From: a virus | Lineage: Duplodnaviria; Heunggongvirae; Uroviricota; Caudoviricetes | Direction: 5' to 3' (one strand) | Virus record (IMG/VR): IMGVR_UViG_2675903324_000015 | Span: 1 to 37,665 of that record | Length of the DNA: 37,665 nt | Shown: one piece after another, positions 1-37,665 of the stretch | Layout of the letters: every line of letters begins with the position of its first letter | Position numbering within the stretch: position 1 is the stretch's first letter | Translations under genes and position numbers: made by a program | The notes under the pieces: model-generated | The model's database searches: none | What the model saw: the letters and a program-made list of their open reading frames with translations, nothing else | Told to the model about the DNA's origin: nothing

Positions 1-1053
1 TTACGGGGTAATGCCAACCGCTGCCGCCACTTTGTCGCCACTTGGCAGCGTTGCCAGAGGATTGAAACGGAGCGCCGTTTCCAGATGATCCGGTGCCAGA
101 TGTGCGTAACGCATCGTCATTTTTATATCGTGGTGTCCGAGAATTTTTTGTAAGGCCAGAATGTTTCCACCCGACATCATGAAGTGCGCCGCAAACGTAT
201 GGCGCAGAACGTGTGTGAGTTGACCGCGAGGGAGCACGATAGACGTTTTTTCCATCACGGATAAAAATTGAAAATAGCAGTCTGTGAAGAAATTGAACCC
301 ATCAAGCGCCATGATCTCTTCGTAAAGCTCTTTACTGATAGGGATGCTTCTGTTTTTCTTCCCTTTCGTTCTGACAAAGGTAATTCGGTATTTAGTCACC
401 TGTGAACGGGTAAGATTTATTGCTTCTCGCCAGCGTGCGCCTGTGCTTAAGCAGATCTTGACTACCAGTGCCAGAATTGGGTCCTGACGTTTGCAATCAG
501 CCAGCAATTCAACAATCTGTTCATGGGTAAGCCATGCCATCTCTTTTTCTGCGATGGTGAATTTTCGCATGTTCTCCAGTGGGTTCGGATACGACCATTC
601 GCCCAGGCGGGATAGTTCGCTAAAAACACTACTTAGATAGCTTTGCTCCAGGTTAACGGTGACCGGGCTTGCTCCTTTCTTCCATTTTTCGCTGAAGTAG
701 ATCTCTCCTGTCAGGCGTTTATCTCTATAGTGGGCAAACATTTTAGAGGTGAGATCGGTTGCAATGGGATTTCCCAGAGCGTCAACCATCAACAGCAATT
801 TGTCATAGACATGCTGCCCAGCCGTCAGAGATTTACCATGTAGTTTGAACCATAGCTCAACCACGTCTTTCAGTGTTCGACGATCCACTGATTCACCCAG
901 CCAGGGTTTTGCTTCGGTTTCTTCCATCGTGTGACGCTCAAAAGCCAGTGCTTCGCCTTTGGTGGCGAATTGTTTACGCACACGACGCCCACTACGTCCG
1001 GCGGGGTAACATTCGCAAAGCCATTTTCCTGTGGTGAGTTTTCGTACTGCCAT
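1..1053 (-). CDS. int: Tyrosine integrase (P2/186-type), 350 aa
   Basis: Full ORF with stop at 1-3; C-terminal region with R...HxxR...Y-type catalytic residues (LRHTFAAH, MRYAHL); position beside the att core and the CI repressor. Confidence 0.9.
   Translation of the reverse strand: MAVRKLTTGKWLCECYPAGRSGRRVRKQFATKGEALAFERHTMEETEAKPWLGESVDRRTLKDVVELWFKLHGKSLTAGQHVYDKLLLMVDALGNPIATDLTSKMFAHYRDKRLTGEIYFSEKWKKGASPVTVNLEQSYLSSVFSELSRLGEWSYPNPLENMRKFTIAEKEMAWLTHEQIVELLADCKRQDPILALVVKICLSTGARWREAINLTRSQVTKYRITFVRTKGKKNRSIPISKELYEEIMALDGFNFFTDCYFQFLSVMEKTSIVLPRGQLTHVLRHTFAAHFMMSGGNILALQKILGHHDIKMTMRYAHLAPDHLETALRFNPLATLPSGDKVAAAVGITP
20..40. repeat. attL core: 21-bp direct repeat GCTGCCGCCACTTTGTCGCCA, inside the 3' end of int
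   Basis: 20/21 identical to 34812-34832 in the same orientation; flanks differ on both sides; the copies bracket all phage-like genes. Confidence 0.6.
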
Positions 1054-1131
1054 AAAAAATGCCCTCCAATAGAGAGCATTTTTACTGTATGTATAACCAG
1101 TGTCAATGTATGATGCTTGAGGTTACATACA

Positions 1132-1503
1132 TCATAAGTACCGATATGATTGCGGGGCCGTTATGTTATCACCTAATGAACTTAGATGAAGCGGTTGATC
1201 ATAGATTTTTAAATTGCCAATTTCTATAGCAAAGGCTTTTTCTTTGCTATGAAAATATGAGTCAAAAAATTGTTTGCTGATACCTGCGTATTGGCTTGTT
1301 TTTTCCCATACAATACTTGGCTTGTCTTCTATAACGTCTGCAATGTCAAATTCAGCAACAACTTTACCGACAGGCATTGTTGAATAAATAACCACAGATT
1401 TTACATCCGGGTTTTTGAAAAGACCTTTCCTGAATTCAAACTTCTTTGTCCCATTAAGGATCTTTTCAACAAATTCAGGTTTTATTGACAATAATACTTT
1501 CAT
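1132..1503 (-). CDS. Small ASCH/PUA-like fold protein (123 aa), function unknown
   Basis: AT-rich ORF; N-terminal pattern (LSIKPEFVEKILNGTKKFEFRK) resembles ASCH-domain proteins such as YqfB; 29-nt overlap with the upstream gene suggests an operon. Confidence 0.45.
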   Translation of the reverse strand: MKVLLSIKPEFVEKILNGTKKFEFRKGLFKNPDVKSVVIYSTMPVGKVVAEFDIADVIEDKPSIVWEKTSQYAGISKQFFDSYFHSKEKAFAIEIGNLKIYDQPLHLSSLGDNITAPQSYRYL

Positions 1504-2554
1504 CTACAGCACCAAGTTTAATTATATCGTCAAATTGCTTATCGGTTAATTTAACAACACCCCAACGGTTTTTAGGATTCAAACCAATTTCTTTAATTAG
1601 TTTAGCACGATTTATTCTTTTAGGTAAAGCTAGATTATATGTAAAACTAATAATGTAAGGGTATCTTCTTGTTTGATAAAATTTTTTCAATTCATTTTCA
1701 GAAAATACACTGTATCGTGCACAATATTGTATGAATTCATTTTCATTATGAAAAGAATCAATATATCTAATATCTTCAACTACACATAATGACGTTGCGA
1801 CAGAACGATAGTATGCTCTGTTCTCTTCGTCACTTGTTCTGTAAATAACTAAGATGTCATGTTTTTTTATTTTTTTTACATCATACATTCTACATATATA
1901 TATTTTTCTAATGCTATTAGCATGAGATACATCCGTGATTATATCTGGAGATTCAGTGACGAGTTTTGAATCAGGAAAAAGTTTTGTATGAAATTCAGGG
2001 TGTATTGACAATAGGTATTTATTCTCATTATTTTTATTATTTATATATGGGTAATCAGAAAGTATATCACCCGTGAGGTGATTTCTATTCATCTCTCTTA
2101 CTAAAACATTTTCTATACCATTTGCGGTTTTTTTTGTGCCATGAAGAATGAATCCATAAAGTTTGAATAGTTTTATTAGATATTCATGTTTTTCAAATAC
2201 AGTAACGTAAATATCATTAACTCTTTCTTTTAAAGCATGATCAAATATTTTTTTTAAAAAACGTTGCCCTCGTAATGTTTTTTTTGTATTGAACTTAAAG
2301 GTTCCAATTTTCAAATGTTTATGATTGATAATTGATGGGGTGACATCAGTTATTTTACCGAATTCAATTTTTAAATACATAAAACCATCAATGGTATTAT
2401 CGTCATTATAAAGCACATATGCTTTTTCTTCTGGATTAAGACTTTTTCTGTTGAACCATTCAATAAAACCGTGTTCATAGTCATTCTTTAACGAATCAAA
2501 AAATGTATCGTCAAAATTTACTTGACTGAATGGAATAAGTTTTAAATTTTCCAT
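1475..2554 (-). CDS. Hypothetical protein (359 aa) with N-terminal GNAT-like acetyltransferase fold and uncharacterised C-terminal domain
   Basis: Motif-A-like RGQRFLKKIFDHAL and motif-B-like HEYLIKLFKLYGFI; strongly AT-rich, Asn/Lys/Ile-rich composition unlike the phage core. Confidence 0.45.
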   Translation of the reverse strand: MENLKLIPFSQVNFDDTFFDSLKNDYEHGFIEWFNRKSLNPEEKAYVLYNDDNTIDGFMYLKIEFGKITDVTPSIINHKHLKIGTFKFNTKKTLRGQRFLKKIFDHALKERVNDIYVTVFEKHEYLIKLFKLYGFILHGTKKTANGIENVLVREMNRNHLTGDILSDYPYINNKNNENKYLLSIHPEFHTKLFPDSKLVTESPDIITDVSHANSIRKIYICRMYDVKKIKKHDILVIYRTSDEENRAYYRSVATSLCVVEDIRYIDSFHNENEFIQYCARYSVFSENELKKFYQTRRYPYIISFTYNLALPKRINRAKLIKEIGLNPKNRWGVVKLTDKQFDDIIKLGAVDESIIVNKT

Positions 2555-2581
2555 GTTGCCCCCTGTTTAATTATTGTGAGA

Positions 2582-3646
2582 TTATTTTCTATAGGTCCAA
2601 AGGTGAATAATTATATATATTACAATAGCTAAAATTGCCCCACCGATATAATATGTGCTTGTCGGTATAAATTTAAGAATAAAAGCAAAGGCAGCACCAT
2701 ATATCAAGTACGCAAAAATTTTACTGAATTTGGTTTTCGTGTTTTTAAACTTCACAACAACAGAGAAGTCATTTAGTGTTGTTTCATTATCATTAACAAT
2801 CTTCCAATGGTAAATCATAGGGTCGTGATCACCAAATGAAATACCTTTTTCGAAATATTTTGTCCATGTTTCAGACTCTAATATTCTACATCCTTTATAA
2901 CTTGAGCCAGATGCTGAACATTCATCAACAATATCTCTTATTATAAACAAATGTGTTTTTAAAGGTGTGCAAGCGGCGCTCGCCAGAGTTGTAGCAATTT
3001 CTGAAGGTAGGTTTCTTTGTTCATTGATCCTAAAATCAATAATATCAGAACGCTCAATATTACTTTTGAGAAAGAGATCTTTTGGATAAAATGTTTTTAC
3101 TAAAACACCTATATCTTCATTGTTGAGTTTAACTCGAAATCTTAAATAATGTGGAGCATCCTCTGACGATAGGCAATCTTTTAGCTTGAAAACAATGAAG
3201 GTGCCATTATGTATTTTAGTTACCTTAACCCTACGATCAAGTTCGCCACCACTAAAGGTCAGATTTGTATTAACAACTAAATCACCTTTATTCGCAAGTT
3301 CTAATTTTGAATGTCTGACGTCTACTGTTTTTGTATTAATAAGATATTCATTAAAAACAGCTGTTACGAGATCTCGGCTTGACTCGAGATTTTTACTAAG
3401 ATCAGAAAAAAAACAATTTTCCTTCTCAAATGGTAAAAATATGCATATTGCACCATGATTTGCAATGGTGTCGTCATCAGGTTTTTTAAACGTAATACCA
3501 AAATCTAAATAACAAAATTTATGAGCACTTATATTCCAAAAATTTATGTGTAACTCATTAATAAAATTATTGCGTTCAGGGTTATAGGTCGAACTCGAAT
3601 TGCTCCTATAATCCCTACATCCCCAGATAGCAAAACTTTTTGACAT
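2582..3646 (-). CDS. Hypothetical membrane-anchored protein (354 aa): large N-terminal soluble domain plus two C-terminal transmembrane helices
   Basis: C-terminal hydrophobic segments IFAYLIYGAAFAFILKF and YYIGGAILAIVIYIIIHLW; AT-rich; first gene of the three-gene cassette between cI and int. Confidence 0.5.
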   Translation of the reverse strand: MSKSFAIWGCRDYRSNSSSTYNPERNNFINELHINFWNISAHKFCYLDFGITFKKPDDDTIANHGAICIFLPFEKENCFFSDLSKNLESSRDLVTAVFNEYLINTKTVDVRHSKLELANKGDLVVNTNLTFSGGELDRRVKVTKIHNGTFIVFKLKDCLSSEDAPHYLRFRVKLNNEDIGVLVKTFYPKDLFLKSNIERSDIIDFRINEQRNLPSEIATTLASAACTPLKTHLFIIRDIVDECSASGSSYKGCRILESETWTKYFEKGISFGDHDPMIYHWKIVNDNETTLNDFSVVVKFKNTKTKFSKIFAYLIYGAAFAFILKFIPTSTYYIGGAILAIVIYIIIHLWTYRK

Positions 3647-3674
3647 AAATATTTCCTTATATCATAGTAAATTA

Positions 3675-4328
3675 TTATACATCTGATAATACTTTTCGAT
3701 AGCATCTTGCGATGGGTTTTATATCGTCAAGCATACATTCAAAAAATGTTTGACCACTGCTAACTTTTACTCTCCCAACTGGAATTCTAACCAGATCACG
3801 AGAACTTATTTTTCCTTCTATTTCAACAATCCATTTCCCATCAATAATTTCATCAAATTTCATGTCTACCAGATAATTATCTGATAACTCAGAAAATATT
3901 GCGGGGGTAATCATATCCACCGGGAGCAAATCTTTATCAAAAATGTAAGAGGAATCACCTTGTAGCTTGCCATCTACTATTTTGTAATGTGGCAATTTTA
4001 TACCTTCTTTCGTTGCTTTAAGACGAGGAGAACCAACACCAGACACTAACCATTCGAGAGACACTCCCGTTTCTAGAGCGCACTGAATTACCCAATCAGC
4101 TGGAAAAATATCACGCATATAGCGCGTTGCCATGGTGCTCTTAGAAACACCTAAATGATCACAGAGAGCCTGACGGGTACCGAACCCATATGCTTCAACT
4201 AAACGTTCTATAGCTTTCTTACCGCCGCTATTGAAATCCACAAGTCCTCCAAAGAAATCCAAAACTCGTTGACAGATTCCAAAAGCGATCTTAAAGTTGA
4301 ACCAGAAGTGTTCTTTTGGAGCCTTCAC
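3675..4328 (-). CDS. cI: CI-like immunity repressor (186-type), 217 aa
   Basis: HTH-like segment TRQALCDHLGVSKSTMATRYMR; divergent from apl/cII; same strand as int. Confidence 0.7.
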   Translation of the reverse strand: MKAPKEHFWFNFKIAFGICQRVLDFFGGLVDFNSGGKKAIERLVEAYGFGTRQALCDHLGVSKSTMATRYMRDIFPADWVIQCALETGVSLEWLVSGVGSPRLKATKEGIKLPHYKIVDGKLQGDSSYIFDKDLLPVDMITPAIFSELSDNYLVDMKFDEIIDGKWIVEIEGKISSRDLVRIPVGRVKVSSGQTFFECMLDDIKPIARCYRKVLSDV

Positions 4329-4386
4329 TACTAATCACGACAAACAACGGCTCGCCACAAGCCATATCTAGAAGGAATATTGCCTT

Positions 4387-4590
4387 ATGACACCTAACAT
4401 TTCAATTACTCTGAATACACCACATGTCACAATCGAACGTTATAGCGAACTGACTGGCCTTGCTATTGATACGATTAACGACATGTTGGCTGATGGCCGA
4501 CTACCTCGTCATCGTCTTCGTAAAGACAAAAAACGTGAAAAGGTAATGATTAACCAGGCTGCTCTGACTGTTGATGCTTTGTCTGTTTAA
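4387..4590 (+). CDS. apl: Apl/Cox-like excisionase and switch regulator (67 aa)
   Basis: Small basic ORF, first gene of the rightward early operon, divergent from cI. Confidence 0.55.
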
Positions 4591-4645
4591 TAGACGTCTA
4601 TTTTCGCAATAAGACGCTGAGTTCGATTTTGCGATAAGTTCGGAG

Positions 4646-5164
4646 TTGAAAACCATGTTTGATTACCAAGTTTCCAAACATCCACATTTTGATGAAGCCT
4701 GTCGTGCATTTGCACTGCGCCACAATCTGGTGCAACTGGCAGAACGTGCAGGCATGAATGTGCAGATTCTGCGGAACAAGCTGAACCCAGCTCAGCCTCA
4801 TTTATTAACCGCACCAGAAATCTGGCTGCTTACCGATCTGACTGAAGATTCAACGCTGGTAGATGGTTTTCTGGCACAGATTCATTGTCTGCCATGTGTA
4901 CCGATTAATGAGGTGGCAAAAGAGAAACTGCCACATTACGTCATGAGTGCAACCGCAGAGATCGGGCGTGTTGCTGCAGGTGCGGTGTCTGGCGATGTAA
5001 AAACCTGTGCCGGTCGTCGTGATGCTATCAGCAGCATTAACTCTGTAACACGACTGATGGCGCTGGCGGCTGTTTCATTGCAGGCCCGTTTACAGGCTAA
5101 TCCTGCGATGGCGAGTGCAGTTGATACCGTGACTGGCCTCGGTGCTTCATTCGGTTTGCTGTGA
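4646..5164 (+). CDS. cII: CII-like lysogeny establishment activator (186 CII family), 172 aa
   Basis: Translation closely matches my recollection of phage 186 CII ([19 protein letters not shown]...AGMNVQ.LRNKLNP...[27 protein letters not shown]). Confidence 0.8.
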
Positions 5165-5171
5165 GGTGCTT

Positions 5172-5372
5172 ATGCTGACGAAAGAACCATCATTTGCATC
5201 GCTGCTGGTAAAACAAAGTCCGGCAATGCACTACGGTCACGGCTGGATCATGGGTGAGGATGGTAAACGCTGGCATCCGTGCCGTTCACAAGATGAATTG
5301 CTGGCAGAACTATCAACGAAAAAACGGGGGAACCAATGGCTATTGAAGGCGCTGCGGCGACTGTTCCATTAA
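5172..5372 (+). CDS. Hypothetical early protein (66 aa), at the position of 186 fil
   Basis: ORF with GAGGTG RBS before ATG at 5172; position in the early operon. Confidence 0.4.
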   Translation: MLTKEPSFASLLVKQSPAMHYGHGWIMGEDGKRWHPCRSQDELLAELSTKKRGNQWLLKALRRLFH

Positions 5373-5677
5373 GCCCCGGTGAACGCCTGAATGGACTTAA
5401 TCATATTGCGGAATTAAGAGCGAAAGTTTTTGGCCTGAATATTGAGTCAGAGCTTGAGCGGTTTATTAAAGATATGCGTGATCCACGGGATATCAATAAT
5501 GAACAAAATAAACGGGCACTGGCTGCCATATTCTTTATGGCAAAAATTCCAGCTGAACGTCATAGCATCAGCATTAATGAGCTGACCACTGACGAAAAGC
5601 GGGAGCTGATTAAAGCAATGAATCATTTTCGTGCAGTGGTGAGCTTATTTCCCAGACGGCTAACCATGCCGAATTAA
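5336..5677 (+). CDS. Hypothetical early protein (113 aa), at the position of 186 dhr
   Basis: ORF in the early operon; no recognisable motif. Confidence 0.4.
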   Translation: MAIEGAAATVPLSPGERLNGLNHIAELRAKVFGLNIESELERFIKDMRDPRDINNEQNKRALAAIFFMAKIPAERHSISINELTTDEKRELIKAMNHFRAVVSLFPRRLTMPN

Positions 5678-5744
5678 CCAACTAATGAAATTCATGGCGT
5701 AAACCCGCCAGGCATCCCTTTATCTAAATTCAGGAGAATTGATT

Positions 5745-5978
5745 ATGCGTAATATTGAAACCCTCACGACTAAAACCGGACCGGATGATGCAGGGCTTAA
5801 TATTTTACTGACAGAGGCTCGTCTGGAAGAACGCCGGGCAAGGGCTGAAGCAATGGCAGCTCGCCTTGATAGCCTGGCGTGTCATATCACATCCCGCCAG
5901 CTAAACCACGTCGAAGCGGCAGAACTGCTGCGTGTGACTGCTGAAGCAATCCAGAACGAAGCGCAGGAGATCCACTGA
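5745..5978 (+). CDS. Hypothetical early protein (77 aa)
   Basis: CAGGAG RBS 8 nt upstream of ATG at 5745; stop overlaps the next start. Confidence 0.45.
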   Translation: MRNIETLTTKTGPDDAGLNILLTEARLEERRARAEAMAARLDSLACHITSRQLNHVEAAELLRVTAEAIQNEAQEIH

Positions 5979-6205
5979 TGGCTGATGCAATGGATCTCGT
6001 ACAGCAGCGCGTTGAAGAAGAACGCCAGCGTCATATCCGTGCTGCCCGCGCCAAAACGCCGGGCGTATCCCGCGTGCTTTGCATTGAGTGTGAAGCACCA
6101 ATTCCGCCAGCACGACGTCGCGCCATTCCGGGTGTGCAGCTTTGCATTACCTGTCAGGAAATCGCAGAGCTGAAAGGCAAACATTACAACGGAGGTGCTG
6201 TATGA
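5978..6205 (+). CDS. TraR/DksA-family C4 zinc-finger protein (75 aa)
   Basis: CxxC...CxxC pattern (CIECEAPIP...CITCQE). Confidence 0.6.
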   Translation: MADAMDLVQQRVEEERQRHIRAARAKTPGVSRVLCIECEAPIPPARRRAIPGVQLCITCQEIAELKGKHYNGGAV

Positions 6206-7050
6206 GCACCATCCTGAAATGGGCGGGTAATAAAACCGCCATTATGCCAGAACTGAAAAAATACCTTCCTGCTGGCCCGCGACTGGTTGAACCTTTCGCG
6301 GGTTCTTGTGCTGTGATGATAGAGACGGATTACCCCAGCTATCTTGTTGCGGATATTAATCCTGATTTAATCAACTTCTATAAAAAGGTTGCTGCTGATT
6401 GCGAGGCGTTTATATCTCGTGCCAGAGCTTTATTTGAGGAAGCAAACAGGGAGGTGGCTTATTACAACATAAGGCAGGAGTTTAATTACTCCACTGAAAT
6501 TACTGATTTCATGAAAGCGGTATATTTCCTGTATCTCAATCGTCATGGTTACCGTGGGTTATGTCGCTATAACAAGAGCGGGCATTTCAACATTCCCTAC
6601 GGGAATTATAAAAATCCGTATTTCCCTGAAAAAGAAATTCGCAAATTTGCAGAAAAAGCCCAGCGAGCAACGTTTATCTGCGCCAGCTTTGATGAAACGC
6701 TGGCGATGTTGAAGGCGGGGGATGTGGTGTATTGCGATCCGCCTTATGACGGTACGTTTTCCGGCTATCACACTGATGGCTTCACTGAGGATGACCAGTA
6801 TCACCTGGCATCCGTTCTTGAACATCGATCATCTGAAGGTCATCCGGTCATTGTTTCTAACAGTGACACATCCCTGATTCGTTCGCTGTATCGCAATTTC
6901 ACTCACCACTACATCAAGGCAAAACGCAGCATTGGCGTGTCAGCTGGCGAGAGTAAATCTGCAACAGAAATCATTGCCACCAAATCAGCTGGGGGGTTTG
7001 GTGTCGATTTTGCCAGCGGCTCTGACCGTACCGTTGAGGTACGCGCATGA
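6202..7050 (+). CDS. DNA N6-adenine methyltransferase (Dam-like), 282 aa
   Basis: Motif I FAGSCAV and motif IV DPPY ([10 protein letters not shown]); GGAGG RBS before ATG at 6202. Confidence 0.85.
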
Positions 7051-8057
7051 ATGCTATCGATCCGCGTTGCTTTGCCTCAGGCACCATTAACGTCATCAAT
7101 ACTTCTGGTGGCAAAGATAGTCTCGCTCAATGGCTAAGAGCCATTGAAAACGATGTTCCGCATATTTCTGTATTTGCCGATACGGGTCATGAACATCCAC
7201 AGACAATAGAATATCTGGATTATCTGGAATCAAAGCTGGGCAAGATTATTCGCGTCAAAGCGGATTTCACACGCCAGATAGAAGGGAAACGTAAATTCAT
7301 TGCGGAAAAGTGGCCCATTTCTCTCGTTGAGGAATGTGGTATGTCGACAGATGAGGCTGAGGAACGTATTTACCGGGCACTGGAAATCCTTAAACCAACC
7401 GGCGTTCCGTTTCTTGATTTGTGCATGTGGAAAGGTCGCTTCCCTTCAACAAAAGCTCGTTTCTGCACTTTTGAACTGAAACATGAACCAATACGTACAC
7501 AGGTAATCGATCCAGCTCTGGATGAATACGATGAGGTAATCAGCTGGCAAGGAGTCCGGGGGCAGGAATCACCGGAACGTGCATTGTTGCCTGAGTGGGA
7601 GGACGATGCAGACAATACTCTGGGGCTGCATGTTTATCGTCCGATCCTTAATTGGCTGCATGAGGATGTGTTTGCTATTGCCAAACGTCATGGCATTAAG
7701 CCTAACCCCCTTTATATGCAGGGATGCAGTCGTGTCGGTTGTATGCCATGCATTCATGCTCGCAAGTCAGAACTTGGAGAGATTTTCCAACGCTGGCCAG
7801 AAGAAATCCGCCGAGTGGCTGAGTGGGAAAGACTGGTTGCGGAATGTTCAAGACGTGGCAATTCAACGTTCTTTCCATCCACGCATGATCCGCGCCGTGC
7901 TGAAAAACGGATCGAAGTCATAACTGTTGATGCTTATGGCATTGAAACTTATCGGGACTGGGCCTTAACGACTCGGGGCGGTATGCAGTTTGACCTGCTG
8001 GCAGGCATGAATGATAAAGCGGTGTGCAGCAGTGTATATGCAGGAGTCTGTGAGTGA
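7047..8057 (+). CDS. PAPS-reductase / ATP-pyrophosphatase-like protein (336 aa)
   Basis: N-terminal PP-loop motif SGGKDS; Cys-rich C-terminal region ([10 protein letters not shown]); start overlaps the Dam stop. Confidence 0.65.
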
Positions 8058-10495
8058 CAGAGATCAGCACAGGCCGTCTTGCCGCTCCATTTGTCAGTGT
8101 AACTTCCGGTAGCATTGAGAATTCTGCCGGGGGTTATTCGTGGAATTTACCTAAGAAAGCCATTAACCCTTATCTGGACCCGGCGGAAGTTGCGCCGGTT
8201 TCTGCGCTTTCAAACCTGATCACTCTGTACGCTACCGATAACGAGCAGGAACAACTGCGCCGCGAGGCACTGAGTGATCAGGTCTGGGAGCGTTATTTCT
8301 TTAATGAATCCCGTGATCCTGTCCAGCGCGAAATGGAGCAGGATAAGCTCATTAGCCGGGCAAAGTTGGCGCATGAGCAGCAGCGTTTTAACCCGGACAT
8401 GGTCATTCTGGCAGACGTCAGCGCCCAGCCCTCCCATATCAGCAAGCCGCTGATGCAACGTATTGAATACTTCAGCAGCCTGGGCAGGCCAAAGGCTTAT
8501 TCCCGCTATTTACGTGAGACGATTAAGCCATGTCTGGAACGACTGGAGCATGTACGCGACAGTCAGCTATCCACTTCTTTTCGCTTTATGGCAAGCCATG
8601 AAGGGCTGGACGGCCTGCTAATCCTGCCTGAAATGAGTCAGGATCAGGTGAAACGCCTGTCCACCCTGGTAGCTGCGCATATGAGCATGTGCCTTGATGC
8701 AGCTTGTGGCGATTTGTATGCCACCGATGATGTTAAGCCAGAAGAAATCCGCAAGACATGGGAAAAGGTGGCAGCAGAAACCCTGCGTCTGGATGTCATC
8801 CCGCCTGCGTTTGAGCAACTCCGTAGGAAAAGAAAGCGCCGTAAACCAGTGCCCTATGAACTCATTCCGGGTTCGCTGGCGCGTATGCTGTGCGCCGACT
8901 GGTGGTATCGGAAATTGTGGAAGATGCGTTGCGAATGGCGGGAAGAGCAGTTGCGTGCTGTCTGCCTGGTCAGCAAAAAAGCATCTCCCTATGTCAGCTA
9001 TGAAGCCGTGATGCATAAACGTGAGCAGCGCCGTAAGTCGCTGGAGTTTTTCCGTTCTCATGAACTGGTGAACGAAGACGGCGACACGCTGGATATGGAA
9101 GATGTGGTAAACGCCAGTAGTAGCAACCCGGCGCATCGCCGCAATGAGATGATGGCATGTGTTAAAGGTCTGGAGCTTATCGCGGAAATGCGCGGTGACT
9201 GCGCCGTTTTCTACACCATCACCTGTCCGTCACGTTTCCATTCCACGCTAAATAACGGCAGGCCCAACCCGACCTGGACAAATGCGACGGTAAGACAAAG
9301 CAGTGATTATCTGGTCGGCATGTTTGCTGCATTTCGTAAGGCGATGCACAAAGCCGGATTGCGCTGGTATGGCGTGCGGGTGGCTGAGCCGCATCATGAC
9401 GGTACAGTTCACTGGCACCTGTTGTGTTTTATGCGCAAAAAAGATCGCCGCGCCATTACTGCTTTGTTGCGTAAGTTTGCCATTCGTGAAGACCGCGAGG
9501 AGCTGGGTAATAACACAGGACCACGCTTTAAGTCTGAGTTGATTAACCCGCGCAAAGGTACGCCAACAAGCTACATCGCGAAATACATCAGTAAGAACAT
9601 TGACGGGCGTGGTCTGGCTGGCGAGATCAGCAAGGAAACGGGTAAATCCCTGCGTGATAACGCTGAATACGTTAATGCCTGGGCGTCTCTGCATCGTGTT
9701 CAGCAATTCCGCTTCTTTGGTATTCCAGGGCGTCAGGCTTACCGTGAACTGCGGTTGTTGGCTGGTCAGGCGGCAAGGCAGCAGGGTGACAAAAAAGCAG
9801 GTGCGCCGGTACTGGATAACCCGCGCCTTGATGCAATCCTGGCTGCTGCTGATGCTGGCTGTTTTGCCACCTACATTATGAGGCAGGGCGGCGTGCTGGT
9901 TCCTCGCAAATATCACTTGATCAGAACCGCTTATGAAATCAATGAAGAGCCGACCGCCTATGGCGATCACGGTATTCGTATTTATGGCATCTGGTCACCC
10001 ATTGCAGAGGGCAAGATCTGCACTCATGCAGTGAAGTGGAAAATGGTTCGTAAAGCCGTTGACGTTCAGGAGGCGGCAGCCGACCAGGGCGCTTGCGCCC
10101 CTTGGACTCGTGGCAATAACTGTCCCCTTGCTGAAAATTTGAACCAACAAGGGAAAGACAAATCAGCTGATGGGGATACTAGGACGGACATTACCCGCAT
10201 GGATGACAAGGAGTTGCACGATTACCTGCACAGTATGAGCAAAAAAGAGCGCCGGGAACTGGCTGCAAGGTTACGCCTGGTGAAACCGAAACGGCGTAAA
10301 GACTACAAACAGCGAATTACAGACCATCAGCGACAGCAGCTCGTCTATGAACTGAAGTCCAGAGGATTTAATGGCAGCGAGAAAGAGGTCGATTTACTCC
10401 TTCGCGGCGGCAGTATTCCGTCAGGAGCAGGCCTGCGTATCTTCTATCGGAACCAGCGTTTGCAGGAAGATGATAAGTGGCGAAACCTGTATTAA
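8054..10495 (+). CDS. A: Replication initiation protein A (rolling-circle nicking endonuclease, P2 gpA family), 813 aa
   Basis: HUH-type motif VHWHLLCF and nearby YIAKYISK tyrosine motif; size and position; GTG start. Confidence 0.85.
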
Positions 10496-10587
10496 TTACG
10501 CGGGTTAACAATTCGTGCTCTTAATAATACCAAGCATATCAGGCTAATGAACGTAAAAAAACGTTTTACATCAGTAAGATTATTATA

Positions 10588-10607
10588 TACTGTAAATATA
10601 AACAGTG
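10588..10607 (+). promoter_or_regulatory. LexA (SOS) box TACTGTAAATATAAACAGTG
   Basis: CTGT-N8-ACAG with AT-rich spacer, 17/20 to consensus TACTGTATATATATACAGTA; about 40 bp upstream of a rightward ORF. Confidence 0.7.
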
Positions 10608-10648
10608 GTTATGTATACAGTATTGCTTGTGGTGTCATAGGAGGAAAG

Positions 10649-10837
10649 ATGCAGGACTATTTTTTGGAGTCTTTGAAGCTCCAGCGCATTGATTTTTTTC
10701 TTAAGCTTGTAGCGGCTAGTGAGTGTAGTGATGAAGAGAAGGGGCTGGCTTTGCAGTGGGTTTCTGAACTGACAGATGAACTCATGGCAAAAATCAGAAC
10801 CCACGAATACAACCGCTCAATGGATGTCATCAGCTGA
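10649..10837 (+). CDS. Small SOS-controlled protein (62 aa), possible Tum-like antirepressor
   Basis: AGGAGGA RBS before ATG at 10649, directly downstream of the LexA box. Confidence 0.4.
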   Translation: MQDYFLESLKLQRIDFFLKLVAASECSDEEKGLALQWVSELTDELMAKIRTHEYNRSMDVIS

Positions 10838-10847
10838 GGTGACCTTT

Positions 10848-11081
10848 ATGCGCATTGAAATAATGATCGATAAAGAGCAGAAGATTAGCCAGTCTACCCT
10901 GGACGCCCTTGAATCCGAGCTTTACCGCAATCTGCGCCCCCTGTATCCCAAAACGGTAATTCGCATCCGCAAAGGTAGCTCTAACGGTGTGGAACTGACC
11001 GGACTGCAACTGGACGAAGAAAGAAAACAAGTGATGAAGATTATGCAGAAGGTGTGGGAAGACGACAGCTGGCTGCATTAA
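10848..11081 (+). CDS. DinI-family protein (77 aa)
   Basis: MRIEIMIDK start and C-terminal acidic WEDDSWL resemble E. coli DinI (MRIEVTIAK...ESADDWF). Confidence 0.65.
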   Translation: MRIEIMIDKEQKISQSTLDALESELYRNLRPLYPKTVIRIRKGSSNGVELTGLQLDEERKQVMKIMQKVWEDDSWLH

Positions 11082-11240
11082 GAAAAGTTGCTGGCGTCTG
11101 AACTTGGTTCTGGCGTCAGCAAGGTTGAACAACGAGTACAGTGAGGCGTTAGGTGTGGCGTTTATTTGATGAGTGAACGCCCGTTCTGCGACAGGTTCGG
11201 AGATTAAGGTTGAAACTACGGGCAAAATACCATCTTTTTC

Positions 11241-11666
11241 CTACTTAATTGAGTCCAGTAACAAGTTACAGTTACTCTCATTGTAGAGAGAACGAGCAAT
11301 TAGTGTTACCTGCTTTCCATTCATTCCCGGCTTATCCCATAACACAGCTTCTTGCGACGCCACAAATTCAGCATAATCAATTATGCGTTGTTCGTGATCT
11401 GGTTCCTCATAGCCAAAGTATGAGAGCGCATCGTTGTAAGCGTGGTAAGCTGCTTTCTGTAATATCTTGATATCGGCTGTAGGTACTTGCTCCGTGTAGC
11501 TAGGATCTAATTGTGTGCTACTGCCATAGAATGCACATGAAAGGTAAGATATTGATTTCTGTTGAGCTTTAGTTCCTTTCTCATAGTTTTTAGCTGTTAC
11601 CGCCTGAACTGGGACGCTAACAAAGCTTGCAACCAGAATTAAAATTAATACGTAAAAGCTTTTCAT
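11241..11666 (-). CDS. Hypothetical secreted protein (141 aa) with N-terminal signal peptide
   Basis: MKSFYVLILILVASFVSVPVQAVTA signal-peptide-like N-terminus; AT-rich; reverse strand. Confidence 0.55.
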   Translation of the reverse strand: MKSFYVLILILVASFVSVPVQAVTAKNYEKGTKAQQKSISYLSCAFYGSSTQLDPSYTEQVPTADIKILQKAAYHAYNDALSYFGYEEPDHEQRIIDYAEFVASQEAVLWDKPGMNGKQVTLIARSLYNESNCNLLLDSIK

Positions 11667-11939
11667 TTTGACCTCAGCCGAAACGTTAGAGAGACTATCG
11701 AAATTTGTAAAACCCGTGGCGATTCAGTTTGAGATCCTCCCCCTTACATGATTTTTAATCAAATATATGCTTTTGTAAGCATACCTGTTAACCGAATTAT
11801 TCATTTTTAGAGATCTTCCGACATACTGATTATGCCCGCTGAGGAGTTCACCTTGCGTAAAGTCCGATTCGCTTTACTCGTCTGTGCATGTCTATGCTGC
11901 ATGAGATTGCATGATCGTTTGAGGATCGTTTTTGCTAAG

Positions 11940-11963
11940 GCCCGCCAGAACTGGCGGGCTTTT
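11940..11963 (+). terminator. Intrinsic-terminator-like hairpin (GCCCGCC-AGAACT-GGCGGGC-TTTT)
   Basis: 7-bp GC stem, 6-nt loop, T4 run; lies within the putative cos region. Confidence 0.4.
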
Positions 11964-12008
11964 GCGTAGATCATGCACCTGCATGAAAACCACTACATAA
12001 AGCGGGCA

Positions 12009-12027
12009 GGCGTGGCGGGGATACGAG
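12009..12027. other. Putative cos (cohesive-end) site
   Basis: GGCGTGGCGGGGA matches the first 13 nt of the 186/P2-type 19-nt cohesive end as I recall it (GGCG[T/A]GGCGGGGAAAGCA[T/C]). Confidence 0.45.
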
Positions 12028-12157
12028 CGCGCGCTAACTCTTGGCTTTGTTTCATAATCAAAAATGTGATCATTGAGATTATTCTTAAATTTATGTTTGT
12101 CTATGAAATATCATTTCGCTTAACATTGTTTGAGTTAGGACTACATGAGAATAAAGA

Positions 12158-12733
12158 ATGCTTTTACCCGTAAGTGTTACATCGTGTGGCTTGTATCACC
12201 CCTACTGGCATTTGGGAGAGCGCAACCCTCATAGCGATGAACTATCAAGGCAGATGATGGATTTTAAGGATGAAAATAATCGTAATCATCAAAGGGCTAT
12301 TAACCGTTTTTCTCGATTAGCTATAGATAAGGTTGGGCGGTTAGTAATCAGAGGTGGCGGTGGGCGTTTTGTTGAGTCTCCTTTTTCGATAGCAGTCGTC
12401 CCGTCTCACACTGAAGGCAGAATTTCACCGGCTTTGATTGAGGTCGCCGAGCGAATCGTAAATGTTCACCGTCGGGGCATTGTTGATTGCTGTTTGGAAA
12501 GAACACGCACTGTTCCTAGCGCACATCGTGAAGGAGGCGATCGCTCAATTACTGGTCACATGTCTAGTATCAGAGTTAGGGGTGGTAACCTCATGGGGCG
12601 AAATGTGTTACTACTAGATGATGTTAAAACAACAGGCGGTAGTTTGTCTGCGTGTTTTTATTTACTGGAGTCTGCAGGAGCTGGAGTTATAATGCCATTA
12701 GCTCTGCTAGAAACTGCAAACTATGAGGAGTAG
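12158..12733 (+). CDS. Phosphoribosyltransferase (PRTase, ComF-like) domain protein; true start may be internal
   Basis: Canonical PRPP-binding motif VLLLDDVKTTGGSL near the C-terminus. Confidence 0.75.
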   Translation: MLLPVSVTSCGLYHPYWHLGERNPHSDELSRQMMDFKDENNRNHQRAINRFSRLAIDKVGRLVIRGGGGRFVESPFSIAVVPSHTEGRISPALIEVAERIVNVHRRGIVDCCLERTRTVPSAHREGGDRSITGHMSSIRVRGGNLMGRNVLLLDDVKTTGGSLSACFYLLESAGAGVIMPLALLETANYEE

Positions 12734-13697
12734 CAAAGTGCACTCAGAAGAATTAAAAAATACACTTGGATTAGCTATTCAAATCGGGAAGCTAGCATCT
12801 GATCAAAGTGTATTGAAATTCTTTGAGCTTATTGATTTTGATGTTATTCGTGATATACGCGACTTAACTGAGATGGTTAATAGCCACGGGTTTCTAAAAG
12901 ATAAAATATCTGAGACTGATTTTCTAATAGCGAACGCTGAATTGGAGAACCACCATGTTAATGGTGTGGAGCTAATACCATATGGGTCTGAATTCTATCC
13001 TCTTAGTTTAGCGTTTACTCCTAATCCACCATCAATTCTCTACATAAAAGGGGATAAAAGTATACTAAAAGAATTGCCGGGTGTCGCAATTGTAGGATCC
13101 CGTGATACTTCCCCTGCAGGGGAAGAAATAACGAGGCGAATCACTAATCAGATAGTGTCTGCTGGGTATATTGTTGTAAGTGGGTTAGCAATAGGCACTG
13201 ATGCGAATGCTCATAAGGCAACGTTACAAGCAAAAGGAAAAACCATTGCTGTCTTGGCGCATGGTCTTGAGGAGGCTAAGCCGAAGCAAAACAGTCGACT
13301 TGCTCAAGAGATTCTGGATAAAGGTGGTGCATGGATTTCTGAGTATCCTATGGGTCGACCGGCCCAGAAACAATCATTTGTACAAAGAAATCGGATACAA
13401 GTTGGATTATCTGCAGGTTCAATTTTAATCGAGGCTGCGTTAAATAGCGGAACGATAACTCAAGCTGAGTTTGCAAATAAGGCGAAAAGACCAGTGTTTG
13501 CGGTTGTACCTCACCTACCTAATAATCCGCTTAATCTTAATTGTGAGGGAACAGTTGATTTAGTTAAGAGCAACATGGCTAGAGCGTTAAAAACAAAACG
13601 GGATTATGATGATGTGATTATGATCATAAATGAGTCTCGGGAGTATTTGTTAGAGCTAAAATGGCCAGGGAAACAGAGTACATTAGACTTGATTTAA
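12723..13697 (+). CDS. DprA/Smf-like (SLOG Rossmann-fold) protein, 324 aa; alternative GTG start at 12738
   Basis: DprA-type signature GVAIVGSRDTSP...GLAIGTDANAH...KTIAVLAHGLE...ISEYPMG...QRNRIQVGLS...PVFAV; overlaps the PRTase gene. Confidence 0.75.
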   Translation: MRSSKVHSEELKNTLGLAIQIGKLASDQSVLKFFELIDFDVIRDIRDLTEMVNSHGFLKDKISETDFLIANAELENHHVNGVELIPYGSEFYPLSLAFTPNPPSILYIKGDKSILKELPGVAIVGSRDTSPAGEEITRRITNQIVSAGYIVVSGLAIGTDANAHKATLQAKGKTIAVLAHGLEEAKPKQNSRLAQEILDKGGAWISEYPMGRPAQKQSFVQRNRIQVGLSAGSILIEAALNSGTITQAEFANKAKRPVFAVVPHLPNNPLNLNCEGTVDLVKSNMARALKTKRDYDDVIMIINESREYLLELKWPGKQSTLDLI

Positions 13698-13700
13698 AGC

Positions 13701-13715
13701 GCCTCTTTTAGAGGC
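13701..13715. terminator. Short hairpin GCCTC-TTTTA-GAGGC between convergent stops (possible bidirectional terminator)
   Basis: Perfect 5-bp inverted repeat between the DprA-like stop (13697) and the portal stop (13722). Confidence 0.3.
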
Positions 13716-13721
13716 ACTTTG

Positions 13722-14750
13722 CTAAATTTGATATCTCTCGAATTTTATAATTTCTTCACCGCTCCAATGATTAAATTCTTTCATTCTTTTTTGTAATGGT
13801 AATAATTCATTTTTCACAAAGACCTTACTAGCTTTTTCTACATCCCCAAATCCCCCAACATTATTAGGCATTATCCCCATCATCTGTGGCGGAACGCGAT
13901 GTGCTGCCATCATGTCATCCCGGCTCACGTTCTTGATATTTAGAAACTCATCCTTCGCCGCGACTTCTGACAACGGGATAATCTGAAGCCCGTCCTTTTT
14001 GCCGTTCGGCGAGTACATAAACAGGTTACGGAAGTTGCCTGGTCCTTTGGCGCTTTTCATTGCGTTGCGGAGGTTGTTTACATCCTCCTGGTTCTGCGCG
14101 GCATCGGTCATGTACATGATGAAGCCTGCATGACTACCGTTAATGTAATACTTGCGGCGGAACAGCGTGGCGGATTCGTTGAGCAGGGCTGACGGAATGG
14201 CAGAAAGATAACCGGGCAGGCCGTAGATCTCCTGGTTGATGTCCGGTTCCATCAGATGAAAGATGCTGCCTTTCGTGAACTGATACGGCTGGGTTGTCAT
14301 ACCGTATTGCACAAACCAGTAGGTATCCAGGTCTAATCCGCGTCGGGTGTATTTTGCCAGCGCAGGTTCAAGGGCGATCACTTCACCGAAGCGGTTCGTG
14401 CGTTTCTCCAGATAGGCGTTGCCAAATACCAGATAGTCCTGCACAAAACGCGAAAAAGCTTGCTGGCTGAGCAGAGGATGAGGGATATAGGTACTGGTCA
14501 GAATGTTGCACTTTACTGCAATCGGGGAACTGTGATGCACGGCAGCGCGGAAGGTGCGCGCCAGTCCGTCAAAGCTGACGGGCGGCTCATACCAACGGTC
14601 CATCTGTACGCATTCCACATAGTCCAGTAATTCTCGGCGGTCCAGAACAGGAACGGGATCGCCGAAGCTGAATGCTTCGGCTGAAGTTTGGTTTTTATGC
14701 TGGATCTGATTCGTCGCCGCAGTGCGGTTTTTCTTACTCTTTCCCATCAA
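13722..14750 (-). CDS. Q: Portal protein (P2 gpQ family), 342 aa
   Basis: Size, position, 4-nt overlap with the terminase gene. Confidence 0.8.
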   Translation of the reverse strand: MMGKSKKNRTAATNQIQHKNQTSAEAFSFGDPVPVLDRRELLDYVECVQMDRWYEPPVSFDGLARTFRAAVHHSSPIAVKCNILTSTYIPHPLLSQQAFSRFVQDYLVFGNAYLEKRTNRFGEVIALEPALAKYTRRGLDLDTYWFVQYGMTTQPYQFTKGSIFHLMEPDINQEIYGLPGYLSAIPSALLNESATLFRRKYYINGSHAGFIMYMTDAAQNQEDVNNLRNAMKSAKGPGNFRNLFMYSPNGKKDGLQIIPLSEVAAKDEFLNIKNVSRDDMMAAHRVPPQMMGIMPNNVGGFGDVEKASKVFVKNELLPLQKRMKEFNHWSGEEIIKFERYQI

Positions 14751-16513
14751 AAAATCTCCACAATATTGCTGGTATTGGCGGACTCGCCCTGCAGCGGTTC
14801 GTTAAACAGTGCGTGCATCGTTGCCCAGGCCAGATCGGCGTGGCTGGCTTCTTCGCTGCGGCTGGCTTCATAGGTTGGGCGGTTGCCACTGGCGGTGGTT
14901 GCGCGACGGATTGCCATGAATGACTGCGCAATGTCGATGTGCCCGGCGTCAAACTCCAGACGGCGGTGGCTGATAATGTCGTAGGCCTTGAGTACCAGGG
15001 CGTTTTTAACGTTGGGGTTGTAGACAAACTCCCGGACGGCAGGAAAGAACGCTTTCACGTTCTCGTAAACCCCGTGACCAACGCCGGTTGAGTCGATACC
15101 GATATAAGTCACGTTGTACTGCTCGGTAAGTTTTTTGATGGCGTCAGCCTGGGCGCGGAAGTCCATCCCGCGCCACTGGTGACGCTCAAGAATGCGGAAC
15201 TTACCACCCGGCACGGCTGGCGGTGCCACCACCACGCATCCGGCGCTGTCGCCGTTTTGCGTACCTTTTGCCGGGTCATAACCGATCCACACTTCGCGCC
15301 AGCCAAACGGGCGCAGCGCCAGTGCATGAAAGTCGGTCCAGATTTCCCAGCTGTCAACCATGCACGCCTGCAGCTCGCTGAGAGGGAACACGGACGCGAG
15401 ATCGTCCACAAACTCGCACATCAGCAGGTTCTGGTATTCGTCCGGGCTGTACTCCATGCGCAACTGGTCAAGGTCGAACAGGTTACAGCCGCCGCGCACC
15501 GCATCTTCCACGGTGACTATCTGGCGGTATTACCCGTCTGCGCACAGCAGGCCGGGGGCCAGATTGCTGTGGGACAGGTCGATGTCCACCTTATCGGCTT
15601 TGTTGCGCCCACGGTTGAACAGCGCACCGGACCAGAACGGATAAGCACTGTGTGTCAGACTGGATGGCGTGGAAAAATAGGTTTGTCGCCATTTTTTGTG
15701 AATAGCCATACCGGAAGCCACTTTGCGCAGCTCCTGGAATTTCGGTATCCAGAAATATTCATCCAGATACAGGTTTCCGTGGTAACTCTGGGCCGTGCGG
15801 GCATTGGTGCCGAGGAAGTAAAGCGTGGCCCCGTTAGGAAGCACCATCGGATCGCCTTTCAGCTCCACCTCCACTTCTTTGGCAAAGTCGATGATGTACT
15901 GTTTAAAGACGTGAGCCTGAGCCTTGCTGGCAGAAAGGAAAATCTGGTTACGCCCGGTCAGCAGGGCGTCAATCAGGGCTTCACGGGCAAAGTAAAAGGT
16001 CGCGCCGATCTGGCGAGACTTCAGCAGGTTGCGGATGCGATTGGTTTTTCCGGCTTCCCACCAGTGGCGCTGGTAGTTGAACATGGAGGAATGGAAGATT
16101 TCTTCCAGCTTCTCAATCTGTTCATCGGTGAAAACATTCTTTTCCGGCTGACGGCGCGGGCCTTTGTTGCGGTTGGCGACGTTAGGGTTTAAGTCGGCTT
16201 CGTTGCCGCCATTGTTAAACTTGCCGATGCGCGCGTGGCGCTCCGACTGGCGCGCCAGCAGGTCAATCTCTTTGAAATCTTTCCCTTCTTTGTGCTCCTT
16301 CATAATGAGCTGGCAGTAGCGTGCGGCGGTGGTGAGCTGCATCTGATCCAGCGGCCCATAGTCACCCCACTTGTCGCGTTTTTTCCAGCTATGAACGGTT
16401 GCAACTTTCTCGCCCAGCATTTCAGCAATGCGGGCGACGCGGTATCCCTGAAAGTACAGCAGCATGGCCTGCCGACGGGGATCGAGATCTGCGGGTGTCA
16501 GTGTGGTGTTCAT
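14747..16513 (-). pseudogene. P: Terminase large (ATPase) subunit, P2 gpP family, interrupted by an in-frame TAA at 15530-15532
   Basis: Two ORFs (15530-16513 and 14747-15511) in the same frame, separated only by one ochre codon; 589 codons total. Confidence 0.75.
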
Positions 16514-16559
16514 GGCACAAACCTACAGCCTTGAATGAAGGCTTTCCCCGCCTGCGGTT

Positions 16560-16577
16560 TGTGTGGTTGTCGGTACA
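16560..16577. promoter_or_regulatory. Late-promoter activator site TGT-N12-ACA (Ogr/B type) in the divergent P/O region
   Basis: TGTGTGGTTGTCGGTACA about 80 bp upstream of O. Confidence 0.5.
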
Positions 16578-16655
16578 AATACCGCGCATTGTTTCACTGC
16601 CCCCATCACCGCAACCATAAGGCTCCAGTAAGTTTTTTCTAACGGAGCACGGCTC

Positions 16656-17489
16656 ATGACAGTGAAAGCAAAGCGTTTTCGCATCGGGGTGGAAGGTGCC
16701 ACCACCGATGGACGCGAAATCCAGCGTGAATGGCTGGAACAGATGGCAGCCAGCTACAACCCGGCGGTGTATACCGCGCTGATTAACCTTGAGCACATCA
16801 AGTCTTATCTGCCGGACAGCACCTTTAACCGCTACGGCAAGGTGACGGCGCTGTTTGCTGAAGAAATTACGGAAGGTCCGCTGGCAGGCAAGATGGCATT
16901 GTATGCCGACGTTGAGCCAACGGAGTCCCTGGTGGAACTGGTGAAAAAAGGCCAGAAATTATTCACCTCTATGGAAGTCAGCCCGAAGTTTGCTGATACG
17001 GGCAAAGCCTACCTGGTCGGGCTGGCTGCCACTGATGACCCTGCCAGCCTGGGCACTGAAATGCTGGCATTCAGCGCCAGTGCAGCCCATAACCCGCTGG
17101 CAAACCGCAAGCAAAATCCCGCCAATCTCTTTACCGCCGCAGAGGAAACGGTGATCGAACTGGAAGAAATCCAGGAGGACAAGCCGTCCCTGTTTGCCCG
17201 TGTCACGGCGCTGTTCACCAAAAAAGAGCAGTCCGATGACGCCCGGTTCTCTGATGTGCATAAGGCCGTGGAACTGGTCGCCACTGAGCAGCAGAACCTG
17301 AGTGCGCGCACCGAAAAATCCCTGTCTGAGCAGGAAGAACGCCTGTCTGAGCTGGAGACTGCCCTGCAGGCACAGCAGACAGCCTTTAACGAACTGGTGG
17401 ACAAGCTGAGCCAAGAAGACAGCCGCCAGGACTACCGCCAGCGTGCAACAGGTGGTAACGCCCCCGCTGACACTCTGACCAATTGCTGA
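16656..17489 (+). CDS. O: Capsid scaffolding protein (P2 gpO family)
   Basis: Position; Glu/Gln-rich coiled-coil-like C-terminus. Confidence 0.75.
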   Translation: MTVKAKRFRIGVEGATTDGREIQREWLEQMAASYNPAVYTALINLEHIKSYLPDSTFNRYGKVTALFAEEITEGPLAGKMALYADVEPTESLVELVKKGQKLFTSMEVSPKFADTGKAYLVGLAATDDPASLGTEMLAFSASAAHNPLANRKQNPANLFTAAEETVIELEEIQEDKPSLFARVTALFTKKEQSDDARFSDVHKAVELVATEQQNLSARTEKSLSEQEERLSELETALQAQQTAFNELVDKLSQEDSRQDYRQRATGGNAPADTLTNC

Positions 17490-17505
17490 TGGAGCACAAA
17501 ACCTG

Positions 17506-18561
17506 ATGAAGAAGAATACCCGCTTTGCTTTTAACGCTTACCTGCAGCAACTGGCGCGTCTGAACGGTGTGGCAGTTGAAGAACTGTCCAGCAAGTTCAC
17601 CGTAGAGCCGTCCGTGCAGCAGACATTGGAAGACCAGATCCAGCAGTCCGCCGCTTTCCTGACGCTGATTAACGTCACGCCAGTGACTGAGCAGTCCGGT
17701 CAGCTGCTGGGGTTGGGAGTTGGCAGCACCATTGCCGGAACCACTGATACCACCGCGAAAGAGCGTGAACCTGTCGATCCGACGCTGATGGTCGATGTGG
17801 AATATAAATGCGAGCAGACCAACTTTGACACGGTGCTGACCTACGCGAAGCTGGACCTGTGGGCGAAGTTTCAGGATTTCCAGGTGCGTATCCGTGACGC
17901 CATCGTGAAACGTCAGGCACTGGACCGCATCATGATCGGCTTTAACGGCGTGAAGCGTGCGAAAACCTCCAACCGTAGCGAAAACCCGCTGCTGCAGGAT
18001 GTGAATAAAGGCTGGCTGCAGAAAATCCGTGAGGATGCACCGGATCACGTCATGGGCAGCACCACCACGGGCGGTGAAACCACACCGGGCGCGGTGAAAG
18101 TCGGTAAAGGTGGCGAATATGCCAACCTGGACGCCGTGGTGATGGATGCCGTTAATGAGCTTATCGACGTGGTCTACCAGGACGATGACGATCTGGTGGT
18201 GATTTGCGGCCGTGAACTGTTGTCTGATAAGTATTTCCCGCTGGTCAACAAAGAGCAGGAAAACAGTGAAAAACTGGCTGCCGATATGATCATTAGCCAG
18301 AAACGCATGGGTGGCCTGCAGGCCGTGCGTGCGCCGTTCTTCCCGCCGAATGCGCTGCTGATCACCCGTCTGGATAACCTGTCCATCTACTGGCAGGAAG
18401 ACACCCGCCGCCGTTCAGTTATCGACAACCCGAAACGTGACCGGATTGAAAACTTTGAATCCGTTAACGAAGCCTATGTGGTTGAGGACTACCGCTGCAC
18501 AGCACTGGTGGAAAACATCCAGATTGGCGACTTCAGCACCGCCGCAGAAGCCGGAGCATAA
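17506..18561 (+). CDS. N: Major capsid protein (P2 gpN family)
   Basis: 351 aa, position after the scaffold gene. Confidence 0.8.
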   Translation: MKKNTRFAFNAYLQQLARLNGVAVEELSSKFTVEPSVQQTLEDQIQQSAAFLTLINVTPVTEQSGQLLGLGVGSTIAGTTDTTAKEREPVDPTLMVDVEYKCEQTNFDTVLTYAKLDLWAKFQDFQVRIRDAIVKRQALDRIMIGFNGVKRAKTSNRSENPLLQDVNKGWLQKIREDAPDHVMGSTTTGGETTPGAVKVGKGGEYANLDAVVMDAVNELIDVVYQDDDDLVVICGRELLSDKYFPLVNKEQENSEKLAADMIISQKRMGGLQAVRAPFFPPNALLITRLDNLSIYWQEDTRRRSVIDNPKRDRIENFESVNEAYVVEDYRCTALVENIQIGDFSTAAEAGA

Positions 18562-18564
18562 ACC

Positions 18565-19215
18565 ATGAGCCTGAGTCCCGCACGGCAGCATCGCCTGCGC
18601 GTTCAGGCTGAACAGGCCGCCCGCGAGGGCGGCAGTGTTCGCCACGCGTCGGGCTATGACCTGATGCTGCTGCAACTGGCGGAAGACCGCCGCCGTCTCA
18701 AGGGCGTTCAGTCCACGGTCAAAAAAGCGGAAATCAAAGTGGAGCTGCTGCCGAAGTACGCCGCCTGGGCGGAGGGTGTCCTGGCTGCCGGAGGCGCACA
18801 GCAGGATGACGTACTGATGTACGTGATGCTGTGGCGCATTGATGCCGGAGATTATGCCGGGGCGCTGGAGATCGGGCGTCATGCCCTGCGTCATGGCTGG
18901 GTGATGCCGCTGGGTAACCGCAACGTGCAGACCGTGCTGGCAGAGGAAATGGCAGACGCAGCGCAGAGCGCAATGCTTGCCGCCATCGGCTTTGATGCTG
19001 ATCTGTTGCTGCAGACGCTGGAACTGACAGACGGTTTGGATATGCCGGACCAGTCACGGGCGCGTCTGCATAAAGCGATTGGCGCTGTCCTGAGTGAAAG
19101 CAATCCGGCTTCCGCCCTTAATCATCTCAACCATGCGTTACAGCTCGATCCCCGCTGTGGCGTGAAAAAAGACAAACAGCAGCTGGAGCGCAGACTGCGC
19201 AATGACAGCCGCTGA
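18565..19215 (+). CDS. M: Terminase small (endonuclease) subunit (P2 gpM family)
   Basis: 216 aa, position. Confidence 0.7.
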   Translation: MSLSPARQHRLRVQAEQAAREGGSVRHASGYDLMLLQLAEDRRRLKGVQSTVKKAEIKVELLPKYAAWAEGVLAAGGAQQDDVLMYVMLWRIDAGDYAGALEIGRHALRHGWVMPLGNRNVQTVLAEEMADAAQSAMLAAIGFDADLLLQTLELTDGLDMPDQSRARLHKAIGAVLSESNPASALNHLNHALQLDPRCGVKKDKQQLERRLRNDSR

Positions 19216-19310
19216 CAGAACGTGCCCCCGCGCACGGGCGGCACGGGGTGGCGAAAGGCACTGCCACATCAAAACCCCGTCCACCGCCCTTTATTTCAGG
19301 AGAAAGCAGC

Positions 19311-19775
19311 ATGAAGTTTGTTGCGCCAGAACAGGCACCGGAACAGGCGGAAATCATCAGAAATACGCCGTTCTGGCCTGATGTGGACCTGTCGGAGTTT
19401 CGCTGTGTCATGCGCACTGACGGCACGGTGACGCAGCCGCGTTTAAAGCAGGTTGCGCTGTCGGCAATTTCGGAGGTCAACGCAGAGCTGTATGAGTTTC
19501 GCAGACGTCAGCAGATGCTGGGGTATGTGTCGCTGGCTGAGGTTCCGGCGGAACAGCTGGACGGCAAAAGTGAGCGCATTCATCACTATTTCAACGCGGT
19601 TTACTGCTGGGCACGCGCCATGCTCAACGAGCGTTATCAGGACTATGACGCCACGGCATCCGGTGTGAAGCGGGGCGAGGAACTGGCGGAAGCAAGCGGT
19701 GATTTGTGGCGTGACGCCCGCTGGGCCATCAGCCGGGTGCAGGATGCGCCGCACTGCACAGTGGAGCTTATCTGA
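19311..19775 (+). CDS. L: Head completion/stabilisation protein (P2 gpL family)
   Basis: ATG with AGGAGA RBS; 154 aa. Confidence 0.7.
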   Translation: MKFVAPEQAPEQAEIIRNTPFWPDVDLSEFRCVMRTDGTVTQPRLKQVALSAISEVNAELYEFRRRQQMLGYVSLAEVPAEQLDGKSERIHHYFNAVYCWARAMLNERYQDYDATASGVKRGEELAEASGDLWRDARWAISRVQDAPHCTVELI

Positions 19776-19978
19776 TGAAAGTGCGTGCGCATCAGTATGA
19801 CACGGTGGACGCGCTTTGCTGGCGTCATTACGGGCGCACGCAGGGTGTCACGGAGCAGGTACTGAAGGCAAATCCGGGGCTTGCCGAATACGGCCCTTTT
19901 TTACCTCACGGGTTGCAGGTGGAGCTGCCGGACATACCGACAACCACCACCGTGCAGACCGTCCAGCTATGGGACTGA
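19775..19978 (+). CDS. X: Tail protein X (P2 gpX family), 67 aa
   Basis: Size identical to P2 gpX; position before the lysis genes. Confidence 0.65.
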   Translation: MKVRAHQYDTVDALCWRHYGRTQGVTEQVLKANPGLAEYGPFLPHGLQVELPDIPTTTTVQTVQLWD

Positions 19979-19981
19979 ATT

Positions 19982-20197
19982 ATGACGCTTGAGCGAATCA
20001 GCGCCTTTATCACGTATTGCATCGCCGTCGTGCTGGCCTGGCTGGGCGATTTGTCCATCAAGGATGCCTCAACGCTGGGCGGCCTGATGATTGGTGTGCT
20101 GATGCTGGCTATCAACTGGTACTACAAACACAAAGCCTACCAGCTTCTGCGCGACGGGCAGATCTCGCGGGAGGACTATGAATCCATCAATCGTTAA
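19982..20197 (+). CDS. Putative holin (71 aa, two hydrophobic helices)
   Basis: Hydrophobic segments ISAFITYCIAVVLAWL and LGGLMIGVLMLAINWYY, charged C-terminus, upstream of the endolysin. Confidence 0.6.
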   Translation: MTLERISAFITYCIAVVLAWLGDLSIKDASTLGGLMIGVLMLAINWYYKHKAYQLLRDGQISREDYESINR

Positions 20198-20693
20198 ACG
20201 CTGCCTTGTCGGGACCGTGCTGGCTATTACTGCCACGCTGCCGGGTTTTCAGCAGCTTCACACCTCCGTGGAGGGGCTGAAACTGATTGCTGATTACGAA
20301 GGCTGTCGTCTGCAGCCGTATCAGTGCAGCGCGGGTGTCTGGACCGACGGCATTGGTAATACATCGGGCGTCATCCCGGGCAAAACCATTACGGAACGAC
20401 AGGCAGCGGAAGGGCTGATCTCCAACGTGCTGCGTGTGGAGCGGGCGCTGGAAAGGTGTGTGAAGCAACAGCCGCCGCAGAAGGTGTATGACGCTGCGGT
20501 GTCGTTTGCCTTCAACGTGGGCACGGGCAATGCCTGCAGTTCCACGCTGGTGAAATTGCTCAATCAGCGGCGCTGGGCGGATGCGTGCCGACAGTTGCCG
20601 CGCTGGGTTTATGTGAAAGGTGTTTTTAATCAGGGGCTGGATAACCGCCGTGCGCGGGAGATGGCCTGGTGCCTTAAAGGAGCTGGACTATGA
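20178..20693 (+). CDS. K: Endolysin, T4-lysozyme-like (GH24), possible N-terminal SAR anchor
   Basis: Catalytic E...D...T pattern (ADYEGCRLQPYQCSAGVWTDGIGNT); hydrophobic Gly/Ala-rich N-terminus. Confidence 0.75.
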   Translation: MNPSIVKRCLVGTVLAITATLPGFQQLHTSVEGLKLIADYEGCRLQPYQCSAGVWTDGIGNTSGVIPGKTITERQAAEGLISNVLRVERALERCVKQQPPQKVYDAAVSFAFNVGTGNACSSTLVKLLNQRRWADACRQLPRWVYVKGVFNQGLDNRRAREMAWCLKGAGL

Positions 20694-21118
20694 CGCGTGC
20701 GCTGGCAGTAGTGGTGGCGCTGGCACTCGTTGCGCTGGGCTGGCAGTCGTGGCGGCTTAACAGCGCCAGCCACACCATCGAAACGCAGCGCGCGGCGCTG
20801 AAAAGTAAAGCGCAGGAACTGACGAAGAAAAACAGCCAGCTGATCGGTCTGTCCATTCTGACTGAAACCAATAACCGGGAGCAGGCGCGGCTCTATGCCG
20901 AAGCAGAACAGACCAGCGCACTGCTGAGACAACGACAACACCGGATCGAGGAACTGAAACGTGAGAACGAGGATTTACGCCGCTGGGCTGATACTCCTTT
21001 GCCTGCTGACATTACCCGGCTGCGGGAACGTCCGGCACTCACCGGAGGTACAGCTTACCGTCAGTGGTTGTCCGCGAGTGACGCCGTGTCGGCTGGCTCA
21101 GGCAACGCCGCGCACTAA
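20690..21118 (+). CDS. lysB: i-spanin (Rz/LysB-like)
   Basis: N-terminal TM helix, coiled-coil-like periplasmic region. Confidence 0.65.
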   Translation: MTRALAVVVALALVALGWQSWRLNSASHTIETQRAALKSKAQELTKKNSQLIGLSILTETNNREQARLYAEAEQTSALLRQRQHRIEELKRENEDLRRWADTPLPADITRLRERPALTGGTAYRQWLSASDAVSAGSGNAAH

Positions 21119-21251
21119 CGGTGATCTGAACGCGTTGCTGGATGAAACGGAGGCCGCCTGGGCGGTCTGTGCAGACAAAGTGGACATGATTATTGCGTGT
21201 CAGGAGCGAAACAGTGAACAAACCACAATCCCTGCGCCACGCCCTCAGTAA
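20961..21251 (+). CDS. lysC: o-spanin (Rz1/LysC-like lipoprotein) in an alternate frame overlapping lysB
   Basis: Signal peptide with lipobox-like LTLPGC, Pro-rich mature region. Confidence 0.5.
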   Translation: MRTRIYAAGLILLCLLTLPGCGNVRHSPEVQLTVSGCPRVTPCRLAQATPRTNGDLNALLDETEAAWAVCADKVDMIIACQERNSEQTTIPAPRPQ

Positions 21252-21645
21252 AGCGGTGCCTTATGTCCGCAATAACCCGGACAAACTGCATCTGTTTGTG
21301 GATAACGGTTCGCTGGTTGCCACGGGGGCCAGCTCCATGTCGTGGGAGTACCGTTACACTCTGAACGCGGTGATTGAGGATTTCAGCGGCGACCAGAATC
21401 TGCTGATGGCCCCGGTTTTGCTGTGGCTGCGGGATAACCAGCCCGATGCCATCAATAACCCGGCGTTACGGGAAAAACTATTTACCTTTGAGGTGGATAT
21501 TCTGCGTAACGATGTCTGTGATATCAGCCTTAACCTGCAACTGACGGAACGTGTGCTGGTCAGCACTGACGGCAGTGTGTCGAGCGTTGAAGCTGTAGCA
21601 GAACCCGATGAACCTGAAGAAATGTGGACGGTGAAACGTGGCTGA
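21193..21645 (+). CDS. R: Tail completion protein R (P2 gpR family)
   Basis: Position and size (150 aa). Confidence 0.65.
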   Translation: MRVRSETVNKPQSLRHALSKAVPYVRNNPDKLHLFVDNGSLVATGASSMSWEYRYTLNAVIEDFSGDQNLLMAPVLLWLRDNQPDAINNPALREKLFTFEVDILRNDVCDISLNLQLTERVLVSTDGSVSSVEAVAEPDEPEEMWTVKRG

Positions 21646-22090
21646 ACTGCAGAAGGTGGACGACTGGCTTAGTGCCTTACTGGCGAATCTGGAACCAGTC
21701 GCAAGAAGCCGCATGATGCGCCAGCTGGCGCAGGAACTGCGCCGGACACAGCAGCAGAATATCAGGATGCAGCGCAATCCAGATGGCAGCAGTTATGAAC
21801 CTCGACGGGTAACAGCACGCAGTAAAAAGGGGCGCATCAAACGTCAGATGTTTGCAAAGCTGCGCACCACAAAATACCTGAAAACTGCCGCCAGCGCCGA
21901 CTCTGCCAGCGTACAGTTTGAAGGTAAGGTGCAGCGTATTGCCCGTGTTCACCATTACGGTCTGCGCGATCGCGTCAGTAGCAAAGGACCTGAGGTCCGC
22001 TATGCAGAGCGCAAATTATTGGGTTTTAGTTCTGTATCAGTAAATGTAGTCAATGACATTATATATTCATGGATTACTAATTTAGATTAA
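21638..22090 (+). CDS. S: Tail completion protein S (P2 gpS family); last ~25 codons are AT-rich
   Basis: Position and size; composition shifts abruptly near 22013. Confidence 0.65.
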   Translation: MAELQKVDDWLSALLANLEPVARSRMMRQLAQELRRTQQQNIRMQRNPDGSSYEPRRVTARSKKGRIKRQMFAKLRTTKYLKTAASADSASVQFEGKVQRIARVHHYGLRDRVSSKGPEVRYAERKLLGFSSVSVNVVNDIIYSWITNLD

Positions 22091-22126
22091 ATACGTTAAA
22101 TGGCAGAAGTCTGCCATTTCTTCAAC

Positions 22127-22879
22127 TTAAATGCTGAGGTTGTTTTTACACAATAGAATGAAGTCGCAGTACATCTTATGGATTTTAGTTCCCCATTTGT
22201 TAGCTTTTTTTATGGTTTCAGATGTCTCAGGGCTTAAATCCCACGAGGCTCTCTCTCTGTCGGTAAGTATAGACATGAATTCGCTACAGTTTAAATATCC
22301 AGAGTGACAGGATAAAAAATAGTTAAATTTAGTTATTTCTTTGAGTAATTCAATTGATTTGTTTTCTATGTCATCATCATGAAAATGATGATTGGCCTTT
22401 CCCCATTCATAGCAATACGTACTCATGTCTTTAAGGTTGGAGTTATGAAAAGTATTACCAAAGTCATGGGTTTTCAGAAATTCTATTGATTTCGAATCAG
22501 GTGGTAATAATTTTATAAACTCATTATATAACTTAACGTCAGAGTCTCTTTTTCTCTCCGATGCTTCTCTGTTTTCTTTGTCTTTAATAATTTCAAAGTA
22601 CCACTCAGGTGCTTTGCTTAATAAGTTGTAGATTAATCCAAAAGCAATTAAAGTGATGGCCACTACTGTGCTTGGGTTGCCGTTTTCTATGTTTATTATA
22701 TCAATATCTGTATTGAATTTTTTATTATAAATATCAATTAAAAAATTAAGAGCCATTAGATAGTATGGAATTGGTAGTGCGATTATACCTATTCCAGTTA
22801 TAACTAAGAGCCAAGTTATTTTATTACTAAACTCAGGAAATATCACATTGATTATTTTTTTTGCAATCTGTTTTTTCAT
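22127..22879 (-). CDS. Hypothetical membrane protein (250 aa, two N-terminal TM helices plus soluble domain); reverse-strand moron between S and V
   Basis: Very AT-rich; TM segments ITWLLVITGIGIIALPIPYYLMALNFLI and VVAITLIAFGLIYNLL; opposite strand to all flanking late genes. Confidence 0.6.
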   Translation of the reverse strand: MKKQIAKKIINVIFPEFSNKITWLLVITGIGIIALPIPYYLMALNFLIDIYNKKFNTDIDIINIENGNPSTVVAITLIAFGLIYNLLSKAPEWYFEIIKDKENREASERKRDSDVKLYNEFIKLLPPDSKSIEFLKTHDFGNTFHNSNLKDMSTYCYEWGKANHHFHDDDIENKSIELLKEITKFNYFLSCHSGYLNCSEFMSILTDRERASWDLSPETSETIKKANKWGTKIHKMYCDFILLCKNNLSI

Positions 22880-22907
22880 TATGTAACCCTCTGAAAAGTA
22901 TCCTTAT

Positions 22908-22925
22908 TGTGCCATGTTTCGTACA
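22908..22925. promoter_or_regulatory. Late-promoter activator site TGT-N12-ACA upstream of V
   Basis: TGTGCCATGTTTCGTACA about 50 bp upstream of the V start. Confidence 0.5.
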
Positions 22926-22971
22926 TCATTATCTACTGGTAGATGATGCGAATGACACTTAAGTTAATGAC

Positions 22972-23550
22972 ATGAATGCACAACTGACCGAAATCATGCG
23001 CCTTATCACCAACCTGATCCGCACAGGTGTAGTCACCGAAGTGGATCGGAAGAAATGGCTGTGCCGGGTGAAGGTAGGCGAGCTTGAAACCAACTGGATT
23101 AACTGGCTGACGCTGCGCGCCGGTGGTGCCCGTACATGGTGGTGTCCGTCGCCGGATGAGCAGGTGGTGGTGCTGAGCATGGGCGGCAATCTGGAAACCG
23201 CTTTTGTGCTGCCCGCCATCTATTCCAATCAGTTTCCACCGCCCTCGGATTCTGTGGACGGCAGTGTGACGGAGTACTTGGACGGGGGCTGGTTTGAGTA
23301 TGAACCCGCCACCGGACGCTGGCATGTCAGGGGCATCAAATCCGTGGTAATCGAGGCAGCAGACAGCGTCACCTACAAAACCAGTGAGTTTGTGGTGGAA
23401 GCAGACAGAACGCGTATTAACAGCGACATGGTGATCAATGGCAGCGTCAGCCAGGAGGGTGGCGCAATGAGTTCTAACGGGATCGTGGTTGATGCGCATC
23501 AGCATACTGGCGTCCTGAAAGGCGGCGACACAACCGGAGGCCCGGTATGA
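22972..23550 (+). CDS. V: Baseplate spike/assembly protein V
   Basis: Position and size; P2 gene order. Confidence 0.75.
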   Translation: MNAQLTEIMRLITNLIRTGVVTEVDRKKWLCRVKVGELETNWINWLTLRAGGARTWWCPSPDEQVVVLSMGGNLETAFVLPAIYSNQFPPPSDSVDGSVTEYLDGGWFEYEPATGRWHVRGIKSVVIEAADSVTYKTSEFVVEADRTRINSDMVINGSVSQEGGAMSSNGIVVDAHQHTGVLKGGDTTGGPV

Positions 23551-23906
23551 CGCTTTATAGCGGGATGAACAATACCAACGGTAAAGCCATTACTGATATT
23601 GACCATCTGCGCCAGTCGGTGCGGGACATTCTGCTGACGCCGCAGGGTAGCCGCATTGCCCGTCGGGAATATGGTTCCCTGCTGTCGGCACTGATAGATC
23701 AGCCACAAAATCCGGCGTTACGCCTGCAGGTTATGTCGGCTGTGTATGTGGCACTGAGTCGCTGGGAGCCACGGCTGACGCTGGATTCCATCACTATTAA
23801 CAGCAATTTTGACGGTTCAATAGTGGTGGAGCTGACCGGGCGGCGGAATAACGGTGTGCCTGTGTCCCTTTCAGTATCAACAGGAGCAGAGAATGGCAGT
23901 GATTGA
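23547..23906 (+). CDS. W: Baseplate wedge protein W
   Basis: 119 aa; overlapping start/stop. Confidence 0.7.
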   Translation: MTLYSGMNNTNGKAITDIDHLRQSVRDILLTPQGSRIARREYGSLLSALIDQPQNPALRLQVMSAVYVALSRWEPRLTLDSITINSNFDGSIVVELTGRRNNGVPVSLSVSTGAENGSD

Positions 23907-24801
23907 CCTTTCGCAGTTGCCTGCGCCGCAGATTGTGGATGTGCCGGACTTTGAGACGCTGCTTGCCGAACGCAAGGCCGGATTTGTTGCGCTTCATCCG
24001 AAAGATGAGCAGGAAGCAGTGATCCGCACGCTGGAACTGGAATCTGAACCCGTCACCAAATTGCTGCAGGAGAACGCTTACCGTGAGTTGCTTCTGCGCC
24101 AGCGCATTAACGAAGCCGCGCAGGCTGTGATGGTGGCTTACGCGATGGGCAGCGATCTTGACCAGCTCGCTGCCAACTACAACGTGAAACGCCTGACGGT
24201 GACGCCTGCTGATAATGACGCTGTGCCGCCCGTTGCAGCTGTGATGGAAAGCGATGAAGCGTTACGCCTGCGTGTGCCTGCAGCCTTTGAAGGGCTTTCA
24301 GTTGCGGGGCCAACTGCAGCTTATGAATTTCATGCCCGAAGCGCCGACGGTCGGGTGGCGGATGCCAGTGCAACCAGCCCGGCACCTGCAGAGGTGGTGC
24401 TGACTGTCCTTAGCCGCGAAGGCGACGGAACTGCAGAAAAAGACCTGCTGGACGTGGTGGAAAAAGCTCTGAACAGTGAGAACGTCCGCCCGGTGGCTGA
24501 CCGTCTTACGGTTCGCAGCGCAGAAATCATCCCGTATCGCGTGGAAGCCACCATTTTTCTCTATCCTGGACCGGAAGCAGAGCCGGTAATGGCAGCGGCA
24601 AAAGCCAGCCTGCAGAAGTACATCGCCAGTCAGACGCGTCTTGGTCGGGATATTCGCCGTAGCGCCATCTTTGCCGCCCTGCATGTTGAGGGTGTGCAGC
24701 GTGTGGAGCTGGCTTCTCCTCTGGAGGATGTGGTCCTGAACAAAACACAGGCGGCATCATGTACGCAGTGGAGCGTAACCAACGGAGGAACGGATGAATA
24801 G
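23893..24801 (+). CDS. J: Baseplate protein J
   Basis: CAGGAG RBS then ATG; 302 aa. Confidence 0.75.
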   Translation: MAVIDLSQLPAPQIVDVPDFETLLAERKAGFVALHPKDEQEAVIRTLELESEPVTKLLQENAYRELLLRQRINEAAQAVMVAYAMGSDLDQLAANYNVKRLTVTPADNDAVPPVAAVMESDEALRLRVPAAFEGLSVAGPTAAYEFHARSADGRVADASATSPAPAEVVLTVLSREGDGTAEKDLLDVVEKALNSENVRPVADRLTVRSAEIIPYRVEATIFLYPGPEAEPVMAAAKASLQKYIASQTRLGRDIRRSAIFAALHVEGVQRVELASPLEDVVLNKTQAASCTQWSVTNGGTDE

Positions 24802-25399
24802 TCTGCTGCCACCGGGTTCAACACCACTGGAGCGCCGACTGGCGCAAACCTGCAGCGGGATTTCTGATCTGCAGGTGCCGCTTCGTGACTTGTGGAATCC
24901 GGCAACCTGTCCGGTCAGTTTCCTGCCTTATCTCGCCTGGGCGTTCTCTGTAGATCGCTGGGACGAGGGCTGGACAGAAAGCGTCAAGCGCCAGGTGGTG
25001 AAGGATGCTTTTTATATTCATCAGCATAAAGGGACCACCAGTGCCGTGCGGCGGGTGGTGGAGCCGTTCGGCTTTCTGATCCGCATTATTGAGTGGTGGC
25101 AGACCGGAGAGGCACCGGGCACGTTTCGCCTGGATATCGGCGTGCAGGACCAGGGTATCACTGAAGATACCTATCTGGAACTTGAGCGACTGATAAGCGA
25201 TGCCAAACCATGTAGCCGCCACATGATCGGCATGTCCATCAATCTGCAGACCAGCGGCCCGCATTGGGTGGGAGCCGCCAGCTATCTTGGCGAAGAAATC
25301 ACGATCTATCCGTATATCAACGAAACGATTATTTCCGGTGGCACCGCGCATGAAGGCGGGGCGGTCCATGTTATTGACACAATGAGAGTGAATCCATGA
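24794..25399 (+). CDS. I: Baseplate/tail protein I
   Basis: Position and overlap pattern. Confidence 0.65.
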   Translation: MNSLLPPGSTPLERRLAQTCSGISDLQVPLRDLWNPATCPVSFLPYLAWAFSVDRWDEGWTESVKRQVVKDAFYIHQHKGTTSAVRRVVEPFGFLIRIIEWWQTGEAPGTFRLDIGVQDQGITEDTYLELERLISDAKPCSRHMIGMSINLQTSGPHWVGAASYLGEEITIYPYINETIISGGTAHEGGAVHVIDTMRVNP

Positions 25400-27144
25400 G
25401 CACAAAATTTTATACCCTGCTGACGGATATTGGCGCGGCGAAACTTGCCAGCGCCGCCGCGCTCGGTGTGCCGCTAAAAATTACCCATATGGCGGTGGGC
25501 GATGGCGGCGGAGTATTGCCAACGCCGGACGCAAAGCAGACGGCACTGGTAAATGAGAAACGCCGGGCTGCGCTGAATATGCTTTATATCGATCCGCAGA
25601 ACAGCAGCCAGATTATTGCTGAACAGGTGATCCCTGAAAACGAGGGCGGTTGGTGGATACGTGAAGTGGGCTTGTTTGATGAGTCCGGGGCATTGATTGC
25701 CGTGGGTAACTGCCCGGAAAGCTATAAGCCGCAACTGGCTGAAGGCAGTGGGCGTACCCAGACCGTGCGCATGGTGCTGATTACCAGCAGTACGGACAAT
25801 ATCATCCTGAAAATCGACCCTGCTGTAGTGCTGGCAACCCGCAAGTATGTGGATGACAAAATATCAGAGCACGAACAGTCACGACGTCACCCGGACGCCT
25901 CGCTGACCGCAAAAGGTTTTACTCAGTTAAGCAGTGCGACCAACAGTGAATCCGAAATACTGGCCGCAACACCGAAGGCTGTGAAGGCTGCATATGATCT
26001 TGCAGCAGGTAAAGCATCCGCCAGTCACACACACCCGTGGAATCAGATAACAGGTGTACCTGCAGCCTCGCTGACGGTAAAAGGCACCGTGCAACTCAGC
26101 AGCGCCACTAACAGCACATCAGAAACGCAGGCTGCCACTCCAAAGGCAGTGAAGGCTGTATATGACCTTGCAGCAGGTAAGGCACCTGTCAGTCACACAC
26201 ACCCGTGGAATCAGATAACGGATGTGCCTGCAGCTTCACTGACGGTAAAAGGCACCGTGCAACTCAGCAGCGCCACTAACAAGTCAGAAACGCAGGCTGC
26301 CACACCAAAAGCTGTGAAGGCTGTATATGACCTTGCCAATGGAAAACAACCTGCCGACGCCACACTGACCGCACTGGCAGGCCTTGCCACTGCGGCAGAC
26401 AAACTACCGTATTTTACGGGGAATGATACAGCCAGCCTGACAACCCTGACTAATGTTGGACGGGATATTCTGGCTAAAACAAGCAAACAGGAGGTTATTC
26501 GTTATCTTGGTTTGGGAGATACAAGCGGATACGTGGGACGCCGGCTGAGTACCCGGGCTTTCGCGTCATCAGGTACGTATACCCCATCACCAGAAACAAA
26601 ACGGATCAGGGTCACAATAACGGGCGGCGGTGGCGGAGGGGGCGGCTGCAAGGCTACATCCAATAATGAAACGTTTTTCGGTGCTGGCGGTGGGGCCGGT
26701 GGAACAATAATTTCAATAATGACCCCGACACAGAATAGTTATCCAGTCACTATCGGCGCAGGTGGGGCCGGTGGTGTTAGTGCAACGAACGGCACCAGGG
26801 GCGGGAATAGCGTATTCGCATCGTTAATTGCTCCTGGTGGCGAAGGTGGCGGGAAAGTGGGTGTTACAAACACAAACGGCGGTAACGGAGGTGTGCCGAG
26901 TACTGGCGATATCCGCATCACTGGTGGAGATGGAGGCGACGGTCAGTCCGGAAATATCGGCGTCAGCGGTGAAGGCGGAACATCGTACTGGGGTGGCGGT
27001 GGACGCGCAGGCGCTGGCGGTGGCGTTAGAGGCAGGGCATTTGGTTCAGGCGGAGGTGGTGCATACGATGCAGGTTATAGCGGAACCAGTATGACGGGCG
27101 GGAAAGGTGCTGATGGGGTTTGTATTATCGAGGAGTTTGCATAA
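25396..27144 (+). CDS. H: Tail fibre protein H with internal tandem repeats and a glycine-rich C-terminal domain
   Basis: 582 aa; about 2.5 copies of a ~56-aa repeat; C-terminal 180 aa dominated by Gly runs. Confidence 0.8.
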   Translation: MSTKFYTLLTDIGAAKLASAAALGVPLKITHMAVGDGGGVLPTPDAKQTALVNEKRRAALNMLYIDPQNSSQIIAEQVIPENEGGWWIREVGLFDESGALIAVGNCPESYKPQLAEGSGRTQTVRMVLITSSTDNIILKIDPAVVLATRKYVDDKISEHEQSRRHPDASLTAKGFTQLSSATNSESEILAATPKAVKAAYDLAAGKASASHTHPWNQITGVPAASLTVKGTVQLSSATNSTSETQAATPKAVKAVYDLAAGKAPVSHTHPWNQITDVPAASLTVKGTVQLSSATNKSETQAATPKAVKAVYDLANGKQPADATLTALAGLATAADKLPYFTGNDTASLTTLTNVGRDILAKTSKQEVIRYLGLGDTSGYVGRRLSTRAFASSGTYTPSPETKRIRVTITGGGGGGGGCKATSNNETFFGAGGGAGGTIISIMTPTQNSYPVTIGAGGAGGVSATNGTRGGNSVFASLIAPGGEGGGKVGVTNTNGGNGGVPSTGDIRITGGDGGDGQSGNIGVSGEGGTSYWGGGGRAGAGGGVRGRAFGSGGGGAYDAGYSGTSMTGGKGADGVCIIEEFA

Positions 27145-27557
27145 TGAATGCGTCATATGCAGTTATTGAAAATGGGATGGTTGTGAATGTCATTGTCTGG
27201 GATGGCGAGGATGAATTCACTGTGCCGGATAATCTGCAGCTCATTAATATTTCTGATATCAGTGAGCAGCCCGGAATCGGCTGGGCGTATTCAGACGGGG
27301 TATTTACTGCACCACCCACTCCGGAACGTTCTCATGATGAACTGGTAGCTGACGCTGAACAGAAAAAACAGTCGTTGATAGACGCAGCAATGGTCAATAT
27401 CAGCGTGATTCAGTTAAAGCTGCAGGCCGGGCGCAAACTGACGCAAGAGGAAACTACCCGACTTAACGTTGTGCTGGATTATATCGAGGCTGTGACGGCA
27501 ACAGATACCAGCACCGCACCTGATATTATTTGGCCTGTTTTCCCTGCAAGCAGATAA
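27144..27557 (+). CDS. G: Tail fibre assembly chaperone G
   Basis: ATG at 27144 overlapping the H stop; 137 aa. Confidence 0.65.
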   Translation: MNASYAVIENGMVVNVIVWDGEDEFTVPDNLQLINISDISEQPGIGWAYSDGVFTAPPTPERSHDELVADAEQKKQSLIDAAMVNISVIQLKLQAGRKLTQEETTRLNVVLDYIEAVTATDTSTAPDIIWPVFPASR

Positions 27558-27569
27558 ATACCGTCATTT

Positions 27570-27587
27570 TGTGTGAATAACGGTACA
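27570..27587. promoter_or_regulatory. Late-promoter activator site TGT-N12-ACA upstream of FI
   Basis: TGTGTGAATAACGGTACA about 75 bp upstream of the FI start. Confidence 0.5.
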
Positions 27588-27663
27588 ACTGCGCTTAGCT
27601 GCTTGTCAGACACAATCACTTCAACATAGGGCGAAGCCTAATCCAATCAGGAGGTTCGCCACT

Positions 27664-28836
27664 ATGGCTCAGGATTACCACCACGGAGTGCGCGTTGTTG
27701 AAGTCAACGAAGGCACTCGATCCATTACCACGGTGAGCACCGCCATCGTGGGCATGGTCTGCACGGGCGATGATGCCGATGCAAAAATGTTCCCTCTTAA
27801 TAAACCCGTGCTAATCACTGATGTGCTTACTGCCAGCGGTAAGGCGGGTGAATCCGGTACGCTGGCCCGCTCGCTGGATGCCATCGCTGACCAGGCAAAA
27901 CCCGTGACCGTTGTTGTGCGTGTGCCGCAGGGTGAAACGGAAGAAGAAACCACGACCAATATCATCGGCGCAGTGACTGCTGAAGGTAAAAAAACTGGTA
28001 TGAAAGCCCTGTTATCTGCCCAGTCACAGCTCGGTGTTAAACCGCGCATCCTCGGCGTGCCGGGGCACGATAATAAAGCCGTTGCTACTGAGTTGCTGGG
28101 CGTGGCGCAAAGCCTGCGTGGGTTTGCTTACCTGTCAGCGTATGGCTGCAAGACGGTGCAGGAGGCGATCACTTACCGTGAAAACTTCAGTCAGCGTGAA
28201 GGGATGCTGATTTGGCCTGACTTTACTGGTTGGGACACGGTGCTGAATGCCGACGCAACGGCATATGCCACCGCCCGTGCGCTTGGTCTGCGTGCCAAAA
28301 TTGATGAGCAGACAGGGTGGCACAAAAGCCTGTCCAACGTGGGCGTGAACGGTGTCACCGGAATTTCTGCTGATGTGTTCTGGGATCTGCAGGACCCGGC
28401 AACTGATGCGGGACTGCTTAACCAGAACGATGTTACCACACTTATCCGCAAAGACGGCTTTCGCTTCTGGGGTTCCCGCTGTCTGAGTGATGACCCACTC
28501 TTTGCCTTCGAAAACTACACCCGCACGGCGCAGGTGCTGATGGACACGATGGCAGAAGCGCCAATGTGGGCTGTCGACAAACCGCTGAATCCGTCGCTGG
28601 CCCGCGACATTATCGAAGGTATCCGCGCCAAAATGCGCAGCCTGATCAGTCAGGGCTATCTCATTGGTGGCGATTGCTGGCTGGATGAGTCGGTGAACGA
28701 CAAAGACACTCTGAAAGCTGGAAAACTCACCATCGACTACGACTACACACCAGTGCCGCCACTTGAAAACCTGATGCTGCGTCAGCGCATCACCGATCAG
28801 TACCTGGTGAATTTCTCCAGCCAGGTCAGCGCGTAA
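27664..28836 (+). CDS. FI: Contractile tail sheath protein FI
   Basis: 390 aa, position. Confidence 0.8.
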
Positions 28837-28845
28837 GGGGACAAC

Positions 28846-29361
28846 ATGGCTTTACCACGCAAATTAAAACACCTGAACCTGTTTAATGACGGGAACAACT
28901 GGCAGGGGATCGTTGAGTCGCTGACGCTGCCGAAATTCACCCGCAAATATGAGAAGTATCGCGGCGGCGGAATGCCGGGTGCAGTGGATGTTGATCTGGG
29001 GCTGGATGACGGCGCACTGGATACGGAATTTTCCATTGGTGGTACTGAACTGCTGCTGTTTAAGCAGATGGGCAAAGCCACGGTGGATGGTATCCAGTTG
29101 CGCTTTACCGGCTCTATCCAGCGTGACGATACCGGGGAAGTGCAGGCCGTGGAGCTTGTGGTGCGCGGACGTCACAAAGAAGTGGATTCCGGTGAGTGGA
29201 AGACGGGCGAAAGCAACACCACCAAAGTGACCAGTACCAACAGCTACGCGAAGCTGACTATCAATGGTGAGGTGCTCTATGAAGTGGACCTTATCAACAT
29301 GGTGGAAATTGTGGACGGTGTGGACCTGATGGAAGCGCACCGCAACGCCCTCGGCCTCTGA
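28846..29361 (+). CDS. FII: Tail tube protein FII
   Basis: 171 aa, follows the sheath gene. Confidence 0.8.
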   Translation: MALPRKLKHLNLFNDGNNWQGIVESLTLPKFTRKYEKYRGGGMPGAVDVDLGLDDGALDTEFSIGGTELLLFKQMGKATVDGIQLRFTGSIQRDDTGEVQAVELVVRGRHKEVDSGEWKTGESNTTKVTSTNSYAKLTINGEVLYEVDLINMVEIVDGVDLMEAHRNALGL

Positions 29362-29415
29362 TGTATCTGAACGGCGCGGGATTCCGCGCCAGAACCCAAT
29401 TTACAGGACAACAAA

Positions 29416-29718
29416 ATGAGCGATAAGCAGACTGAAAAGACTATTCAACTGGATACCCCTATCAAGCGCGGTAAAACGGAAATCACCGAAATTGTGCTGC
29501 GTAAACCGCAGTCTGGTGCACTGCGCGGTACACGCCTGCAGGCCATTATGGATATGGATGTGAACGCGATGATGACCGTGATCCCCCGCATCTCCAGCCC
29601 GGCACTGACTGCACAGGAAATTGCAGAGATGGACCCGGCAGATCTCACCGCTATGTCGGTTGAGGTTGTCACTTTTTTGTTGAAGAAGTCGGTGCTTGCC
29701 GGTTTACCGACAGCCTGA
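29416..29718 (+). CDS. E: Tail assembly chaperone E (0-frame product)
   Basis: 100 aa ORF immediately before the tape-measure gene. Confidence 0.7.
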   Translation: MSDKQTEKTIQLDTPIKRGKTEITEIVLRKPQSGALRGTRLQAIMDMDVNAMMTVIPRISSPALTAQEIAEMDPADLTAMSVEVVTFLLKKSVLAGLPTA

Positions 29719-29852
29719 CGGTTGACGATCTGGTGGCTGATATCGCCACCATCTTTCACTGGCCGCCATCCGTTACTGACGTTATGCCGCTGACCGAAGT
29801 GCTGGAATGGCGGTATAAAGCGATTCAGAGAAGCGGGGCTAACGATGAGTGA
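29674..29852 (+). other. Programmed -1 frameshift: slippery TTTTTTG (29674-29680) and E' extension ending at TGA 29850-29852
   Basis: T6G heptamer in the E frame; the -1 frame stays open for 57 codons and ends overlapping the T start. Confidence 0.6.
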
Positions 29853-32800
29853 TAATAACCTGCGCCTGCAGGTCATTCTTAATGCGGTTGACAAACTCAC
29901 CCGCCCATTCCGTGCTGCACAGGCCAGTTCGAAAGAGCTGGCTGGCGCAATCAGAAACTCCCGTGACGCATTAAAGCAACTCAATCAGGCGGGTAACAGC
30001 CTGGAAAAATTTCGCAAGCTGCAGGCCGATAACAAAAAGTTAGGCGACAGGCTGAACTATGCCAGACAGAAGGCAAATTTGCTTAGTTCTGAGCTGGAAG
30101 CGATGGAACAACCATCACAACGGCACCTTGTGGCTTTAGGTCGGCAAACGCTGGCAGTCCAACGCCTGGAAGAACAACAAAAATATTTGCAGAAGCAAAC
30201 GGCGCTTGTGCGTGCAGAACTGTACCGGGCGGGAATTTCTGCGAAAGATGATGCGGGAGCAACTGCCCGTTTAGCCCGTGAAACATCACGTTATAACCAG
30301 GAACTGTCGAAACAGGAGGCGCGGCTGAAGCGACTGGGGGAAGCTCAGCGCAGGATGAATGCAGCGCGTGCCAGTTATGCCCGTTCGCTGGAGGTGCGCG
30401 ATCGCATCGCAGGAACCGGAGCCACCACCACGGCGGCAGGGCTGGCAATGGGGACGCCAGTGATGGCGGCAGTAAAAAGCTATACCAGCATGGAAGATGC
30501 CATGAAAGGTGTGGCAAAGCAGGTCAATGGTCTGCGTGACGATAATGGCAACCGCACTGCACGTTTTTATGAAATGCAGGATGCCATCAAAGCTGCCAGC
30601 GAACAGTTGCCGATGGAAAACGGTGCGGTGGACTTCGCTGCACTGGTTGAAGGTGGTGCGCGTATGAACGTTGCAAACCCTGACGACAGCTGGGAGGACC
30701 AGAAACGTGACCTGCTGGCCTTCGCCTGTACGGCAGCAAAGGCGGCAACAGCCTTTGAGCTGCCAGCGGATGAACTGTCAGAAAGTCTGGGGAAAATCGC
30801 CCAGCTCTACAAAATCCCTACCCGCAATATTGAACAGCTCGGTGATGCGCTGAACTATCTGGATGATAACGCCATGTCGAAAGGGGCAGACATCATTGAT
30901 GTCATGCAACGCCTGGGCGGTGTGGCTGATCGTCTGGATTATCGTAAAGCGGCGGCGCTGGGTTCCACCTTCCTGACACTGGGCGCTGCGCCAGAGGTTG
31001 CAGCCAGTGCAGCAAACGCGATGGTGCGTGAATTGTCCATTGCCACCATGCAGAGCAAGAGTTTCTTTGAAGGGATGAATCTGCTGAAACTCAATCCTGA
31101 AGTGATTGAAAAGCAGATGACGAAGGATGCGATGGGAACCATCCAGCGCGTGCTGGAGAAGGTGAACGCGCTGCCGCAGGATAAGCGCCTGTCTGCCATG
31201 ACCATGTTGTTTGGTAAAGAGTTTGGCGATGACGCGGCGAAACTGGCAAACAACCTGCCGGAACTGCAGCGCCAGCTAAAACTGACAGCGGGCAATGATG
31301 CGCTCGGTTCCATGCAGAAAGAATCCGACATCAACAAAGACTCACTTTCTGCTCAGTGGTTGCTGGTCAAAACCGGAGCGCAGAACACCTTCAGCAGCCT
31401 GGGCGAAACGCTGCGCCAGCCGCTGATGGATATTCTGTTCACGGTGAAAAGCGTCACGGGGGCGTTGCGTCGCTGGGTGGAAGCTAACCCGGAACTGACG
31501 GGCACACTGATGAAAGCGGCGGCTGTTGTGGCTGCGGTTACCGTGGGCCTCGGCACCTTAGCGGTGGTGTTAGCTGCAGTGCTGGGGCCGCTGGCAGTGA
31601 TCCGTCTGGGGTTCTCTGTGCTGGGTATCAAAACGTTACCTTCCGTTACGGCAGCAGTAACTCGAACCAGCAGCGCGTTGTCCTGGCTGGCTGGCGCACC
31701 ACTGGCACTGCTGCGACGCGGGCTTGCTTCATCGGGCCACGCTGCGGGTTTACTTACTGCGCCGTTGTCGTCTTTGCGCCGCACGGCATCACTGACGGGA
31801 AATGTCCTGAAAACTGTAGCAGGTGCGCCGGTTGCACTTTTGCGGTCTGGATTATCCGGTTTACGTGCTGTTGCTGTGATGTTTATGAATCCTCTGGCGG
31901 TACTGCGTGGTGGACTGGCCGCCGCAGGCACGGTGCTGCGAGTACTTGCATCTGGTCCACTGGCGATGCTGCGCGTTGCCCTGTATGCCGTATCTGGTCT
32001 GTTAGGTGCTCTGCTCAGTCCGATAGGTCTTGTGGTTACTGCACTGGCGGGCGTGGCGCTGGTTGTCTGGAAATACTGGCAACCCATCACCGCATTTCTT
32101 GGTGGCGTGGTGGAAGGATTCAAAGCGGCGGCAGGTCCCGTCAGTGCAGCATTCGAACCGCTTAAGCCCGTGTTCCAGTGGATTGGCGACAAAGTACAGG
32201 CGCTGTGGGGCTGGTTTACTGATCTGCTGACGCCCGTTAAGTCAACCTCTGCCGAACTGCAGAGTGCAGCGGCAATGGGGCGGAGATGCGGGGAGGCACT
32301 GGCGGAAGGGCTGAATATGGTCATGCATCCGCTGGACTCCCTGAAATCCGGCGTTTCCTGGTTGCTGGATAAACTCGGCATTGTCAGTAAAGAGGCTGCA
32401 AAGGCGAAACTGCCGGAAAGCGTGACGCGTCAGCAACCTGCGACGGTGAATGCAGACGGTAAAGTGATGATGCCATCGGGTGGTTTTCCGTCATGGGGAT
32501 ATGGCTTTGCGGGGATGTATGACAGCGGCGGCTATATCCCGCGCGGGCAGTTTGGCATCGTCGGTGAAAACGGGCCGGAAATTGTTAACGGCCCGGCAAA
32601 TGTGACCAGCCGGAGAAATACAGCTTCACTGGCTGCCGTTGTTGCCGGAATGATGGGCGTTGCTGCCGCGCCTGCAGAGCTTCCACCGTTGCATCCTTTG
32701 GCACTTCCCGCGAAAGGCGGCGAAGCGATGGTGAGTCGTGCAGCCACTGTGCCGCCAGTTCAACGGATTGAGGCACCGACGCAGATCATCATTCAGACGC

Positions 32801-32922
32801 AGCCAGGACAAAGTGCGCAGGATATTGCGCGGGAGGTGGCCCGCCAGCTTGATGAACGTGAACGCAGGCTGAAGGCAAAAGCCAGGAGTAACTACAGCGA
32901 TCAGGGGGGATACGACGCATGA
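29845..32922 (+). CDS. T: Tail tape-measure protein T (1025 aa)
   Basis: Size, position, coiled-coil N-terminus, internal Ala/Leu/Gly-rich repeat block. Confidence 0.85.
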   Translation: MSDNNLRLQVILNAVDKLTRPFRAAQASSKELAGAIRNSRDALKQLNQAGNSLEKFRKLQADNKKLGDRLNYARQKANLLSSELEAMEQPSQRHLVALGRQTLAVQRLEEQQKYLQKQTALVRAELYRAGISAKDDAGATARLARETSRYNQELSKQEARLKRLGEAQRRMNAARASYARSLEVRDRIAGTGATTTAAGLAMGTPVMAAVKSYTSMEDAMKGVAKQVNGLRDDNGNRTARFYEMQDAIKAASEQLPMENGAVDFAALVEGGARMNVANPDDSWEDQKRDLLAFACTAAKAATAFELPADELSESLGKIAQLYKIPTRNIEQLGDALNYLDDNAMSKGADIIDVMQRLGGVADRLDYRKAAALGSTFLTLGAAPEVAASAANAMVRELSIATMQSKSFFEGMNLLKLNPEVIEKQMTKDAMGTIQRVLEKVNALPQDKRLSAMTMLFGKEFGDDAAKLANNLPELQRQLKLTAGNDALGSMQKESDINKDSLSAQWLLVKTGAQNTFSSLGETLRQPLMDILFTVKSVTGALRRWVEANPELTGTLMKAAAVVAAVTVGLGTLAVVLAAVLGPLAVIRLGFSVLGIKTLPSVTAAVTRTSSALSWLAGAPLALLRRGLASSGHAAGLLTAPLSSLRRTASLTGNVLKTVAGAPVALLRSGLSGLRAVAVMFMNPLAVLRGGLAAAGTVLRVLASGPLAMLRVALYAVSGLLGALLSPIGLVVTALAGVALVVWKYWQPITAFLGGVVEGFKAAAGPVSAAFEPLKPVFQWIGDKVQALWGWFTDLLTPVKSTSAELQSAAAMGRRCGEALAEGLNMVMHPLDSLKSGVSWLLDKLGIVSKEAAKAKLPESVTRQQPATVNADGKVMMPSGGFPSWGYGFAGMYDSGGYIPRGQFGIVGENGPEIVNGPANVTSRRNTASLAAVVAGMMGVAAAPAELPPLHPLALPAKGGEAMVSRAATVPPVQRIEAPTQIIIQTQPGQSAQDIAREVARQLDERERRLKAKARSNYSDQGGYDA

Positions 32923-33404
32923 TGATGGTGCTGGGATTGTACGTGTTTATGCTGCGCACCGTTCCGTATCAGGAACTGCAGTATCAACGCAGTTGGCGAC
33001 ATGCGGCAAACAGCCGGGTAAACCGTCGTCCGTCCACGCAGTTTCTGGGACCGGACAACGACATGCTGACGCTTTCTGGTGTTCTTATGCCGGAGATAAC
33101 GGGCGGCAGGCTGTCGTTGCTGGCTCTGGAGCAGATGGCAGAACAGGGAAAAGCATGGCCCCTGATTGAAGGCAGCGGCACGATTTACGGCATGTATGTG
33201 ATTGAGGGACTGAATCTGACTAAAACGGAGTTTTTCCGCGACGGTATGCCGCGGCGGATTGAGTTCACCCTGTCGCTCAAACGGGTGGATGAATCCCTGT
33301 CCGATATGTTCGGTGATCTCAGTACGCAACTGAATAATCTGCAGGACACGGCAACATCTGCCTTAAGTGATATCAGTAAAACGGTGGGAGGGCTGCTGTC
33401 GTGA
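32919..33404 (+). CDS. U: Tail protein U
   Basis: 161 aa, position. Confidence 0.7.
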   Translation: MMMVLGLYVFMLRTVPYQELQYQRSWRHAANSRVNRRPSTQFLGPDNDMLTLSGVLMPEITGGRLSLLALEQMAEQGKAWPLIEGSGTIYGMYVIEGLNLTKTEFFRDGMPRRIEFTLSLKRVDESLSDMFGDLSTQLNNLQDTATSALSDISKTVGGLLS

Positions 33405-34501
33405 ATTTCAGCTCTGAACTGCTTAACAAAGGCAACAAAACTCCCGCATTCAGCATCAGTATTGAGGGCAGGGATATCACCACTGTGCTGGATAACCGCC
33501 TGATGAGGCTGACGCTGACGGATAACCGGGGCTTTGAAGCGGACCAGCTTGATCTGGAGCTGGACGACGCCGATGGAAAAATAGCGCTGCCGCGCCGTGG
33601 TGCGGTCATTACGCTGGCGCTGGGCTGGAAGGGGCAGCCGCTTTTCCCGAAAGGGGCATTCACGGTGGACGAGATTGAACACACTGGCGCACCGGACCGC
33701 CTGACTATCCGGGCGCGAAGTGCTGATTTTCGTGAAACGCTGAATACCCGCCGTGAAAAGTCGTGGCACAAGACCACTGTCGGGGAAGTGGTCAAGGAAA
33801 TAGCCGCGCGTCACAAGCTGAAGATGGCACTGGGTAATGACCTGTCGGATAAGCCCGTGGAACATATAGACCAGACTAATGAGAGTGACGGCAGTTTTCT
33901 GATGCGGCTGGCGCGCCAGTACGGTGCTATCGCGTCAGTGAAAAATGGCAATCTGTTATTCATCCGACAGGGACAGGGTAAAAGTGCCAGCGGTAAACCA
34001 CTGCCGGTGATCACTATCACACGTAAGGACGGCGACAGTCACCGCTTTACCCTGGCAGATCGCGGAGCTTACACGGGCGTAATTGCCAGCTGGTTGCATA
34101 CTCGCGAACCCTCGAAGAAAGAAAGCACCACGGTGAAGCGTAAGCGCAGGACTAAGAAGCAGAAGAAAGAGCCGGAAGCGAAGCAGGGCGATTACCTGGT
34201 GGGTACGGATGAAAACGTGCTGGTACTTAATCGCACTTATGCCAACCGGAGCAACGCCGAACGAGCGGCGAAAATGCAGTGGGAACGCCTGCAACGCGGC
34301 GTTGCGTCATTCTCGCTACAACTGGCGGAAGGTCGGGCAGATCTCTACACGGAAATGCCAGTGAAAGTCAGTGGCTTTAAACAGCCGATAGATGATGCGG
34401 AATGGACCATTACGACTCTGACGCATACCGTCAGCCCGGATAACGGTTTTACGACCAGTCTGGAGCTTGAAGTGAGGATTGATGATTTCGAAATGGAATG
34501 A
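33401..34501 (+). CDS. D: Tail protein D
   Basis: 366 aa, position before ogr. Confidence 0.75.
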   Translation: MNFSSELLNKGNKTPAFSISIEGRDITTVLDNRLMRLTLTDNRGFEADQLDLELDDADGKIALPRRGAVITLALGWKGQPLFPKGAFTVDEIEHTGAPDRLTIRARSADFRETLNTRREKSWHKTTVGEVVKEIAARHKLKMALGNDLSDKPVEHIDQTNESDGSFLMRLARQYGAIASVKNGNLLFIRQGQGKSASGKPLPVITITRKDGDSHRFTLADRGAYTGVIASWLHTREPSKKESTTVKRKRRTKKQKKEPEAKQGDYLVGTDENVLVLNRTYANRSNAERAAKMQWERLQRGVASFSLQLAEGRADLYTEMPVKVSGFKQPIDDAEWTITTLTHTVSPDNGFTTSLELEVRIDDFEME

Positions 34502-34591
34502 TTCTTCGCAATGGAGAACTTTTAAGTTTGCAAAATGGAATAATGCGGTATCATTATTGTGAATTTAGCAAAAATGGGGAGAACTCGAAAA

Positions 34592-34810
34592 ATGATGATT
34601 TGCCCACTGTGTGGAAGTGCCGCCCATACTCGCAGCAGTTTTCAGGTATCTTCATTGACCAAAGAGCGTTACAACCAGTGCCAGAATATTAACTGCAGCC
34701 ATACTTTTGTTACCCATGAAACTTTTGTTCGTTCGATTGCAACGCCAAAAGAGTCAAATCCGGTTCAGCCGCATCCAATGAAATCAGGACAGGTGGCGCT
34801 CTCTCTTTGA
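34592..34810 (+). CDS. ogr: Late-gene transcription activator, Ogr/Delta/B-type zinc finger (72 aa)
   Basis: CPLCGSAAHTRSS...YNQCQNINCSHTF matches the Ogr C2-C2 zinc-finger pattern. Confidence 0.85.
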   Translation: MMICPLCGSAAHTRSSFQVSSLTKERYNQCQNINCSHTFVTHETFVRSIATPKESNPVQPHPMKSGQVALSL

Positions 34811-34811
34811 C

Positions 34812-34832
34812 GCTGCCGCCATTTTGTCGCCA
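34812..34832. repeat. attR core: 21-bp direct repeat GCTGCCGCCATTTTGTCGCCA
   Basis: 20/21 identical to 20-40; sits right after ogr, before host genes. Confidence 0.6.
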
Positions 34833-34890
34833 TCGTTAAAAAACAGTGCTTCTAACCTCATGATTTTAAATAGAATAAATTTTAGGCAAC

Positions 34891-34933
34891 AAAAAACCCA
34901 TCAACCTTGAACCGAAATGGCGGGGTTGATGGG
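34891..34933 (-). terminator. Intrinsic terminator hairpin on the minus strand, about 110 bp downstream of ybjL
   Basis: 10-bp inverted repeat CCCATCAACC/GGTTGATGGG followed on the minus strand by TTTTTT. Confidence 0.45.
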
Positions 34934-35045
34934 CTCCACAAAATGGGGACATCAAAGAAAAGCAGTGGCACTAATTAAGACTGATGCCCTGCGGAAAAGT
35001 TCTGCGGTTGTGCAAAAAAATTTCATTTTCAGGGCAACTTCAGTT

Positions 35046-36731
35046 TTATCCTAATCCTGGCCATACCATGACGATGATTGTCCCTGCCAGCGTCAGCAGG
35101 ACGTTGGCGATTGCGTAGGTGCCCGCATAGCCCAGCGCAGGGATGTTACTGCGAGCTGTATCACTGATGATCTCCATTGCCGGCGCGCAGGTGCGTGCGC
35201 CCATCATTGCGCCGAACAACAGTGCGCGGTTCATTCGCAATACATAAGCACCGAACAAGAAACAGATAACCACGGGCACAAGACTGACAATTAATCCGGC
35301 AATCAACATCTGACCGCCAATCGCGCCCAGGCCGTTATTAATACCGCTACCGGCGCTCAGACCAACGCCTGCCATAAACACCATCAAGCCGAACTCTTTC
35401 ACCATGCTTAATGCACCTTGCGGAATGTAACCGAAGGTCGGGTGGTTAGCACGCATAAAGCCCAGCATAATTCCGGCGAATAACAACCCGGCAGCGTTCC
35501 CCATGCCGAAACTGAATGTGCTGAACTGGAAGGTGATCATCCCGATCATCAGCCCAATAACAAAGAAGGCGCAAAATGCCAGCAGGTCAGTGACCTGGCT
35601 GTGAATCGAGATAAAGCCGATGCGATCGGCGATGGTTTTTACGCGACGGGCATCACCGCTGACTTGTAAAACGTCACCTTTGTTAAGCACGACGTTGTCA
35701 TCTATCGGCATCTCAATCTGGCTACGAATGACGCGGTTAAGGAAGCAACCGTGATCGGTCAACTTCAGTTGTGCGAGACGTTTACCTACAGCGTTATGGT
35801 TTTTAACGACCACTTCTTCAGTGACGATACGCATGTCGAGAAGGTCACGATCGAAAACTTCTTTACCGTTACGGAAGCTGGGATCGAGTCGGGCATGGGC
35901 GTCGGGATAGCCTACCAACGCTATTTCATCGCCCATTTGTAGCACGGCATCACCGTCTGGATTTGCCAGAATCCCGTTACGTCGAATACGTTCAATGTAG
36001 CAGCCGGTTTGTCGATAAATACCCAGTTCACGCAGATTTTTGCCGTCGGTCCAGGCCACCAGCTCCGGGCCGACGCGATAGGCGCGGATCACCGGTAAAT
36101 AAACCTTACGGTTGGCATCAGTGTCCAGGCCACGTTCGCGGGCGATTTGCTGGGCGCTGGTCTGTAAGTCCTGATGCTGCAATTTCGGCAAGTAACGCGC
36201 ACCAACAATCAAACTCACCAGACCGATTAAATAGGTTAAGGCATATCCGAGGCTCAGATTATCCAGTGCCAGTGAGAGCTGCCTGCTTTCCATACCGGAA
36301 TGACGCAGTGTATCGCCAGCACCGACCAGAACCGGTGTCGACGTCATAGAGCCTGCTAACATACCGGCCGTCAGGCCAATATCCCAGCCAAACAGCTTAC
36401 CTAACCCTAAGGCGATCACCAGCGCACTGCCAACCATCACCAGTGCTAACATTAGGTAATTTTTCCCATCGCGAAAAAAAATGGAAAAAAAGTTCGGTCC
36501 GGCTTCGACCCCGACGCAGAAAATAAACAGCATAAAGCCAAGATTAAGCGCATCGGTGTTAATGCTGAAATGTTGTTGGCCTAATAACAGCGATACGACT
36601 AAAACGCCAATGGAATTACCCAGTTGGATCGAACCAAGTCGTAACTTTCCGAGACATAGCCCAAGCGCGAGGACCACAAATAATAACAGAATGTAATTCC
36701 CATTTAACAATTCGGCGACGTTTATATTCAC
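35046..36731 (-). CDS. ybjL: Putative transport protein YbjL (host gene), 561 aa
   Basis: Multi-pass membrane protein with central soluble domains; recognised as E. coli YbjL. Confidence 0.75.
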
Positions 36732-37000
36732 GGAGGCTAACTTCTTGTTTACTAGTAAGCTGTTGAAAGAAATGGTAATTTACGATAATGTTTTTTACCA
36801 GAATTCAGGGCGCAGATTCATTCAGCGCACCTAAACGATAGTAAAGTAACAATATATTTTACTAGTGTAATCACATTAGGTATCAACGGCTATATGAATT
36901 GCGTTGGCCTATATTAGCATGGAATGCGAAGCGGCTTTATCTTACTGAACGCCACACTGGCGAAAAATGTGTTCGATAGACGCAGTGTCAGGAGGAACGA

Positions 37001-37378
37001 GTGAAACATAAACAACGTTGGGCGGGGGCAATCTGCTGTTTTGTCCTCTTCATTGTGGTTTGCCTTTTTCTGGCGACGCACATGAAAGGCGCTTTTCGGG
37101 CTGCCGGGCATCCTGAAATCGGCTTGCTGTTTTTCATTCTTCCTGGAGCAGTTGCCAGTTTCTTTTCACAGCGTAGAGAAGTCCTGAAACCTCTATTTGG
37201 CGCAATGCTGGCGGCACCCTGTTCAATGCTTATTATGCGGCTGTTTTTTTCACCGACCCGCTCATTCTGGCAAGAGCTGGCATGGTTACTAAGCGCGGTG
37301 TTCTGGTGTGCGCTGGGGGCACTGTGTTTCTTATTTATCAGTAGTTTGTTTAAACCACAGCACAGAAAAAATCAGTAA
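37001..37378 (+). CDS. ybjM: Inner membrane protein YbjM (host gene)
   Basis: 125 aa hydrophobic protein between ybjL and grxA, as in E. coli. Confidence 0.65.
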   Translation: MKHKQRWAGAICCFVLFIVVCLFLATHMKGAFRAAGHPEIGLLFFILPGAVASFFSQRREVLKPLFGAMLAAPCSMLIMRLFFSPTRSFWQELAWLLSAVFWCALGALCFLFISSLFKPQHRKNQ

Positions 37379-37407
37379 AGCCCTCAACGCGAGGGCTTGT
37401 CAGACGA

Positions 37408-37665
37408 TCAGGCGTCCAGATTTTCTTTCACCCATGCAGCAAAATCGGTATAGCCGCCGATATGTTGCTGATCGACAAAAATCTGCGGCACGGTTTCTAC
37501 GGGTTTACCTGCCTTTTGTTGTAGATCTTCTTTAGTAATCCCTTCCGCACGAATATCTACATACTGATACTGAAAATCATCGCGTTCATTGCTCAATTTC
37601 TCAGCCAGATCTTTTGCACGCACACAGTAAGGGCAACCCGGACGACCAAAAATAACGGTTTGCAT
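37408..37665 (-). CDS. grxA: Glutaredoxin 1 (host gene), start codon at the window edge
   Basis: CPYC active site (MQTVIFGRPGCPYCVRAK), 85 aa. Confidence 0.9.
   Translation of the reverse strand: MQTVIFGRPGCPYCVRAKDLAEKLSNERDDFQYQYVDIRAEGITKEDLQQKAGKPVETVPQIFVDQQHIGGYTDFAAWVKENLDA

What the first reader, a model, noticed from the sequence alone, without database searches (positions are those of the whole stretch)
1132..3646. AT-rich three-gene cassette between int and cI: candidate uncharacterised accessory or defence operon
Three co-directional, overlapping or tightly spaced genes with composition very different from the phage core sit where 186/P2-type phages normally have cI next to int. 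They share the strand of cI and int, so they would be co-transcribed from the lysogenic promoter and expressed in the lysogen, as expected for a superinfection-exclusion or abortive-infection module. The products are a membrane-anchored protein with two C-terminal TM helices, a GNAT-like protein with an unknown C-terminal domain, and an ASCH/PUA-like protein. I do not recognise this combination as a named system.
Basis: partly seen in the sequence, partly recalled or inferred. Interest (0 to 1): 0.8.

Follow-up and report, generated by a model that had tools for sequence, protein, structure and literature searches.

The report
Three-gene GNAT-EVE/ASCH prophage cassette
An E. coli prophage carries, between its repressor and integrase genes, a candidate anti-phage toxin-antitoxin pair that is already catalogued but untested (an acetyltransferase fused to a modified-base reader, plus an ASCH protein), together with a membrane protein from a large unnamed family that I found next to such acetyltransferase/ASCH genes wherever enough flanking DNA was available.

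Summary
Three tightly packed, AT-rich minus-strand genes lie between cI and int of a 186/P2-like E. coli prophage, and all three are under purifying selection.

The claim that this is not a named system is only partly right. Genes 2 and 3 are PADLOC candidate system PDC-M11 (A: E 1e-133; B: E 2e-49). This is the GNAT-EVE + ASCH operon described by Iyer 2013 and Bell/Koonin 2020. One GenBank phage record (PV340567) annotates homologues (56% and 63% identical) as "GevT toxin / GevA antitoxin". I found no experimental paper.

The new result concerns gene 1. This 354-aa cytoplasmic beta-sandwich protein with a C-terminal TM hairpin hits no Pfam, PADLOC, PHROG, NCBIfam or PDB model. A profile search nevertheless finds about 1000 representative relatives. 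In every one of about 37 sampled loci with enough flank, the relative sits beside a GNAT and/or a PDC-M11B-type ASCH gene, usually with a 4-nt overlap. Gene 1 is therefore a real third component. It is dispensable: most GNAT-EVE/ASCH pairs lack it, and other genes occupy the same slot in sister prophages.

Most likely function: a lysogen-expressed, toxin-antitoxin-like abortive-infection module. This is inferred, not shown.

Verdict: new variant of a known but uncharacterised kind, of moderate interest.

The parts
2582..3646 (-). g1: 354-aa membrane-anchored protein. It has a cytoplasmic all-beta domain (about residues 1-300) and a C-terminal TM hairpin. It belongs to a large unannotated family that is linked to GNAT/ASCH genes.
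2594..2728 (-). g1 C-terminal TM hairpin (residues about 307-351). It is preceded by a Lys-rich stretch and ends in YRK, so the predicted topology is N-in/C-in.
   Evidence: AF2 helices H307-325 and H331-351. Hydrophobic segments are conserved across homologues although their sequence is not.
1475..2554 (-). g2: GNAT-EVE fusion (PDC-M11A / GevT-like), 359 aa.
   Evidence: PADLOC PDLC04419 9.6e-134. PHROG 6345 7.7e-152. 56% identical to GevT of phage PhiR47_2. AF2 pLDDT 86.6.
2075..2554 (-). g2 N-terminal GNAT acetyltransferase domain (residues about 1-160).
1478..2062 (-). g2 C-terminal PUA-like (EVE-type) domain (residues about 165-359).
   Evidence: Pfam EVE below threshold (E 0.11; best E 0.016 in 3 of 15 homologues). 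hhalign to the ASCH alignment gives E 3e-4 over the first strand-helix. Bell et al. 2020 class this prophage family as GNAT-EVE.
1132..1503 (-). g3: ASCH protein (PDC-M11B / GevA-like), 123 aa. Its start overlaps the end of g2 by 29 nt.
   Evidence: PADLOC PDLC04425 2.2e-49. Pfam ASCH 2.1e-6. ZmASCH 5GUS 7.6e-9, with the GxKxxExR motif aligned (G18-R25). 63% identical to GevA.
3675..4328 (-). cI repressor, directly upstream on the same strand. Its promoter is the presumed source of cassette transcription.
   Evidence: Pfam Phage_CI_repr + Phage_CI_C. 28-nt gap to g1 with no terminator.
1..1053 (-). Integrase, directly downstream on the same strand.
   Evidence: Pfam Int_N 1.7e-32 and Phage_integrase 7.2e-22.
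1450..1500 (.). Recombination breakpoint at the g2/g3 junction, seen against the ExPEC XM-type prophage.
   Evidence: int+g3 are 98-100% identical, g2 is 58-79% identical, and the upstream gene is unrelated.

Best explanation
The cassette is a horizontally acquired accessory operon in the cI-int hotspot of a 186/P2-like prophage. It is a three-gene variant of the GNAT-EVE/ASCH module known as PADLOC candidate PDC-M11 and annotated 'GevT/GevA' in GenBank. SHOWN: g2 is a GNAT acetyltransferase fused to a second domain, and g3 is its ASCH partner. The two were adjacent in all 80 phage loci sampled. g1 is a membrane-anchored protein with a cytoplasmic domain. Its family of about 1000 representatives was found next to GNAT and/or ASCH genes in every sampled locus with enough flank, across unrelated genomic contexts. 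INFERRED (likely mechanism): in the lysogen the three genes are read through from the cI promoter. The GNAT-EVE protein is a latent toxin/effector. It uses acetyl-CoA to acetylate a nucleic-acid-linked target, most plausibly charged tRNA or another RNA or modified base held by its PUA-like domain. The ASCH protein keeps it in check as an antitoxin, by binding it, by competing for the RNA, or by reversing the mark. Infection by another phage upsets this balance and translation stops, which is abortive infection. g1 tethers the system to the inner membrane and acts as an optional sensor/regulator or a second, membrane-directed effector. It depends on the GNAT, because it is never seen without one. 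The GNAT-EVE/ASCH pair works without it.
Against: No experiment or paper available here shows toxicity, antitoxin activity or phage defence for any member. PDC-M11 is only a candidate, and 'GevT/GevA' is an annotation in one GenBank record. The acetylation target is unknown. The GNAT is not close to the tRNA-acetylating toxins AtaT/TacT, which do not appear among PDB hits at E<=1. The EVE assignment of the g2 C-terminal domain is below threshold in my tests. The role of g1 is not defined: its fold matches only generic beta-sandwiches. Very similar g2 proteins sit beside different upstream genes, and most pairs have no third gene, so g1 is not needed by the core. Promoter-like sites are no more frequent than chance, so an internal promoter can be neither called nor excluded.
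Confidence: 0.6

Rival explanations
1. g1 is an independent single-gene cargo, for example a superinfection-exclusion or abortive-infection membrane protein. It merely shares the cI-int hotspot with a self-contained two-gene GNAT-EVE/ASCH module.
For: In lambdoid and other prophages the pair stands alone directly after the repressor (48 of 80 loci). In P2-like prophages the same slot holds unrelated genes: a 260-aa HEPN/DUF3644-like protein, an 8xMP membrane protein, a 2-TM 315-aa protein, a BRCT-like protein and a 431-aa TM protein. Near-identical g2 proteins have different upstream genes. PADLOC defines PDC-M11 with two genes only.
Against: g1-family genes were found next to GNAT and/or ASCH in every informative locus, at 21-29% identity, in non-phage contexts, with stand-alone GNATs, in different gene orders, and usually translationally coupled. 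An unrelated passenger would not keep such a neighbour over that divergence.
Confidence: 0.12
2. The module is mainly a prophage addiction or maintenance toxin-antitoxin system, or another lysogenic-conversion function. It stabilises the prophage or changes host physiology and does not defend against other phages.
For: A GenBank record labels the homologues toxin and antitoxin. Bell et al. class the operons as TA-like. The position beside int and attL suits a stabilising role. No defence data exist.
Against: The pair also occupies the gpA-gpQ hotspot in SopEPhi, and the long form is reported near RM and CRISPR loci. PADLOC lists it as a phage defence candidate. The cI-int interval is a documented anti-phage hotspot. 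Many TA systems do both jobs, so this rival overlaps the main model.
Confidence: 0.18
3. The module serves the phage as counter-defence. GNAT-EVE would acetylate modified bases in DNA or RNA to evade host restriction, as Iyer 2013 and Bell 2020 speculated.
For: Bell et al. raise this possibility for the prophage GNAT-EVE proteins, and say Iyer et al. proposed acetylation of a DNA base. An EVE-type reader would direct the enzyme to modified nucleic acid.
Against: The genes sit in the lysogenic (cI-int) transcription unit, not among early lytic genes. A membrane-anchored partner and a 'toxin/antitoxin' annotation fit poorly with DNA protection. The same prophage carries its own Dam-type methylase elsewhere.
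Confidence: 0.08

Closest known systems
PADLOC candidate system PDC-M11 (PDC-M11A + PDC-M11B)
   Same: g2 and g3 match the A and B models over their full length (9.6e-134 and 2.2e-49) and are adjacent and overlapping.
   Different: PDC-M11 has two genes and is only a candidate. g1 matches no PADLOC model, although its family accompanies PDC-M11-type genes in many genomes.
(PIN)-GNAT-EVE + ASCH operons (Iyer et al. 2013; Bell, Wolf & Koonin 2020, PMC7641849), annotated 'GevT toxin / GevA antitoxin' in Escherichia phage PhiR47_2 (PV340567.1)
   Same: The architecture is the same: GNAT fused to a PUA-like domain, followed by a small ASCH gene, in a gamma-proteobacterial prophage directly downstream of the repressor. 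Identity to GevT is 56% and to GevA 63%.
   Different: Those descriptions list ASCH, PIN and AAA_17 as partners but no membrane protein. PhiR47_2 has no third gene. The window has the short form, without PIN.
GNAT-type type II toxin-antitoxin systems (AtaT-AtaR, TacT-TacA, KacT-KacA, ItaT-ItaR), from my own knowledge and Yeo 2018 as cited
   Same: A GNAT enzyme is the predicted toxin and is paired with a small neutralising protein. The likely outcome is a block on translation through acetylation.
   Different: Those toxins are single-domain proteins of about 170-180 aa with an upstream RHH/HTH antitoxin. Here the GNAT carries an extra reader domain, the partner is a downstream ASCH protein, and the upstream gene encodes a 354-aa membrane protein. 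None of those toxins appears among PDB sequence hits at E<=1.
ZmASCH (PDB 5GUS/5GUQ), reported as an ssRNA-specific ribonuclease; and E. coli YqfB, an ASCH-fold N4-acetylcytidine amidohydrolase (YqfB from my own knowledge, not tested here)
   Same: g3 aligns with ZmASCH over residues 3-119 (E 7.6e-9) and shares the GxKxxExR motif. Both precedents show that ASCH proteins act on RNA or on acetylated cytosine, which suits an antidote to an acetyltransferase.
   Different: Similarity to ZmASCH is low and no activity is shown for g3. No YqfB match appeared in any search.
Defence hotspots of P2-like phages: cI-int in Vibrio K139-like phages (Rousset 2022) and integrase-primase in P2-like prophages (NAR 2026, PMC13586616)
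   Same: The position (between repressor and integrase) and the behaviour (different cargo in sister prophages) are the same.
   Different: In the passages I searched, those papers do not mention this cassette or GNAT/ASCH genes (zero occurrences of GNAT, ASCH or acetyltransferase).

Membership tests
PADLOC PDC-M11 | A protein matching a PDC-M11A model | tested here: met
   g2: PDLC04419 E 9.6e-134, residues 3-357 against profile 11-357/357.
PADLOC PDC-M11 | A protein matching a PDC-M11B model, encoded next to A | tested here: met
   g3: PDLC04425 E 2.2e-49. g2 and g3 overlap by 29 nt.
PADLOC PDC-M11 | Demonstrated anti-phage activity | not testable with these tools
   This is a candidate system. 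The only paper mentioning it just lists it in a genome survey.
GNAT-EVE + ASCH operon (GevT/GevA) | N-terminal GNAT acetyltransferase fold with an acetyl-CoA loop | tested here: met
GNAT-EVE + ASCH operon (GevT/GevA) | C-terminal EVE (PUA-like) domain | tested here: inconclusive
   Pfam EVE E 0.11 (12.9 bits against a cutoff of 23), in register 38-144/145; best E 0.016 in 3 of 15 homologues. A PDB profile search gave nothing. hhalign to ASCH gave E 3e-4 over 29 columns. The AF2 domain is a mixed beta-barrel with helices. The published classification says EVE.
GNAT-EVE + ASCH operon (GevT/GevA) | Adjacent small ASCH-domain gene | tested here: met
   Pfam ASCH 28.8 bits, above the gathering score of 21.2. 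5GUS E 7.6e-9. 63% identical to the annotated GevA.
GNAT-EVE + ASCH operon (GevT/GevA) | Toxin neutralised by antitoxin | not testable with these tools
   The only basis is the GenBank product names. No paper was found.
GNAT-type type II TA (AtaT/TacT/KacT/ItaT) | Single-domain GNAT toxin with an upstream RHH/HTH antitoxin | tested here: not met
   g2 has two domains and 359 aa. The upstream gene encodes a 354-aa TM protein with no DNA-binding hit, and the partner ASCH gene is downstream.
GNAT-type type II TA (AtaT/TacT/KacT/ItaT) | Sequence relationship to tRNA-acetylating toxins | tested here: not met
   The PDB profile search at E<=1 returns only PAI1, a Lactobacillus GNAT and spermidine acetyltransferases.
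g1 family (unnamed; proposed third component) | Conserved motifs (ELHxNxW, DFG, AxFNE, YxRFR, DFRxNExR, RxLExxxWxxY, YHWK) followed by one or more C-terminal TM helices | tested here: met
   The window protein carries all 17 invariant positions of alignment A5. The profile finds 1020 representatives.
g1 family (unnamed; proposed third component) | Encoded next to a GNAT and/or PDC-M11B-type ASCH gene | tested here: met
   Window: g1 is 27 nt upstream of g2. Elsewhere: all of about 37 informative loci.
Known superinfection-exclusion or Abi membrane proteins (for g1) | Sequence or fold similarity to a described family | tested here: not met
   No PHROG, PADLOC, Pfam or NCBIfam hit. No tblastn hit in 50,697 phage records. 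BFVD gave nothing at E<=1e-3. PDB gave only generic beta-sandwich matches.
186/P2 core gene set | Conserved across the phage lineage | tested here: not met
   The int/cI-cII flanks occur in more than 1300 E. coli genomes, g2-like genes in 310 and g1 in 7.

The most novel reading that the evidence does not exclude
The g1 family, with about 1000 representative sequences and no annotation, is the missing membrane arm of a widespread acetylation-based immune or toxin system. Its invariant Arg/His/Asp-rich cytoplasmic pocket would bind the product or substrate of the partner GNAT (an acetylated nucleotide or RNA, or acetyl-CoA), or would itself be acetylated. The TM hairpin would then convert this signal into membrane damage, or relay a membrane event such as phage DNA entry to the GNAT. 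That would be a new kind of signal coupling between a GNAT enzyme and a membrane effector or sensor. The swappable gene upstream of GNAT-EVE (g1, the HEPN-like protein, 8xMP, other TM proteins) would be a set of interchangeable effectors, as in CBASS or Thoeris.
Probability: 0.2. Interest if true: 0.8.

Novelty: new variant of a known kind. Interest (0 to 1): 0.55.

Why it matters
GNAT-EVE/ASCH modules are common. g2-like genes occur in 310 of 5426 complete E. coli genomes, and a profile search of 5.8 billion proteins finds about 2000 relatives. In the literature I could search, nobody has shown what they acetylate or whether they defend.

This locus adds two things. First, it is a clean natural setting, inside the lysogenic cI-int transcription unit of an E. 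coli prophage, with sister prophages that carry the pair with a different third gene. Second, it reveals a third, membrane-anchored component whose large family is missing from Pfam, PADLOC and PHROGs yet is tightly linked to GNAT/ASCH genes.

If the link is functional, current two-gene definitions of the system are incomplete for that subset. A nucleic-acid acetylation pathway would also be tied to the membrane. The system is small, sits in a model host and is easy to test.

Tried and rejected
- **Wider locus fishing for the g1 family.** Alignments A5 and A6 were too diverse for the search for related loci. Only subfamily A7 could be scanned.
- **Literature.** 'PDC-M11' appears only in a strain survey. 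'GNAT-EVE' appears only in Bell et al.. 'GevT' + 'antitoxin' gave nothing, and a looser Gev search returned only noise. Iyer 2013 is not held. Two papers that matched on 'ASCH' were false hits on the author name Aschtgen.
- **Promoter scan.** Promoter-like sites are no more frequent than in shuffled sequence (21 against 17.6 +/- 4), so I made no promoter call.
- **Co-evolution of g2 with its upstream gene.** The g2 tree interleaves loci with g1, the HEPN-like gene and the 2-TM gene, so it gives no support for co-divergence.
- **g1 in sequenced phages.** There was no tblastn or megablast match in the INPHARED collection.
Full report
**1. What is there**

The window starts inside a 186/P2-like prophage of E. 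coli. It is 99.9% identical to strain C2 (NZ_CP010117), where the prophage lies next to rcdA/ybjJ. On the minus strand the order is cI (3675-4328), g1 (2582-3646, 354 aa), g2 (1475-2554, 359 aa), g3 (1132-1503, 123 aa) and int (1-1053).

The gaps are 28 nt, 27 nt, an overlap of 29 nt, and 78 nt. Each gene has a Shine-Dalgarno-like sequence. No terminator-like hairpin falls in a minus-strand intergenic gap.

GC is 0.32, 0.28 and 0.34 for g1, g2 and g3, against 0.50 for the window. Against the 95%-identical copy in E. coli A30, dN/dS is 0.11, 0.10 and 0.04.

**2. Genes 2 and 3 are a catalogued but uncharacterised pair**

- g2 matches PADLOC PDC-M11A (9.6e-134) and g3 matches PDC-M11B (2.2e-49). 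Both also match PHROGs of unknown function.
- A profile of 33 homologues hits the GNAT PAI1 (1TIQ, E 1.8e-5). The invariant R95-G96-x-R98 aligns with that protein's acetyl-CoA loop.
- The C-terminal half gives only sub-threshold EVE hits: Pfam E 0.11, and best E 0.016 in 3 of 15 homologues. It also shows a short but specific hhalign match of its first strand-helix to the ASCH alignment, E 3e-4.
- g3 is an ASCH protein: Pfam 2.1e-6, above the gathering score. It aligns with ZmASCH (5GUS, E 7.6e-9), including the GxKxxExR motif.

This is the architecture that Bell, Wolf and Koonin (2020, PMC7641849), following Iyer et al. 2013, call GNAT-EVE + ASCH. [quoted passage not shown]

One GenBank record, Escherichia phage PhiR47_2 (PV340567.1), annotates homologues as 'GevT toxin' and 'GevA antitoxin'. 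They are 56% and 63% identical to g2 and g3 and lie directly after cI. I found no paper behind those names. The only paper mentioning PDC-M11 merely lists it in a strain survey.

**3. How the pair is distributed**

A profile scan of IMG/VR returned 80 loci, and g2 and g3 homologues are adjacent or overlapping in all 80.

In 48 loci the pair directly follows a repressor gene: an S24-type cI in 27 and a short HTH repressor in 21. In P2/186-like prophages one extra gene lies between cI and g2. That extra gene varies:

| Gene between cI and g2 | Loci |
|---|---|
| g1 family | 9 viral loci, plus Raoultella, Scandinavium and Brenneria genomes |
| 260-aa protein with an ERNKVIH motif and a weak DUF3644 hit | 9 loci |
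| 8xMP membrane protein (PF24838, 2e-25) | 7 loci |
| Single cases: a 2-TM protein, a BRCT-like protein, a 431-aa TM protein | 1 locus each |

- The g2 tree interleaves these types.
- The window and the ExPEC XM prophage are 98-100% identical across int+g3. Identity then drops to 58-79% within g2, and the next gene is unrelated. The recombination breakpoint therefore sits at the g2/g3 junction.
- In Salmonella phage SopEPhi the pair (orf12/orf13) occupies the other P2 hotspot, between gpA and gpQ.
- g2-like DNA is present in 310 of 5426 complete E. coli genomes, and g1 in 7.

The cassette is therefore mobile cargo in a hotspot, consistent with the published hotspots.

**4. Gene 1 is the new part**

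g1 hits nothing in Pfam, PADLOC, PHROGs or NCBIfam. It also hits nothing in 50,697 phage records, in PDB sequences or in BFVD.

The word-indexed search found only 25 relatives, nearly all of them Enterobacterales. All contexts I checked were cI-g1-g2-g3-int. That alone could reflect shared ancestry of the prophages.

The exhaustive profile search changed the picture. It found 1020 representatives at E<=1e-3 and 769 at E<=1e-10. I sampled their genomic contexts:

- P0025 and P0147 (25% identity): g1-like, then a 501-aa PDC-M11A long form (PDLC04422, 2e-99), then a PDC-M11B ASCH. Starts and stops overlap by 4 nt. The loci sit next to polysaccharide genes or IS66, not in a P2 prophage.
- P0148, P0187 and P0176: g1-like, then a stand-alone GNAT of 150-200 aa. 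L103 also has AAA_17 and ASCH.
- P0158: ASCH, AAA_17, g1-like, GNAT.
- P0295: ASCH, g1-like, GNAT.
- A metagenome scan with one subfamily gave 34 further loci.

I scored these loci with HMMs built here. Every locus with about 500 nt or more of flank, roughly 37 of the 43, has a GNAT(-EVE) and/or a PDC-M11B-type ASCH gene beside the g1-like gene. Of these, 21 show the order g1, GNAT-EVE, ASCH. One shows GNAT-EVE, ASCH, g1.

In Photobacterium swingsii a g1-like/GNAT/ASCH trio lies convergent to a cI/HEPN-like/GNAT-EVE unit.

Across 17 members at 21-63% identity, 17 positions are invariant: H33, N35, G50, P72, F98, N99, Y167, R169, R171, D204, R206, N208, R211, R254, E257, W261 and Y264. This points to a defined binding or catalytic site.

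I conclude that g1 is a real, previously unlisted partner of the GNAT/ASCH module. The dependence runs one way: g1 is never seen without a GNAT or ASCH neighbour, while most GNAT-EVE/ASCH pairs lack g1.

**5. How it most likely works**

Shown:
- the identities of the three proteins;
- their linkage;
- the accessory, hotspot nature of the cassette;
- the operon-like layout.

Inferred:
- The genes are transcribed with cI and int in the lysogen. In coliphage 186 the lysogenic transcript covers cI and int; this rests on my own knowledge and was not tested here.
- GNAT-EVE is a latent toxin/effector that acetylates an RNA-linked target. The precedents are the tRNA-acetylating GNAT toxins, and the reader domain would supply specificity.
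- ASCH is the antidote. The precedents are ZmASCH, which acts on ssRNA, and YqfB, which removes N4-acetyl from cytidine (my knowledge).
- Infection releases the toxin, and the cell aborts the infection.
- g1 either senses a membrane event or acts as a second, membrane-directed effector.

I put about 0.85 on the identity and linkage claims, about 0.4-0.5 on the TA-like defence mechanism, and about 0.6 overall.

Rivals:
- g1 as an unrelated passenger (0.12). The linkage data contradict this.
- A prophage-addiction or conversion role rather than defence (0.18). This overlaps the main model.
- A counter-defence role through nucleic-acid acetylation (0.08). This fits poorly with the lysogenic position of the genes.

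**6. Comparison and novelty**

The locus meets the PADLOC PDC-M11 definition and the GNAT + adjacent-ASCH features of the GNAT-EVE/ASCH operon. The EVE assignment remains inconclusive in my own tests.

It is not a member of the classical GNAT type II TA families. It has two domains, no upstream RHH antitoxin and no sequence link to them. It may still work in a similar way.

The three-gene form with the g1-family membrane protein is not in the PADLOC definition (two genes). It is also absent from the passages of Bell et al. that I searched.

Verdict: a new variant of a known but uncharacterised kind. Interest is moderate at 0.55. It is, however, an untested and widespread module with a newly linked third component, in an easily handled host.

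Noticed in passing
window 12158-13697 (+): The same prophage carries a ShosT/ShosA (Shosta) defence pair in the gpA-gpQ hotspot. PADLOC gives ShosT 3.6e-14 and ShosA 2.8e-70, and Pfam gives DNA_processg_A 1.4e-60. It resembles in size and position orf14/orf15 of SopEPhi.
   Followed up: partly
window 7047-8057 (+): A gene with a PAPS-reductase domain (Pfam 1.2e-33) lies between the Dam-like methylase ORF (6142-7050) and the gpA replication gene (8054-10495). RefSeq marks the methylase and replication genes of strain C2 as frameshifted, so the prophage may be defective.
   Followed up: no
L002:4054-4836 (-) and loci L021-L030: In many E. coli and other enterobacterial prophages the g1 slot holds an unrelated 260-aa protein. 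It has an ERNKVIH (Rx4H, HEPN-like) motif and a weak PADLOC DUF3644 hit (2.4e-5). Its homologues share contigs with g2 homologues in Hafnia, Serratia, Pectobacterium and Photobacterium.
   Followed up: partly
L035-L038, L043, L044, L051 (about 4400-4990): Another occupant of the same slot is an 8xMP 'octameric membrane protein' (PF24838, 2.1e-25). Single loci carry a 2-TM 315-aa protein (L031), a BRCT-like protein with a PDC-S48 hit (L032) and a 431-aa TM protein (L046). These may be interchangeable effectors or independent cargo.
   Followed up: partly
L142 (Photobacterium swingsii) 4388-9129: The order is cI, HEPN-like (268 aa), GNAT-EVE (354 aa) on one strand. Convergent to it are g1-family (405 aa), GNAT (185 aa) and ASCH (132 aa). 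There are two acetyltransferase modules but only one ASCH gene between them.
   Followed up: partly
window about 1450-1500, against L002: There is a sharp recombination breakpoint at the g2/g3 junction. int+g3 are 98-100% identical to the ExPEC XM prophage, while g2 is 58-79% identical and the next gene is unrelated.
   Followed up: yes
L100:1155-1709, L103:359-901: Small AAA_17 P-loop proteins accompany some g1-like/GNAT/ASCH loci, as Bell et al. reported for PIN-GNAT-EVE operons. The L100 protein also gives a weak PADLOC VakA hit (5.7e-5).
   Followed up: no
E. coli EC0880B records (hits H21-H24): In this strain lineage an IS4-family element is annotated within the stretch that matches window 1-5200 (the int to cII region).
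   Followed up: no
window 35046-36731 (-): This is a host permease gene (Asp-Al_Ex 7.2e-84, TrkA_C) beyond the far end of the prophage. Together with rcdA/ybjJ to the left of int in strain C2, it places the prophage between rcdA and this gene.
   Followed up: no

Follow-up and report, generated by a model that had tools for sequence, protein, structure and literature searches.

The 37,665-nucleotide stretch of viral DNA analyzed here, hereafter the window, belongs to a Fels-2/186-type P2-like prophage of E. coli, and the two genes under study sit in front of the replication gene A in its early lytic operon, which CI represses. A Pfam profile search of the operon ORFs gave the gene order CII, DUF5347, DUF2732, TraR, Dam, PAPS-like gene, and A, and all the features described below are on the plus strand. 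The TraR/DksA-type zinc-finger gene (5978-6205; Pfam zf-dskA_traR, 3.1e-11) ends in an ATGA in which its stop codon overlaps the start of dam (6202-7050), an orphan gene for a 282-aa Dam-family (D12 class) N6-adenine DNA methyltransferase whose start, ATG 6202, is preceded by GGAGG. The dam stop codon in turn overlaps the start of the PAPS-like gene through a second ATGA (7047-7050), with a GAGG 7 nt upstream. This gene (7047-8057) encodes a 336-aa DndC/SspD-like PP-loop protein with a PAPS_reduct domain and Fe-S-type cysteines, and its stop overlaps the GTG start of gene A as GTGA (8054-8057), with AGGAG upstream. Gene A (8054-10495) encodes a rolling-circle nickase (Phage_GPA, 1.3e-127), and its start at 8054 confirmed a preliminary description of this DNA, which had placed both genes in the early operon just before the replication gene.

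Overlaps of 4 bases were found at each junction along the TraR-dam-PAPS-A chain, and DUF2732 and TraR overlap by 1 base; the dam/PAPS overlap therefore reflects how the operon as a whole is built and marks no special link between the two genes. The same description had presented them as a coupled pair: the ATGA overlap is real and suggests translational coupling across the dam/PAPS junction, but it is common to the junctions of this operon. Through such shared stop and start codons, the translation of all the genes in the chain would be linked. The GTGA overlap between the PAPS-like gene and A matches the arrangement annotated in the phage 186 record, and among 80 related loci the longest A ORF began at the PAPS stop or a little before it in most cases, and at the exact 4-base overlap in about half. 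According to the phage 186 record, translating orf84, the counterpart of the PAPS-like gene, to its end appears to be needed for A translation, and a terminator inside A acts if A is untranslated; on this precedent, the Orf84-to-A link would gate the synthesis of the replication protein too.

A promoter and terminator scan of positions 5600-8500 gave no more sites than shuffled sequence, and a window-wide search returned no Rfam match at the locus. The dam gene lies between TraR/DksA and the PAPS-like gene and has no restriction endonuclease gene beside it. Among the operon neighbors from CII to A, there was no co-located P-loop NTPase (DndD, SspC, BrxC) or DNA-binding partner (DndE, SspB, DUF4007); similarly, no ParB-like gene was found in this operon, and no further sulfate-assimilation genes were found nearby.

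The Dam-type methyltransferase and the mosaic cassette

The dam product matched Pfam MethyltransfD12 (PF02086) with 3.3e-77 and 260.1 bits against a threshold of 22, and the TIGR00571 'dam' model with 324.6 bits against a cut-off of 114.85. Its top PADLOC model was that of an orphan methyltransferase (2.6e-110), and it aligned end to end with the E. coli Dam structure 2g1p (4.6e-73). In the alignment to E. coli Dam, the SAM-binding motif I EPFAGS (aa 30-35, 6289-6306) stands against EPFVGAG of the host enzyme, and the catalytic motif IV DPPY was placed at aa 179-182 (6736-6747). The DPPY adenine methyltransferase reported earlier was thus upheld as a Dam family member by PF02086, TIGR00571, and motif IV, and on these matches the protein is classed among the D12-class N6-adenine DNA methyltransferases, i.e., as an ordinary Dam-type DNA methylase. 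The equivalog model of the host Dam, NF008152, gave 286.2 bits, below its cut-off of 441; the gene is a phage paralog and not the chromosomal dam.

In the alignment, the prophage enzyme keeps the E. coli Dam residues K9, Y119, L122, R124, P134, and Y138 but has R in place of N120 and N in place of R137. N120 and R137 count among the DNA-contact positions of E. coli Dam, most of which are kept, and the two substitutions make the GATC specificity of the prophage Dam uncertain. The window contains 134 GATC sites versus 147 expected, i.e., there is no depletion, and so the GATC content carries no signal on Dam.

The distribution of the two genes was then compared. The dam allele was present in 1,239 E. 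coli genomes and the structural genes of the same prophage lineage in 1,234, while the PAPS allele was found in 24, with dam and PAPS contiguous in 24. The PAPS-like gene occurs in ~2% of the prophage lineage, where dam is essentially universal, showing that dam is resident and that the PAPS-like gene is a rare add-on. A blastn comparison with Salmonella phage RE2010 delimited a mosaic cassette of 1.18 kb (6975-8155), made of the last ~24 dam codons, the PAPS-like gene in full, and ~34 codons from the start of A. RE2010 is homologous over 5900-6974 (95.6%) and 8156-8400 (98.0%), and it has 155 bp in place of the segment between; the PAPS-like gene arrived on this recombinational cassette. At the nucleotide level, dam of RE2010 and of a Klebsiella prophage, both of them P2-like elements of the Fels-2/RE2010 type, is 95-99% identical to the prophage dam, but the last 24 residues of Dam in the dam-only relatives differ from those of the prophage enzyme because of the cassette junction.

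In the closest phages, dam joins A directly via the same ATGA overlap, with no PAPS-like gene, whereas phage 186 and many of its relatives carry the PAPS-like gene and lack dam. The gene upstream of PAPS in 80 related IMG/VR loci was Dam in 27, an Orf83-like gene in 17, and TraR/DksA directly in 13, the rest having others; a ParB-like gene lay within 1.1 kb upstream of the PAPS gene in 5 of the 80. The two genes are, therefore, separately swappable accessory parts in a variable slot between the TraR/DksA gene and A. Since dam is near-universal in the lineage, any gene inserted before A would adjoin it, and with PAPS in ~2% of the lineage, we dropped adjacency to dam as a sign of a functional link. 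The pairing seen in this window is incidental: it came about as mosaic recombination filled a cargo slot, and it does not represent a new two-enzyme system.

The PP-loop protein and its relation to known families

The PAPS-like protein matched Pfam PAPS_reduct (PF01507) with 1.2e-33, above the gathering threshold, and its fold matches the superfamily. Conservation was assessed in an alignment of 75 homologs at 43-90% identity. It showed a canonical PP-loop, the ATP pyrophosphatase motif SGGKDS (aa 20-25, 7104-7121), in which S20, G22, K23, D24, and S25 are invariant and G21 is at least 90% conserved; in the profile alignment, this motif stands opposite the degenerate SSSFGIQ of CysH. The intact loop would serve ATP-dependent adenylation. 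Candidate Fe-S ligands were found at C126 and C140 (LDLC ... RFCT, 7422-7466), the latter invariant and the former at least 90% conserved, and at C232-x-x-C235 (GCMPC, 7740-7751), which is invariant and aligns with the [4Fe-4S] ligand motif GCxPC of the APS reductases 2goy and 7lhr. Together, these residues suggest a four-cysteine site like the one by which APS reductases bind their [4Fe-4S] cluster. Two more cysteines, C327 and C335 (8025-8051), are invariant on a C-terminal tail that was modelled at lower confidence, and they could relay sulfur. The C-terminal sequence is ...VYAGVCE, against a family consensus of ...CSSxYGLCE, and ~150 residues, comprising a helical insertion and a C-terminal domain, lie outside the coverage of any solved relative. 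The SGGKDS loop and Cys cluster noticed previously were, thus, corroborated by an intact PP-loop and five invariant cysteines among the 75 homologs.

Phage 186 Orf84 (CP84, NP_052288) is 80.8% identical to the PAPS-like protein over 99% of its length. Its gene, too, comes last ahead of A in the same early lytic operon, its stop overlapping the A start by the same 4 bases; the genes upstream of it are Orf82 (exonuclease-like) and Orf83 (DUF5405), with no dam. On this basis, the PAPS-like protein is assigned as the ortholog of Orf84. The phage 186 record describes Orf84 as 'not essential' and of unknown function, in agreement with the earlier remark that the second component is poorly characterized.

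The name PAPS reductase was found to be misleading for this protein. Models of CysH and of PAPS and APS reductases scored far below their cut-offs (NF002537, 63 versus 154; TIGR00434, 36.2 versus 165.1; TIGR02057, 35.9 versus 254.2; TIGR02055, 47.8 versus 235.3). The ECG(L/I)H motif at the C-terminus of CysH and APS reductases carries the catalytic cysteine; the ECGLH of CysH is absent here, and the PP-loop is canonical, not degenerate. The label PAPS-reductase-like used in the preliminary description holds at the level of the PAPS_reduct superfamily, but not for CysH, PAPS, or APS reductases, whose curated cut-offs were not reached.

When the protein was compared with defense models, its best match was SspD (5e-23), followed by BrxP and DndC (PADLOC), and the best stretch of the SspD match spanned profile positions 71-202 of 277. 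The C126-C140 region is common to the SspD, BrxP, and DndC models, and the likeness to these proteins extends from the PP-loop domain through the C126-C140-to-CxxC region. A bona fide DndC was rejected, as TIGR03183 gave 17.1 bits against a cut-off of 290.4 and the PADLOC DndC match (3e-6) covered aa 133-211 only. The conserved PP-loop, the invariant cysteines, the SspD match, and the sub-cut-off CysH scores collectively argue for an active DndC/SspD-like enzyme and not a CysH, and it would fall in that branch of the PAPS-reductase (adenine nucleotide alpha-hydrolase) superfamily which includes DndC, SspD, and BrxP. DndC is reported to be an Fe-S protein and to act as an ATP pyrophosphatase. 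The systems of DndC, SspD, and BrxP include DndD/E, SspB/C, and BrxC, whereas the PAPS-like gene is phage-borne and stands alone, with none of these and no cysteine desulfurase.

A 414-aa relative from phage phi458 shared 33% identity over 96% of the length and is annotated as a transcriptional regulator. IbrA/IbrB and YbdN/YbdM are pairs of a PAPS-reductase-like protein with a ParB-like partner; a ParB-HTH gene also lies beside the PAPS-like family in phiE125 and within 1.1 kb of it in 5 P2-like loci, but, in contrast to IbrA/IbrB-type pairs, there is no ParB-like partner in this window, and the PRK06850 model gave the PAPS-like protein 22 bits, with a cut-off of 536.

Methyltransferase neighbors across phages

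The PAPS-like family comprises thousands of homologs, forming 2,273 clusters at 50% identity (E-value up to 0.001), and its methyltransferase partners come from at least five families, i.e., D12, N6_N4, MT-A70, PF05869 Dam, and C5. In phiE125, an N6_N4 methyltransferase overlaps the PAPS-like gene by 4 bases, and a ParB-like gene lies downstream; in Rivra, the PAPS-like gene is flanked by an MT-A70 and a second methyltransferase; in Parlo, a PF05869 Dam is two genes away; and in Alfacinha1 and S1, methylases are found at a distance of 2-3 genes. In 79 diverse IMG/VR loci, the immediate neighbor was a C5 methylase in 10, an N6_N4 methyltransferase in 1, and Mom in 1. Methyltransferases located within 4 kb of PAPS-like genes tended to be close, 14 out of 17 being no more than 1.1 kb away (binomial 4e-6 against a uniform spread, a test that ignores kinship among loci). 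Seed-based detection showed no methyltransferase near the PAPS-like gene in ~80% of the diverse loci, and because this detection in fetched loci is less sensitive than Pfam, the neighborhood frequencies are lower bounds.

Fusions were also observed. In a clade of ~17 proteins of ~460-563 aa, the majority of them full-length with 552-563 aa, the N-terminus is a DNA methyltransferase domain that contains an NPPF motif (phrog_799, 3e-50). Among the 150 best 50%-identity representatives, a single methyltransferase-fused architecture was seen (P0257), and the other long proteins in that set had no recognizable extra Pfam domain. We read the PAPS-like family and the methyltransferases as a loose anti-restriction or DNA-modification gene guild. 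The ~80% of diverse loci in which no methyltransferase was detected nearby weigh against this reading.

The experimental precedent comes from Vibrio, where a sister vibriophage that was given two lineage-specific genes grew on a Dnd-carrying host; one of the two encodes a PAPS-domain/Dam fusion, and as they were moved together, the effect cannot be pinned on the PAPS domain itself (bioRxiv 10.1101/2021.05.05.442762). The fusion protein, p0018 of the Vibrio crassostreae podophage 44E38.1, resembles this locus in that a phage unites a PAPS-reductase-type domain with an N6-adenine methyltransferase. It differs in being a single chain of 479 aa, in which the PAPS domain is short (aa 4-175) and the Dam is of the PF05869 type, whereas the prophage has two genes, encoding the full-length 336-aa PAPS-like protein and a D12-class Dam. 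This is the only experimental link between a protein of this kind and a phenotype, and by analogy it may extend to the PAPS-like protein if the assumed subfamily kinship holds. Phage PAPS reductases have been put forward elsewhere as anti-defense candidates.

Possible roles of the two genes

Most likely, both genes help phage DNA past host restriction systems, and we give an even chance to the possibility that they do so as two independent accessory genes working in parallel, each aiding escape from host restriction or defense. From its family, Dam is predicted to methylate GATC on phage DNA once the lytic operon switches on, so that during rapid replication this DNA would stay fully methylated and could not be attacked by GATC-type restriction. 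E. coli hosts already own Dam, and thus a phage GATC methylase is not obviously required for protection there. The PAPS-like protein may act on DNA or on the host phosphorothioation machinery in early infection, and this action would allow escape from phosphorothioate-based defense (Dnd, Ssp, BREX type 4), with the vibriophage PAPS-Dam fusion as the model. Both proteins would be parallel guild members that form no obligate complex. A lone DndC-like enzyme with no NTPase partner has no evident means of defeating Dnd or Ssp; in addition, dnd is found in ~4% and ssp in ~3% of genomes, and such uncommon systems sit uneasily with the very widespread PAPS-like family. The suggestion in the preliminary description of a DNA-modification or anti-restriction module survived as a general idea, given the family members beside methyltransferases, the fusions, and the escape of the vibriophage from Dnd, but a dedicated two-component module appears unlikely, as the genes occur separately.

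Such a module would be obligate, both enzymes targeting the same DNA sites, with Dam recognizing the sequence and the PP-loop enzyme adding or completing a second modification, neither being fully functional alone. The ATGA overlap of dam and PAPS, the recurrence of the family beside methyltransferases, often with a 4-base overlap, and the known fusions with a methyltransferase domain at either end are consistent with it. However, in backbones that are nearly identical each gene is often found alone, anything inserted before A in this lineage adjoins dam by default, and partners drawn from at least five unrelated methyltransferase families argue against one co-evolved complex, so that we consider this arrangement unlikely.

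It is similarly improbable that the PAPS-like protein modifies DNA autonomously, as a lone PP-loop/Fe-S enzyme that uses the host cysteine desulfurase IscS to install a phosphorothioate or a thiolated base as a self-made protective mark, rather than interfering with a host system. The conservation of the PP-loop, the four-cysteine site, and the tail cysteines points in this direction, as do a fold related to TtuA- and NcsA-type Fe-S thiolases, the DNA-modification enzymes encoded by nearby genes, and an expression just ahead of replication. Against this, all four established phosphorothioation systems require a PAPS-domain protein and a P-loop NTPase, and none of the latter is found in the operon; moreover, a literature search found no such mark reported in the DNA of phage 186 or P2-like phages. 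The proposal can be stated for the whole Orf84-like family, which might be a single-protein DNA sulfur-modification enzyme working with ATP, its own Fe-S cluster, and host IscS, with no partner of the DndD/E or SspB/C type, and with adjoining or fused methyltransferases or ParB-like proteins selecting the sites. We hold this version to be a long shot; if true, DNA sulfur modification would gain a fifth, minimal pathway, and the many kinds of methyltransferase neighbor of the family would be explained.

A mainly regulatory role appears doubtful as well. The ORF would be either a translated leader that gates A or an IbrA-like co-activator of prophage genes acting with a ParB-like partner. In the phage 186 record, A translation is tied to orf84 translation and there is a terminator in A, and the 4-base overlap with A, annotated in 186, was seen again in about half of the related loci. 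In phiE125 the family has a ParB-HTH gene beside it, in the 5 P2-like loci such a gene is no more than 1.1 kb away, and the phi458 relative bears its regulator annotation. Nevertheless, the operon has no ParB-like gene, and the dam-only relatives couple A straight to dam by ATGA, indicating that no special leader is needed. The length of 336 aa, the invariant catalytic motifs, and the thousands of homologs in unrelated phages with no A following them underline selection for an enzymatic function.

Finally, an auxiliary metabolic gene, i.e., a true CysH boosting assimilatory sulfate reduction in the infected cell, is scarcely credible: several phage records label the gene cysH, PHROGs assigns phrog_424 to the category 'moron, auxiliary metabolic gene', and CysH and APS reductases are the nearest solved folds, but the curated CysH/PAPS/APS models scored 3- to 7-fold under their cut-offs and covered region 143-251 only, and the canonical SGGKDS, the ...GVCE end with no ECGLH, the ~150 extra residues, and the lack of sulfate-assimilation neighbors all contradict it. 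The ortholog in the tractable coliphage 186 and the presence of the gene in E. coli prophages make its function directly testable, including the defeat of phosphorothioate-based immunity. Genes labelled 'PAPS reductase' or 'cysH' are very common in phages, and virome studies routinely tally them as auxiliary genes of sulfur metabolism. The canonical PP-loop, the Fe-S-type cysteines, and the missing ECGLH indicate that the PAPS-like branch is distinct from CysH; a DNA-modification or anti-defense enzyme is the more likely identity. The neighbors of this branch include DNA methyltransferases, Mom, and ParB-like genes, and some of its members are fused to a methyltransferase.

The early operon and its Dam-family methyltransferase

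The window consists of a P2-like prophage plus some chromosomal flank, and its early lytic operon contains, in order, the CII gene (4646-5164), DUF5347, DUF2732, a TraR/DksA zinc-finger gene directly upstream of dam (5978-6205), dam itself (6202-7050), the PAPS-like gene (7047-8057) and the replication gene A (8054-10495). In E. coli CE0026f, a prophage of the same type beside rcdA carries a copy of dam and the PAPS-like gene that is 98.5% identical, and its RefSeq annotation gives the same early genes. The preliminary description had proposed a Dam-like methyltransferase coupled translationally to a PAPS-reductase-like enzyme, possibly as a two-part module. Both genes are real, and their identities are close to those proposed.

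The dam product (282 aa) is a Dam-family, D12-class N6-adenine methyltransferase with motif I (EPFAGS) and a DPPY motif. It matched PF02086 (3.3e-77) and TIGR00571 (324.6 bits; cut-off 114.85), and E. coli Dam structures aligned with it end to end (4.6e-73). Its score of 286 against the host Dam equivalog was under the cut-off of 441, the top PADLOC model was 'orphan methyltransferase', and no nuclease gene adjoins it. Most DNA-contact residues of E. coli Dam were retained in the alignment (K9, Y119, L122, R124, P134 and Y138), and two were altered (N120 to R and R137 to N). Because most of these contacts are kept, GATC is the likely specificity.

The overlap also proved to be real, with ATGA at 7047-7050 common to the end of dam and the start of the PAPS-like gene, but it was not peculiar to this junction. 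TraR and dam are likewise joined by ATGA, the PAPS-like gene and A by GTGA with AGGAG 7 nt upstream, a single base is shared by DUF2732 and TraR, and in relatives with dam only, ATGA joins dam to A. Since the TraR-dam, PAPS-like gene-A and dam-A junctions use the same device, the overlap is a feature of the whole operon and is no evidence for or against a partnership of Dam with the PAPS-like protein in particular. The RefSeq/PGAP start of A in a near-identical prophage (locus L166, 10913) is an ATT 60 nt downstream of the GTG (window 8114 versus 8054). The GTG at 8054 has the AGGAG as Shine-Dalgarno sequence and gives the same 4-base overlap as the phage 186 annotation. Read from this codon, A showed no conservation with Salmonella phage RE2010 over its first ~26 residues.

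Distribution of dam and the PAPS-like gene

In the closest phages, Klebsiella prophages (98.8%) and RE2010 (95.9%), dam is followed directly by A. Homology to RE2010 ended at 6974 and restarted at 8156, and the 1.18-kb cassette thus delimited contains the last ~24 codons of dam, the whole PAPS-like gene and the 5' end of A (~34 codons), in place of which RE2010 has 155 bp. The left edge of the cassette (6975-8155) falls exactly at a 9-bp stem-loop with a T-rich tail (6978-7003, + strand), located in the 3'-terminal part of dam; in a scan, such sites were no more numerous than in shuffled sequence, and this one may be due to chance.

The dam allele was found in 1,239 of 5,426 complete E. coli genomes and the structural-module stretch of this lineage (portal and terminase genes) in 1,234, whereas the allele of the PAPS-like gene, at 95% identity or more, was present in 24, contiguous with dam in 24, and a 186-type version (~73%) occurred in 14 further genomes. 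By these counts, dam is resident in the prophage lineage and the PAPS-like gene is a rare insertion before A. We also surveyed the upstream neighbours in 80 IMG/VR relatives, whose PAPS-like products were 72-100% identical. The immediate upstream gene was a Dam in 27, from widely differing lineages (38-96% identical to the window Dam), an Orf83-like gene in 17 and TraR/DksA in 13; the remainder included DUF3850/ASCH proteins and an Rv2179c-like exonuclease. The two genes are not a unit in this lineage. Given the dam-only relatives and the E. coli counts, the pair came about incidentally, when cassettes were exchanged in a cargo slot.

The Orf84-type enzyme and its family

The PAPS-like gene encodes a PAPS_reduct-domain protein of 336 aa (1.2e-33) that shares 80.8% identity, across 99% of its length, with the phage 186 protein Orf84. 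In the phage 186 record, Orf84 is entered as 'unknown function; not essential'; our literature search found nothing on its function. Across 75 aligned sequences (43-90% identity), five PP-loop residues (S20, G22, K23, D24 and S25) and five cysteines (C140, C232, C235, C327 and C335) were invariant, with G21 and C126 at least 90% conserved; C232-x-x-C235 aligned with the GCxPC of 2goy and 7lhr, two APS reductases that contain Fe-S. The best defence-system model was SspD (5e-23), followed by BrxP (7.5e-12) and DndC (3e-6), the DndC equivalog giving 17 bits where its cut-off is 290. We read this pattern as that of a putatively active ATP-pyrophosphatase-type enzyme from the superfamily's DNA-modification branch, with a predicted Fe-S site; its tail is a possible sulfur relay.

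Methyltransferases recur near homologs elsewhere. In Burkholderia phage phiE125, the homolog shares a 4-base overlap with an N6_N4 methyltransferase gene; in Agrobacterium phage Rivra, it lies between an MT-A70 gene and a second methyltransferase, and here too the genes overlap; Serratia phage Parlo has a PF05869 Dam two genes away, and Acidovorax phage Alfacinha1 and Stenotrophomonas phage S1 have methylases 2-3 genes away. None is annotated near the homolog in Riah, phi458 and 186. Across a diverse set of 79 IMG/VR loci, which form 24 clusters at 70% identity and whose neighbours were typed by Pfam, the immediate neighbour was a C5 methylase in 10, and an N6_N4 methylase, Mom, a ParB domain or an SRA domain in one each. 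A cruder seed-based search placed a methyltransferase within 4 kb in 17 of the 79, and 14 of these 17 were within 1.1 kb (binomial P 4e-6 versus a uniform spread, relatedness ignored; 7 of the 24 clusters involved). Moreover, in a fusion clade of ~17 clusters (P0257, P0389-P0404; about 460-563 aa, most 552-563), an N-terminal DNA methyltransferase domain with DPGCGKG and NPPF motifs (phrog_799, 3e-50) precedes a full-length Orf84-type domain, and one member is from the Vibrio sp. HA2012 chromosome; the family otherwise consists of stand-alone proteins of about 300-340 aa. The link to DNA modification is thus real at the family level.

A precedent comes from a Vibrio crassostreae podophage, two lineage-specific genes of which, one encoding a PAPS domain fused to Dam, were moved into a sister phage; with both genes, this then grew on a Dnd-carrying host, and the authors spoke of an anti-Dnd system that they linked at least partly to the PAPS domain (bioRxiv 10.1101/2021.05.05.442762). 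Phage PAPS reductases, as predicted homologs of DndC/SspD, are named among the candidate anti-defence genes in a 2026 survey of operons associated with anti-CRISPRs. The best-supported reading is that the genes provide two functions, parallel to each other, in anti-restriction or DNA modification, both expressed shortly before replication: the resident orphan Dam would provide the first and the rare Orf84-type, DndC/SspD-like enzyme the second, probably by acting against phosphorothioate-based defence.

An obligate two-component module of Dam and the PAPS-like enzyme would suit the fusion clade, and it is unlikely here, where relatives carry dam alone. Autonomous DNA sulfur modification by the lone PAPS-like enzyme is just as improbable: established phosphorothioation requires a PAPS-domain protein and a P-loop NTPase, but the early operon of the window has no such NTPase partner. 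Slightly less probable still is a mainly regulatory role, in keeping with the phage 186 record, according to which translation of A appears to need translation to the end of orf84, and set against the invariant PP-loop and cysteines. A true CysH is effectively excluded: four curated CysH/PAPS-reductase/APS-reductase models scored 3- to 7-fold under their cut-offs and matched residues 143-251 only, the PP-loop is a canonical SGGKDS where the CysH motif is degenerate, and the C-terminus (...GVCE) has no ECGLH motif.

In 5 of the 80 P2-like loci (L037, L042, L047, L050 and L051), a ParB-HTH gene is found upstream of the PAPS-like gene, within 1.1 kb and in fact within about 0.5 kb; in 3 of them it directly adjoins the PAPS-like gene. 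In phiE125, such a gene follows just downstream of the homolog (L002, 4019-4840). This arrangement recalls the IbrA/IbrB-type pairing of a PAPS-reductase-like protein with a ParB-like partner.

Other features of the prophage

At its right end, the window extends into host chromosome, since a full-length RybB sRNA gene, rybB (34888-34966, - strand; Rfam RF00110, 105 bits), lies there; in CE0026f, rcdA adjoins the integrase end of a prophage of this type. The 589-codon gene for the large terminase (gpP-like; 14747-16513, - strand) is interrupted in frame by a stop at codon 328 (...LLCADG*YRQIV...), which may reflect a defective prophage or a sequencing error. A ShosTA-like defence pair of overlapping ORFs (12158-12733 and 12723-13697, both + strand), with PRTase-like and DprA-like products (PADLOC: ShosT 3.6e-14, ShosA 2.8e-70), occupies the P2 cargo slot that separates A from the portal gene; the otherwise near-identical CE0026f prophage has other, hypothetical genes in this slot. 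The GC content was 46.3% for dam and 48.0% for the PAPS-like gene, versus 52.6% for A and 55.7% for the portal/terminase stretch, and these somewhat lower values fit accessory cargo. Over the whole window, CTAG was strongly depleted (15 sites versus 147 expected), GTAC, TCGA and GGCC were at about half of expectation, GCGC was in excess, and GATC was near expectation (134 versus 147).

What the first reader, a model, noticed from the sequence alone, without database searches (positions are those of the whole stretch)
10588..11081. LexA box controlling a small ORF plus a DinI-like gene (SOS-inducible module)
A near-consensus SOS box (CTGT-N8-ACAG) sits just upstream of a 62-aa ORF followed by a DinI-family gene. 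In 186 the LexA-controlled tum operon induces the prophage, so the 62-aa protein may be a compact antirepressor, and DinI homologues modulate RecA.
Basis: partly seen in the sequence, partly recalled or inferred. Interest (0 to 1): 0.45.

Follow-up and report, generated by a model that had tools for sequence, protein, structure and literature searches.

The report
SOS-controlled Tum antirepressor plus DinI gene
This is the known DNA-damage switch of 186/Fels-2-type prophages: a LexA-repressed promoter drives a 62-residue antirepressor (TumA) and a DinI-like gene (TumB), an ordinary module found in about a fifth of complete E. coli genomes.

Summary
10588-10607 is a LexA box: 3 mismatches to the 20-nt consensus, and 0 of 100 shuffles give a match. 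It overlaps the -10 of a conserved p95-type promoter. A 62-aa ORF follows (true coordinates 10649-10837), then a DinI-family gene (10848-11081). The module lies just downstream of replication gene A, in a prophage with a 186-type CI/Apl/CII switch.

- The 62-aa protein is 61/62 identical to ECHS_RS04495. That is the 'tum' gene whose in-frame deletion abolishes mitomycin-C induction of the E. coli HS prophage DuoHS. The published deletion primers match the window at the ORF's ATG and TGA.
- It is 98% identical to Fels-2 STM2728.
- A profile of its family matches residues 5-43 of the 186 Tum antirepressor (33.5 bits, E=7e-9).
- The DinI gene corresponds to PSP3 tumB and to the C-terminal half of 186 Tum.
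- The 'split tum' arrangement is described in the literature.
- The module occurs in 1126 of 5426 complete E. coli genomes.

Three extras came out of the work.
- The operator is a colicin-type double SOS box (10588-10622).
- dinI is absent from about half of related loci.
- Near-identical TumA travels with divergent CI repressors in which only the N-terminal domain is conserved.

The parts
10565..10570 (+). -35 hexamer TTTACA of the p95-type SOS promoter
   Evidence: It matches TTGACA at 5 of 6 positions and lies 17 nt upstream of TACTGT. TT(T/C)ACA occurs at this position in 39 of 47 related loci, and the spacing is 17 nt in 40 of 47, while the spacer sequence varies. The geometry matches the annotated 186 p95 promoter (TTCACA, 18 nt, TACTGT). 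The generic sigma-70 scan did not call it, because its -10 matches TATAAT at only 3 of 6 positions.
10588..10593 (+). -10 hexamer TACTGT, which is the left half of LexA box 1
   Evidence: TACTGT occurs in 44 of 47 related loci. It is identical to the annotated -10 of 186 p95.
10588..10607 (+). LexA (SOS) box 1, TACTGTAAATATAAACAGTG
   Evidence: Searches show it is unique in the window, with 0 of 100 shuffles matching. It is conserved across Peduoviridae genera and about 20 host genera. It sits at the same position as the annotated LexA site of 186 p95.
10603..10622 (+). LexA box 2 (imperfect, GTG-N10-CAG): CAGTGGTTATGTATACAGTA. Its core overlaps the core of box 1 by 1 bp.
   Evidence: It is conserved (6 or fewer mismatches) in about 26 of 40 genome loci and in Fels-2, DuoHS, ST437phi4.1 and MLG42, although the flanks diverge. 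The 35-nt double box is 31/35 identical to the operator 9 nt upstream of the colicin R gene on pColR. [quoted passage not shown]
10640..10645 (+). Ribosome-binding site GGAGGA for tumA
   Evidence: Read directly from the sequence. It is conserved in relatives.
10649..10837 (+). tumA: 62-aa antirepressor, homologous to the N-terminal half of 186 Tum
   Evidence: Family profile against 186 Tum residues 5-43: 33.5 bits, E=7e-9. It is 61/62 identical to the DuoHS tum gene ECHS_RS04495, and the published delta-tum primers match 10629-10651 and 10835-10857. It is 98.4% identical to Fels-2 STM2728. dN/dS is 0.03-0.25. AlphaFold2 predicts a helical hairpin with mean pLDDT 90.
10836..10841 (+). Ribosome-binding site GAGGTG for the dinI-like gene, overlapping the tumA stop codon
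   Evidence: Read directly from the sequence. A 10-nt gap separates the tumA TGA from the dinI ATG, so translational coupling is possible. This is inference.
10848..11081 (+). tumB: 77-aa DinI-family protein
   Evidence: Pfam DinI E=6.6e-23. It is 41% identical to 186 Tum residues 71-145. It matches E. coli DinI, PDB 1GHH, at E=2.7e-6. It is 77/77 identical to ECHS_RS04500. Its Fels-2 counterpart STM2726.1, at the same position, is annotated as similar to PSP3 TumB.
3675..4241 (-). cI: 186-type immunity repressor, the presumed target of TumA
   Evidence: Pfam Phage_CI_repr and Phage_CI_C, with no peptidase S24 domain. GTG start at 4241, preceded by GGAGGA. It is 51% identical to DuoHS CI, with the N-terminal domain much more conserved.
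8054..10495 (+). Replication gene A (context: the tum module follows it, as in 186, PSP3 and Fels-2)
   Evidence: Pfam Phage_GPA E=1.3e-127. Gene order is the same in 186, Fels-2, PSP3 and DuoHS.

Best explanation
This is the SOS induction operon of a 186/Fels-2-type (Peduoviridae) prophage, in its 'split tum' form.

In the lysogen, host LexA binds a double SOS box that overlaps the -10 and the start region of a p95-type promoter, and keeps it silent. DNA damage activates RecA, LexA cleaves itself, and the promoter fires. Two small proteins are then made.

- TumA (62 aa, a helical hairpin) is the antirepressor. It binds the 186-type CI repressor, which cannot cleave itself, and titrates it off its operators. 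The early lytic promoter opens and the prophage is induced.
- TumB (77 aa, DinI family) is an accessory. It most likely binds RecA filaments and tunes the strength or duration of the SOS signal.

Shown here: the anatomy; the homology to Tum and DinI; near-identity to an experimentally tested orthologue; and conservation of the promoter and operator.

Taken from the literature on orthologues: LexA dependence, the requirement of tum for induction, and CI sequestration.

Inferred: that TumA acts on this particular CI, that two LexA dimers bind the operator, and the role of TumB.
For: Anatomy and conservation
- Sequence and ORFs.
- The LexA box is conserved in 47 of the 49 related sequences examined.
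- The -35 / 17 nt / -10 geometry is conserved although the spacers vary.

Phage context
- Replication gene A lies upstream.
- CI, CII and Fil are of the 186 type.

Homology
- The ORF62 family HMM matches 186 Tum residues 5-43 at 33.5 bits, E=7e-9; the best of 4000 shuffles scores 8.1 bits.
- The DinI ORF is 41% identical to the C-terminal half of Tum and matches Pfam DinI.

Experimental support from orthologues
- ECHS_RS04495 is 61/62 identical to ORF62, and the adjacent DinI gene is 77/77 identical.
- PMC12055606 deleted exactly that ORF, fusing its ATG to its TGA. The primers match the window.
- That deletion, and lexA(Ind-), both abolish MMC-induced lysis.
- PSP3 tumA is annotated 'UV induction of prophage'.
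- PMC3121763 describes split tum in Fels-2 and PSP3, with the upstream half as the antirepressor.
- PMC7708051 describes 186 Tum as a LexA-controlled agent that sequesters CI.

Selection and operator
- Purifying selection on ORF62: dN/dS 0.03-0.25.
- The double operator is 31/35 identical to a colicin R operator.
Against: - No experiment was done on this element.
- The CI here is only 51% identical to DuoHS CI and 31% identical to 186 CI (tblastn). That TumA acts on this CI is therefore inferred, from its N-terminal domain being conserved among the CIs of phages that share this TumA.
- Pairwise BLASTP of ORF62 against 186 Tum or PSP3 TumA finds nothing. PSP3 TumA is not significantly matched by the family profile (3.9 bits). 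The link to PSP3 TumA therefore rests on synteny and the annotation.
- The generic scans call neither a consensus sigma-70 promoter nor an intrinsic terminator.
- The function of TumB is unproven. Non-polar dinI deletions in Gifsy prophages had no measurable effect (PMC3121763).
Confidence: 0.9

Rival explanations
1. The module is intact, but it does not control this prophage's own repressor. On this view TumA was carried in by recombination and does not recognise the resident CI. It would then be neutral, or act only in trans on other co-resident P2-like prophages.
For: TumA that is at least 98% identical occurs with CI proteins only 31-58% identical to one another. The DuoHS CI is 51% identical to the CI here. 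P2-like genomes are mosaic: homology of the module to its relatives ends near 11152.
Against: The CI N-terminal DNA-binding domain stays 60-85% identical among these phages, while the C-terminal domain drops to 23-55%. A TumA contact on the N-terminal domain would therefore be preserved. TumA is under strong purifying selection in every context examined. No other induction route is visible, because CI has no S24 domain.
Confidence: 0.06
2. The DinI-like protein is the main effector, acting through RecA, and the 62-aa ORF is an unrelated small protein.
For: The DinI domain is the only part with a Pfam family. Public annotations call the small ORF 'hypothetical'.
Against: In DuoHS, deleting only the small ORF and leaving dinI intact abolishes induction. 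dinI is missing downstream of tumA in ESSI-2, ESSI2_ev015, YenM_06.16-2 and 19 of 40 genome loci, while the LexA box and tumA persist. The small ORF is homologous to the N-terminal half of Tum.
Confidence: 0.02
3. The two ORFs are translated into one Tum-like fusion protein by programmed frameshifting or readthrough. That would recreate the 146-aa 186 Tum.
For: In 186 the two domains are fused. In PSP3 they lie in the same frame, separated by TAG and one further codon. In the window the DinI frame is open back to 10776 and overlaps the end of tumA.
Against: In the window, dinI is in the +1 frame relative to tumA. The gap between the stop and the ATG is 10, 11 or 12 nt in close relatives, so no relative frame is conserved. 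dinI has its own ribosome-binding site and ATG. Solo tumA genes are common. The exhaustive profile search found almost only 50-75-aa standalone proteins.
Confidence: 0.02

Closest known systems
Tum of the E. coli HS prophage DuoHS (ECHS_RS04495) with its DinI-like neighbour ECHS_RS04500
   Same: TumA is 61/62 identical and DinI 77/77 identical. The promoter and double operator are nearly identical, and the position after gene A is the same. Delta-tum and lexA(Ind-) block MMC induction (PMC12055606).
   Different: CI is only 51% identical, and the cargo genes downstream differ.
Fels-2 STM2728 / STM2726.1 and PSP3 tumA / tumB ('split tum')
   Same: Both have the two-cistron arrangement behind a LexA box after gene A. 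Fels-2 STM2728 is 98.4% identical to ORF62. PSP3 tumA is annotated 'UV induction of prophage' and tumB as dinI-like. The arrangement is described in PMC3121763.
   Different: PSP3 TumA is highly diverged: the family profile does not match it significantly (3.9 bits). PSP3 has a single LexA box, and its tumA and tumB lie in the same frame, separated by TAG and one further codon.
Coliphage 186 Tum (146 aa) and the p95 SOS operon
   Same: It has a LexA-repressed promoter whose -10 is TACTGT, inside the box. Its N-terminal domain is homologous to ORF62 and its C-terminal DinI domain is 41% identical to the window's DinI gene. Its target is a 186-type CI.
   Different: In 186 the two domains are fused in one polypeptide with internal starts. 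It has a single LexA box, and orf97 follows. Here there are two cistrons and a double box, and the genes that follow are cargo on the opposite strand and defence genes.
Gifsy-1/2/3 LexA-controlled antirepressors (GfoA, GftA, GfhA) with a dinI homologue
   Same: The logic is the same: a LexA box drives an operon that holds a small antirepressor and a dinI homologue, and the repressor is not cleaved (PMC3121763).
   Different: The gene order is reversed (dinI first). The phages are lambdoid and their repressors are unrelated. Sequence homology of the antirepressors was not tested here.
Colicin operators (double overlapping SOS boxes), for example colicin R on pColR
   Same: The 35-nt double box is 31/35 identical, with the cores overlapping by 1 bp.
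   Different: In the colicin case the operator controls a toxin gene on a plasmid rather than an antirepressor. Binding of two LexA dimers at the tum operator has not been shown.
E. coli DinI (PDB 1GHH, 7YWA)
   Same: Same family and length. The C-terminal W-E-(D/S)-x-D-x-W motif is retained.
   Different: The match is weak (30.8 bits, E=2.7e-6). The gene is phage-borne and co-transcribed with an antirepressor.

Membership tests
Tum / TumA antirepressors of 186-like phages | Sequence homology to the N-terminal (non-DinI) half of 186 Tum | tested here: met
   An HMM of 45 ORF62-family members matches Tum residues 5-43 in register at 33.5 bits, E=7e-9. The best of 4000 shuffles scores 8.1 bits. 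Pairwise BLASTP alone finds nothing.
Tum / TumA antirepressors of 186-like phages | The gene lies immediately behind a LexA-repressed p95-type promoter, downstream of replication gene A | tested here: met
Tum / TumA antirepressors of 186-like phages | The cognate repressor is a 186-type CI that cannot self-cleave | tested here: met
   CI at 3675-4241(-) carries Phage_CI_repr and Phage_CI_C and has no Peptidase_S24 hit.
Tum / TumA antirepressors of 186-like phages | The protein is required for SOS induction, binds CI and blocks its binding to operators | not testable with these tools
   The requirement for induction is shown for the 98%-identical DuoHS orthologue (PMC12055606). CI sequestration is shown for 186 Tum (cited in PMC7708051 and PMC3121763). 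Neither was measured for this element.
DinI family (Pfam PF06183) | A match to the family profile above the curated cutoff | tested here: met
   81.3 bits against a cutoff of 24.2, covering profile positions 1-63 of 63. It also matches PDB 1GHH at E=2.7e-6.
DinI family (Pfam PF06183) | Binds RecA filaments and modulates RecA co-protease activity | not testable with these tools
   Homology only.
LexA (SOS) operator | A CTG-N10-CAG palindrome close to the 20-nt consensus that overlaps the promoter and is conserved | tested here: met
LexA (SOS) operator | LexA binds the site and the promoter is derepressed on DNA damage | not testable with these tools
   lexA(Ind-) blocks induction of DuoHS, whose operator is nearly identical.
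Colicin-type double SOS box | Two 16-nt cores overlapping by one base pair, with sequence similarity to colicin operators | tested here: met
   10588-10622 is 31/35 identical to the pColR cra operator. The second box is conserved in about 26 of 40 loci.
Lambda-type induction (RecA-stimulated self-cleavage of the repressor) | The repressor carries an S24 peptidase / LexA-like C-terminal domain | tested here: not met
   CI has Phage_CI_C instead.

The most novel reading that the evidence does not exclude
TumA may be a broad-specificity antirepressor that recognises the conserved N-terminal DNA-binding domain of many otherwise divergent 186-type CI repressors. A single SOS-induced TumA could then cross-induce co-resident P2-like prophages whose CI proteins differ; whether those prophages are heteroimmune was not tested. 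Its colicin-type double LexA operator would make it a late, high-threshold SOS gene that fires only in heavily damaged cells.
Probability: 0.35. Interest if true: 0.35.

Novelty: already known. Interest (0 to 1): 0.15.

Why it matters
There is little new biology here. The module explains how this prophage, and P2/186-like prophages in about 21% of complete E. coli genomes, respond to DNA damage although their repressor cannot cleave itself.

The practical value is in annotation. PGAP and most phage records call the 62-aa gene 'hypothetical protein'. One source names a homologue 'levan regulatory protein', and one phage record names the gene itself 'levan regulatory domain protein'. It should be named Tum/TumA antirepressor.

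Two side observations could be followed up cheaply: the colicin-type double operator, and near-identical TumA paired with divergent CI repressors whose N-terminal domain alone is conserved. They bear on induction thresholds and on crosstalk between prophages.

Tried and rejected
- Pairwise BLASTP of ORF62 against 186 Tum and PSP3 TumA, and of PSP3 TumA against 186 Tum, gave no alignment. A profile was needed.
- Pfam has no family for ORF62.
- A profile search of PDB sequences found nothing.
- Foldseek of the AlphaFold2 model against the PDB gave only generic helical hairpins, best E=0.7.
- The generic promoter and terminator scan found nothing in 10400-11300. The promoter was assigned by homology to 186 p95 and by conservation instead.
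- No canonical terminator follows dinI. Folding shows only imperfect hairpins near 11088-11122 and near 11143-11162.
- Rfam gave no meaningful hit in the region.
The closer alignment A1 worked.
- Bunny et al. 2002 and Gillor et al. 2008 are not held in the library. Their content is cited only through papers that quote them.
- A literature search for STM2728, tumA and EcHS_A0919 returned only irrelevant papers.
- The longer 96-aa reading of the ORF (ATG at 10547) was rejected. That start lies upstream of the promoter and operator, and conserved homologues and RefSeq use the 62-aa form.
- A frameshift or readthrough fusion was rejected because the spacer length varies among relatives.

Full report
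**What is there.** The window is a P2/186-like (Peduoviridae) prophage. The left part reads as follows.
- int, 1-1053(-).
- A 186-type immunity repressor CI, 3675-4241(-). It has Pfam Phage_CI_repr and Phage_CI_C and no S24 peptidase domain.
- An apl-like gene, then CII (Phage_CP76) and Fil.
- DUF5347, DUF2732, a TraR/DksA zinc-finger gene, a Dam methylase and a further ORF (7047-8057, not scanned).
- Replication gene A, 8054-10495 (Phage_GPA, E=1.3e-127).

The finding lies in the 150-nt gap after gene A and the two small genes that follow.

**Check of the observation.**
- The LexA box TACTGTAAATATAAACAGTG is at 10588-10607.
- The 16-nt core pattern alone would occur by chance in about a third of shuffled windows.
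- The 20-mer within three mismatches of the consensus is unique, and none of 100 shuffles produced a match.
- The 62-aa ORF is real. It runs 10649-10837 and is preceded by GGAGGA.
- The DinI-like ORF runs 10848-11081 (77 aa; Pfam DinI at 81.3 bits against a cutoff of 24.2).

**Is the small ORF a gene?** Yes.
- A search of 5.8 billion proteins gave 484 homologues, mostly 62 aa long, across Enterobacterales.
- An exhaustive profile search of 1.84 billion cluster representatives gave 88 clusters, almost all standalone proteins of 50-75 aa.
- Against 38 genomic loci from about 20 genera, dN/dS is 0.03-0.25.
- AlphaFold2 predicts a confident two-helix hairpin (H2-23, H28-61; mean pLDDT 90). It has no informative structural neighbour.

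**What it is.**
- Phage 186 carries, at the same position after gene A, the p95 promoter with a LexA site and the 146-aa tum gene.
- The window's DinI ORF is 41% identical to Tum residues 71-145.
- Pairwise BLASTP does not connect ORF62 to Tum. An HMM built from 45 diverse ORF62-family members does: it matches Tum residues 5-43 in register at 33.5 bits, E=7e-9, while 4000 shuffled controls reach at most 8.1 bits.
- ORF62 is therefore the free-standing equivalent of the N-terminal half of Tum, and the DinI ORF corresponds to its C-terminal half.

**This arrangement is documented.**
- PSP3 annotates tumA ('similar to 5' end 186 tum; UV induction of prophage') and tumB ('similar to dinI and 3' end of 186 tum').
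- Fels-2 has STM2728, 98.4% identical to ORF62, followed by a DinI-family gene annotated as similar to PSP3 TumB.
- Lemire et al. [quoted passage not shown]

**Experimental support from a near-identical orthologue.** The E. coli HS prophage DuoHS carries ECHS_RS04495 (62 aa, 61/62 identical to ORF62) followed by ECHS_RS04500 (DinI-like, 77/77 identical). They sit behind an almost identical promoter and operator. In PMC12055606 'tum' is defined as ECHS_RS04495. The deletion primers fuse its ATG to its TGA, and they match window 10629-10651 with no mismatch and 10835-10857 with one mismatch. The deletion therefore removes exactly this ORF and leaves dinI intact. Both delta-tum and lexA(Ind-) abolish mitomycin-C-induced lysis. 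For 186, Tum is described as a LexA-controlled factor that sequesters CI reversibly (PMC7708051).

**Promoter and operator.** Forty-seven related sequences carry a box: the window, 8 phage loci and 38 genome loci.
- The left half of the LexA box, TACTGT, is the -10 in 44 of the 47.
- A TT(T/C)ACA hexamer sits upstream in 39 of the 47.
- The spacing between the two is 17 nt in 40 of the 47, and the spacer sequence varies.
- This is the geometry annotated for 186 p95.
- The generic scan misses the promoter because TACTGT matches TATAAT at only 3 of 6 positions.

CAGTGGTTATGTATACAGTA at 10603-10622 is an imperfect second site whose core overlaps the first by one base pair. It is conserved in the Escherichia, Citrobacter, Enterobacter and Klebsiella group (about 26 of 40 loci). 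It is absent in the Pantoea/Erwinia group and in 186 and PSP3, which have a single box closer to the start codon. The 35-nt double box is 31/35 identical to the operator just upstream of the colicin R gene on pColR, and the 45-nt stretch 10583-10627 that contains it matched 343 plasmid records. [quoted passage not shown] By inference, tum in this lineage is a tightly repressed, high-threshold SOS gene.

**Role of the DinI gene.** It is an accessory.
- ESSI-2, ESSI2_ev015 and the Yersinia phage YenM_06.16-2 carry a LexA box and a tumA-like ORF but no dinI.
- Only 21 of 40 genome loci have a DinI ORF within 400 nt downstream.
- The gap between the tumA stop and the dinI ATG is 10, 11 or 12 nt in close relatives, and 3 nt in frame in PSP3. 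No fused product is therefore conserved.
- The window protein retains the DinI fold signature and the acidic C-terminal motif.
- Its most likely role is modulation of RecA filaments during SOS. This is not shown, and dinI deletions in Gifsy prophages had no measurable effect.

**Repressor pairing.** Phages with TumA at least 98% identical carry CI proteins only 31-58% identical overall. The divergence is concentrated in the C-terminal domain (mean 33%, range 23-55%). The N-terminal helix-turn-helix domain stays at a mean of 74% (range 60-85%). The 186 CI N-terminal domain, which pairs with the diverged Tum N-terminal domain, is 39-45% identical to these. This is consistent with TumA contacting the CI N-terminal domain, and it predicts cross-reactivity among prophages whose CI proteins are divergent. 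It is inference only.

**Prevalence.** The 771-nt region matches 1126 of 5426 complete E. coli genomes, mostly at 95-99% identity. PGAP annotates the small gene as 'hypothetical protein'. It also occurs in 67 phage records from Klebsiella, Salmonella, Escherichia and Yersinia.

**Verdict.** The module is an ordinary, already described system: the Tum/TumA-TumB SOS operon of 186/Fels-2/PSP3-type prophages. Interest is low. The only mildly new points are the colicin-type double operator and the pairing of a near-invariant TumA with divergent CI repressors.

Noticed in passing
window 10603-10622 (with 10588-10607): The tum operator is a colicin-type double SOS box, with cores overlapping by 1 bp. 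It is 31/35 identical to the colicin R operator on pColR. It is conserved in the Escherichia/Citrobacter/Enterobacter/Klebsiella lineage of these prophages and absent in the Pantoea/Erwinia lineage, 186 and PSP3.
   Followed up: partly
window 3675-4241(-), compared with L052-L057 and L058: TumA that is at least 98% identical is paired with CI repressors only 31-58% identical overall. The CI N-terminal domain stays at about 74% identity and the C-terminal domain falls to about 33%. This suggests TumA recognises the N-terminal domain and could cross-induce prophages whose CI proteins differ.
   Followed up: partly
window 12158-13697(+): A ShosTA-like defence / toxin-antitoxin pair sits in the variable hotspot to the right of the tum module: ShosT, a PRTase-like protein at 12158-12733 (PADLOC E=3.6e-14), and ShosA, a DprA-like protein at 12723-13697 (E=2.8e-70).
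   Followed up: partly
window 1132-2554(-): The candidate defence system PDC-M11 lies between int and cI: PDC-M11A at 1475-2554 (E=1e-133) and PDC-M11B at 1132-1503 (E=2e-49). Next to it is a 354-aa ORF at 2582-3646(-) with a hydrophobic C-terminus and no PADLOC hit (not scanned against Pfam).
   Followed up: no
window 11241-11666(-): A 141-aa ORF with an N-terminal signal-peptide-like segment has no Pfam or PADLOC family. It sits where homology of the tum module to most relatives ends (about 11152).
   Followed up: no
L005 (ESSI-2), L006 (YenM_06.16-2), L007 (ESSI2_ev015), and 19 of L010-L049: These loci carry solo tumA-like genes behind a LexA box with no dinI downstream. TumA with its LexA box is therefore the conserved core, and DinI is an optional add-on. 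The fused 186 Tum looks like the exception.
   Followed up: partly
L004 5135-5554 (PSP3): PSP3 tumA and tumB lie in the same reading frame, separated only by TAG and one further codon. PSP3 TumA is so diverged that the TumA family profile does not detect it (3.9 bits).
   Followed up: no
public annotations of ORF62 homologues: A UniRef name for one ORF62 homologue calls it 'Levan regulatory protein', and one Klebsiella phage record (ST11-OXA245phi3.1) calls the gene 'levan regulatory domain protein'. Most other records say 'hypothetical protein'. These look like misannotations of Tum/TumA.
   Followed up: no

Follow-up and report, generated by a model that had tools for sequence, protein, structure and literature searches.

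Identification of a ShosTA-type gene pair

Two adjacent genes in the window (the whole stretch of viral DNA that was analysed, 37,665 nucleotides) probably form a minimal ShosTA-type (type IV) toxin-antitoxin module acting by abortive infection, carried as accessory cargo of a P2/186-like prophage. They belong to the ShosTA family by profile and fold, and they show conserved residues for catalysis and for DNA and RecA contact, a conserved synteny of toxin followed by antitoxin and a place in cargo hotspots of mobile elements. By analogy with the long-form E. coli system, toxicity, neutralisation, a trigger and protection against phages would be expected of the window pair. The open reading frame list of the whole window gave the cassette as two plus-strand frames, 12158-12733 (191 aa) and 12723-13697 (324 aa). 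The features of the locus are as follows.

8054-10495, plus strand: replication endonuclease gene gpA, left boundary of the cargo region (annotation in near-identical records)
11934-11965, plus strand: terminator-like inverted repeat, a GC-rich hairpin with a run of T after it, at the close of the upstream DinI/cargo region
12009-12027, plus strand: cos-like site GGCGTGGCGGGGATACGAG, a positional homologue of the P2 cohesive end
12158-12733, plus strand: ShosT-like toxin gene, a stand-alone 191-aa phosphoribosyltransferase (PRTase) without the HAD/pyrophosphatase domain (open reading frame, PADLOC, AF2 fold)
12617-12637, plus strand: PRPP-binding loop DDVKTTG (D154, D155 ... G160), residues 154-160, read from the sequence
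12723-13697, plus strand: ShosA-like antitoxin gene of the DprA family, likely true start GTG 12738 (319 aa)
12726-12731, plus strand: GAGGAG, Shine-Dalgarno sequence for the antitoxin gene, inside the toxin's conserved C-terminal Y-E-E codons
13701-13715, no strand assigned: putative short hairpin GCCTCT-TTT-AGAGGC in the gap where the antitoxin and portal genes converge, read from the sequence
13722-14750, minus strand: gpQ-like portal gene bounding the cargo region on the right (annotated 'phage portal protein' in E. coli records that are near-identical)

A DprA and PRTase pair from a P2 hotspot was validated against T7 and lambda (Rousset et al., 2022, PMC9122126); the antiviral report mentioned in an earlier note on this DNA therefore exists. 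According to Millman et al. (2022), that pair is ShosTA. ShosTA systems confer protection from T7, from lambda and from SECphi phages (Rousset et al., 2022, PMC9122126; Millman et al., 2022; Pu et al., 2025, PMC11961720). The earlier note regarded the mechanism as unresolved, a view overtaken in large part by the type IV toxin-antitoxin mechanism since described for ShosTA (Pu et al., 2025, PMC11961720; Yang et al., 2026, PMC12961424). The double mutation of D331/D332 in E. coli ShosT abolished toxicity, and mutation of the PPase domain lowered it only marginally (PMC11961720). Toxicity, neutralisation by an antitoxin that does not bind the toxin, and protection are known for the long-form E. 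coli ShosTA only. Phages that escape long-form ShosTA have mutations in SSB, in primase-helicase or in genes for host shut-off. The RefSeq proteins of a near-identical copy of our cassette, WP_001316964 and WP_001324531, were catalogued as P2-hotspot cargo in supplementary tables (PMC9122126).

Like ShosTA of E. coli APEC O1/KTE181 (structures 8ZVA-8ZVD, 9VZO), the window pair is a two-gene module of a PRTase and a DprA-like protein in the gpA-portal hotspot of a P2-like prophage. Both systems match the broad PADLOC ShosT and ShosA profiles and keep the acidic pair of the PRPP loop, the two essential ssDNA-binding arginines and the RecA-contacting K200. Furthermore, both antitoxins have the same three-part architecture, in which the winged-helix domain at the C-terminus of E. 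coli-type DprA is missing. However, APEC O1 ShosT has 424 aa, with an N-terminal HAD/pyrophosphatase domain and a C-terminal PRTase, whereas the 191-aa window toxin is a PRTase alone. In APEC O1 the antitoxin gene comes first (DprA 4414-5397, PRTase 5399-6673 at its locus, L003) and the genes lie on the gpA side of cos; in the window the toxin gene comes first, and the cassette lies on the portal side of cos and is transcribed towards the portal gene. The window antitoxin is 36% identical to APEC O1 ShosA and does not keep R206, a RecA contact, or L181/F182 of the dimer interface. The pair thus shows what marks the broad ShosTA family (both profiles, an adjacent, co-oriented and conserved gene pair, the acidic pair and equivalents of R139, R234 and K200) but not the two-domain 424-aa toxin and antitoxin-first order of the characterised E. 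coli subtype. The missing HAD/pyrophosphatase domain seems dispensable, because the effect of the PPase mutation was marginal and because HAD is a separate third gene at one locus (L021). The pair had been proposed as a likely anti-phage system. The matches of both proteins to defence models agree with this, but the tested system is a different subtype, and protection by the window pair would follow by analogy with it.

Location in the prophage

The cassette is hosted by a P2/186-like prophage and sits in the variable cargo region enclosed by gpA and the portal gene, in line with the prophage cargo position given in the earlier note. Within that region it was placed between cos and the portal gene, adjoining the packaging site and at the very end of the packaged chromosome. 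In blastn, window positions 11980-12038 aligned with the P2 cosR/cosL junction (45/59 identity, E 5e-9), and 14 of the 19 cos bases matched P2 inside that alignment. A stretch of about 140 nt (11900-12040) that holds the terminator-like hairpin is common to many P2-like prophages, and this conserved left flank was matched in 47 phage records. The upstream hairpin was the sole find of the repeat search. The candidate hairpin behind the antitoxin gene was not recovered by the terminator scan; the promoter/terminator scan gave no more sites than shuffled sequences and none 5' of the toxin gene.

The cassette has a low GC content, about 42% vs about 55% in the structural genes, and the same slot holds a TIR-domain gene in phage 500465-1. 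It resembles P2 old/tin and other P2/P4 hotspot defence cargo in occupying a cos-adjacent variable slot, in being dispensable for the phage and in its low GC. However, its proteins and mechanism are unrelated to those of old/tin, which lie on the other side of cos. The Rfam scan of the window had RybB (34888-34966) as its sole match and gave no RNA partner for the cassette, which speaks against both a retron and a type III antitoxin RNA. No PADLOC retron model matched at E up to 0.01, and there was no RT open reading frame between gpA and the portal gene.

The phosphoribosyltransferase gene, a putative toxin gene

The PADLOC search matched both proteins to ShosTA models. For the toxin, residues 44-186 of 191 aligned with positions 62-211 of 237 of the ShosT profile PDLC03962 (E 3.6e-14), which also matches the validated APEC O1 ShosT (E 1.8e-53). 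The APEC O1-type subtype model PDLC03012 gave no match to the toxin in PADLOC, the match to the generic model PF00156 was weak (E 0.0012; 18.6 bits, under the cut-off of 26.3), and neither the Pfam nor the NCBIfam scan showed a HAD domain in it. The AF2 model of the toxin (pLDDT 90.4) had ShosT as its best PDB folds (8zvc, E 2.8e-5, rmsd 2.9 Å, and 8zvd), followed by ComF (7p0h), while housekeeping PRTases ranked below; the margin over ComF and PyrR was modest. H. pylori ComF being the third-best structural match, the likeness to ComF/DprA noted earlier is real at the level of the fold. Sequence comparison with E. coli ShosT recovered the PRPP loop only (16/44 identities in BLASTP; 83% probability over 43 columns in hhalign), and a phmmer search of the PDB up to E 1 did not recover any ShosT chain. 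It is thus the broad profile, together with fold and synteny, that places the toxin in the family.

The canonical PRPP-binding motif pointed out in the earlier note was borne out by DDVKTTG at residues 154-160 together with the PDLC03962 match. D154 and D155 align with D331 and D332 of E. coli ShosT; among 22 toxin homologues, D155, T158 and G160 are invariant and D154 nearly so. The short toxins have further invariant family motifs, SCGxYHPY (in a hairpin), VPSH and GGDRS, plus H134. A start at M33/M34, taken from a shorter PHROG profile, was discarded in view of the conservation of residues 1-33 among the homologues, which favours the ATG at 12158.

PsyrTA/RqlHI is another toxin-antitoxin defence system. 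The window antitoxin matches the PsyrA model (E 1e-30), and the toxin PsyrT has a related PRTase domain at its C-terminal end, preceded by a RecQ-like helicase. However, the 191-aa toxin matches no part N-terminal to that PRTase: its match to the PsyrT model (E 4.9e-6) covers only the C-terminal ~110 of 689 positions.

The gene junction

The earlier note described the genes as overlapping. This holds for the longest open reading frames, which overlap by 11 nt, but not if the GTG at 12738 is used. That codon follows GAGGAG, yields a 319-aa antitoxin and starts 4 nt past the toxin stop; in P2-like and P4-like relatives the downstream gene likewise begins 4 nt past the stop. Over all relatives read (the window and eight relatives were compared), the junction ranged from a 4-nt overlap to a 4-nt gap. 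Whether overlapping or 4 nt apart, the two genes are tightly coupled, and from their sequence translational coupling appears likely.

The DprA-like gene, a putative antitoxin gene

The antitoxin begins with a helical domain, continues with a Rossmann/SLOG domain and closes with a C-terminal helix and disordered tail. Its matches to PF02481 (E 1.4e-60) and to the SLOG model PF18306 (8.2e-5, under its cut-off) confirm the DprA-type Rossmann domain reported for the second gene, and it matched the PADLOC ShosA profiles PDLC03961 (E 2.8e-70) and PDLC02997 (E 2.8e-33). Foldseek with the AF2 model (pLDDT 91.8) gave full-length matches to DprA (3maj, 1.3e-20) and ShosA (8zva, 6.5e-20), so that the antitoxin is equally close to housekeeping DprA and to ShosA. 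R127 and R222 correspond to the ssDNA-binding R139 and R234 of ShosA, and K188 to K200, a RecA contact. All three are invariant in an alignment that includes APEC O1 ShosA, and the two arginines are also invariant among 26 antitoxin homologues.

Distribution of the cassette

The cassette was found in 33 of the 1282 complete E. coli genomes that share the flanking sequence, and is thus missing from about 97% of related prophages; among 50,697 phage records, one carries it. With this distribution it does not count among the core functions of the phage. In each of the close relatives that were read, a DprA-like gene directly followed the toxin gene. The pair occurred in P2-like prophages of Pectobacterium and of a metagenome, in Salmonella phage SopEPhi, in Mu-like prophages (Shewanella algae and a metagenome), in a P4-like satellite of Hafnia, and also in Atlantibacter and Pseudidiomarina, and it travels between unrelated mobile elements as a unit. 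The related-locus search of species-representative genomes gave four loci, two of which, marginal PRPP-loop matches, were left out. A cyanobacterial relative of 294 aa (P0040) was placed outside the cassette family, as it has no DprA neighbour. The profile search, with ~1,270 hits at E<=1e-10, suggests that stand-alone toxins of ~185 aa are the commonest form of the ShosT family.

Proposed mechanism and alternative explanations

In the mechanism proposed for the window pair, both genes would be co-transcribed, toxin first, and translationally coupled. The 191-aa PRTase would bind PRPP through the DDVKTTG loop, and the phosphoribosyl group would be consumed or moved onto an acceptor. This activity may disturb purine nucleotide metabolism and so cause replication stress and DNA damage. 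The DprA-like protein would not bind the toxin; it would bind ssDNA and RecA and promote recombinational repair, a role modelled on the biochemistry of DprA (ssDNA binding and RecA loading), and the lysogen would survive. Two triggers can be envisaged: an infecting phage may stop host transcription so that a labile antitoxin decays, or ssDNA replication intermediates of the phage may flood the cell and pull the antitoxin off RecA. In either case, the damage would be left unrepaired and the cell would die before the phage matures.

The original shosTA paper is reportedly that of Kimelman et al. 2012, and by the account of later papers the family entered the literature as a toxin-antitoxin pair. 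The cassette might accordingly be a plain addiction or stabilisation module that keeps the prophage or its cos-proximal cargo without meaningful protection against other phages, and nothing in the sequence tells addiction from defence. We consider this unlikely. The protection by related ShosTA systems against T7, lambda and SECphi speaks against it, as do the movement of the cassette as a unit between unrelated elements and the match of its slots with those of validated defence genes (P2 old/tin, APEC O1 ShosTA and the P4-like satellite hotspot).

Another explanation is that the pair serves the phage in DNA processing, as ComF and DprA do in natural transformation, for example by placing RecA on phage ssDNA or by shielding the cos ends. 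The folds agree with those of ComFC-DprA: a ComF-type PRTase on one side and, on the other, a DprA Rossmann/SLOG domain preceded by a helical N-terminal domain. H. pylori ComF ranks high among the structures that match the PRTase, canonical DprA (3maj) is the best match of the antitoxin, and the antitoxin scored 186.4 bits against TIGR00732, just under the cut-off of 191.15. A gene for a DinI-like RecA modulator also lies near the cassette. However, that gene is annotated in related prophages with different cargo, for which reason a functional tie was set aside. The toxin reached only 25.5 bits against the comF model TIGR00201 (cut-off 233.55) and the antitoxin 168.6 against E. coli-type DprA (PRK10736, cut-off 495), and the ShosT and ShosA profiles outscored the competence profiles. 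Moreover, unlike ComFC-DprA, the two genes form an adjacent, coupled, accessory unit of patchy distribution on mobile elements, missing from nearly all related prophages and phage records. A DNA-processing role is hence quite improbable. Least credible of all is a nucleotide-salvage or counter-defence pair whose PRTase reprogrammes host nucleotide pools for the resident phage: the toxin weakly resembles adenine, orotate and hypoxanthine PRTases, but every housekeeping PRTase model fell far below its cut-off, the motifs SCGxYHPY, VPSH and GGDRS are not those of salvage enzymes, and the obligate DprA-like partner would be left unexplained.

Implications for the ShosTA family

The window pair is a further member of the established ShosTA defence family, in a short-toxin version, and nothing categorically new. 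Taken together, the observations allow a tentative reading that we hold to be rather doubtful: a PRTase of ~190 aa may be the ancestral and commonest ShosT, to which HAD/pyrophosphatase would be an optional addition; with motifs and toxin-first coupling of its own, the short form may use another acceptor or trigger; and the cos-portal interval may be a second cargo slot of P2-like phages, distinct from the old/tin side.

So far, ShosTA has been studied experimentally in one atypical long-toxin subtype, and the short PRTase, the suggested majority form, occurs in P2-like, Mu-like and P4-like elements alike. In RefSeq the toxin gene is unannotated in most carriers and the antitoxin is labelled 'DNA-processing protein DprA', so annotation-based surveys will miss or misread the system. 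The 191-aa toxin without a pyrophosphatase domain offers a clean way to ask whether the PRTase alone suffices and, as a simpler and minimal enzyme, could be a better handle for finding the phosphoribosyl acceptor.

Results

The ShosTA-Like Gene Pair

The window contains an entire P2/186-like prophage, and both genes of its cassette were found as the earlier note had described them, the first with the PRPP-loop motif DDVKTTG (residues 154-160 of the product) and the second with a DprA-type domain (PF02481, E 1.4e-60).

12158-12733, + strand, toxin ORF, 191 aa
12723-13697, + strand, antitoxin ORF, longest form, 324 aa
12726-12731, GAGGAG, a good Shine-Dalgarno sequence for the GTG at 12738

When searched against PADLOC models, the toxin, a phosphoribosyltransferase (PRTase), matched ShosT PDLC03962 (E 3.6e-14) and the antitoxin matched ShosA PDLC03961 (E 2.8e-70), with weaker matches to PsyrT and PsyrA, respectively; the broad ShosT profile also matches the validated toxin of E. 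coli APEC O1 (1.8e-53). The generic Pfam PRTase model gave a weak match to the toxin (E 0.0012, under the gathering score), and no HAD domain was found in it. Its AlphaFold model was confident (pLDDT 90.4, pTM 0.87), and the top PDB folds were three ShosT structures (8zvc, E 2.8e-5, rmsd 2.9 A; 8zvd; 8zvb) and ComF of H. pylori (7p0h), ahead of PyrR and the salvage PRTases by a modest margin. Residues 1-33 (12158-12256), predicted as short beta-hairpins, keep SCGxYHPY...G..N across the family and recall the zinc-finger N-terminus of ComF without being identical to it. The family's PHROG profile starts only at residue 34, and thus the gene is probably truncated in some phage annotations.

The second ORF is clearly a DprA-family protein. 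TIGR00732 narrowly missed its cut-off (186.4 bits; cut-off 191.15), and the E. coli-type DprA model scored 168.6 bits (cut-off 495) over profile positions 71-271 only, indicating that the antitoxin lacks the C-terminal domain of E. coli-type DprA. In the confident model (pLDDT 91.8), residues 8-79 form a helical N-terminal domain and 82-289 a Rossmann domain, followed by a C-terminal helix (292-310) and a disordered tail; DprA 3maj and ShosA 8zva matched this model full length. R127, R222 and K188, the counterparts of ShosA R139, R234 and K200, do not vary in the alignment containing APEC O1 ShosA; R127 and R222 are invariant across 26 homologues too. ShosA R206, R261 and L181/F182 were not conserved in the window antitoxin.

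The genes had been described as overlapping. This holds, by 11 nt, when the longest ORF is chosen, and the overlap is a product of that choice; with the GTG at 12738, 4 nt past the toxin stop, a 4-nt gap separates them. The conserved C-terminal codons of the toxin (N-Y-E-E) contain ATGAGGAG. Gene-caller starts in P2-like and P4-like relatives have the identical 4-nt spacing, and over all relatives read the two genes overlapped by at most 4 nt or lay at most 4 nt apart. We therefore favour a 319-aa antitoxin translationally coupled to the toxin, because of the placement of the Shine-Dalgarno sequence and the spacing in relatives. The 'MRS' N-terminus in common with the Salmonella phage SopEPhi was uninformative on the start, since the toxin's reading frame constrains those bases.

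Homologues and Synteny

When 1.84 billion representative proteins were searched exhaustively with the toxin profile, 204 proteins scored E<=1e-30 and 1268 reached E<=1e-10. Among the top 150, roughly four in five were stand-alone proteins of <=210 aa and the remainder N-terminal fusions (up to 708 aa); all ten sampled homologues of varied length matched the broad ShosT profile. Short toxins thus seem to be the usual architecture in this family. A toxin gene directly followed by a DprA-like gene was found in P2-like prophages of Pectobacterium (L010, L011), right after gpA in another P2-like prophage, in Mu-like prophages (Shewanella algae and a metagenomic locus), in a P4-like satellite of Hafnia, and in Atlantibacter and Pseudidiomarina. 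In SopEPhi (AY319521, 3489-5037), orf14/orf15, both annotated only 'unknown', are the toxin and antitoxin homologues (49.5% and 60% identity) and occupy the same position before the portal gene. A three-gene variant (GCA_001027745.1, LECU01000003.1, 4001-7362) consists of genes for a PRTase fusion (507 aa), a DprA-like protein (437 aa) and a HAD hydrolase of its own (174 aa), in this order. The HAD module, part of the toxin in E. coli ShosT, is therefore exchangeable: fused, separately encoded or absent. The three-gene cassette adjoins a resolvase and a GmrSD-like gene.

The pair was also compared directly with the APEC O1 locus. APEC O1 ShosA shares 36% identity with the window antitoxin over 198 residues (E 6e-35), whereas ShosT has the PRPP loop alone in common with the window toxin (16/44 identities; hhalign 43 columns). 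In phmmer searches of the PDB with the window toxin, no ShosT chain was retrieved at E up to 1, and the APEC O1-type PADLOC model PDLC03012 (973 bits against ShosT itself) did not match it. Furthermore, the APEC O1 gene order is the reverse of the window's.

Prophage Setting and Other Cargo

1-1053, - strand, integrase
1132-2554, - strand, two overlapping PDC-M11-matching genes (PADLOC candidate defence system), between integrase and CI repressor
3675-4328, CI repressor
4646-5164, CII/CP76 gene
7047-8057, + strand, PAPS-reductase-domain protein (PF01507, E 1.2e-33), just upstream of gpA
8054-10495, gpA
11241-11666, - strand, 141-aa protein with hydrophobic N-terminus (phrog_7437), between a DinI-like gene and cos
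12009-12027, cos-like site homologous to the P2 cohesive-end region, upstream of the cassette
from 13722, - strand, portal and terminase genes
up to about 34.5 kb, structural and tail genes
22127-22879, - strand, 250-aa ORF between tail and baseplate genes, where GC dips sharply to about 32%
beyond the structural and tail genes, Asp-Al_Ex (ybjL-like) and YbjM domain genes
34888-34966, - strand, host sRNA gene RybB (105 bits)

RybB lies directly past the last phage genes, so the prophage appears to be integrated beside rybB. GC content is about 55% in the structural genes but only about 42% over 10.5-13.5 kb. Over positions 11980-12038, 45/59 bases are identical to the P2 cosR/cosL junction (E 5e-9), and the cos-like site there places the cassette in the cos-portal interval, which in P2 is only 167 nt. 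P2 old/tin and APEC O1 ShosTA lie on the gpA side of cos, whereas the window cassette is on the portal side, as is a TIR-domain gene in phage 500465-1. The slot left of cos is variable: the window and strain AMSHJX01 have the 141-aa protein there, other carriers a KAP-type P-loop NTPase of ~630 aa. The RefSeq version of the 141-aa protein is shorter (WP_001059831).

The PDC-M11 pair (a 123-aa ASCH-domain protein matching PDC-M11B, E 2e-49, and a 359-aa protein matching PDC-M11A, E 1e-133) sits in a low-GC island (28-32%) at about 1000-4300, which looks like a second cargo slot. The next ORF (2582-3646, 354 aa) had no match in PADLOC, Pfam or PHROGs, nor had the 250-aa ORF, whose place we take to be that of the non-essential orf30 of P2. 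The PAPS-reductase-domain protein gave weaker PADLOC matches to the SspD, BrxP and DndC models; the Pectobacterium prophage L010 has the same gene in the same place.

Discussion

Our results revealed that the pair belongs to the ShosTA family, as indicated by the broad profile, folds, antitoxin residues, homologue search and synteny. The DprA-PRTase antiviral report mentioned in the earlier note was traced to Rousset et al. (2022, PMC9122126), who found that a 'DprA + phosphoribosyltransferase' pair located in the P2 hotspot of E. coli APEC O1 confers protection against T7 and lambda; Millman et al. (2022) identified this system as the ShosTA toxin-antitoxin pair. The anti-phage reading is therefore supported by family profile, fold, residues, synteny and literature. 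ShosT interferes with purine metabolism, inducing filamentation and genome duplications; D331A/D332A abolished its toxicity, and the pyrophosphatase mutant R56A lowered it marginally (Pu et al., 2025, PMC11961720). PRPP is contacted by K280, R285, D331/D332 and H240 (Yang et al., 2026, PMC12961424). ShosA is DprA-like, binds ssDNA and promotes recombination, does not bind ShosT, and owes its instability to the C-terminus; T7 Gp0.7 triggers the system via transcription shut-off (Pu et al., 2025). ShosA is a dimer in which the ssDNA-binding R139 and R234 are essential, R261E has no effect, and K200 and R206 touch RecA directly, in competition with ssDNA (Yang et al., 2026).

Homology, conserved residues, synteny and context are demonstrated for the window pair itself, which most probably constitutes a minimal type IV toxin-antitoxin abortive-infection module. 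By analogy with the long-form system, the PRTase would be toxic, the antitoxin would neutralize it indirectly through ssDNA/RecA-dependent repair, and antitoxin lability and triggers may be similar. The absence of a pyrophosphatase domain is compatible with a functional toxin, since this domain adds little to ShosT toxicity (PMC11961720).

A toxin-antitoxin module serving addiction only is unlikely; the pair shares its family with the protective APEC O1 system. It is less probable still that the genes form a ComF/DprA-like DNA-processing pair serving the phage; a ComF fold among the top matches speaks for it, and the score of the NCBIfam comF model, far under its cut-off, speaks against it. 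Nucleotide salvage or counter-defence is very improbable, the NCBIfam housekeeping PRTase models all scoring far under their cut-offs.

That these are conserved essential phage genes is ruled out by the variable slot left of cos and by their distribution: the cassette occurs in 33 of the 1282 E. coli genomes sharing its flanks (5426 complete genomes searched), and among 50,697 phage records only SopEPhi encodes a toxin homologue. In three near-identical E. coli copies, the toxin gene differed from the window's by 7 nucleotide changes in total, 1 of them amino-acid-changing; this small count is consistent with purifying selection.

Intact toxin ORFs lack a RefSeq gene in NZ_CP116176 (4259-4834) and NZ_CP030939 (3759-4334), and 14 of the 15 best-matching genomes have only 'DNA-processing protein DprA' annotated at the cassette, so this ShosTA-type system is under-annotated. 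WP_001316964 and WP_001324531, the RefSeq accessions on near-identical copies, are listed as 'Pribosyltran + DNA_processg_A' in the supplementary P2-hotspot cargo of Rousset et al. (2022, PMC9122126), as a catalogue entry, unlike the assayed APEC O1 pair. The family is thus a known one, and the cassette itself had already been catalogued.

Follow-up and report, generated by a model that had tools for sequence, protein, structure and literature searches.

The terminase gene and its surroundings

The window analysed here, the whole 37,665 nt of IMG/VR record IMGVR_UViG_2675903324_000015, holds a complete P2/186-type prophage of the Peduoviridae in which the gene for the large terminase subunit is interrupted by an in-frame stop codon. 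The early genes of the prophage encode an integrase, CI, CII, Fil, Dam and the replication protein gpA. The late genes follow the order portal Q, terminase P and then O-N-M-L on the opposite strand, with lysis genes, tail genes, D and Ogr. The right flank carries ybjL-ybjM-grxA and is 99.8% identical to E. coli, the prophage being integrated beside ybjL. The cargo consists of ShosTA-like and PDC-M11-like defence genes. The features of the packaging region, in window coordinates, are:

11981 to 12035, minus strand: cos-like site, the predicted packaging substrate
13722 to 14747, minus strand: portal gene gpQ, intact and downstream of terL in the P-Q operon, with its ATG and the terminase TGA overlapping as TGATG
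14747 to 16513, minus strand: whole large terminase gene (gpP-type TerL), 588 codon positions plus TGA, now read as a pseudogene
14747 to 15529, minus strand: codons 329 to 588 plus TGA, for the final ~54 residues of the ATPase domain and all of the RNaseH-like nuclease domain
15530 to 15532, minus strand: ochre codon TAA, codon 328, in frame; the next base is T, giving UAAU
15532: mutated base, read as C to T on the coding strand (CAA, Gln, to TAA)
15533 to 16513, minus strand: codons 1 to 327, the expected product, with the HTH-like gpP N-terminal domain and about three-quarters of the ATPase domain
16514 to 16655, no strand assigned: intergenic region from which terL and the scaffold gene gpO diverge, the putative counterpart, by synteny only, of the P2 pP/pO late promoter region
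18565 to 19215, plus strand: small terminase subunit gene gpM, intact

The gene order around the terminase is common to P2 and the window, with P divergent from O and followed by the portal gene Q in one operon; in the P2 record this is a single P operon, P then Q, with the transcription start upstream of P. The other components of the packaging apparatus are present. The product of gpM aligns over 216 of 216 aa, with no stop, to the protein of the related E. coli E2 prophage (L001) and is 98.6% identical to it; Pfam Phage_term_smal is found on the same gene in sister contigs. A cos consensus used as a query gave no match, and the cos-like site was located instead via the annotated end of Escherichia phage Cartapus (Peduoviridae, Elveevirus), to whose annotated putative cos it is identical at 55 of 55 nt.

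The several lesions and lost modules that mark a long-domesticated or cryptic prophage were not found here. None of the other 40 prophage genes compared has a stop or frameshift, and all align with their L001 counterparts over the whole or almost the whole length; the cos-like site is in place. The CI repressor is of a divergent type, with 50% identity to its L001 counterpart.

The terminase gene itself runs from 16513 to 14747 on the minus strand, 1767 nt or 589 codons including the terminal TGA, in one frame with one internal stop. The original prediction described two ORFs in the same frame, separated only by the TAA at 15530-15532, and both this layout and the read-through context around codon 328 (...LLCADG*YRQIVTVEDAV...) were reproduced; the ORFs listed are one of 327 aa (15530 to 16513, starting with ATG) and one of 254 aa (14747 to 15511, starting with GTG at codon 335). 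With the TAA at codon 328 there is no uninterrupted frame of about 588 aa. It had also been proposed that read-through would give one continuous 589-codon terminase, and this is borne out. When the stop is replaced by Gln, the resulting product (here called the Q328 product) matches 588-aa terminases at 99% identity and P2 gpP at 63% identity, in both cases over the full length (588-590 aa for P2 gpP). The pairing of the two ORFs is therefore not due to chance.

Codons 329 to 588 are no longer translated from the gene's own start. The candidate internal starts in their frame are a GTG at 15511-15509 (codon 335) and another at 15499-15497 (codon 339), and weak re-initiation could occur at these codons.

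Domains of the interrupted product

Full-length similarity, together with the synteny in which O diverges from P and Q, identifies the gene as one of the P2 gpP type. The Peduoviridae have seven hallmark proteins, of which gpP is one (PMC13100340). The Q328 product has three domains. An N-terminal domain specific to gpP (Pfam Terminase_5, PF06056) covers residues 11-68 (E 3.3e-27). It is followed by an ASCE ATPase domain (Terminase_6N, PF03237) at residues 162-382 (E 3e-65), which is interrupted at codon 328, and by an RNaseH-like C-terminal nuclease (Terminase_6C, PF17289) at residues 410-571 (E 1.7e-49), which is encoded downstream of the stop. The Walker A motif KSRQIGAT (165-172), the Walker B motif LYLDE (248-252) and the coupling motif STPS (281-284) all precede the stop. 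From the Pfam envelope and the order of the motifs, the stop thus falls inside the ATPase domain and upstream of the entire nuclease domain. The gene is a member of the gpP family by descent and yet, from its sequence, a pseudogene.

Structural searches added little to this picture. An AlphaFold2 model from a 34-sequence alignment had a mean pLDDT of 57.8, and most of residues 235-402 scored under 50, too low for placing residue 328 in the fold. The PDB, searched by sequence and by profile, yielded a sole, weak match, between the nuclease domain and a Thermus-phage terminase (E about 0.8), and a search of the terminase against NCBIfam returned nothing useful.

Origin and age of the stop codon

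Codon 328 is CAA in E2, D7 and ECamp52 and CAG in Cartapus. Sister prophages in other E. coli assemblies were found via contigs encoding an identical portal protein, which served as a proxy for the exact Q328 allele, and the strain of GCA_029401015.1 is one example of a CAA sister lysogen; the terL genes of L025, L029, L030 and L032 differ from that of the window only at gene nt 982, which is C there and T in the window. The exact Q328 version of the window allele is present on 81 contigs. Residue 328 is Gln in 33 of 34 homologues (74-99% identity) and sits in a conserved block, DGQ[YW]RQI[VI]T[VI]EDA. The alignment to P2 gpP that had been suggested for identifying the original sense codon gives the same answer, since P2 gpP has Gln at this position too. 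These comparisons indicate that the original codon was CAA (Gln) and that the lesion is a single C to T transition, CAA to TAA.

The distribution of the allele and its sequence background both bear on when this happened. Of the 1149 complete E. coli genomes that carry the 71-nt stretch around codon 328, none had an exact match, the best having one mismatch. As sampled here, the TAA allele is private to one E. coli clone. At three other sites the nearest CAA sisters differ from the window, but in each case the window base is common to more distant relatives, so that these changes are derived in the sisters. By this polarity, the ~6 kb compared contain no derived change of the TAA lineage other than the C to T, and the mutation is therefore judged to be very recent.

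Taken as a whole, the best explanation, and one that we consider very probable, is that a very recent C to T change (Gln328 to TAA) inactivated the TerL of an otherwise intact P2/186-like prophage in one E. coli clone.

The TAA in other assemblies

The original prediction had left room for a sequencing error at the stop. That the TAA is an error of sequencing or assembly in a gene that is really intact would be in keeping with a lesion that is a single-base substitution. However, the 327-aa fragment is followed directly by the 250-aa fragment, which is called as a gene only where the terminase is split, on 16 independently assembled contigs from separate runs (including SRR13592195, ERR4504646 and ERR4504647), and these runs belong to at least two accession series. 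The contigs with the TAA are 99.995-100% identical to the window over 9-21 kb. An NCBI assembly, GCA_016684355.1 (L027), also has the TAA; no gene is called across the stretch in this assembly, as expected with an error or with a true pseudogene alike. A SNP at window position 10533 splits the clone, placing the window and ERR4504646 on one side and L027 and SRR13592195 on the other. Because the TAA contigs fall into two haplotypes that differ elsewhere, the T is inherited. With this support at the level of assemblies, an artefact can be given almost no weight.

Contig ends at codon 328

The idea that the stop marks a hot spot for insertion or recombination was considered and rejected. The exact 327-aa product is indexed on many contigs, and nine of the ten places listed are wild-type contigs (L006-L014). 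These end at ...GGGCA, two bases into the CAA/CAG codon, where Cartapus has the synonymous CAG, and their 327-aa products are therefore not the sign of a hot spot; the breaks are best explained as assembly ends at a common synonymous polymorphism. Breaks within 300 nt of the site occur in only 6 of 1207 complete-genome records, and when viral contigs were scanned by pattern for non-CA junctions, only chance matches appeared. Separately, three draft-genome fragments (P0034, P0037 and P0042) have foreign leaders joined exactly at Y329; the leader of P0042 is carried by no phage record searched.

Could the gene still function, or its loss be useful?

Translation of the whole terminase despite the TAA, by a host ochre-suppressor tRNA or by programmed recoding, might in theory supply enough full-length protein to keep the phage viable. 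The frame is open on both sides of the stop, so that read-through would restore the complete protein. But there is no tRNA gene in the window, and ochre suppressors are rare in natural isolates and weak. The context of the stop is also unfavourable, since UAA followed by U is the most efficient termination signal in E. coli. A programmed signal would be expected to be conserved, whereas this stop is absent from the 1149 complete E. coli genomes, the sister prophages have CAA and nearly all of the homologues have Gln; the TAA is thus not a programmed signal. Nor can frameshifting rescue the gene, because a stop is met 5 codons downstream in the +1 frame and 17 codons downstream in the -1 frame (from the sequence and the ORF at 15517 to 15648), which leaves no productive alternative frame. 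Viability through read-through is accordingly considered very unlikely.

Even less credence can be given to a two-piece terminase, reconstituted from the 327-aa N-terminal fragment and a C-terminal fragment re-initiated at GTG335 or GTG339. These GTGs lie only 7 and 11 codons past the TAA, and gene callers accept, on sister contigs, a 250-aa ORF from GTG339 that contains the whole nuclease domain. Against this, neither GTG is preceded by a visible strong Shine-Dalgarno sequence, and the cut lies within the ATPase domain, in a highly conserved block, rather than in a linker between domains. In T4 gp17, the ATPase and nuclease domains are not known to restore packaging when they are expressed separately. 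A natural precedent for a split was also sought. Among the 120 best homologue clusters listed, of 500-845 aa (the great majority 557-623 aa), the ATPase and nuclease are in one chain in all, and the N-terminal domain is also present in all except the fusion P0145. In sixty phage records the match spans 80% or more of the gene, and every record inspected among them has one annotated terminase gene. The original prediction had allowed that related intact phages might have two separate genes at this position, but a terminase in two genes was found in none of the 1149 complete E. coli genomes, the 60 phage records or the 120 listed clusters. The relatives are single-gene and the cut falls inside a domain, unlike a naturally split large terminase. 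The homologue clusters come from Pantoea, Citrobacter, Dickeya, Photorhabdus, Xenorhabdus, Morganella and other genera.

A different view is that the gene has been lost but that the truncation is adaptive, either because the N-terminal fragment poisons the packaging motor of superinfecting P2-like phages or ties up their small subunit, or because loss of virion production has been selected while the defence cargo is kept. The gpP-specific N-terminal domain and the Walker motifs are indeed still part of the fragment, at least 17 assemblies share the allele, which was kept while at least one later SNP arose, and the ShosTA-like and PDC-M11-like genes are aboard. A trigger for expression of the fragment can also be imagined, since an incoming Ogr or delta activator can turn on the late genes of a P2-type prophage in trans. 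However, the allele is confined to one clone, with no recurrence in the 1149 complete genomes; it is the only derived change, and there is no sign of selection. The spread of the clone is explained equally well by hitch-hiking of a neutral lesion, and the lysis genes are intact, so the host would gain no protection from induction. We see only a slight chance that the truncation is adaptive. It is just as doubtful that the 327-aa fragment acts as a dominant-negative decoy, sequestering the small subunit or joining and stalling the packaging motor, when the resident late operons respond to a transactivating heteroimmune P2-like phage or P4-type satellite. If it did, the dead terminase would be a superinfection-interference factor, adding to the ShosTA-like and PDC-M11-like cargo.

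Predicted consequences for the prophage

Loss of function by a recent transition thus remains the preferred reading, and the expected phenotype follows from what the stop removes. In P2, DNA packaging requires gene P. Here, translation begun at the native start would end after residue 327, giving a product in which the gpP-specific N-terminal domain is retained along with the Walker A, Walker B and coupling motifs. Lacking the final quarter of its ATPase domain and all of the nuclease domain, this product should support neither cos cutting nor DNA translocation. The stop may also act on the next gene. As terL opens the P-Q operon and its own stop overlaps the portal start, the ~780 nt of untranslated message that now precede Q would probably lower portal expression by polarity.

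On induction, excision, replication, the assembly of proheads and tails, and lysis would still be expected, but no DNA-filled infectious particles. The original prediction of a packaging-defective prophage is supported in this sense, with the stop lying inside the ATPase domain and upstream of the nuclease domain: judged by domain content, the prophage is most likely unable to package its DNA and to make infectious particles. Since the cos-like site, gpM and the portal gene are intact, rescue by a compatible terminase supplied in trans should be possible in principle, and a single-base reversion would have the same effect.

The further suggestion of a domesticated or decaying prophage, kept for its cargo, holds only in part. 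The lesion can be taken as a first step of decay at most, and the defence cargo is indeed present, but long retention in a defective state is at odds with a sole detected lesion that is also the sole derived change in ~6 kb. The best reading is of a young loss-of-function allele, an ordinary first step of prophage decay, and the cargo makes continued retention of the prophage plausible.

Comparison with P2 and related prophages

P2 gpP has the same three-domain architecture as the Q328 product and, as noted, Gln at the position of the window stop. Laboratory nonsense mutants of P2 gene P are conditionally lethal and package no DNA, and the window allele would be functionally equivalent to the amber mutants among them. 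It differs from these in being an ochre that has arisen naturally in the prophage of a wild clone, rather than an amber selected in a suppressor host. The phage also differs from P2 in being a 186-type relative, with early genes of the CI/CII/Fil type.

The nearest known relatives are Elveevirus-type prophages and phages of E. coli and Klebsiella, such as Cartapus, E2 and D7, whose terminase genes are intact and read CAA or CAG at codon 328. At the DNA level terL is 97.5% identical to that of Cartapus and 99.6-99.7% identical to those of the E. coli E2 and D7 prophages. The E2 prophage has a collinear structural module and the same integration site on the ybjL side. Its cargo is distinct, an AAA ATPase and a DUF2971 protein in place of the ShosTA-like and PDC-M11-like genes of the window.

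The event is an instance of ordinary prophage decay. Cryptic prophages likewise have an essential virion gene inactivated while the element is still in the chromosome. In other E. coli strains, P2-like prophages at the same ybjL site have reached an advanced stage of decay and survive as D'-'P deletion remnants. In contrast to these remnants, the window prophage has a single point lesion, the earliest detectable stage, and one that is reversible by one base.

With all its modules present, the prophage would pass most predictors of intact prophages and yet would probably give no infectious particles, which is of practical relevance to any use of the clone in induction, transduction or P4-helper experiments. 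It also offers a clean and datable first step of decay, one transition on a background otherwise identical to that of living sisters, and natural isogenic CAA and TAA partners exist in public collections.

Rearranged forms of the terminase gene in other genomes

Rearranged terminase genes are found elsewhere. In three E. coli strains, WCHEC035123, MS10495 and W137 (L022, L023 and L024), the ybjL side carries a P2-like remnant at the same chromosomal site as the window prophage. Here a deletion has fused part of late control gene D to an N-terminally truncated terminase, which is followed by an intact portal gene. A prophage of the window's type has here reached an advanced state of decay. Public assemblies also contain two terminase–portal fusion proteins, 731 and 660 aa long (P0046 and P0047), and a tail-fibre–terminase fusion of 845 aa (P0145), all with 99-100% identity to the window terminase. 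These are further rearranged or mutated forms of the window's terminase gene; the organisms concerned are Salmonella Typhi and E. coli.

Other discontinuities fall at or next to codon 328, the position of the ochre stop. Nine contigs from metagenome and sequencing-run assemblies (L006-L014) all break off precisely at ...GGGCA, that is, two bases into the codon, between nt 983 and 984 of the terminase gene (window 15531/15530); these ends are consistent with assembly breaks at a CAA/CAG polymorphism. In three terminase fragments from draft genomes (P0034, P0037 and P0042), the terminase sequence starts exactly at Y329 and has an unrelated leader N-terminal to it. Frameshifted alleles, or mosaic ones, at the margin of the conserved block may be the source of these leaders.

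An intergenic SNP at window position 10533, flanked by gpA and a 62-aa ORF, sets the window and ERR4504646 apart from L027, SRR13592195 and all of the sister prophages with CAA at codon 328. This SNP could serve as a marker of sub-lineages within the clone that shares the stop codon.

Cargo and accessory genes

Three cargo genes are placed between the integrase gene and the CI repressor gene:

1132-1503, minus strand: ASCH-domain protein, 123 aa, matching component B of the PADLOC candidate system PDC-M11 (2.2e-49)
1475-2554, minus strand: 359-aa protein, matching component A of the same candidate system (9.6e-134)
2582-3646, minus strand: 354-aa ORF, a cargo gene beside the PDC-M11-like genes, with no match in a family search

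This three-gene module is missing from the prophage of E. coli E2, the closest relative in a complete genome.

A variable region bounded by the portal gene and gpA holds two further genes adjoining the cos-like site, a ShosTA-like toxin–antitoxin defence pair:

12158-12733, plus strand: ShosT-like, phosphoribosyltransferase-like protein, 191 aa (PADLOC ShosT, 3.6e-14)
12723-13697, plus strand: ShosA-like, DprA-like protein, 324 aa (PADLOC ShosA, 2.8e-70; Pfam DNA_processg_A)

In sister prophages this region carries different cargo, such as an RNase-A-like toxin with a CdiI-type immunity protein, or an IS element.

Two other accessory ORFs are present:

7047-8057, plus strand: PAPS-reductase-domain protein, 336 aa, with partial matches to the SspD, BrxP and DndC models
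22127-22879, minus strand: orphan ORF, 250 aa, on the opposite strand to the flanking tail genes gpS and gpV

The PAPS-reductase-domain gene is flanked by those for the Dam methylase and gpA, a position occupied in the E2 prophage by an unrelated hypothetical gene instead. The orphan ORF, to which a Pfam search assigned no family, has a 99.6% conserved counterpart in the E2 prophage and looks like a moron.

What the first reader, a model, noticed from the sequence alone, without database searches (positions are those of the whole stretch)
22013..22971. Reverse-strand 2-TM membrane protein inserted between S and V (orf30-like cargo site)
A strongly AT-rich, oppositely oriented gene sits inside the late tail operon between the tail-completion genes and the baseplate genes, with the AT-rich sequence extending into the last ~25 codons of S. 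The product has two N-terminal TM helices and a ~150-aa cytoplasmic domain with an HHFHDDD patch. Orientation and composition fit a lysogen-expressed exclusion or abortive-infection effector rather than a virion component.
Basis: partly seen in the sequence, partly recalled or inferred. Interest (0 to 1): 0.65.

Follow-up and report, generated by a model that had tools for sequence, protein, structure and literature searches.

The report
Candidate defence gene at P2 S/V junction
A P2-like prophage carries, between its tail-completion gene S and baseplate gene V, a rare swapped-in membrane-protein gene whose C-terminal domain is elsewhere fused to TIR and Schlafen immune modules, making it a plausible but untested new anti-phage gene at a little-studied phage cargo site.

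Summary
A 250-aa ORF (22127-22879, minus strand, GC 0.31 against about 0.57 in the flanks) lies between S and V of a P2-like prophage. Homology to relatives stops at 22012/22013, inside S, and resumes exactly at the V ATG (22972).

- **Rarity.** The cassette is in 20 of about 1,039 related E. coli prophage sites. About half of a sample were empty; others carry TIR, SIR2, AIPR, DUF6216 or FRG genes.
- **Real gene.** It is under purifying selection (dN/dS 0.16). Every enterobacterial homologue I looked up (41-76% identity) sits at the same site, reversed.
- **No known family.** Pfam, PHROGs, NCBIfam and PDB gave nothing; PADLOC gave only noise.
- **Wider family.** A profile search found 818 cluster representatives. 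The C-terminal domain of about 145 aa recurs behind TM, TIR and Schlafen N-termini. Distant members neighbour Abi_alpha, SEFIR/TIR, methylase and Shedu-like genes.

Best reading, inferred and untested: a lysogen-expressed, single-gene sensor-effector abortive-infection protein.

- The site is the boundary between the O and V operons, not inside an operon.
- The HHFHDDD patch is not conserved across the family.
- The cassette brings its own S tail, hairpin and Ogr box.

The parts
21638..22090 (+). Gene S (tail completion / virion morphogenesis), last gene of the P2-type O operon
   Evidence: The ORF is listed. It is 93-99% identical to the S genes of related prophages up to 22012. Homologous loci carry PF05069 Phage_tail_S.
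22013..22090 (+). Alternative AT-rich C-terminus of S (25 codons plus stop), part of the swapped cassette
   Evidence: GC is 0.23 against 0.56 for the rest of S. The sequence KLLGFSSVSVNVVNDIIYSWITNLD keeps the LLG...D.I..W pattern of the RLLGVNDDVEAMTRDMILQWLAG tail found at empty sites. The same tail travels with the 81% cassette variant.
22098..22119 (.). Hairpin between the convergent S and cargo genes; candidate bidirectional terminator
   Evidence: It has a 9-bp stem and a 4-nt loop, with dG -11.8 (+ strand) and -14.5 (- strand) kcal/mol. It is conserved in the 81% variant with loop changes, and there it is followed by a T9 run. P2 annotates a putative rho-independent terminator for the O operon at the same place. 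The consensus terminator scan did not flag it because the T tract is weak.
22127..22879 (-). Cargo gene: 250-aa inner-membrane protein (TM module plus conserved C-terminal helical domain)
22811..22840 (-). Residues 14-23, FPEFSNKITW, the near-invariant juxtamembrane motif before TM1
   Evidence: P15 is invariant, and N19 and G29 are at least 90% conserved, in 49 sequences. The consensus is FPDFxNKLTW.
22727..22819 (-). Residues 21-51, first hydrophobic segment (kinked at P36/P38)
   Evidence: Hydropathy 1.4-2.0. The AlphaFold2 model has helices 20-34 and 39-55.
22613..22675 (-). Residues 69-89, second transmembrane helix, continuing as a long helix to about residue 124
22136..22564 (-). Residues 106-248, conserved C-terminal helical-bundle domain (putative sensor), shared with TIR, Schlafen and other TM fusions
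   Evidence: An HMM built only from the C-termini of five TIR/Schlafen fusions hits residues 106-248 at 100 bits. The best of 2,000 shuffles scored 7.3 bits. pLDDT is 94-98 over this stretch.
22370..22390 (-). HHFHDDD patch (residues 164-170)
   Evidence: It is present, but only F166 is invariant family-wide. The broader consensus is AExxFxDxELE.
22887..22891 (-). Shine-Dalgarno-like GAGGG, 7 nt before the cargo ATG
   Evidence: Read from the sequence. Equivalent purine-rich boxes occur in all variants.
22906..22914 (-). Predicted extended -10 (TGgCACAAT) of the cargo promoter, overlapping the left half-site of the Ogr box
   Evidence: CATGGCACAATA is conserved in 7 of 8 cassette variants despite 41-76% protein identity; L007 has TGgTACAAT. 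An ACAA[AT] flank is also present with the other reverse-strand cargos (Cartapus, DUF6216, AIPR). It is absent at the empty site and with the forward-strand TIR and SIR2 cargos. The promoter has not been shown experimentally.
22930..22935 (-). Possible -35 (TAGATA), 18 nt upstream of the -10
   Evidence: Read from the sequence and conserved in most variants. The match is weak (4 of 6) and the promoter scan did not return it.
22908..22925 (.). TGT-N12-ACA dyad: Ogr/late-activator box of the V-operon promoter
   Evidence: It lies 46 nt before the V ATG. A dyad at 46-48 nt is found in 14 of 15 S/V sites examined, whatever the cargo; the regex found none in P2 itself. P2 annotates an activator binding site and a transcription start at the V start codon.
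22972..23550 (+). Gene V (baseplate spike), first gene of the V operon; right border of the cassette
   Evidence: Homologous loci carry PF04717 Phage_base_V.

Best explanation
The segment 22013-22971 is an exchangeable cargo cassette. It sits at the boundary between the P2-type O operon (ending with S) and the V operon (starting with V), which is the orf30 site of P2.

Contents and movement. The cassette carries one gene plus everything needed to keep the phage functional: a replacement S C-terminus, a hairpin after S, and an Ogr box at the correct spacing for V. It most likely moves between P2-like phages by homologous recombination in S and V.

The protein. It is an inner-membrane protein. 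An N-terminal TM module (conserved FP[DE]FxNKxTW motif plus two hydrophobic segments) is joined by a long helix to a cytoplasmic helical-bundle domain of about 145 aa.

Proposed mechanism (inferred, not shown):
1. The gene is transcribed in the lysogen from a sigma-70 extended -10 promoter.
2. The protein waits in the membrane in an autoinhibited state.
3. The C-terminal domain senses a cue from an infecting foreign phage.
4. The TM module then oligomerises and permeabilises or depolarises the membrane, aborting the infection.
5. Because the -10 overlaps the Ogr box, the gene would be shut off when the prophage itself enters late lytic growth.
For: Shown:
- Cargo status and exact junctions.
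- Rarity: 20 of about 1,039 sites.
- In a spread sample of 52 S..V places, 25 were empty and 27 occupied. The cargos included TIR x3, SIR2, AIPR, DUF6216 x7 and FRG x2, and the four cargos measured have GC 0.33-0.37.
- Purifying selection, dN/dS 0.16.
- All eight homologues checked at 41-76% identity (mostly identified as enterobacterial) lie between S and V on the opposite strand, or beside V with only an S remnant in L007.
- The family has 818 representatives. The C-domain is shared with TIR_2 (P0079, P0102), CAP12/Pycsar-type TIR (P0090; P0097 just below Pfam's gathering cut-off, 22.5 against 24.7 bits) and Schlafen AlbA_2 (P0058) N-termini, and with many unrelated TM N-termini. The reciprocal HMM scored 100 bits.
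- Neighbours of distant members are defence- or mobile-element-type: a Tn7-like element plus BrnT, a DNA methylase, SEFIR/TIR plus C5 methylase, HNH plus a DEAD/ResIII helicase, Abi_alpha, DUF6602/ASCH, and SduA_C/DUF6361.
- The same prophage carries ShosTA and PDC-M11 at its other cargo sites.
- P2's own record shows the same layout: terminator, reverse nonessential gene, activator site.

Inferred: topology, promoter and Ogr overlap, and the mechanism of action.
Against: - There is no experimental or expression evidence.
- PADLOC-DB v2, Pfam, PHROGs and NCBIfam do not recognise the protein.
- TIR and Schlafen fusions are a small minority, 5 of the 150 best representatives.
- Several distant members sit beside ordinary genes: a sulfate ABC transporter, ketopantoate reductase, subtilase and beta-lactamase.
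- The promoter is only a consensus-like match and the standard scan did not report it.
- The neighbourhood evidence is anecdotal, with no enrichment statistic.
Confidence: 0.55

Rival explanations
1. Superinfection exclusion at the envelope. The membrane protein blocks DNA injection or receptor function of incoming phages, as Sie/Imm/Cor-type proteins do, without killing the cell.
For: It is a small prophage-encoded inner-membrane protein at a cargo site. P2 Orf30 and the DUF6216 cargo at the same site are also membrane proteins.
Against: The conserved part of the family is the cytoplasmic C-domain. That domain is also attached to soluble TIR and Schlafen modules that act inside the cell, so an envelope-blocking role would not explain the shared domain. 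PHROGs has no exclusion family matching it.
Confidence: 0.15
2. A lysogenic-conversion or housekeeping membrane protein unrelated to phage defence, for example stress sensing, envelope modification or signalling, carried as a moron.
For: No defence library recognises it. Some distant members sit among ordinary metabolic genes. The fold is a generic helical bundle.
Against: The site is shared with TIR, SIR2 and AIPR cargo. The effector-type domain swaps and the repeated placement next to Abi, RM or TA genes and in mobile elements also fit defence better.
Confidence: 0.15
3. A phage-lifecycle accessory or addiction element: a lysis-timing or holin-like modulator, or a toxic membrane protein that stabilises the prophage.
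For: It lies about 1 kb downstream of the lysis cassette (holin, endolysin, LysB/C at about 19980-21250). It is a small TM protein.
Against: It is on the opposite strand, outside the late operons, and absent from about 98% of closely related prophages. No antitoxin-like partner ORF is in the cassette. Homologues occur outside phages.
Confidence: 0.1

Closest known systems
Bacteriophage P2 orf30 (NP_046770, nonessential gene between S and V)
   Same: It occupies the same site and the same reverse orientation, and has low GC (0.34). It is flanked by the O-operon terminator and the pV activator site, is a membrane protein of similar size (261 aa), and has no known function.
   Different: There is no detectable homology: the A2 profile scores -5.7 bits, and tblastn of the phage collection, which includes P2, finds nothing. 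The hydrophobic segments are arranged differently.
Validated P2-like defence hotspots: old/tin between A and Q, and fun(Z) (Rousset 2022, PMC9122126; Vassallo 2022, PMC9519451)
   Same: These are short, low-GC, high-turnover loci between conserved P2 genes. They carry lysogen-expressed single- or few-gene anti-phage systems. This prophage itself has ShosTA at the A-Q site.
   Different: This is a different locus. The S/V (orf30) site was listed as a horizontally acquired variable region (PMC3091744), but neither study analysed or validated it as a defence hotspot. Cassettes here must also preserve an S C-terminus and the pV promoter.
TM-effector / TIR-effector swaps in signalling defence systems (Pycsar PycTM/PycTIR, CBASS 2TM effectors, SLATT-domain proteins)
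   Same: An N-terminal TM module is interchangeable with TIR in front of a common C-terminal regulatory domain. The expected outcome is membrane disruption and abortive infection.
   Different: The cassette holds no cyclase or other partner gene. There is no cNMP-binding, SAVED or SLATT Pfam match. The shared domain is a previously unclassified helical bundle, and it sits at the C-terminus.
Lambda RexAB and other prophage membrane Abi proteins
   Same: These are prophage-encoded and lysogen-expressed, and are thought to abort infection by collapsing membrane potential.
   Different: Rex has two components (sensor RexA plus 4-TM RexB). Here sensor and effector would be a single polypeptide. There is no sequence similarity. 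This comparison rests on general knowledge and was not tested here.

Membership tests
P2 Orf30 family | Sequence homology to P2 Orf30 | tested here: not met
   hmmsearch of the A2 profile against P2 Orf30 scores -5.7 bits. tblastn against 50,697 phage records, including P2, found no match.
P2 Orf30 family | Position between S and V, reverse strand, between the O-operon terminator and the pV activator site | tested here: met
Phage hotspot cargo (moron) of P2-like phages | Variable occupancy between conserved genes, atypical composition, own expression signals | tested here: met
   The cassette is at 20 of about 1,039 sites. Of the 52 sampled S..V places, 25 were empty and the rest held at least 8 other cargo types. 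GC is 0.31 against 0.57. The hairpin and promoter-like elements are predicted only.
Known anti-phage defence families (PADLOC-DB v2.0.0) | Significant HMM match to a defence protein model | tested here: not met
   The only hit is RTasDnaG-like at E 0.0021 and 14.8 bits, over the TM region, which I judge to be noise. TM-type relatives P0010, P0055 and P0075 have no hit. In the TIR and Schlafen fusions only the N-terminal modules hit.
SLATT (2TM effector) domain proteins | Match to Pfam SLATT_1-6 models | tested here: not met
   There is no Pfam family at E up to 1 for the window protein, and none among the 49 family members.
SLATT (2TM effector) domain proteins | Genomic association with SMODS/SLOG or other nucleotide-signal genes | tested here: not met
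   The cassette contains a single gene between S and V.
Pycsar / CBASS TM effectors | Cyclic-nucleotide-binding or SAVED sensor domain and an adjacent cyclase | tested here: not met
   No such Pfam or PADLOC domains are found, and there is no neighbouring cyclase.
HEPN-domain Abi proteins | Four-helix bundle carrying a conserved R-x4-6-H motif | tested here: not met
Holin / antiholin / spanin lysis proteins | Location in the late lysis cassette, co-orientation with late genes, conservation among relatives | tested here: not met
   It is on the opposite strand, outside the holin-endolysin-LysB/C block, and absent from most relatives.
Single-protein sensor-effector abortive-infection systems (functional class) | Phage-triggered growth arrest or cell death that protects the population | not testable with these tools
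   This needs expression and phage-challenge experiments. Only architecture and context support it.

The most novel reading that the evidence does not exclude
The C-terminal helical domain defines a widespread, unclassified sensor module of a new single-protein abortive-infection family with interchangeable effectors (2TM, 1TM, TIR, Schlafen). The family has 818 representatives at the 50%-identity cluster level. The S/V (orf30) junction would then be a third, so far unvalidated defence hotspot of P2-like phages. In it, the -10 element of reverse-strand cargo genes is built into the Ogr box of the V-operon promoter, so the prophage silences its own defence gene when it goes lytic.
Probability: 0.3. 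Interest if true: 0.7.

Novelty: new member of a known kind. Interest (0 to 1): 0.55.

Why it matters
Two P2 hotspots (A-Q and Z/fun) have already yielded many validated defence systems. The S/V site has been known as variable since the P2 comparative work but was not mined. Here it turns out to hold TIR, SIR2 and AIPR genes alongside several unannotated ones in about half of a sample of related E. coli prophages.

The gene in this window gives that site a concrete, testable candidate:
- It is a single 250-aa gene, easy to clone.
- It belongs to a family of hundreds of clusters that has no Pfam, PADLOC or PDB assignment.
- Its C-terminal domain appears behind classical immune effector modules.

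If the gene is validated, three things follow. It would add a new sensor domain to the defence repertoire. It would justify a systematic census of S/V cargo. It would also offer a simple model of how a prophage could couple silencing of a defence gene to its own late transcription.

Tried and rejected
- **Family searches.** Pfam, PHROGs and NCBIfam on the protein found nothing. Pfam on 49 family members gave only two stray single hits.
- **PADLOC.** The one weak RTasDnaG-like hit lies over the TM region; I rejected it as compositional.
- **Solved structures by sequence.** Nothing below E 0.1.
- **First AlphaFold2 run.** With 6 sequences it gave pLDDT 57 and was unusable. The 49-sequence run gave pLDDT 90.6.
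- **Other collections.** tblastn against the phage and plasmid collections found no match.
- **Other S/V cargos.** I tested whether the TIR, SIR2, AIPR and DUF6216 cargos share this C-domain. They do not.
- **P2 Orf30 and the Cartapus cargo.** I tested both as homologues. They are not.
- **HHFHDDD as a metal or catalytic site.** Rejected, because it is not conserved across the family.
- **Rfam.** The scan of the cassette gave only sub-threshold noise.
- **Terminator and promoter consensus scan.** It found no terminator, and promoter-like sites were at the shuffle expectation.
- **Locus search.** The search for related loci with the broad alignment failed for lack of a conserved stretch. A sub-clade alignment worked.
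- **Literature.** I found no paper naming these proteins or treating S/V as a defence hotspot.
Full report
**1. The observation**

The window is a P2-like (Peduoviridae) prophage. S is at 21638-22090 (+) and V at 22972-23550 (+). Between them lies a 250-aa ORF on the minus strand, 22127-22879.

GC falls from 0.52-0.62 in the flanks to 0.29-0.35 across 22000-22900. The ORF is 0.311.

Megablast against 50,697 phage records found 41 relatives. None covers the middle of the query. In most, S and V are 68 bp apart.

Alignment places the left junction at 22012/22013 and the right junction exactly at the V ATG, 22972.

The last 25 codons of S (GC 0.23) are replaced by a diverged but recognisably homologous tail. 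It reads KLLGFSSVSVNVVNDIIYSWITNLD, against RLLGVNDDVEAMTRDMILQWLAG at empty sites.

**2. It is a real gene and it is cargo**

- The cassette occurs in 20 of 5,426 complete E. coli genomes: 4 at 99.9% identity and 16 at about 81%.
- The S core of this phage lineage occurs at 1,039 places in 1,009 genomes.
- 565 places have the empty-site junction. 22 carry the unrelated reverse gene of phage Cartapus.
- Against the 81% variant, the flanks are 95-99% identical but the cassette only 75-85%. dS is 0.77 in the cargo gene against 0.40 in the S core, and dN/dS is 0.16. The gene is mosaic and under purifying selection.
- The word-indexed search of 5.8 billion proteins found only 5 clusters with the single sequence, and a few more with a profile.
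- Every relative at 41-76% identity whose context could be read lies beside V on the opposite strand. These come from E. coli, Raoultella, Enterobacter and metagenomes. All but L007 also have an intact S on the other side; L007 keeps only an S remnant next to umuDC-like genes.
- No deposited phage or plasmid record encodes a detectable homologue.

**3. The site**

The P2 reference record annotates this order:
- S;
- a putative rho-independent terminator for the O operon;
- Orf30 (261 aa, minus strand, nonessential);
- the activator binding site of pV;
- V, with the V-operon transcription start at the V start codon.

So the site is the boundary between two late operons, not the inside of one.

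The window reproduces this layout. A 9-bp hairpin lies at 22098-22119, with dG -11.8 and -14.5 kcal/mol on the two strands. A TGT-N12-ACA dyad lies at 22908-22925, 46 nt before the V ATG. A dyad at 46-48 nt is present in 14 of the 15 S/V sites I examined, whatever the cargo.

P2 Orf30 is also a low-GC membrane protein, but it is not homologous to this protein.

The literature lists the orf30 locus as one of three regions of P2-like phages that hold horizontally acquired genes (PMC3091744; PMC6823313). The two systematic defence studies covered only the A-Q locus (PMC9122126) and the A-Q and Z/fun loci (PMC9519451).

**4. What else sits at the site**

I took a spread sample of 52 E. coli places where S and V could be joined. 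25 were empty and 27 were occupied:

| Cargo (RefSeq annotation) | Places | Strand |
|---|---|---|
| This cassette | 2 | minus |
| DUF6216 | 7 | minus |
| TIR | 3 | plus |
| FRG | 2 | not checked |
| AIPR (abortive infection) | 1 | minus |
| SIR2 | 1 | plus |
| PcfJ | 1 | not checked |
| Hypothetical proteins, several sizes | remainder | not checked |

The four cargos I measured (TIR, SIR2, AIPR, DUF6216) have GC 0.33-0.37, and none shares this protein's C-domain.

The same prophage carries ShosTA at the A-Q hotspot (12158-13697). It also carries the PADLOC candidate system PDC-M11 next to the CI repressor (1132-2554).

**5. The protein**

- **Hydrophobic segments.** They are residues 21-51 (kinked at P36/P38) and 69-89.
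- **Topology.** Across 49 family members the N-terminus and the post-TM2 stretch are K/R-rich and the loop is acidic. This fits N-in/C-in with a cytoplasmic C-domain.
- **Model.** With a 49-sequence alignment AlphaFold2 gives pLDDT 90.6. It shows an N-terminal helix, two short hydrophobic helices, a long helix 71-124 and a helical bundle 130-248 with a small beta hairpin.
- **Fold searches.** They return only generic helical bundles.
- **Family libraries.** No Pfam, PHROGs, NCBIfam or PDB sequence match was found. PADLOC gives only a noise-level hit.

**6. The wider family**

An exhaustive HMMER search with a profile of the close homologues found 818 representatives at E up to 1e-3 and 156 at E up to 1e-10.

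About 50 of the listed hits are full-length proteins of about 250 aa with the near-invariant N-terminal motif FP[DE]FxNKLTW. Most of the rest match only profile positions of about 105-254.

That C-terminal domain always ends the protein. It follows very different N-termini:
- unrelated one- or two-TM segments (112 of 149 have at least one strongly hydrophobic segment);
- TIR_2 (P0079, P0102);
- CAP12/Pycsar-type TIR (P0090; P0097 scores 22.5 bits, just below Pfam's 24.7-bit gathering cut-off);
- Schlafen AlbA_2 (P0058).

PADLOC recognises only those N-terminal modules.

As a reciprocal test, an HMM built only from the last 150 residues of the five TIR/Schlafen proteins hits window residues 106-248. 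The score is 100 bits, E 3e-23 even scaled to 5.8 billion sequences. The best of 2,000 shuffles scored 7.3 bits.

Conserved positions are D114, the LPSxS...L[KR]xHDFGxxF block, W159, F166 and N227. The HHFHDDD patch is fixed only in the enterobacterial clade.

**7. Context of distant members**

Full-length relatives occur in Pseudoalteromonas, Aeromonas, Marinomonas, Halomonas, Photobacterium, Bowmanella, Pararhizobium, Thiothrix and Flavobacterium. In several loci the gene's GC is lower than that of its surroundings.

Defence- or mobile-element-type neighbours:
- a Tn7-like TniB/TniQ element with BrnT;
- a DNA methylase;
- SEFIR/TIR plus a C5 methylase;
- DUF6602 plus ASCH;
- a borderline AbiGi-like protein;
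- HNH plus a 1,066-aa DEAD/ResIII helicase;
- Abi_alpha;
- SduA_C, DUF6361 and a helicase.

Other members sit next to ordinary genes. This is suggestive, but I did not test it for enrichment.

**8. Expression signals (inferred)**

Upstream of the cargo ATG, all eight cassette variants conserve the sequence that reads CATGGCACAATA on the coding strand, or a close variant of it; L007 has TGgTACAAT, and L035 has one substitution outside the TGnCACAAT core. It has the form of an extended -10 (TGnCACAAT).

Its ACA is the left half-site of the Ogr box. A purine-rich Shine-Dalgarno box follows.

The other reverse-strand cargos (Cartapus, DUF6216, AIPR) also have ACAA[AT] at this position. The empty site and the forward-strand TIR and SIR2 cargos do not.

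This suggests that reverse cargo genes use a promoter interlocked with the pV activator site, so Ogr binding could shut them off. No transcript data were available.

**9. Conclusion**

Shown:
- a rare, recombination-delimited cargo cassette at the P2 orf30 site;
- a real, constrained membrane-protein gene;
- membership of a large unclassified family whose C-terminal domain combines with TM, TIR and Schlafen modules;
- a site that also hosts hallmark defence domains.

Inferred: a lysogen-expressed, single-protein sensor-effector abortive-infection function acting through the membrane (confidence about 0.55). The rivals are envelope-level exclusion, a non-defence membrane function, or a lifecycle/addiction role.

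I rate it as a new member of a known kind, with moderate interest.

Noticed in passing
window 12158-13697 (+): Two low-GC genes at the A-Q (old/tin) hotspot match the ShosTA defence system. ShosT scores E 3.6e-14. ShosA scores E 2.8e-70 and has a DprA-like DNA_processg_A domain.
   Followed up: partly
window 1132-3646 (-): A very AT-rich block (GC 0.27-0.31) lies between the ORF at the left end and the CI repressor (3675-4328). It encodes PADLOC candidate system PDC-M11: M11A at 1475-2554 (E 1e-133) and M11B, an ASCH-domain protein, at 1132-1503 (E 2e-49). It also holds a 354-aa gene (2582-3646) with no hit in Pfam or PADLOC.
   Followed up: partly
E. coli prophage loci L029-L032 (S/V site): The S/V junction of related E. 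coli prophages carries TIR (266 aa, + strand), SIR2 (407 aa, + strand), AIPR (566 aa, - strand) and DUF6216 (268 aa, - strand, present in E. coli B) genes. FRG, PcfJ and several hypothetical proteins also occur there. About half of the 52 sampled places are occupied.
   Followed up: partly
window 22924-22948: An imperfect palindrome, CATCAT(T)ATCTAC-TG-GTAGATGATG, lies between the Ogr box and the V start. It is partly retained in the 81% variant as TTATC...GATAA. It could be an operator or part of pV; I did not resolve this.
   Followed up: no
window 23000-23400: The 5' half of V is only 76-86% identical to the 81%-cassette prophages, while downstream genes are 96-99%. The exchanged tract therefore extends into V in that lineage.
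   Followed up: no
window 25396-27144 (+): The tail-fibre ORF contains three tandem copies of a motif of about 45 aa (SLTVKGTVQLSSATN..ETQAATPKAVKA.YDLA.GKA..SHTHPWNQIT). It also has a glycine-rich C-terminal third with a GGGGGGG run (translation).
   Followed up: no
window 35046-37378: The right end of the window appears to be host DNA. It holds an Asp-Al_Ex/TrkA_C permease (35046-36731, -) and a YbjM-family membrane protein (37001-37378, +), so the prophage ends before about 35 kb. The ORF at 1-1053 (-) at the left end was not characterised.
   Followed up: no
L007 (metagenome contig, 2227 bp): The most divergent enterobacterial-type homologue (41% identity) has V on one side. On the other side it has only an S remnant followed by umuD/umuC-like reading frames, which suggests a rearranged or decayed prophage.
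   Followed up: no
L010 (Logan contig) 2811-9526: A distant full-length family member (22% identity) is cargo of a Tn7-like element (TniB, TniQ). It lies directly upstream of a BrnT toxin / HTH pair.
   Followed up: no
window 10776-11081 (+): A DinI-like protein (PF06183, E 1e-22) is encoded just downstream of the replication gene region.
   Followed up: no
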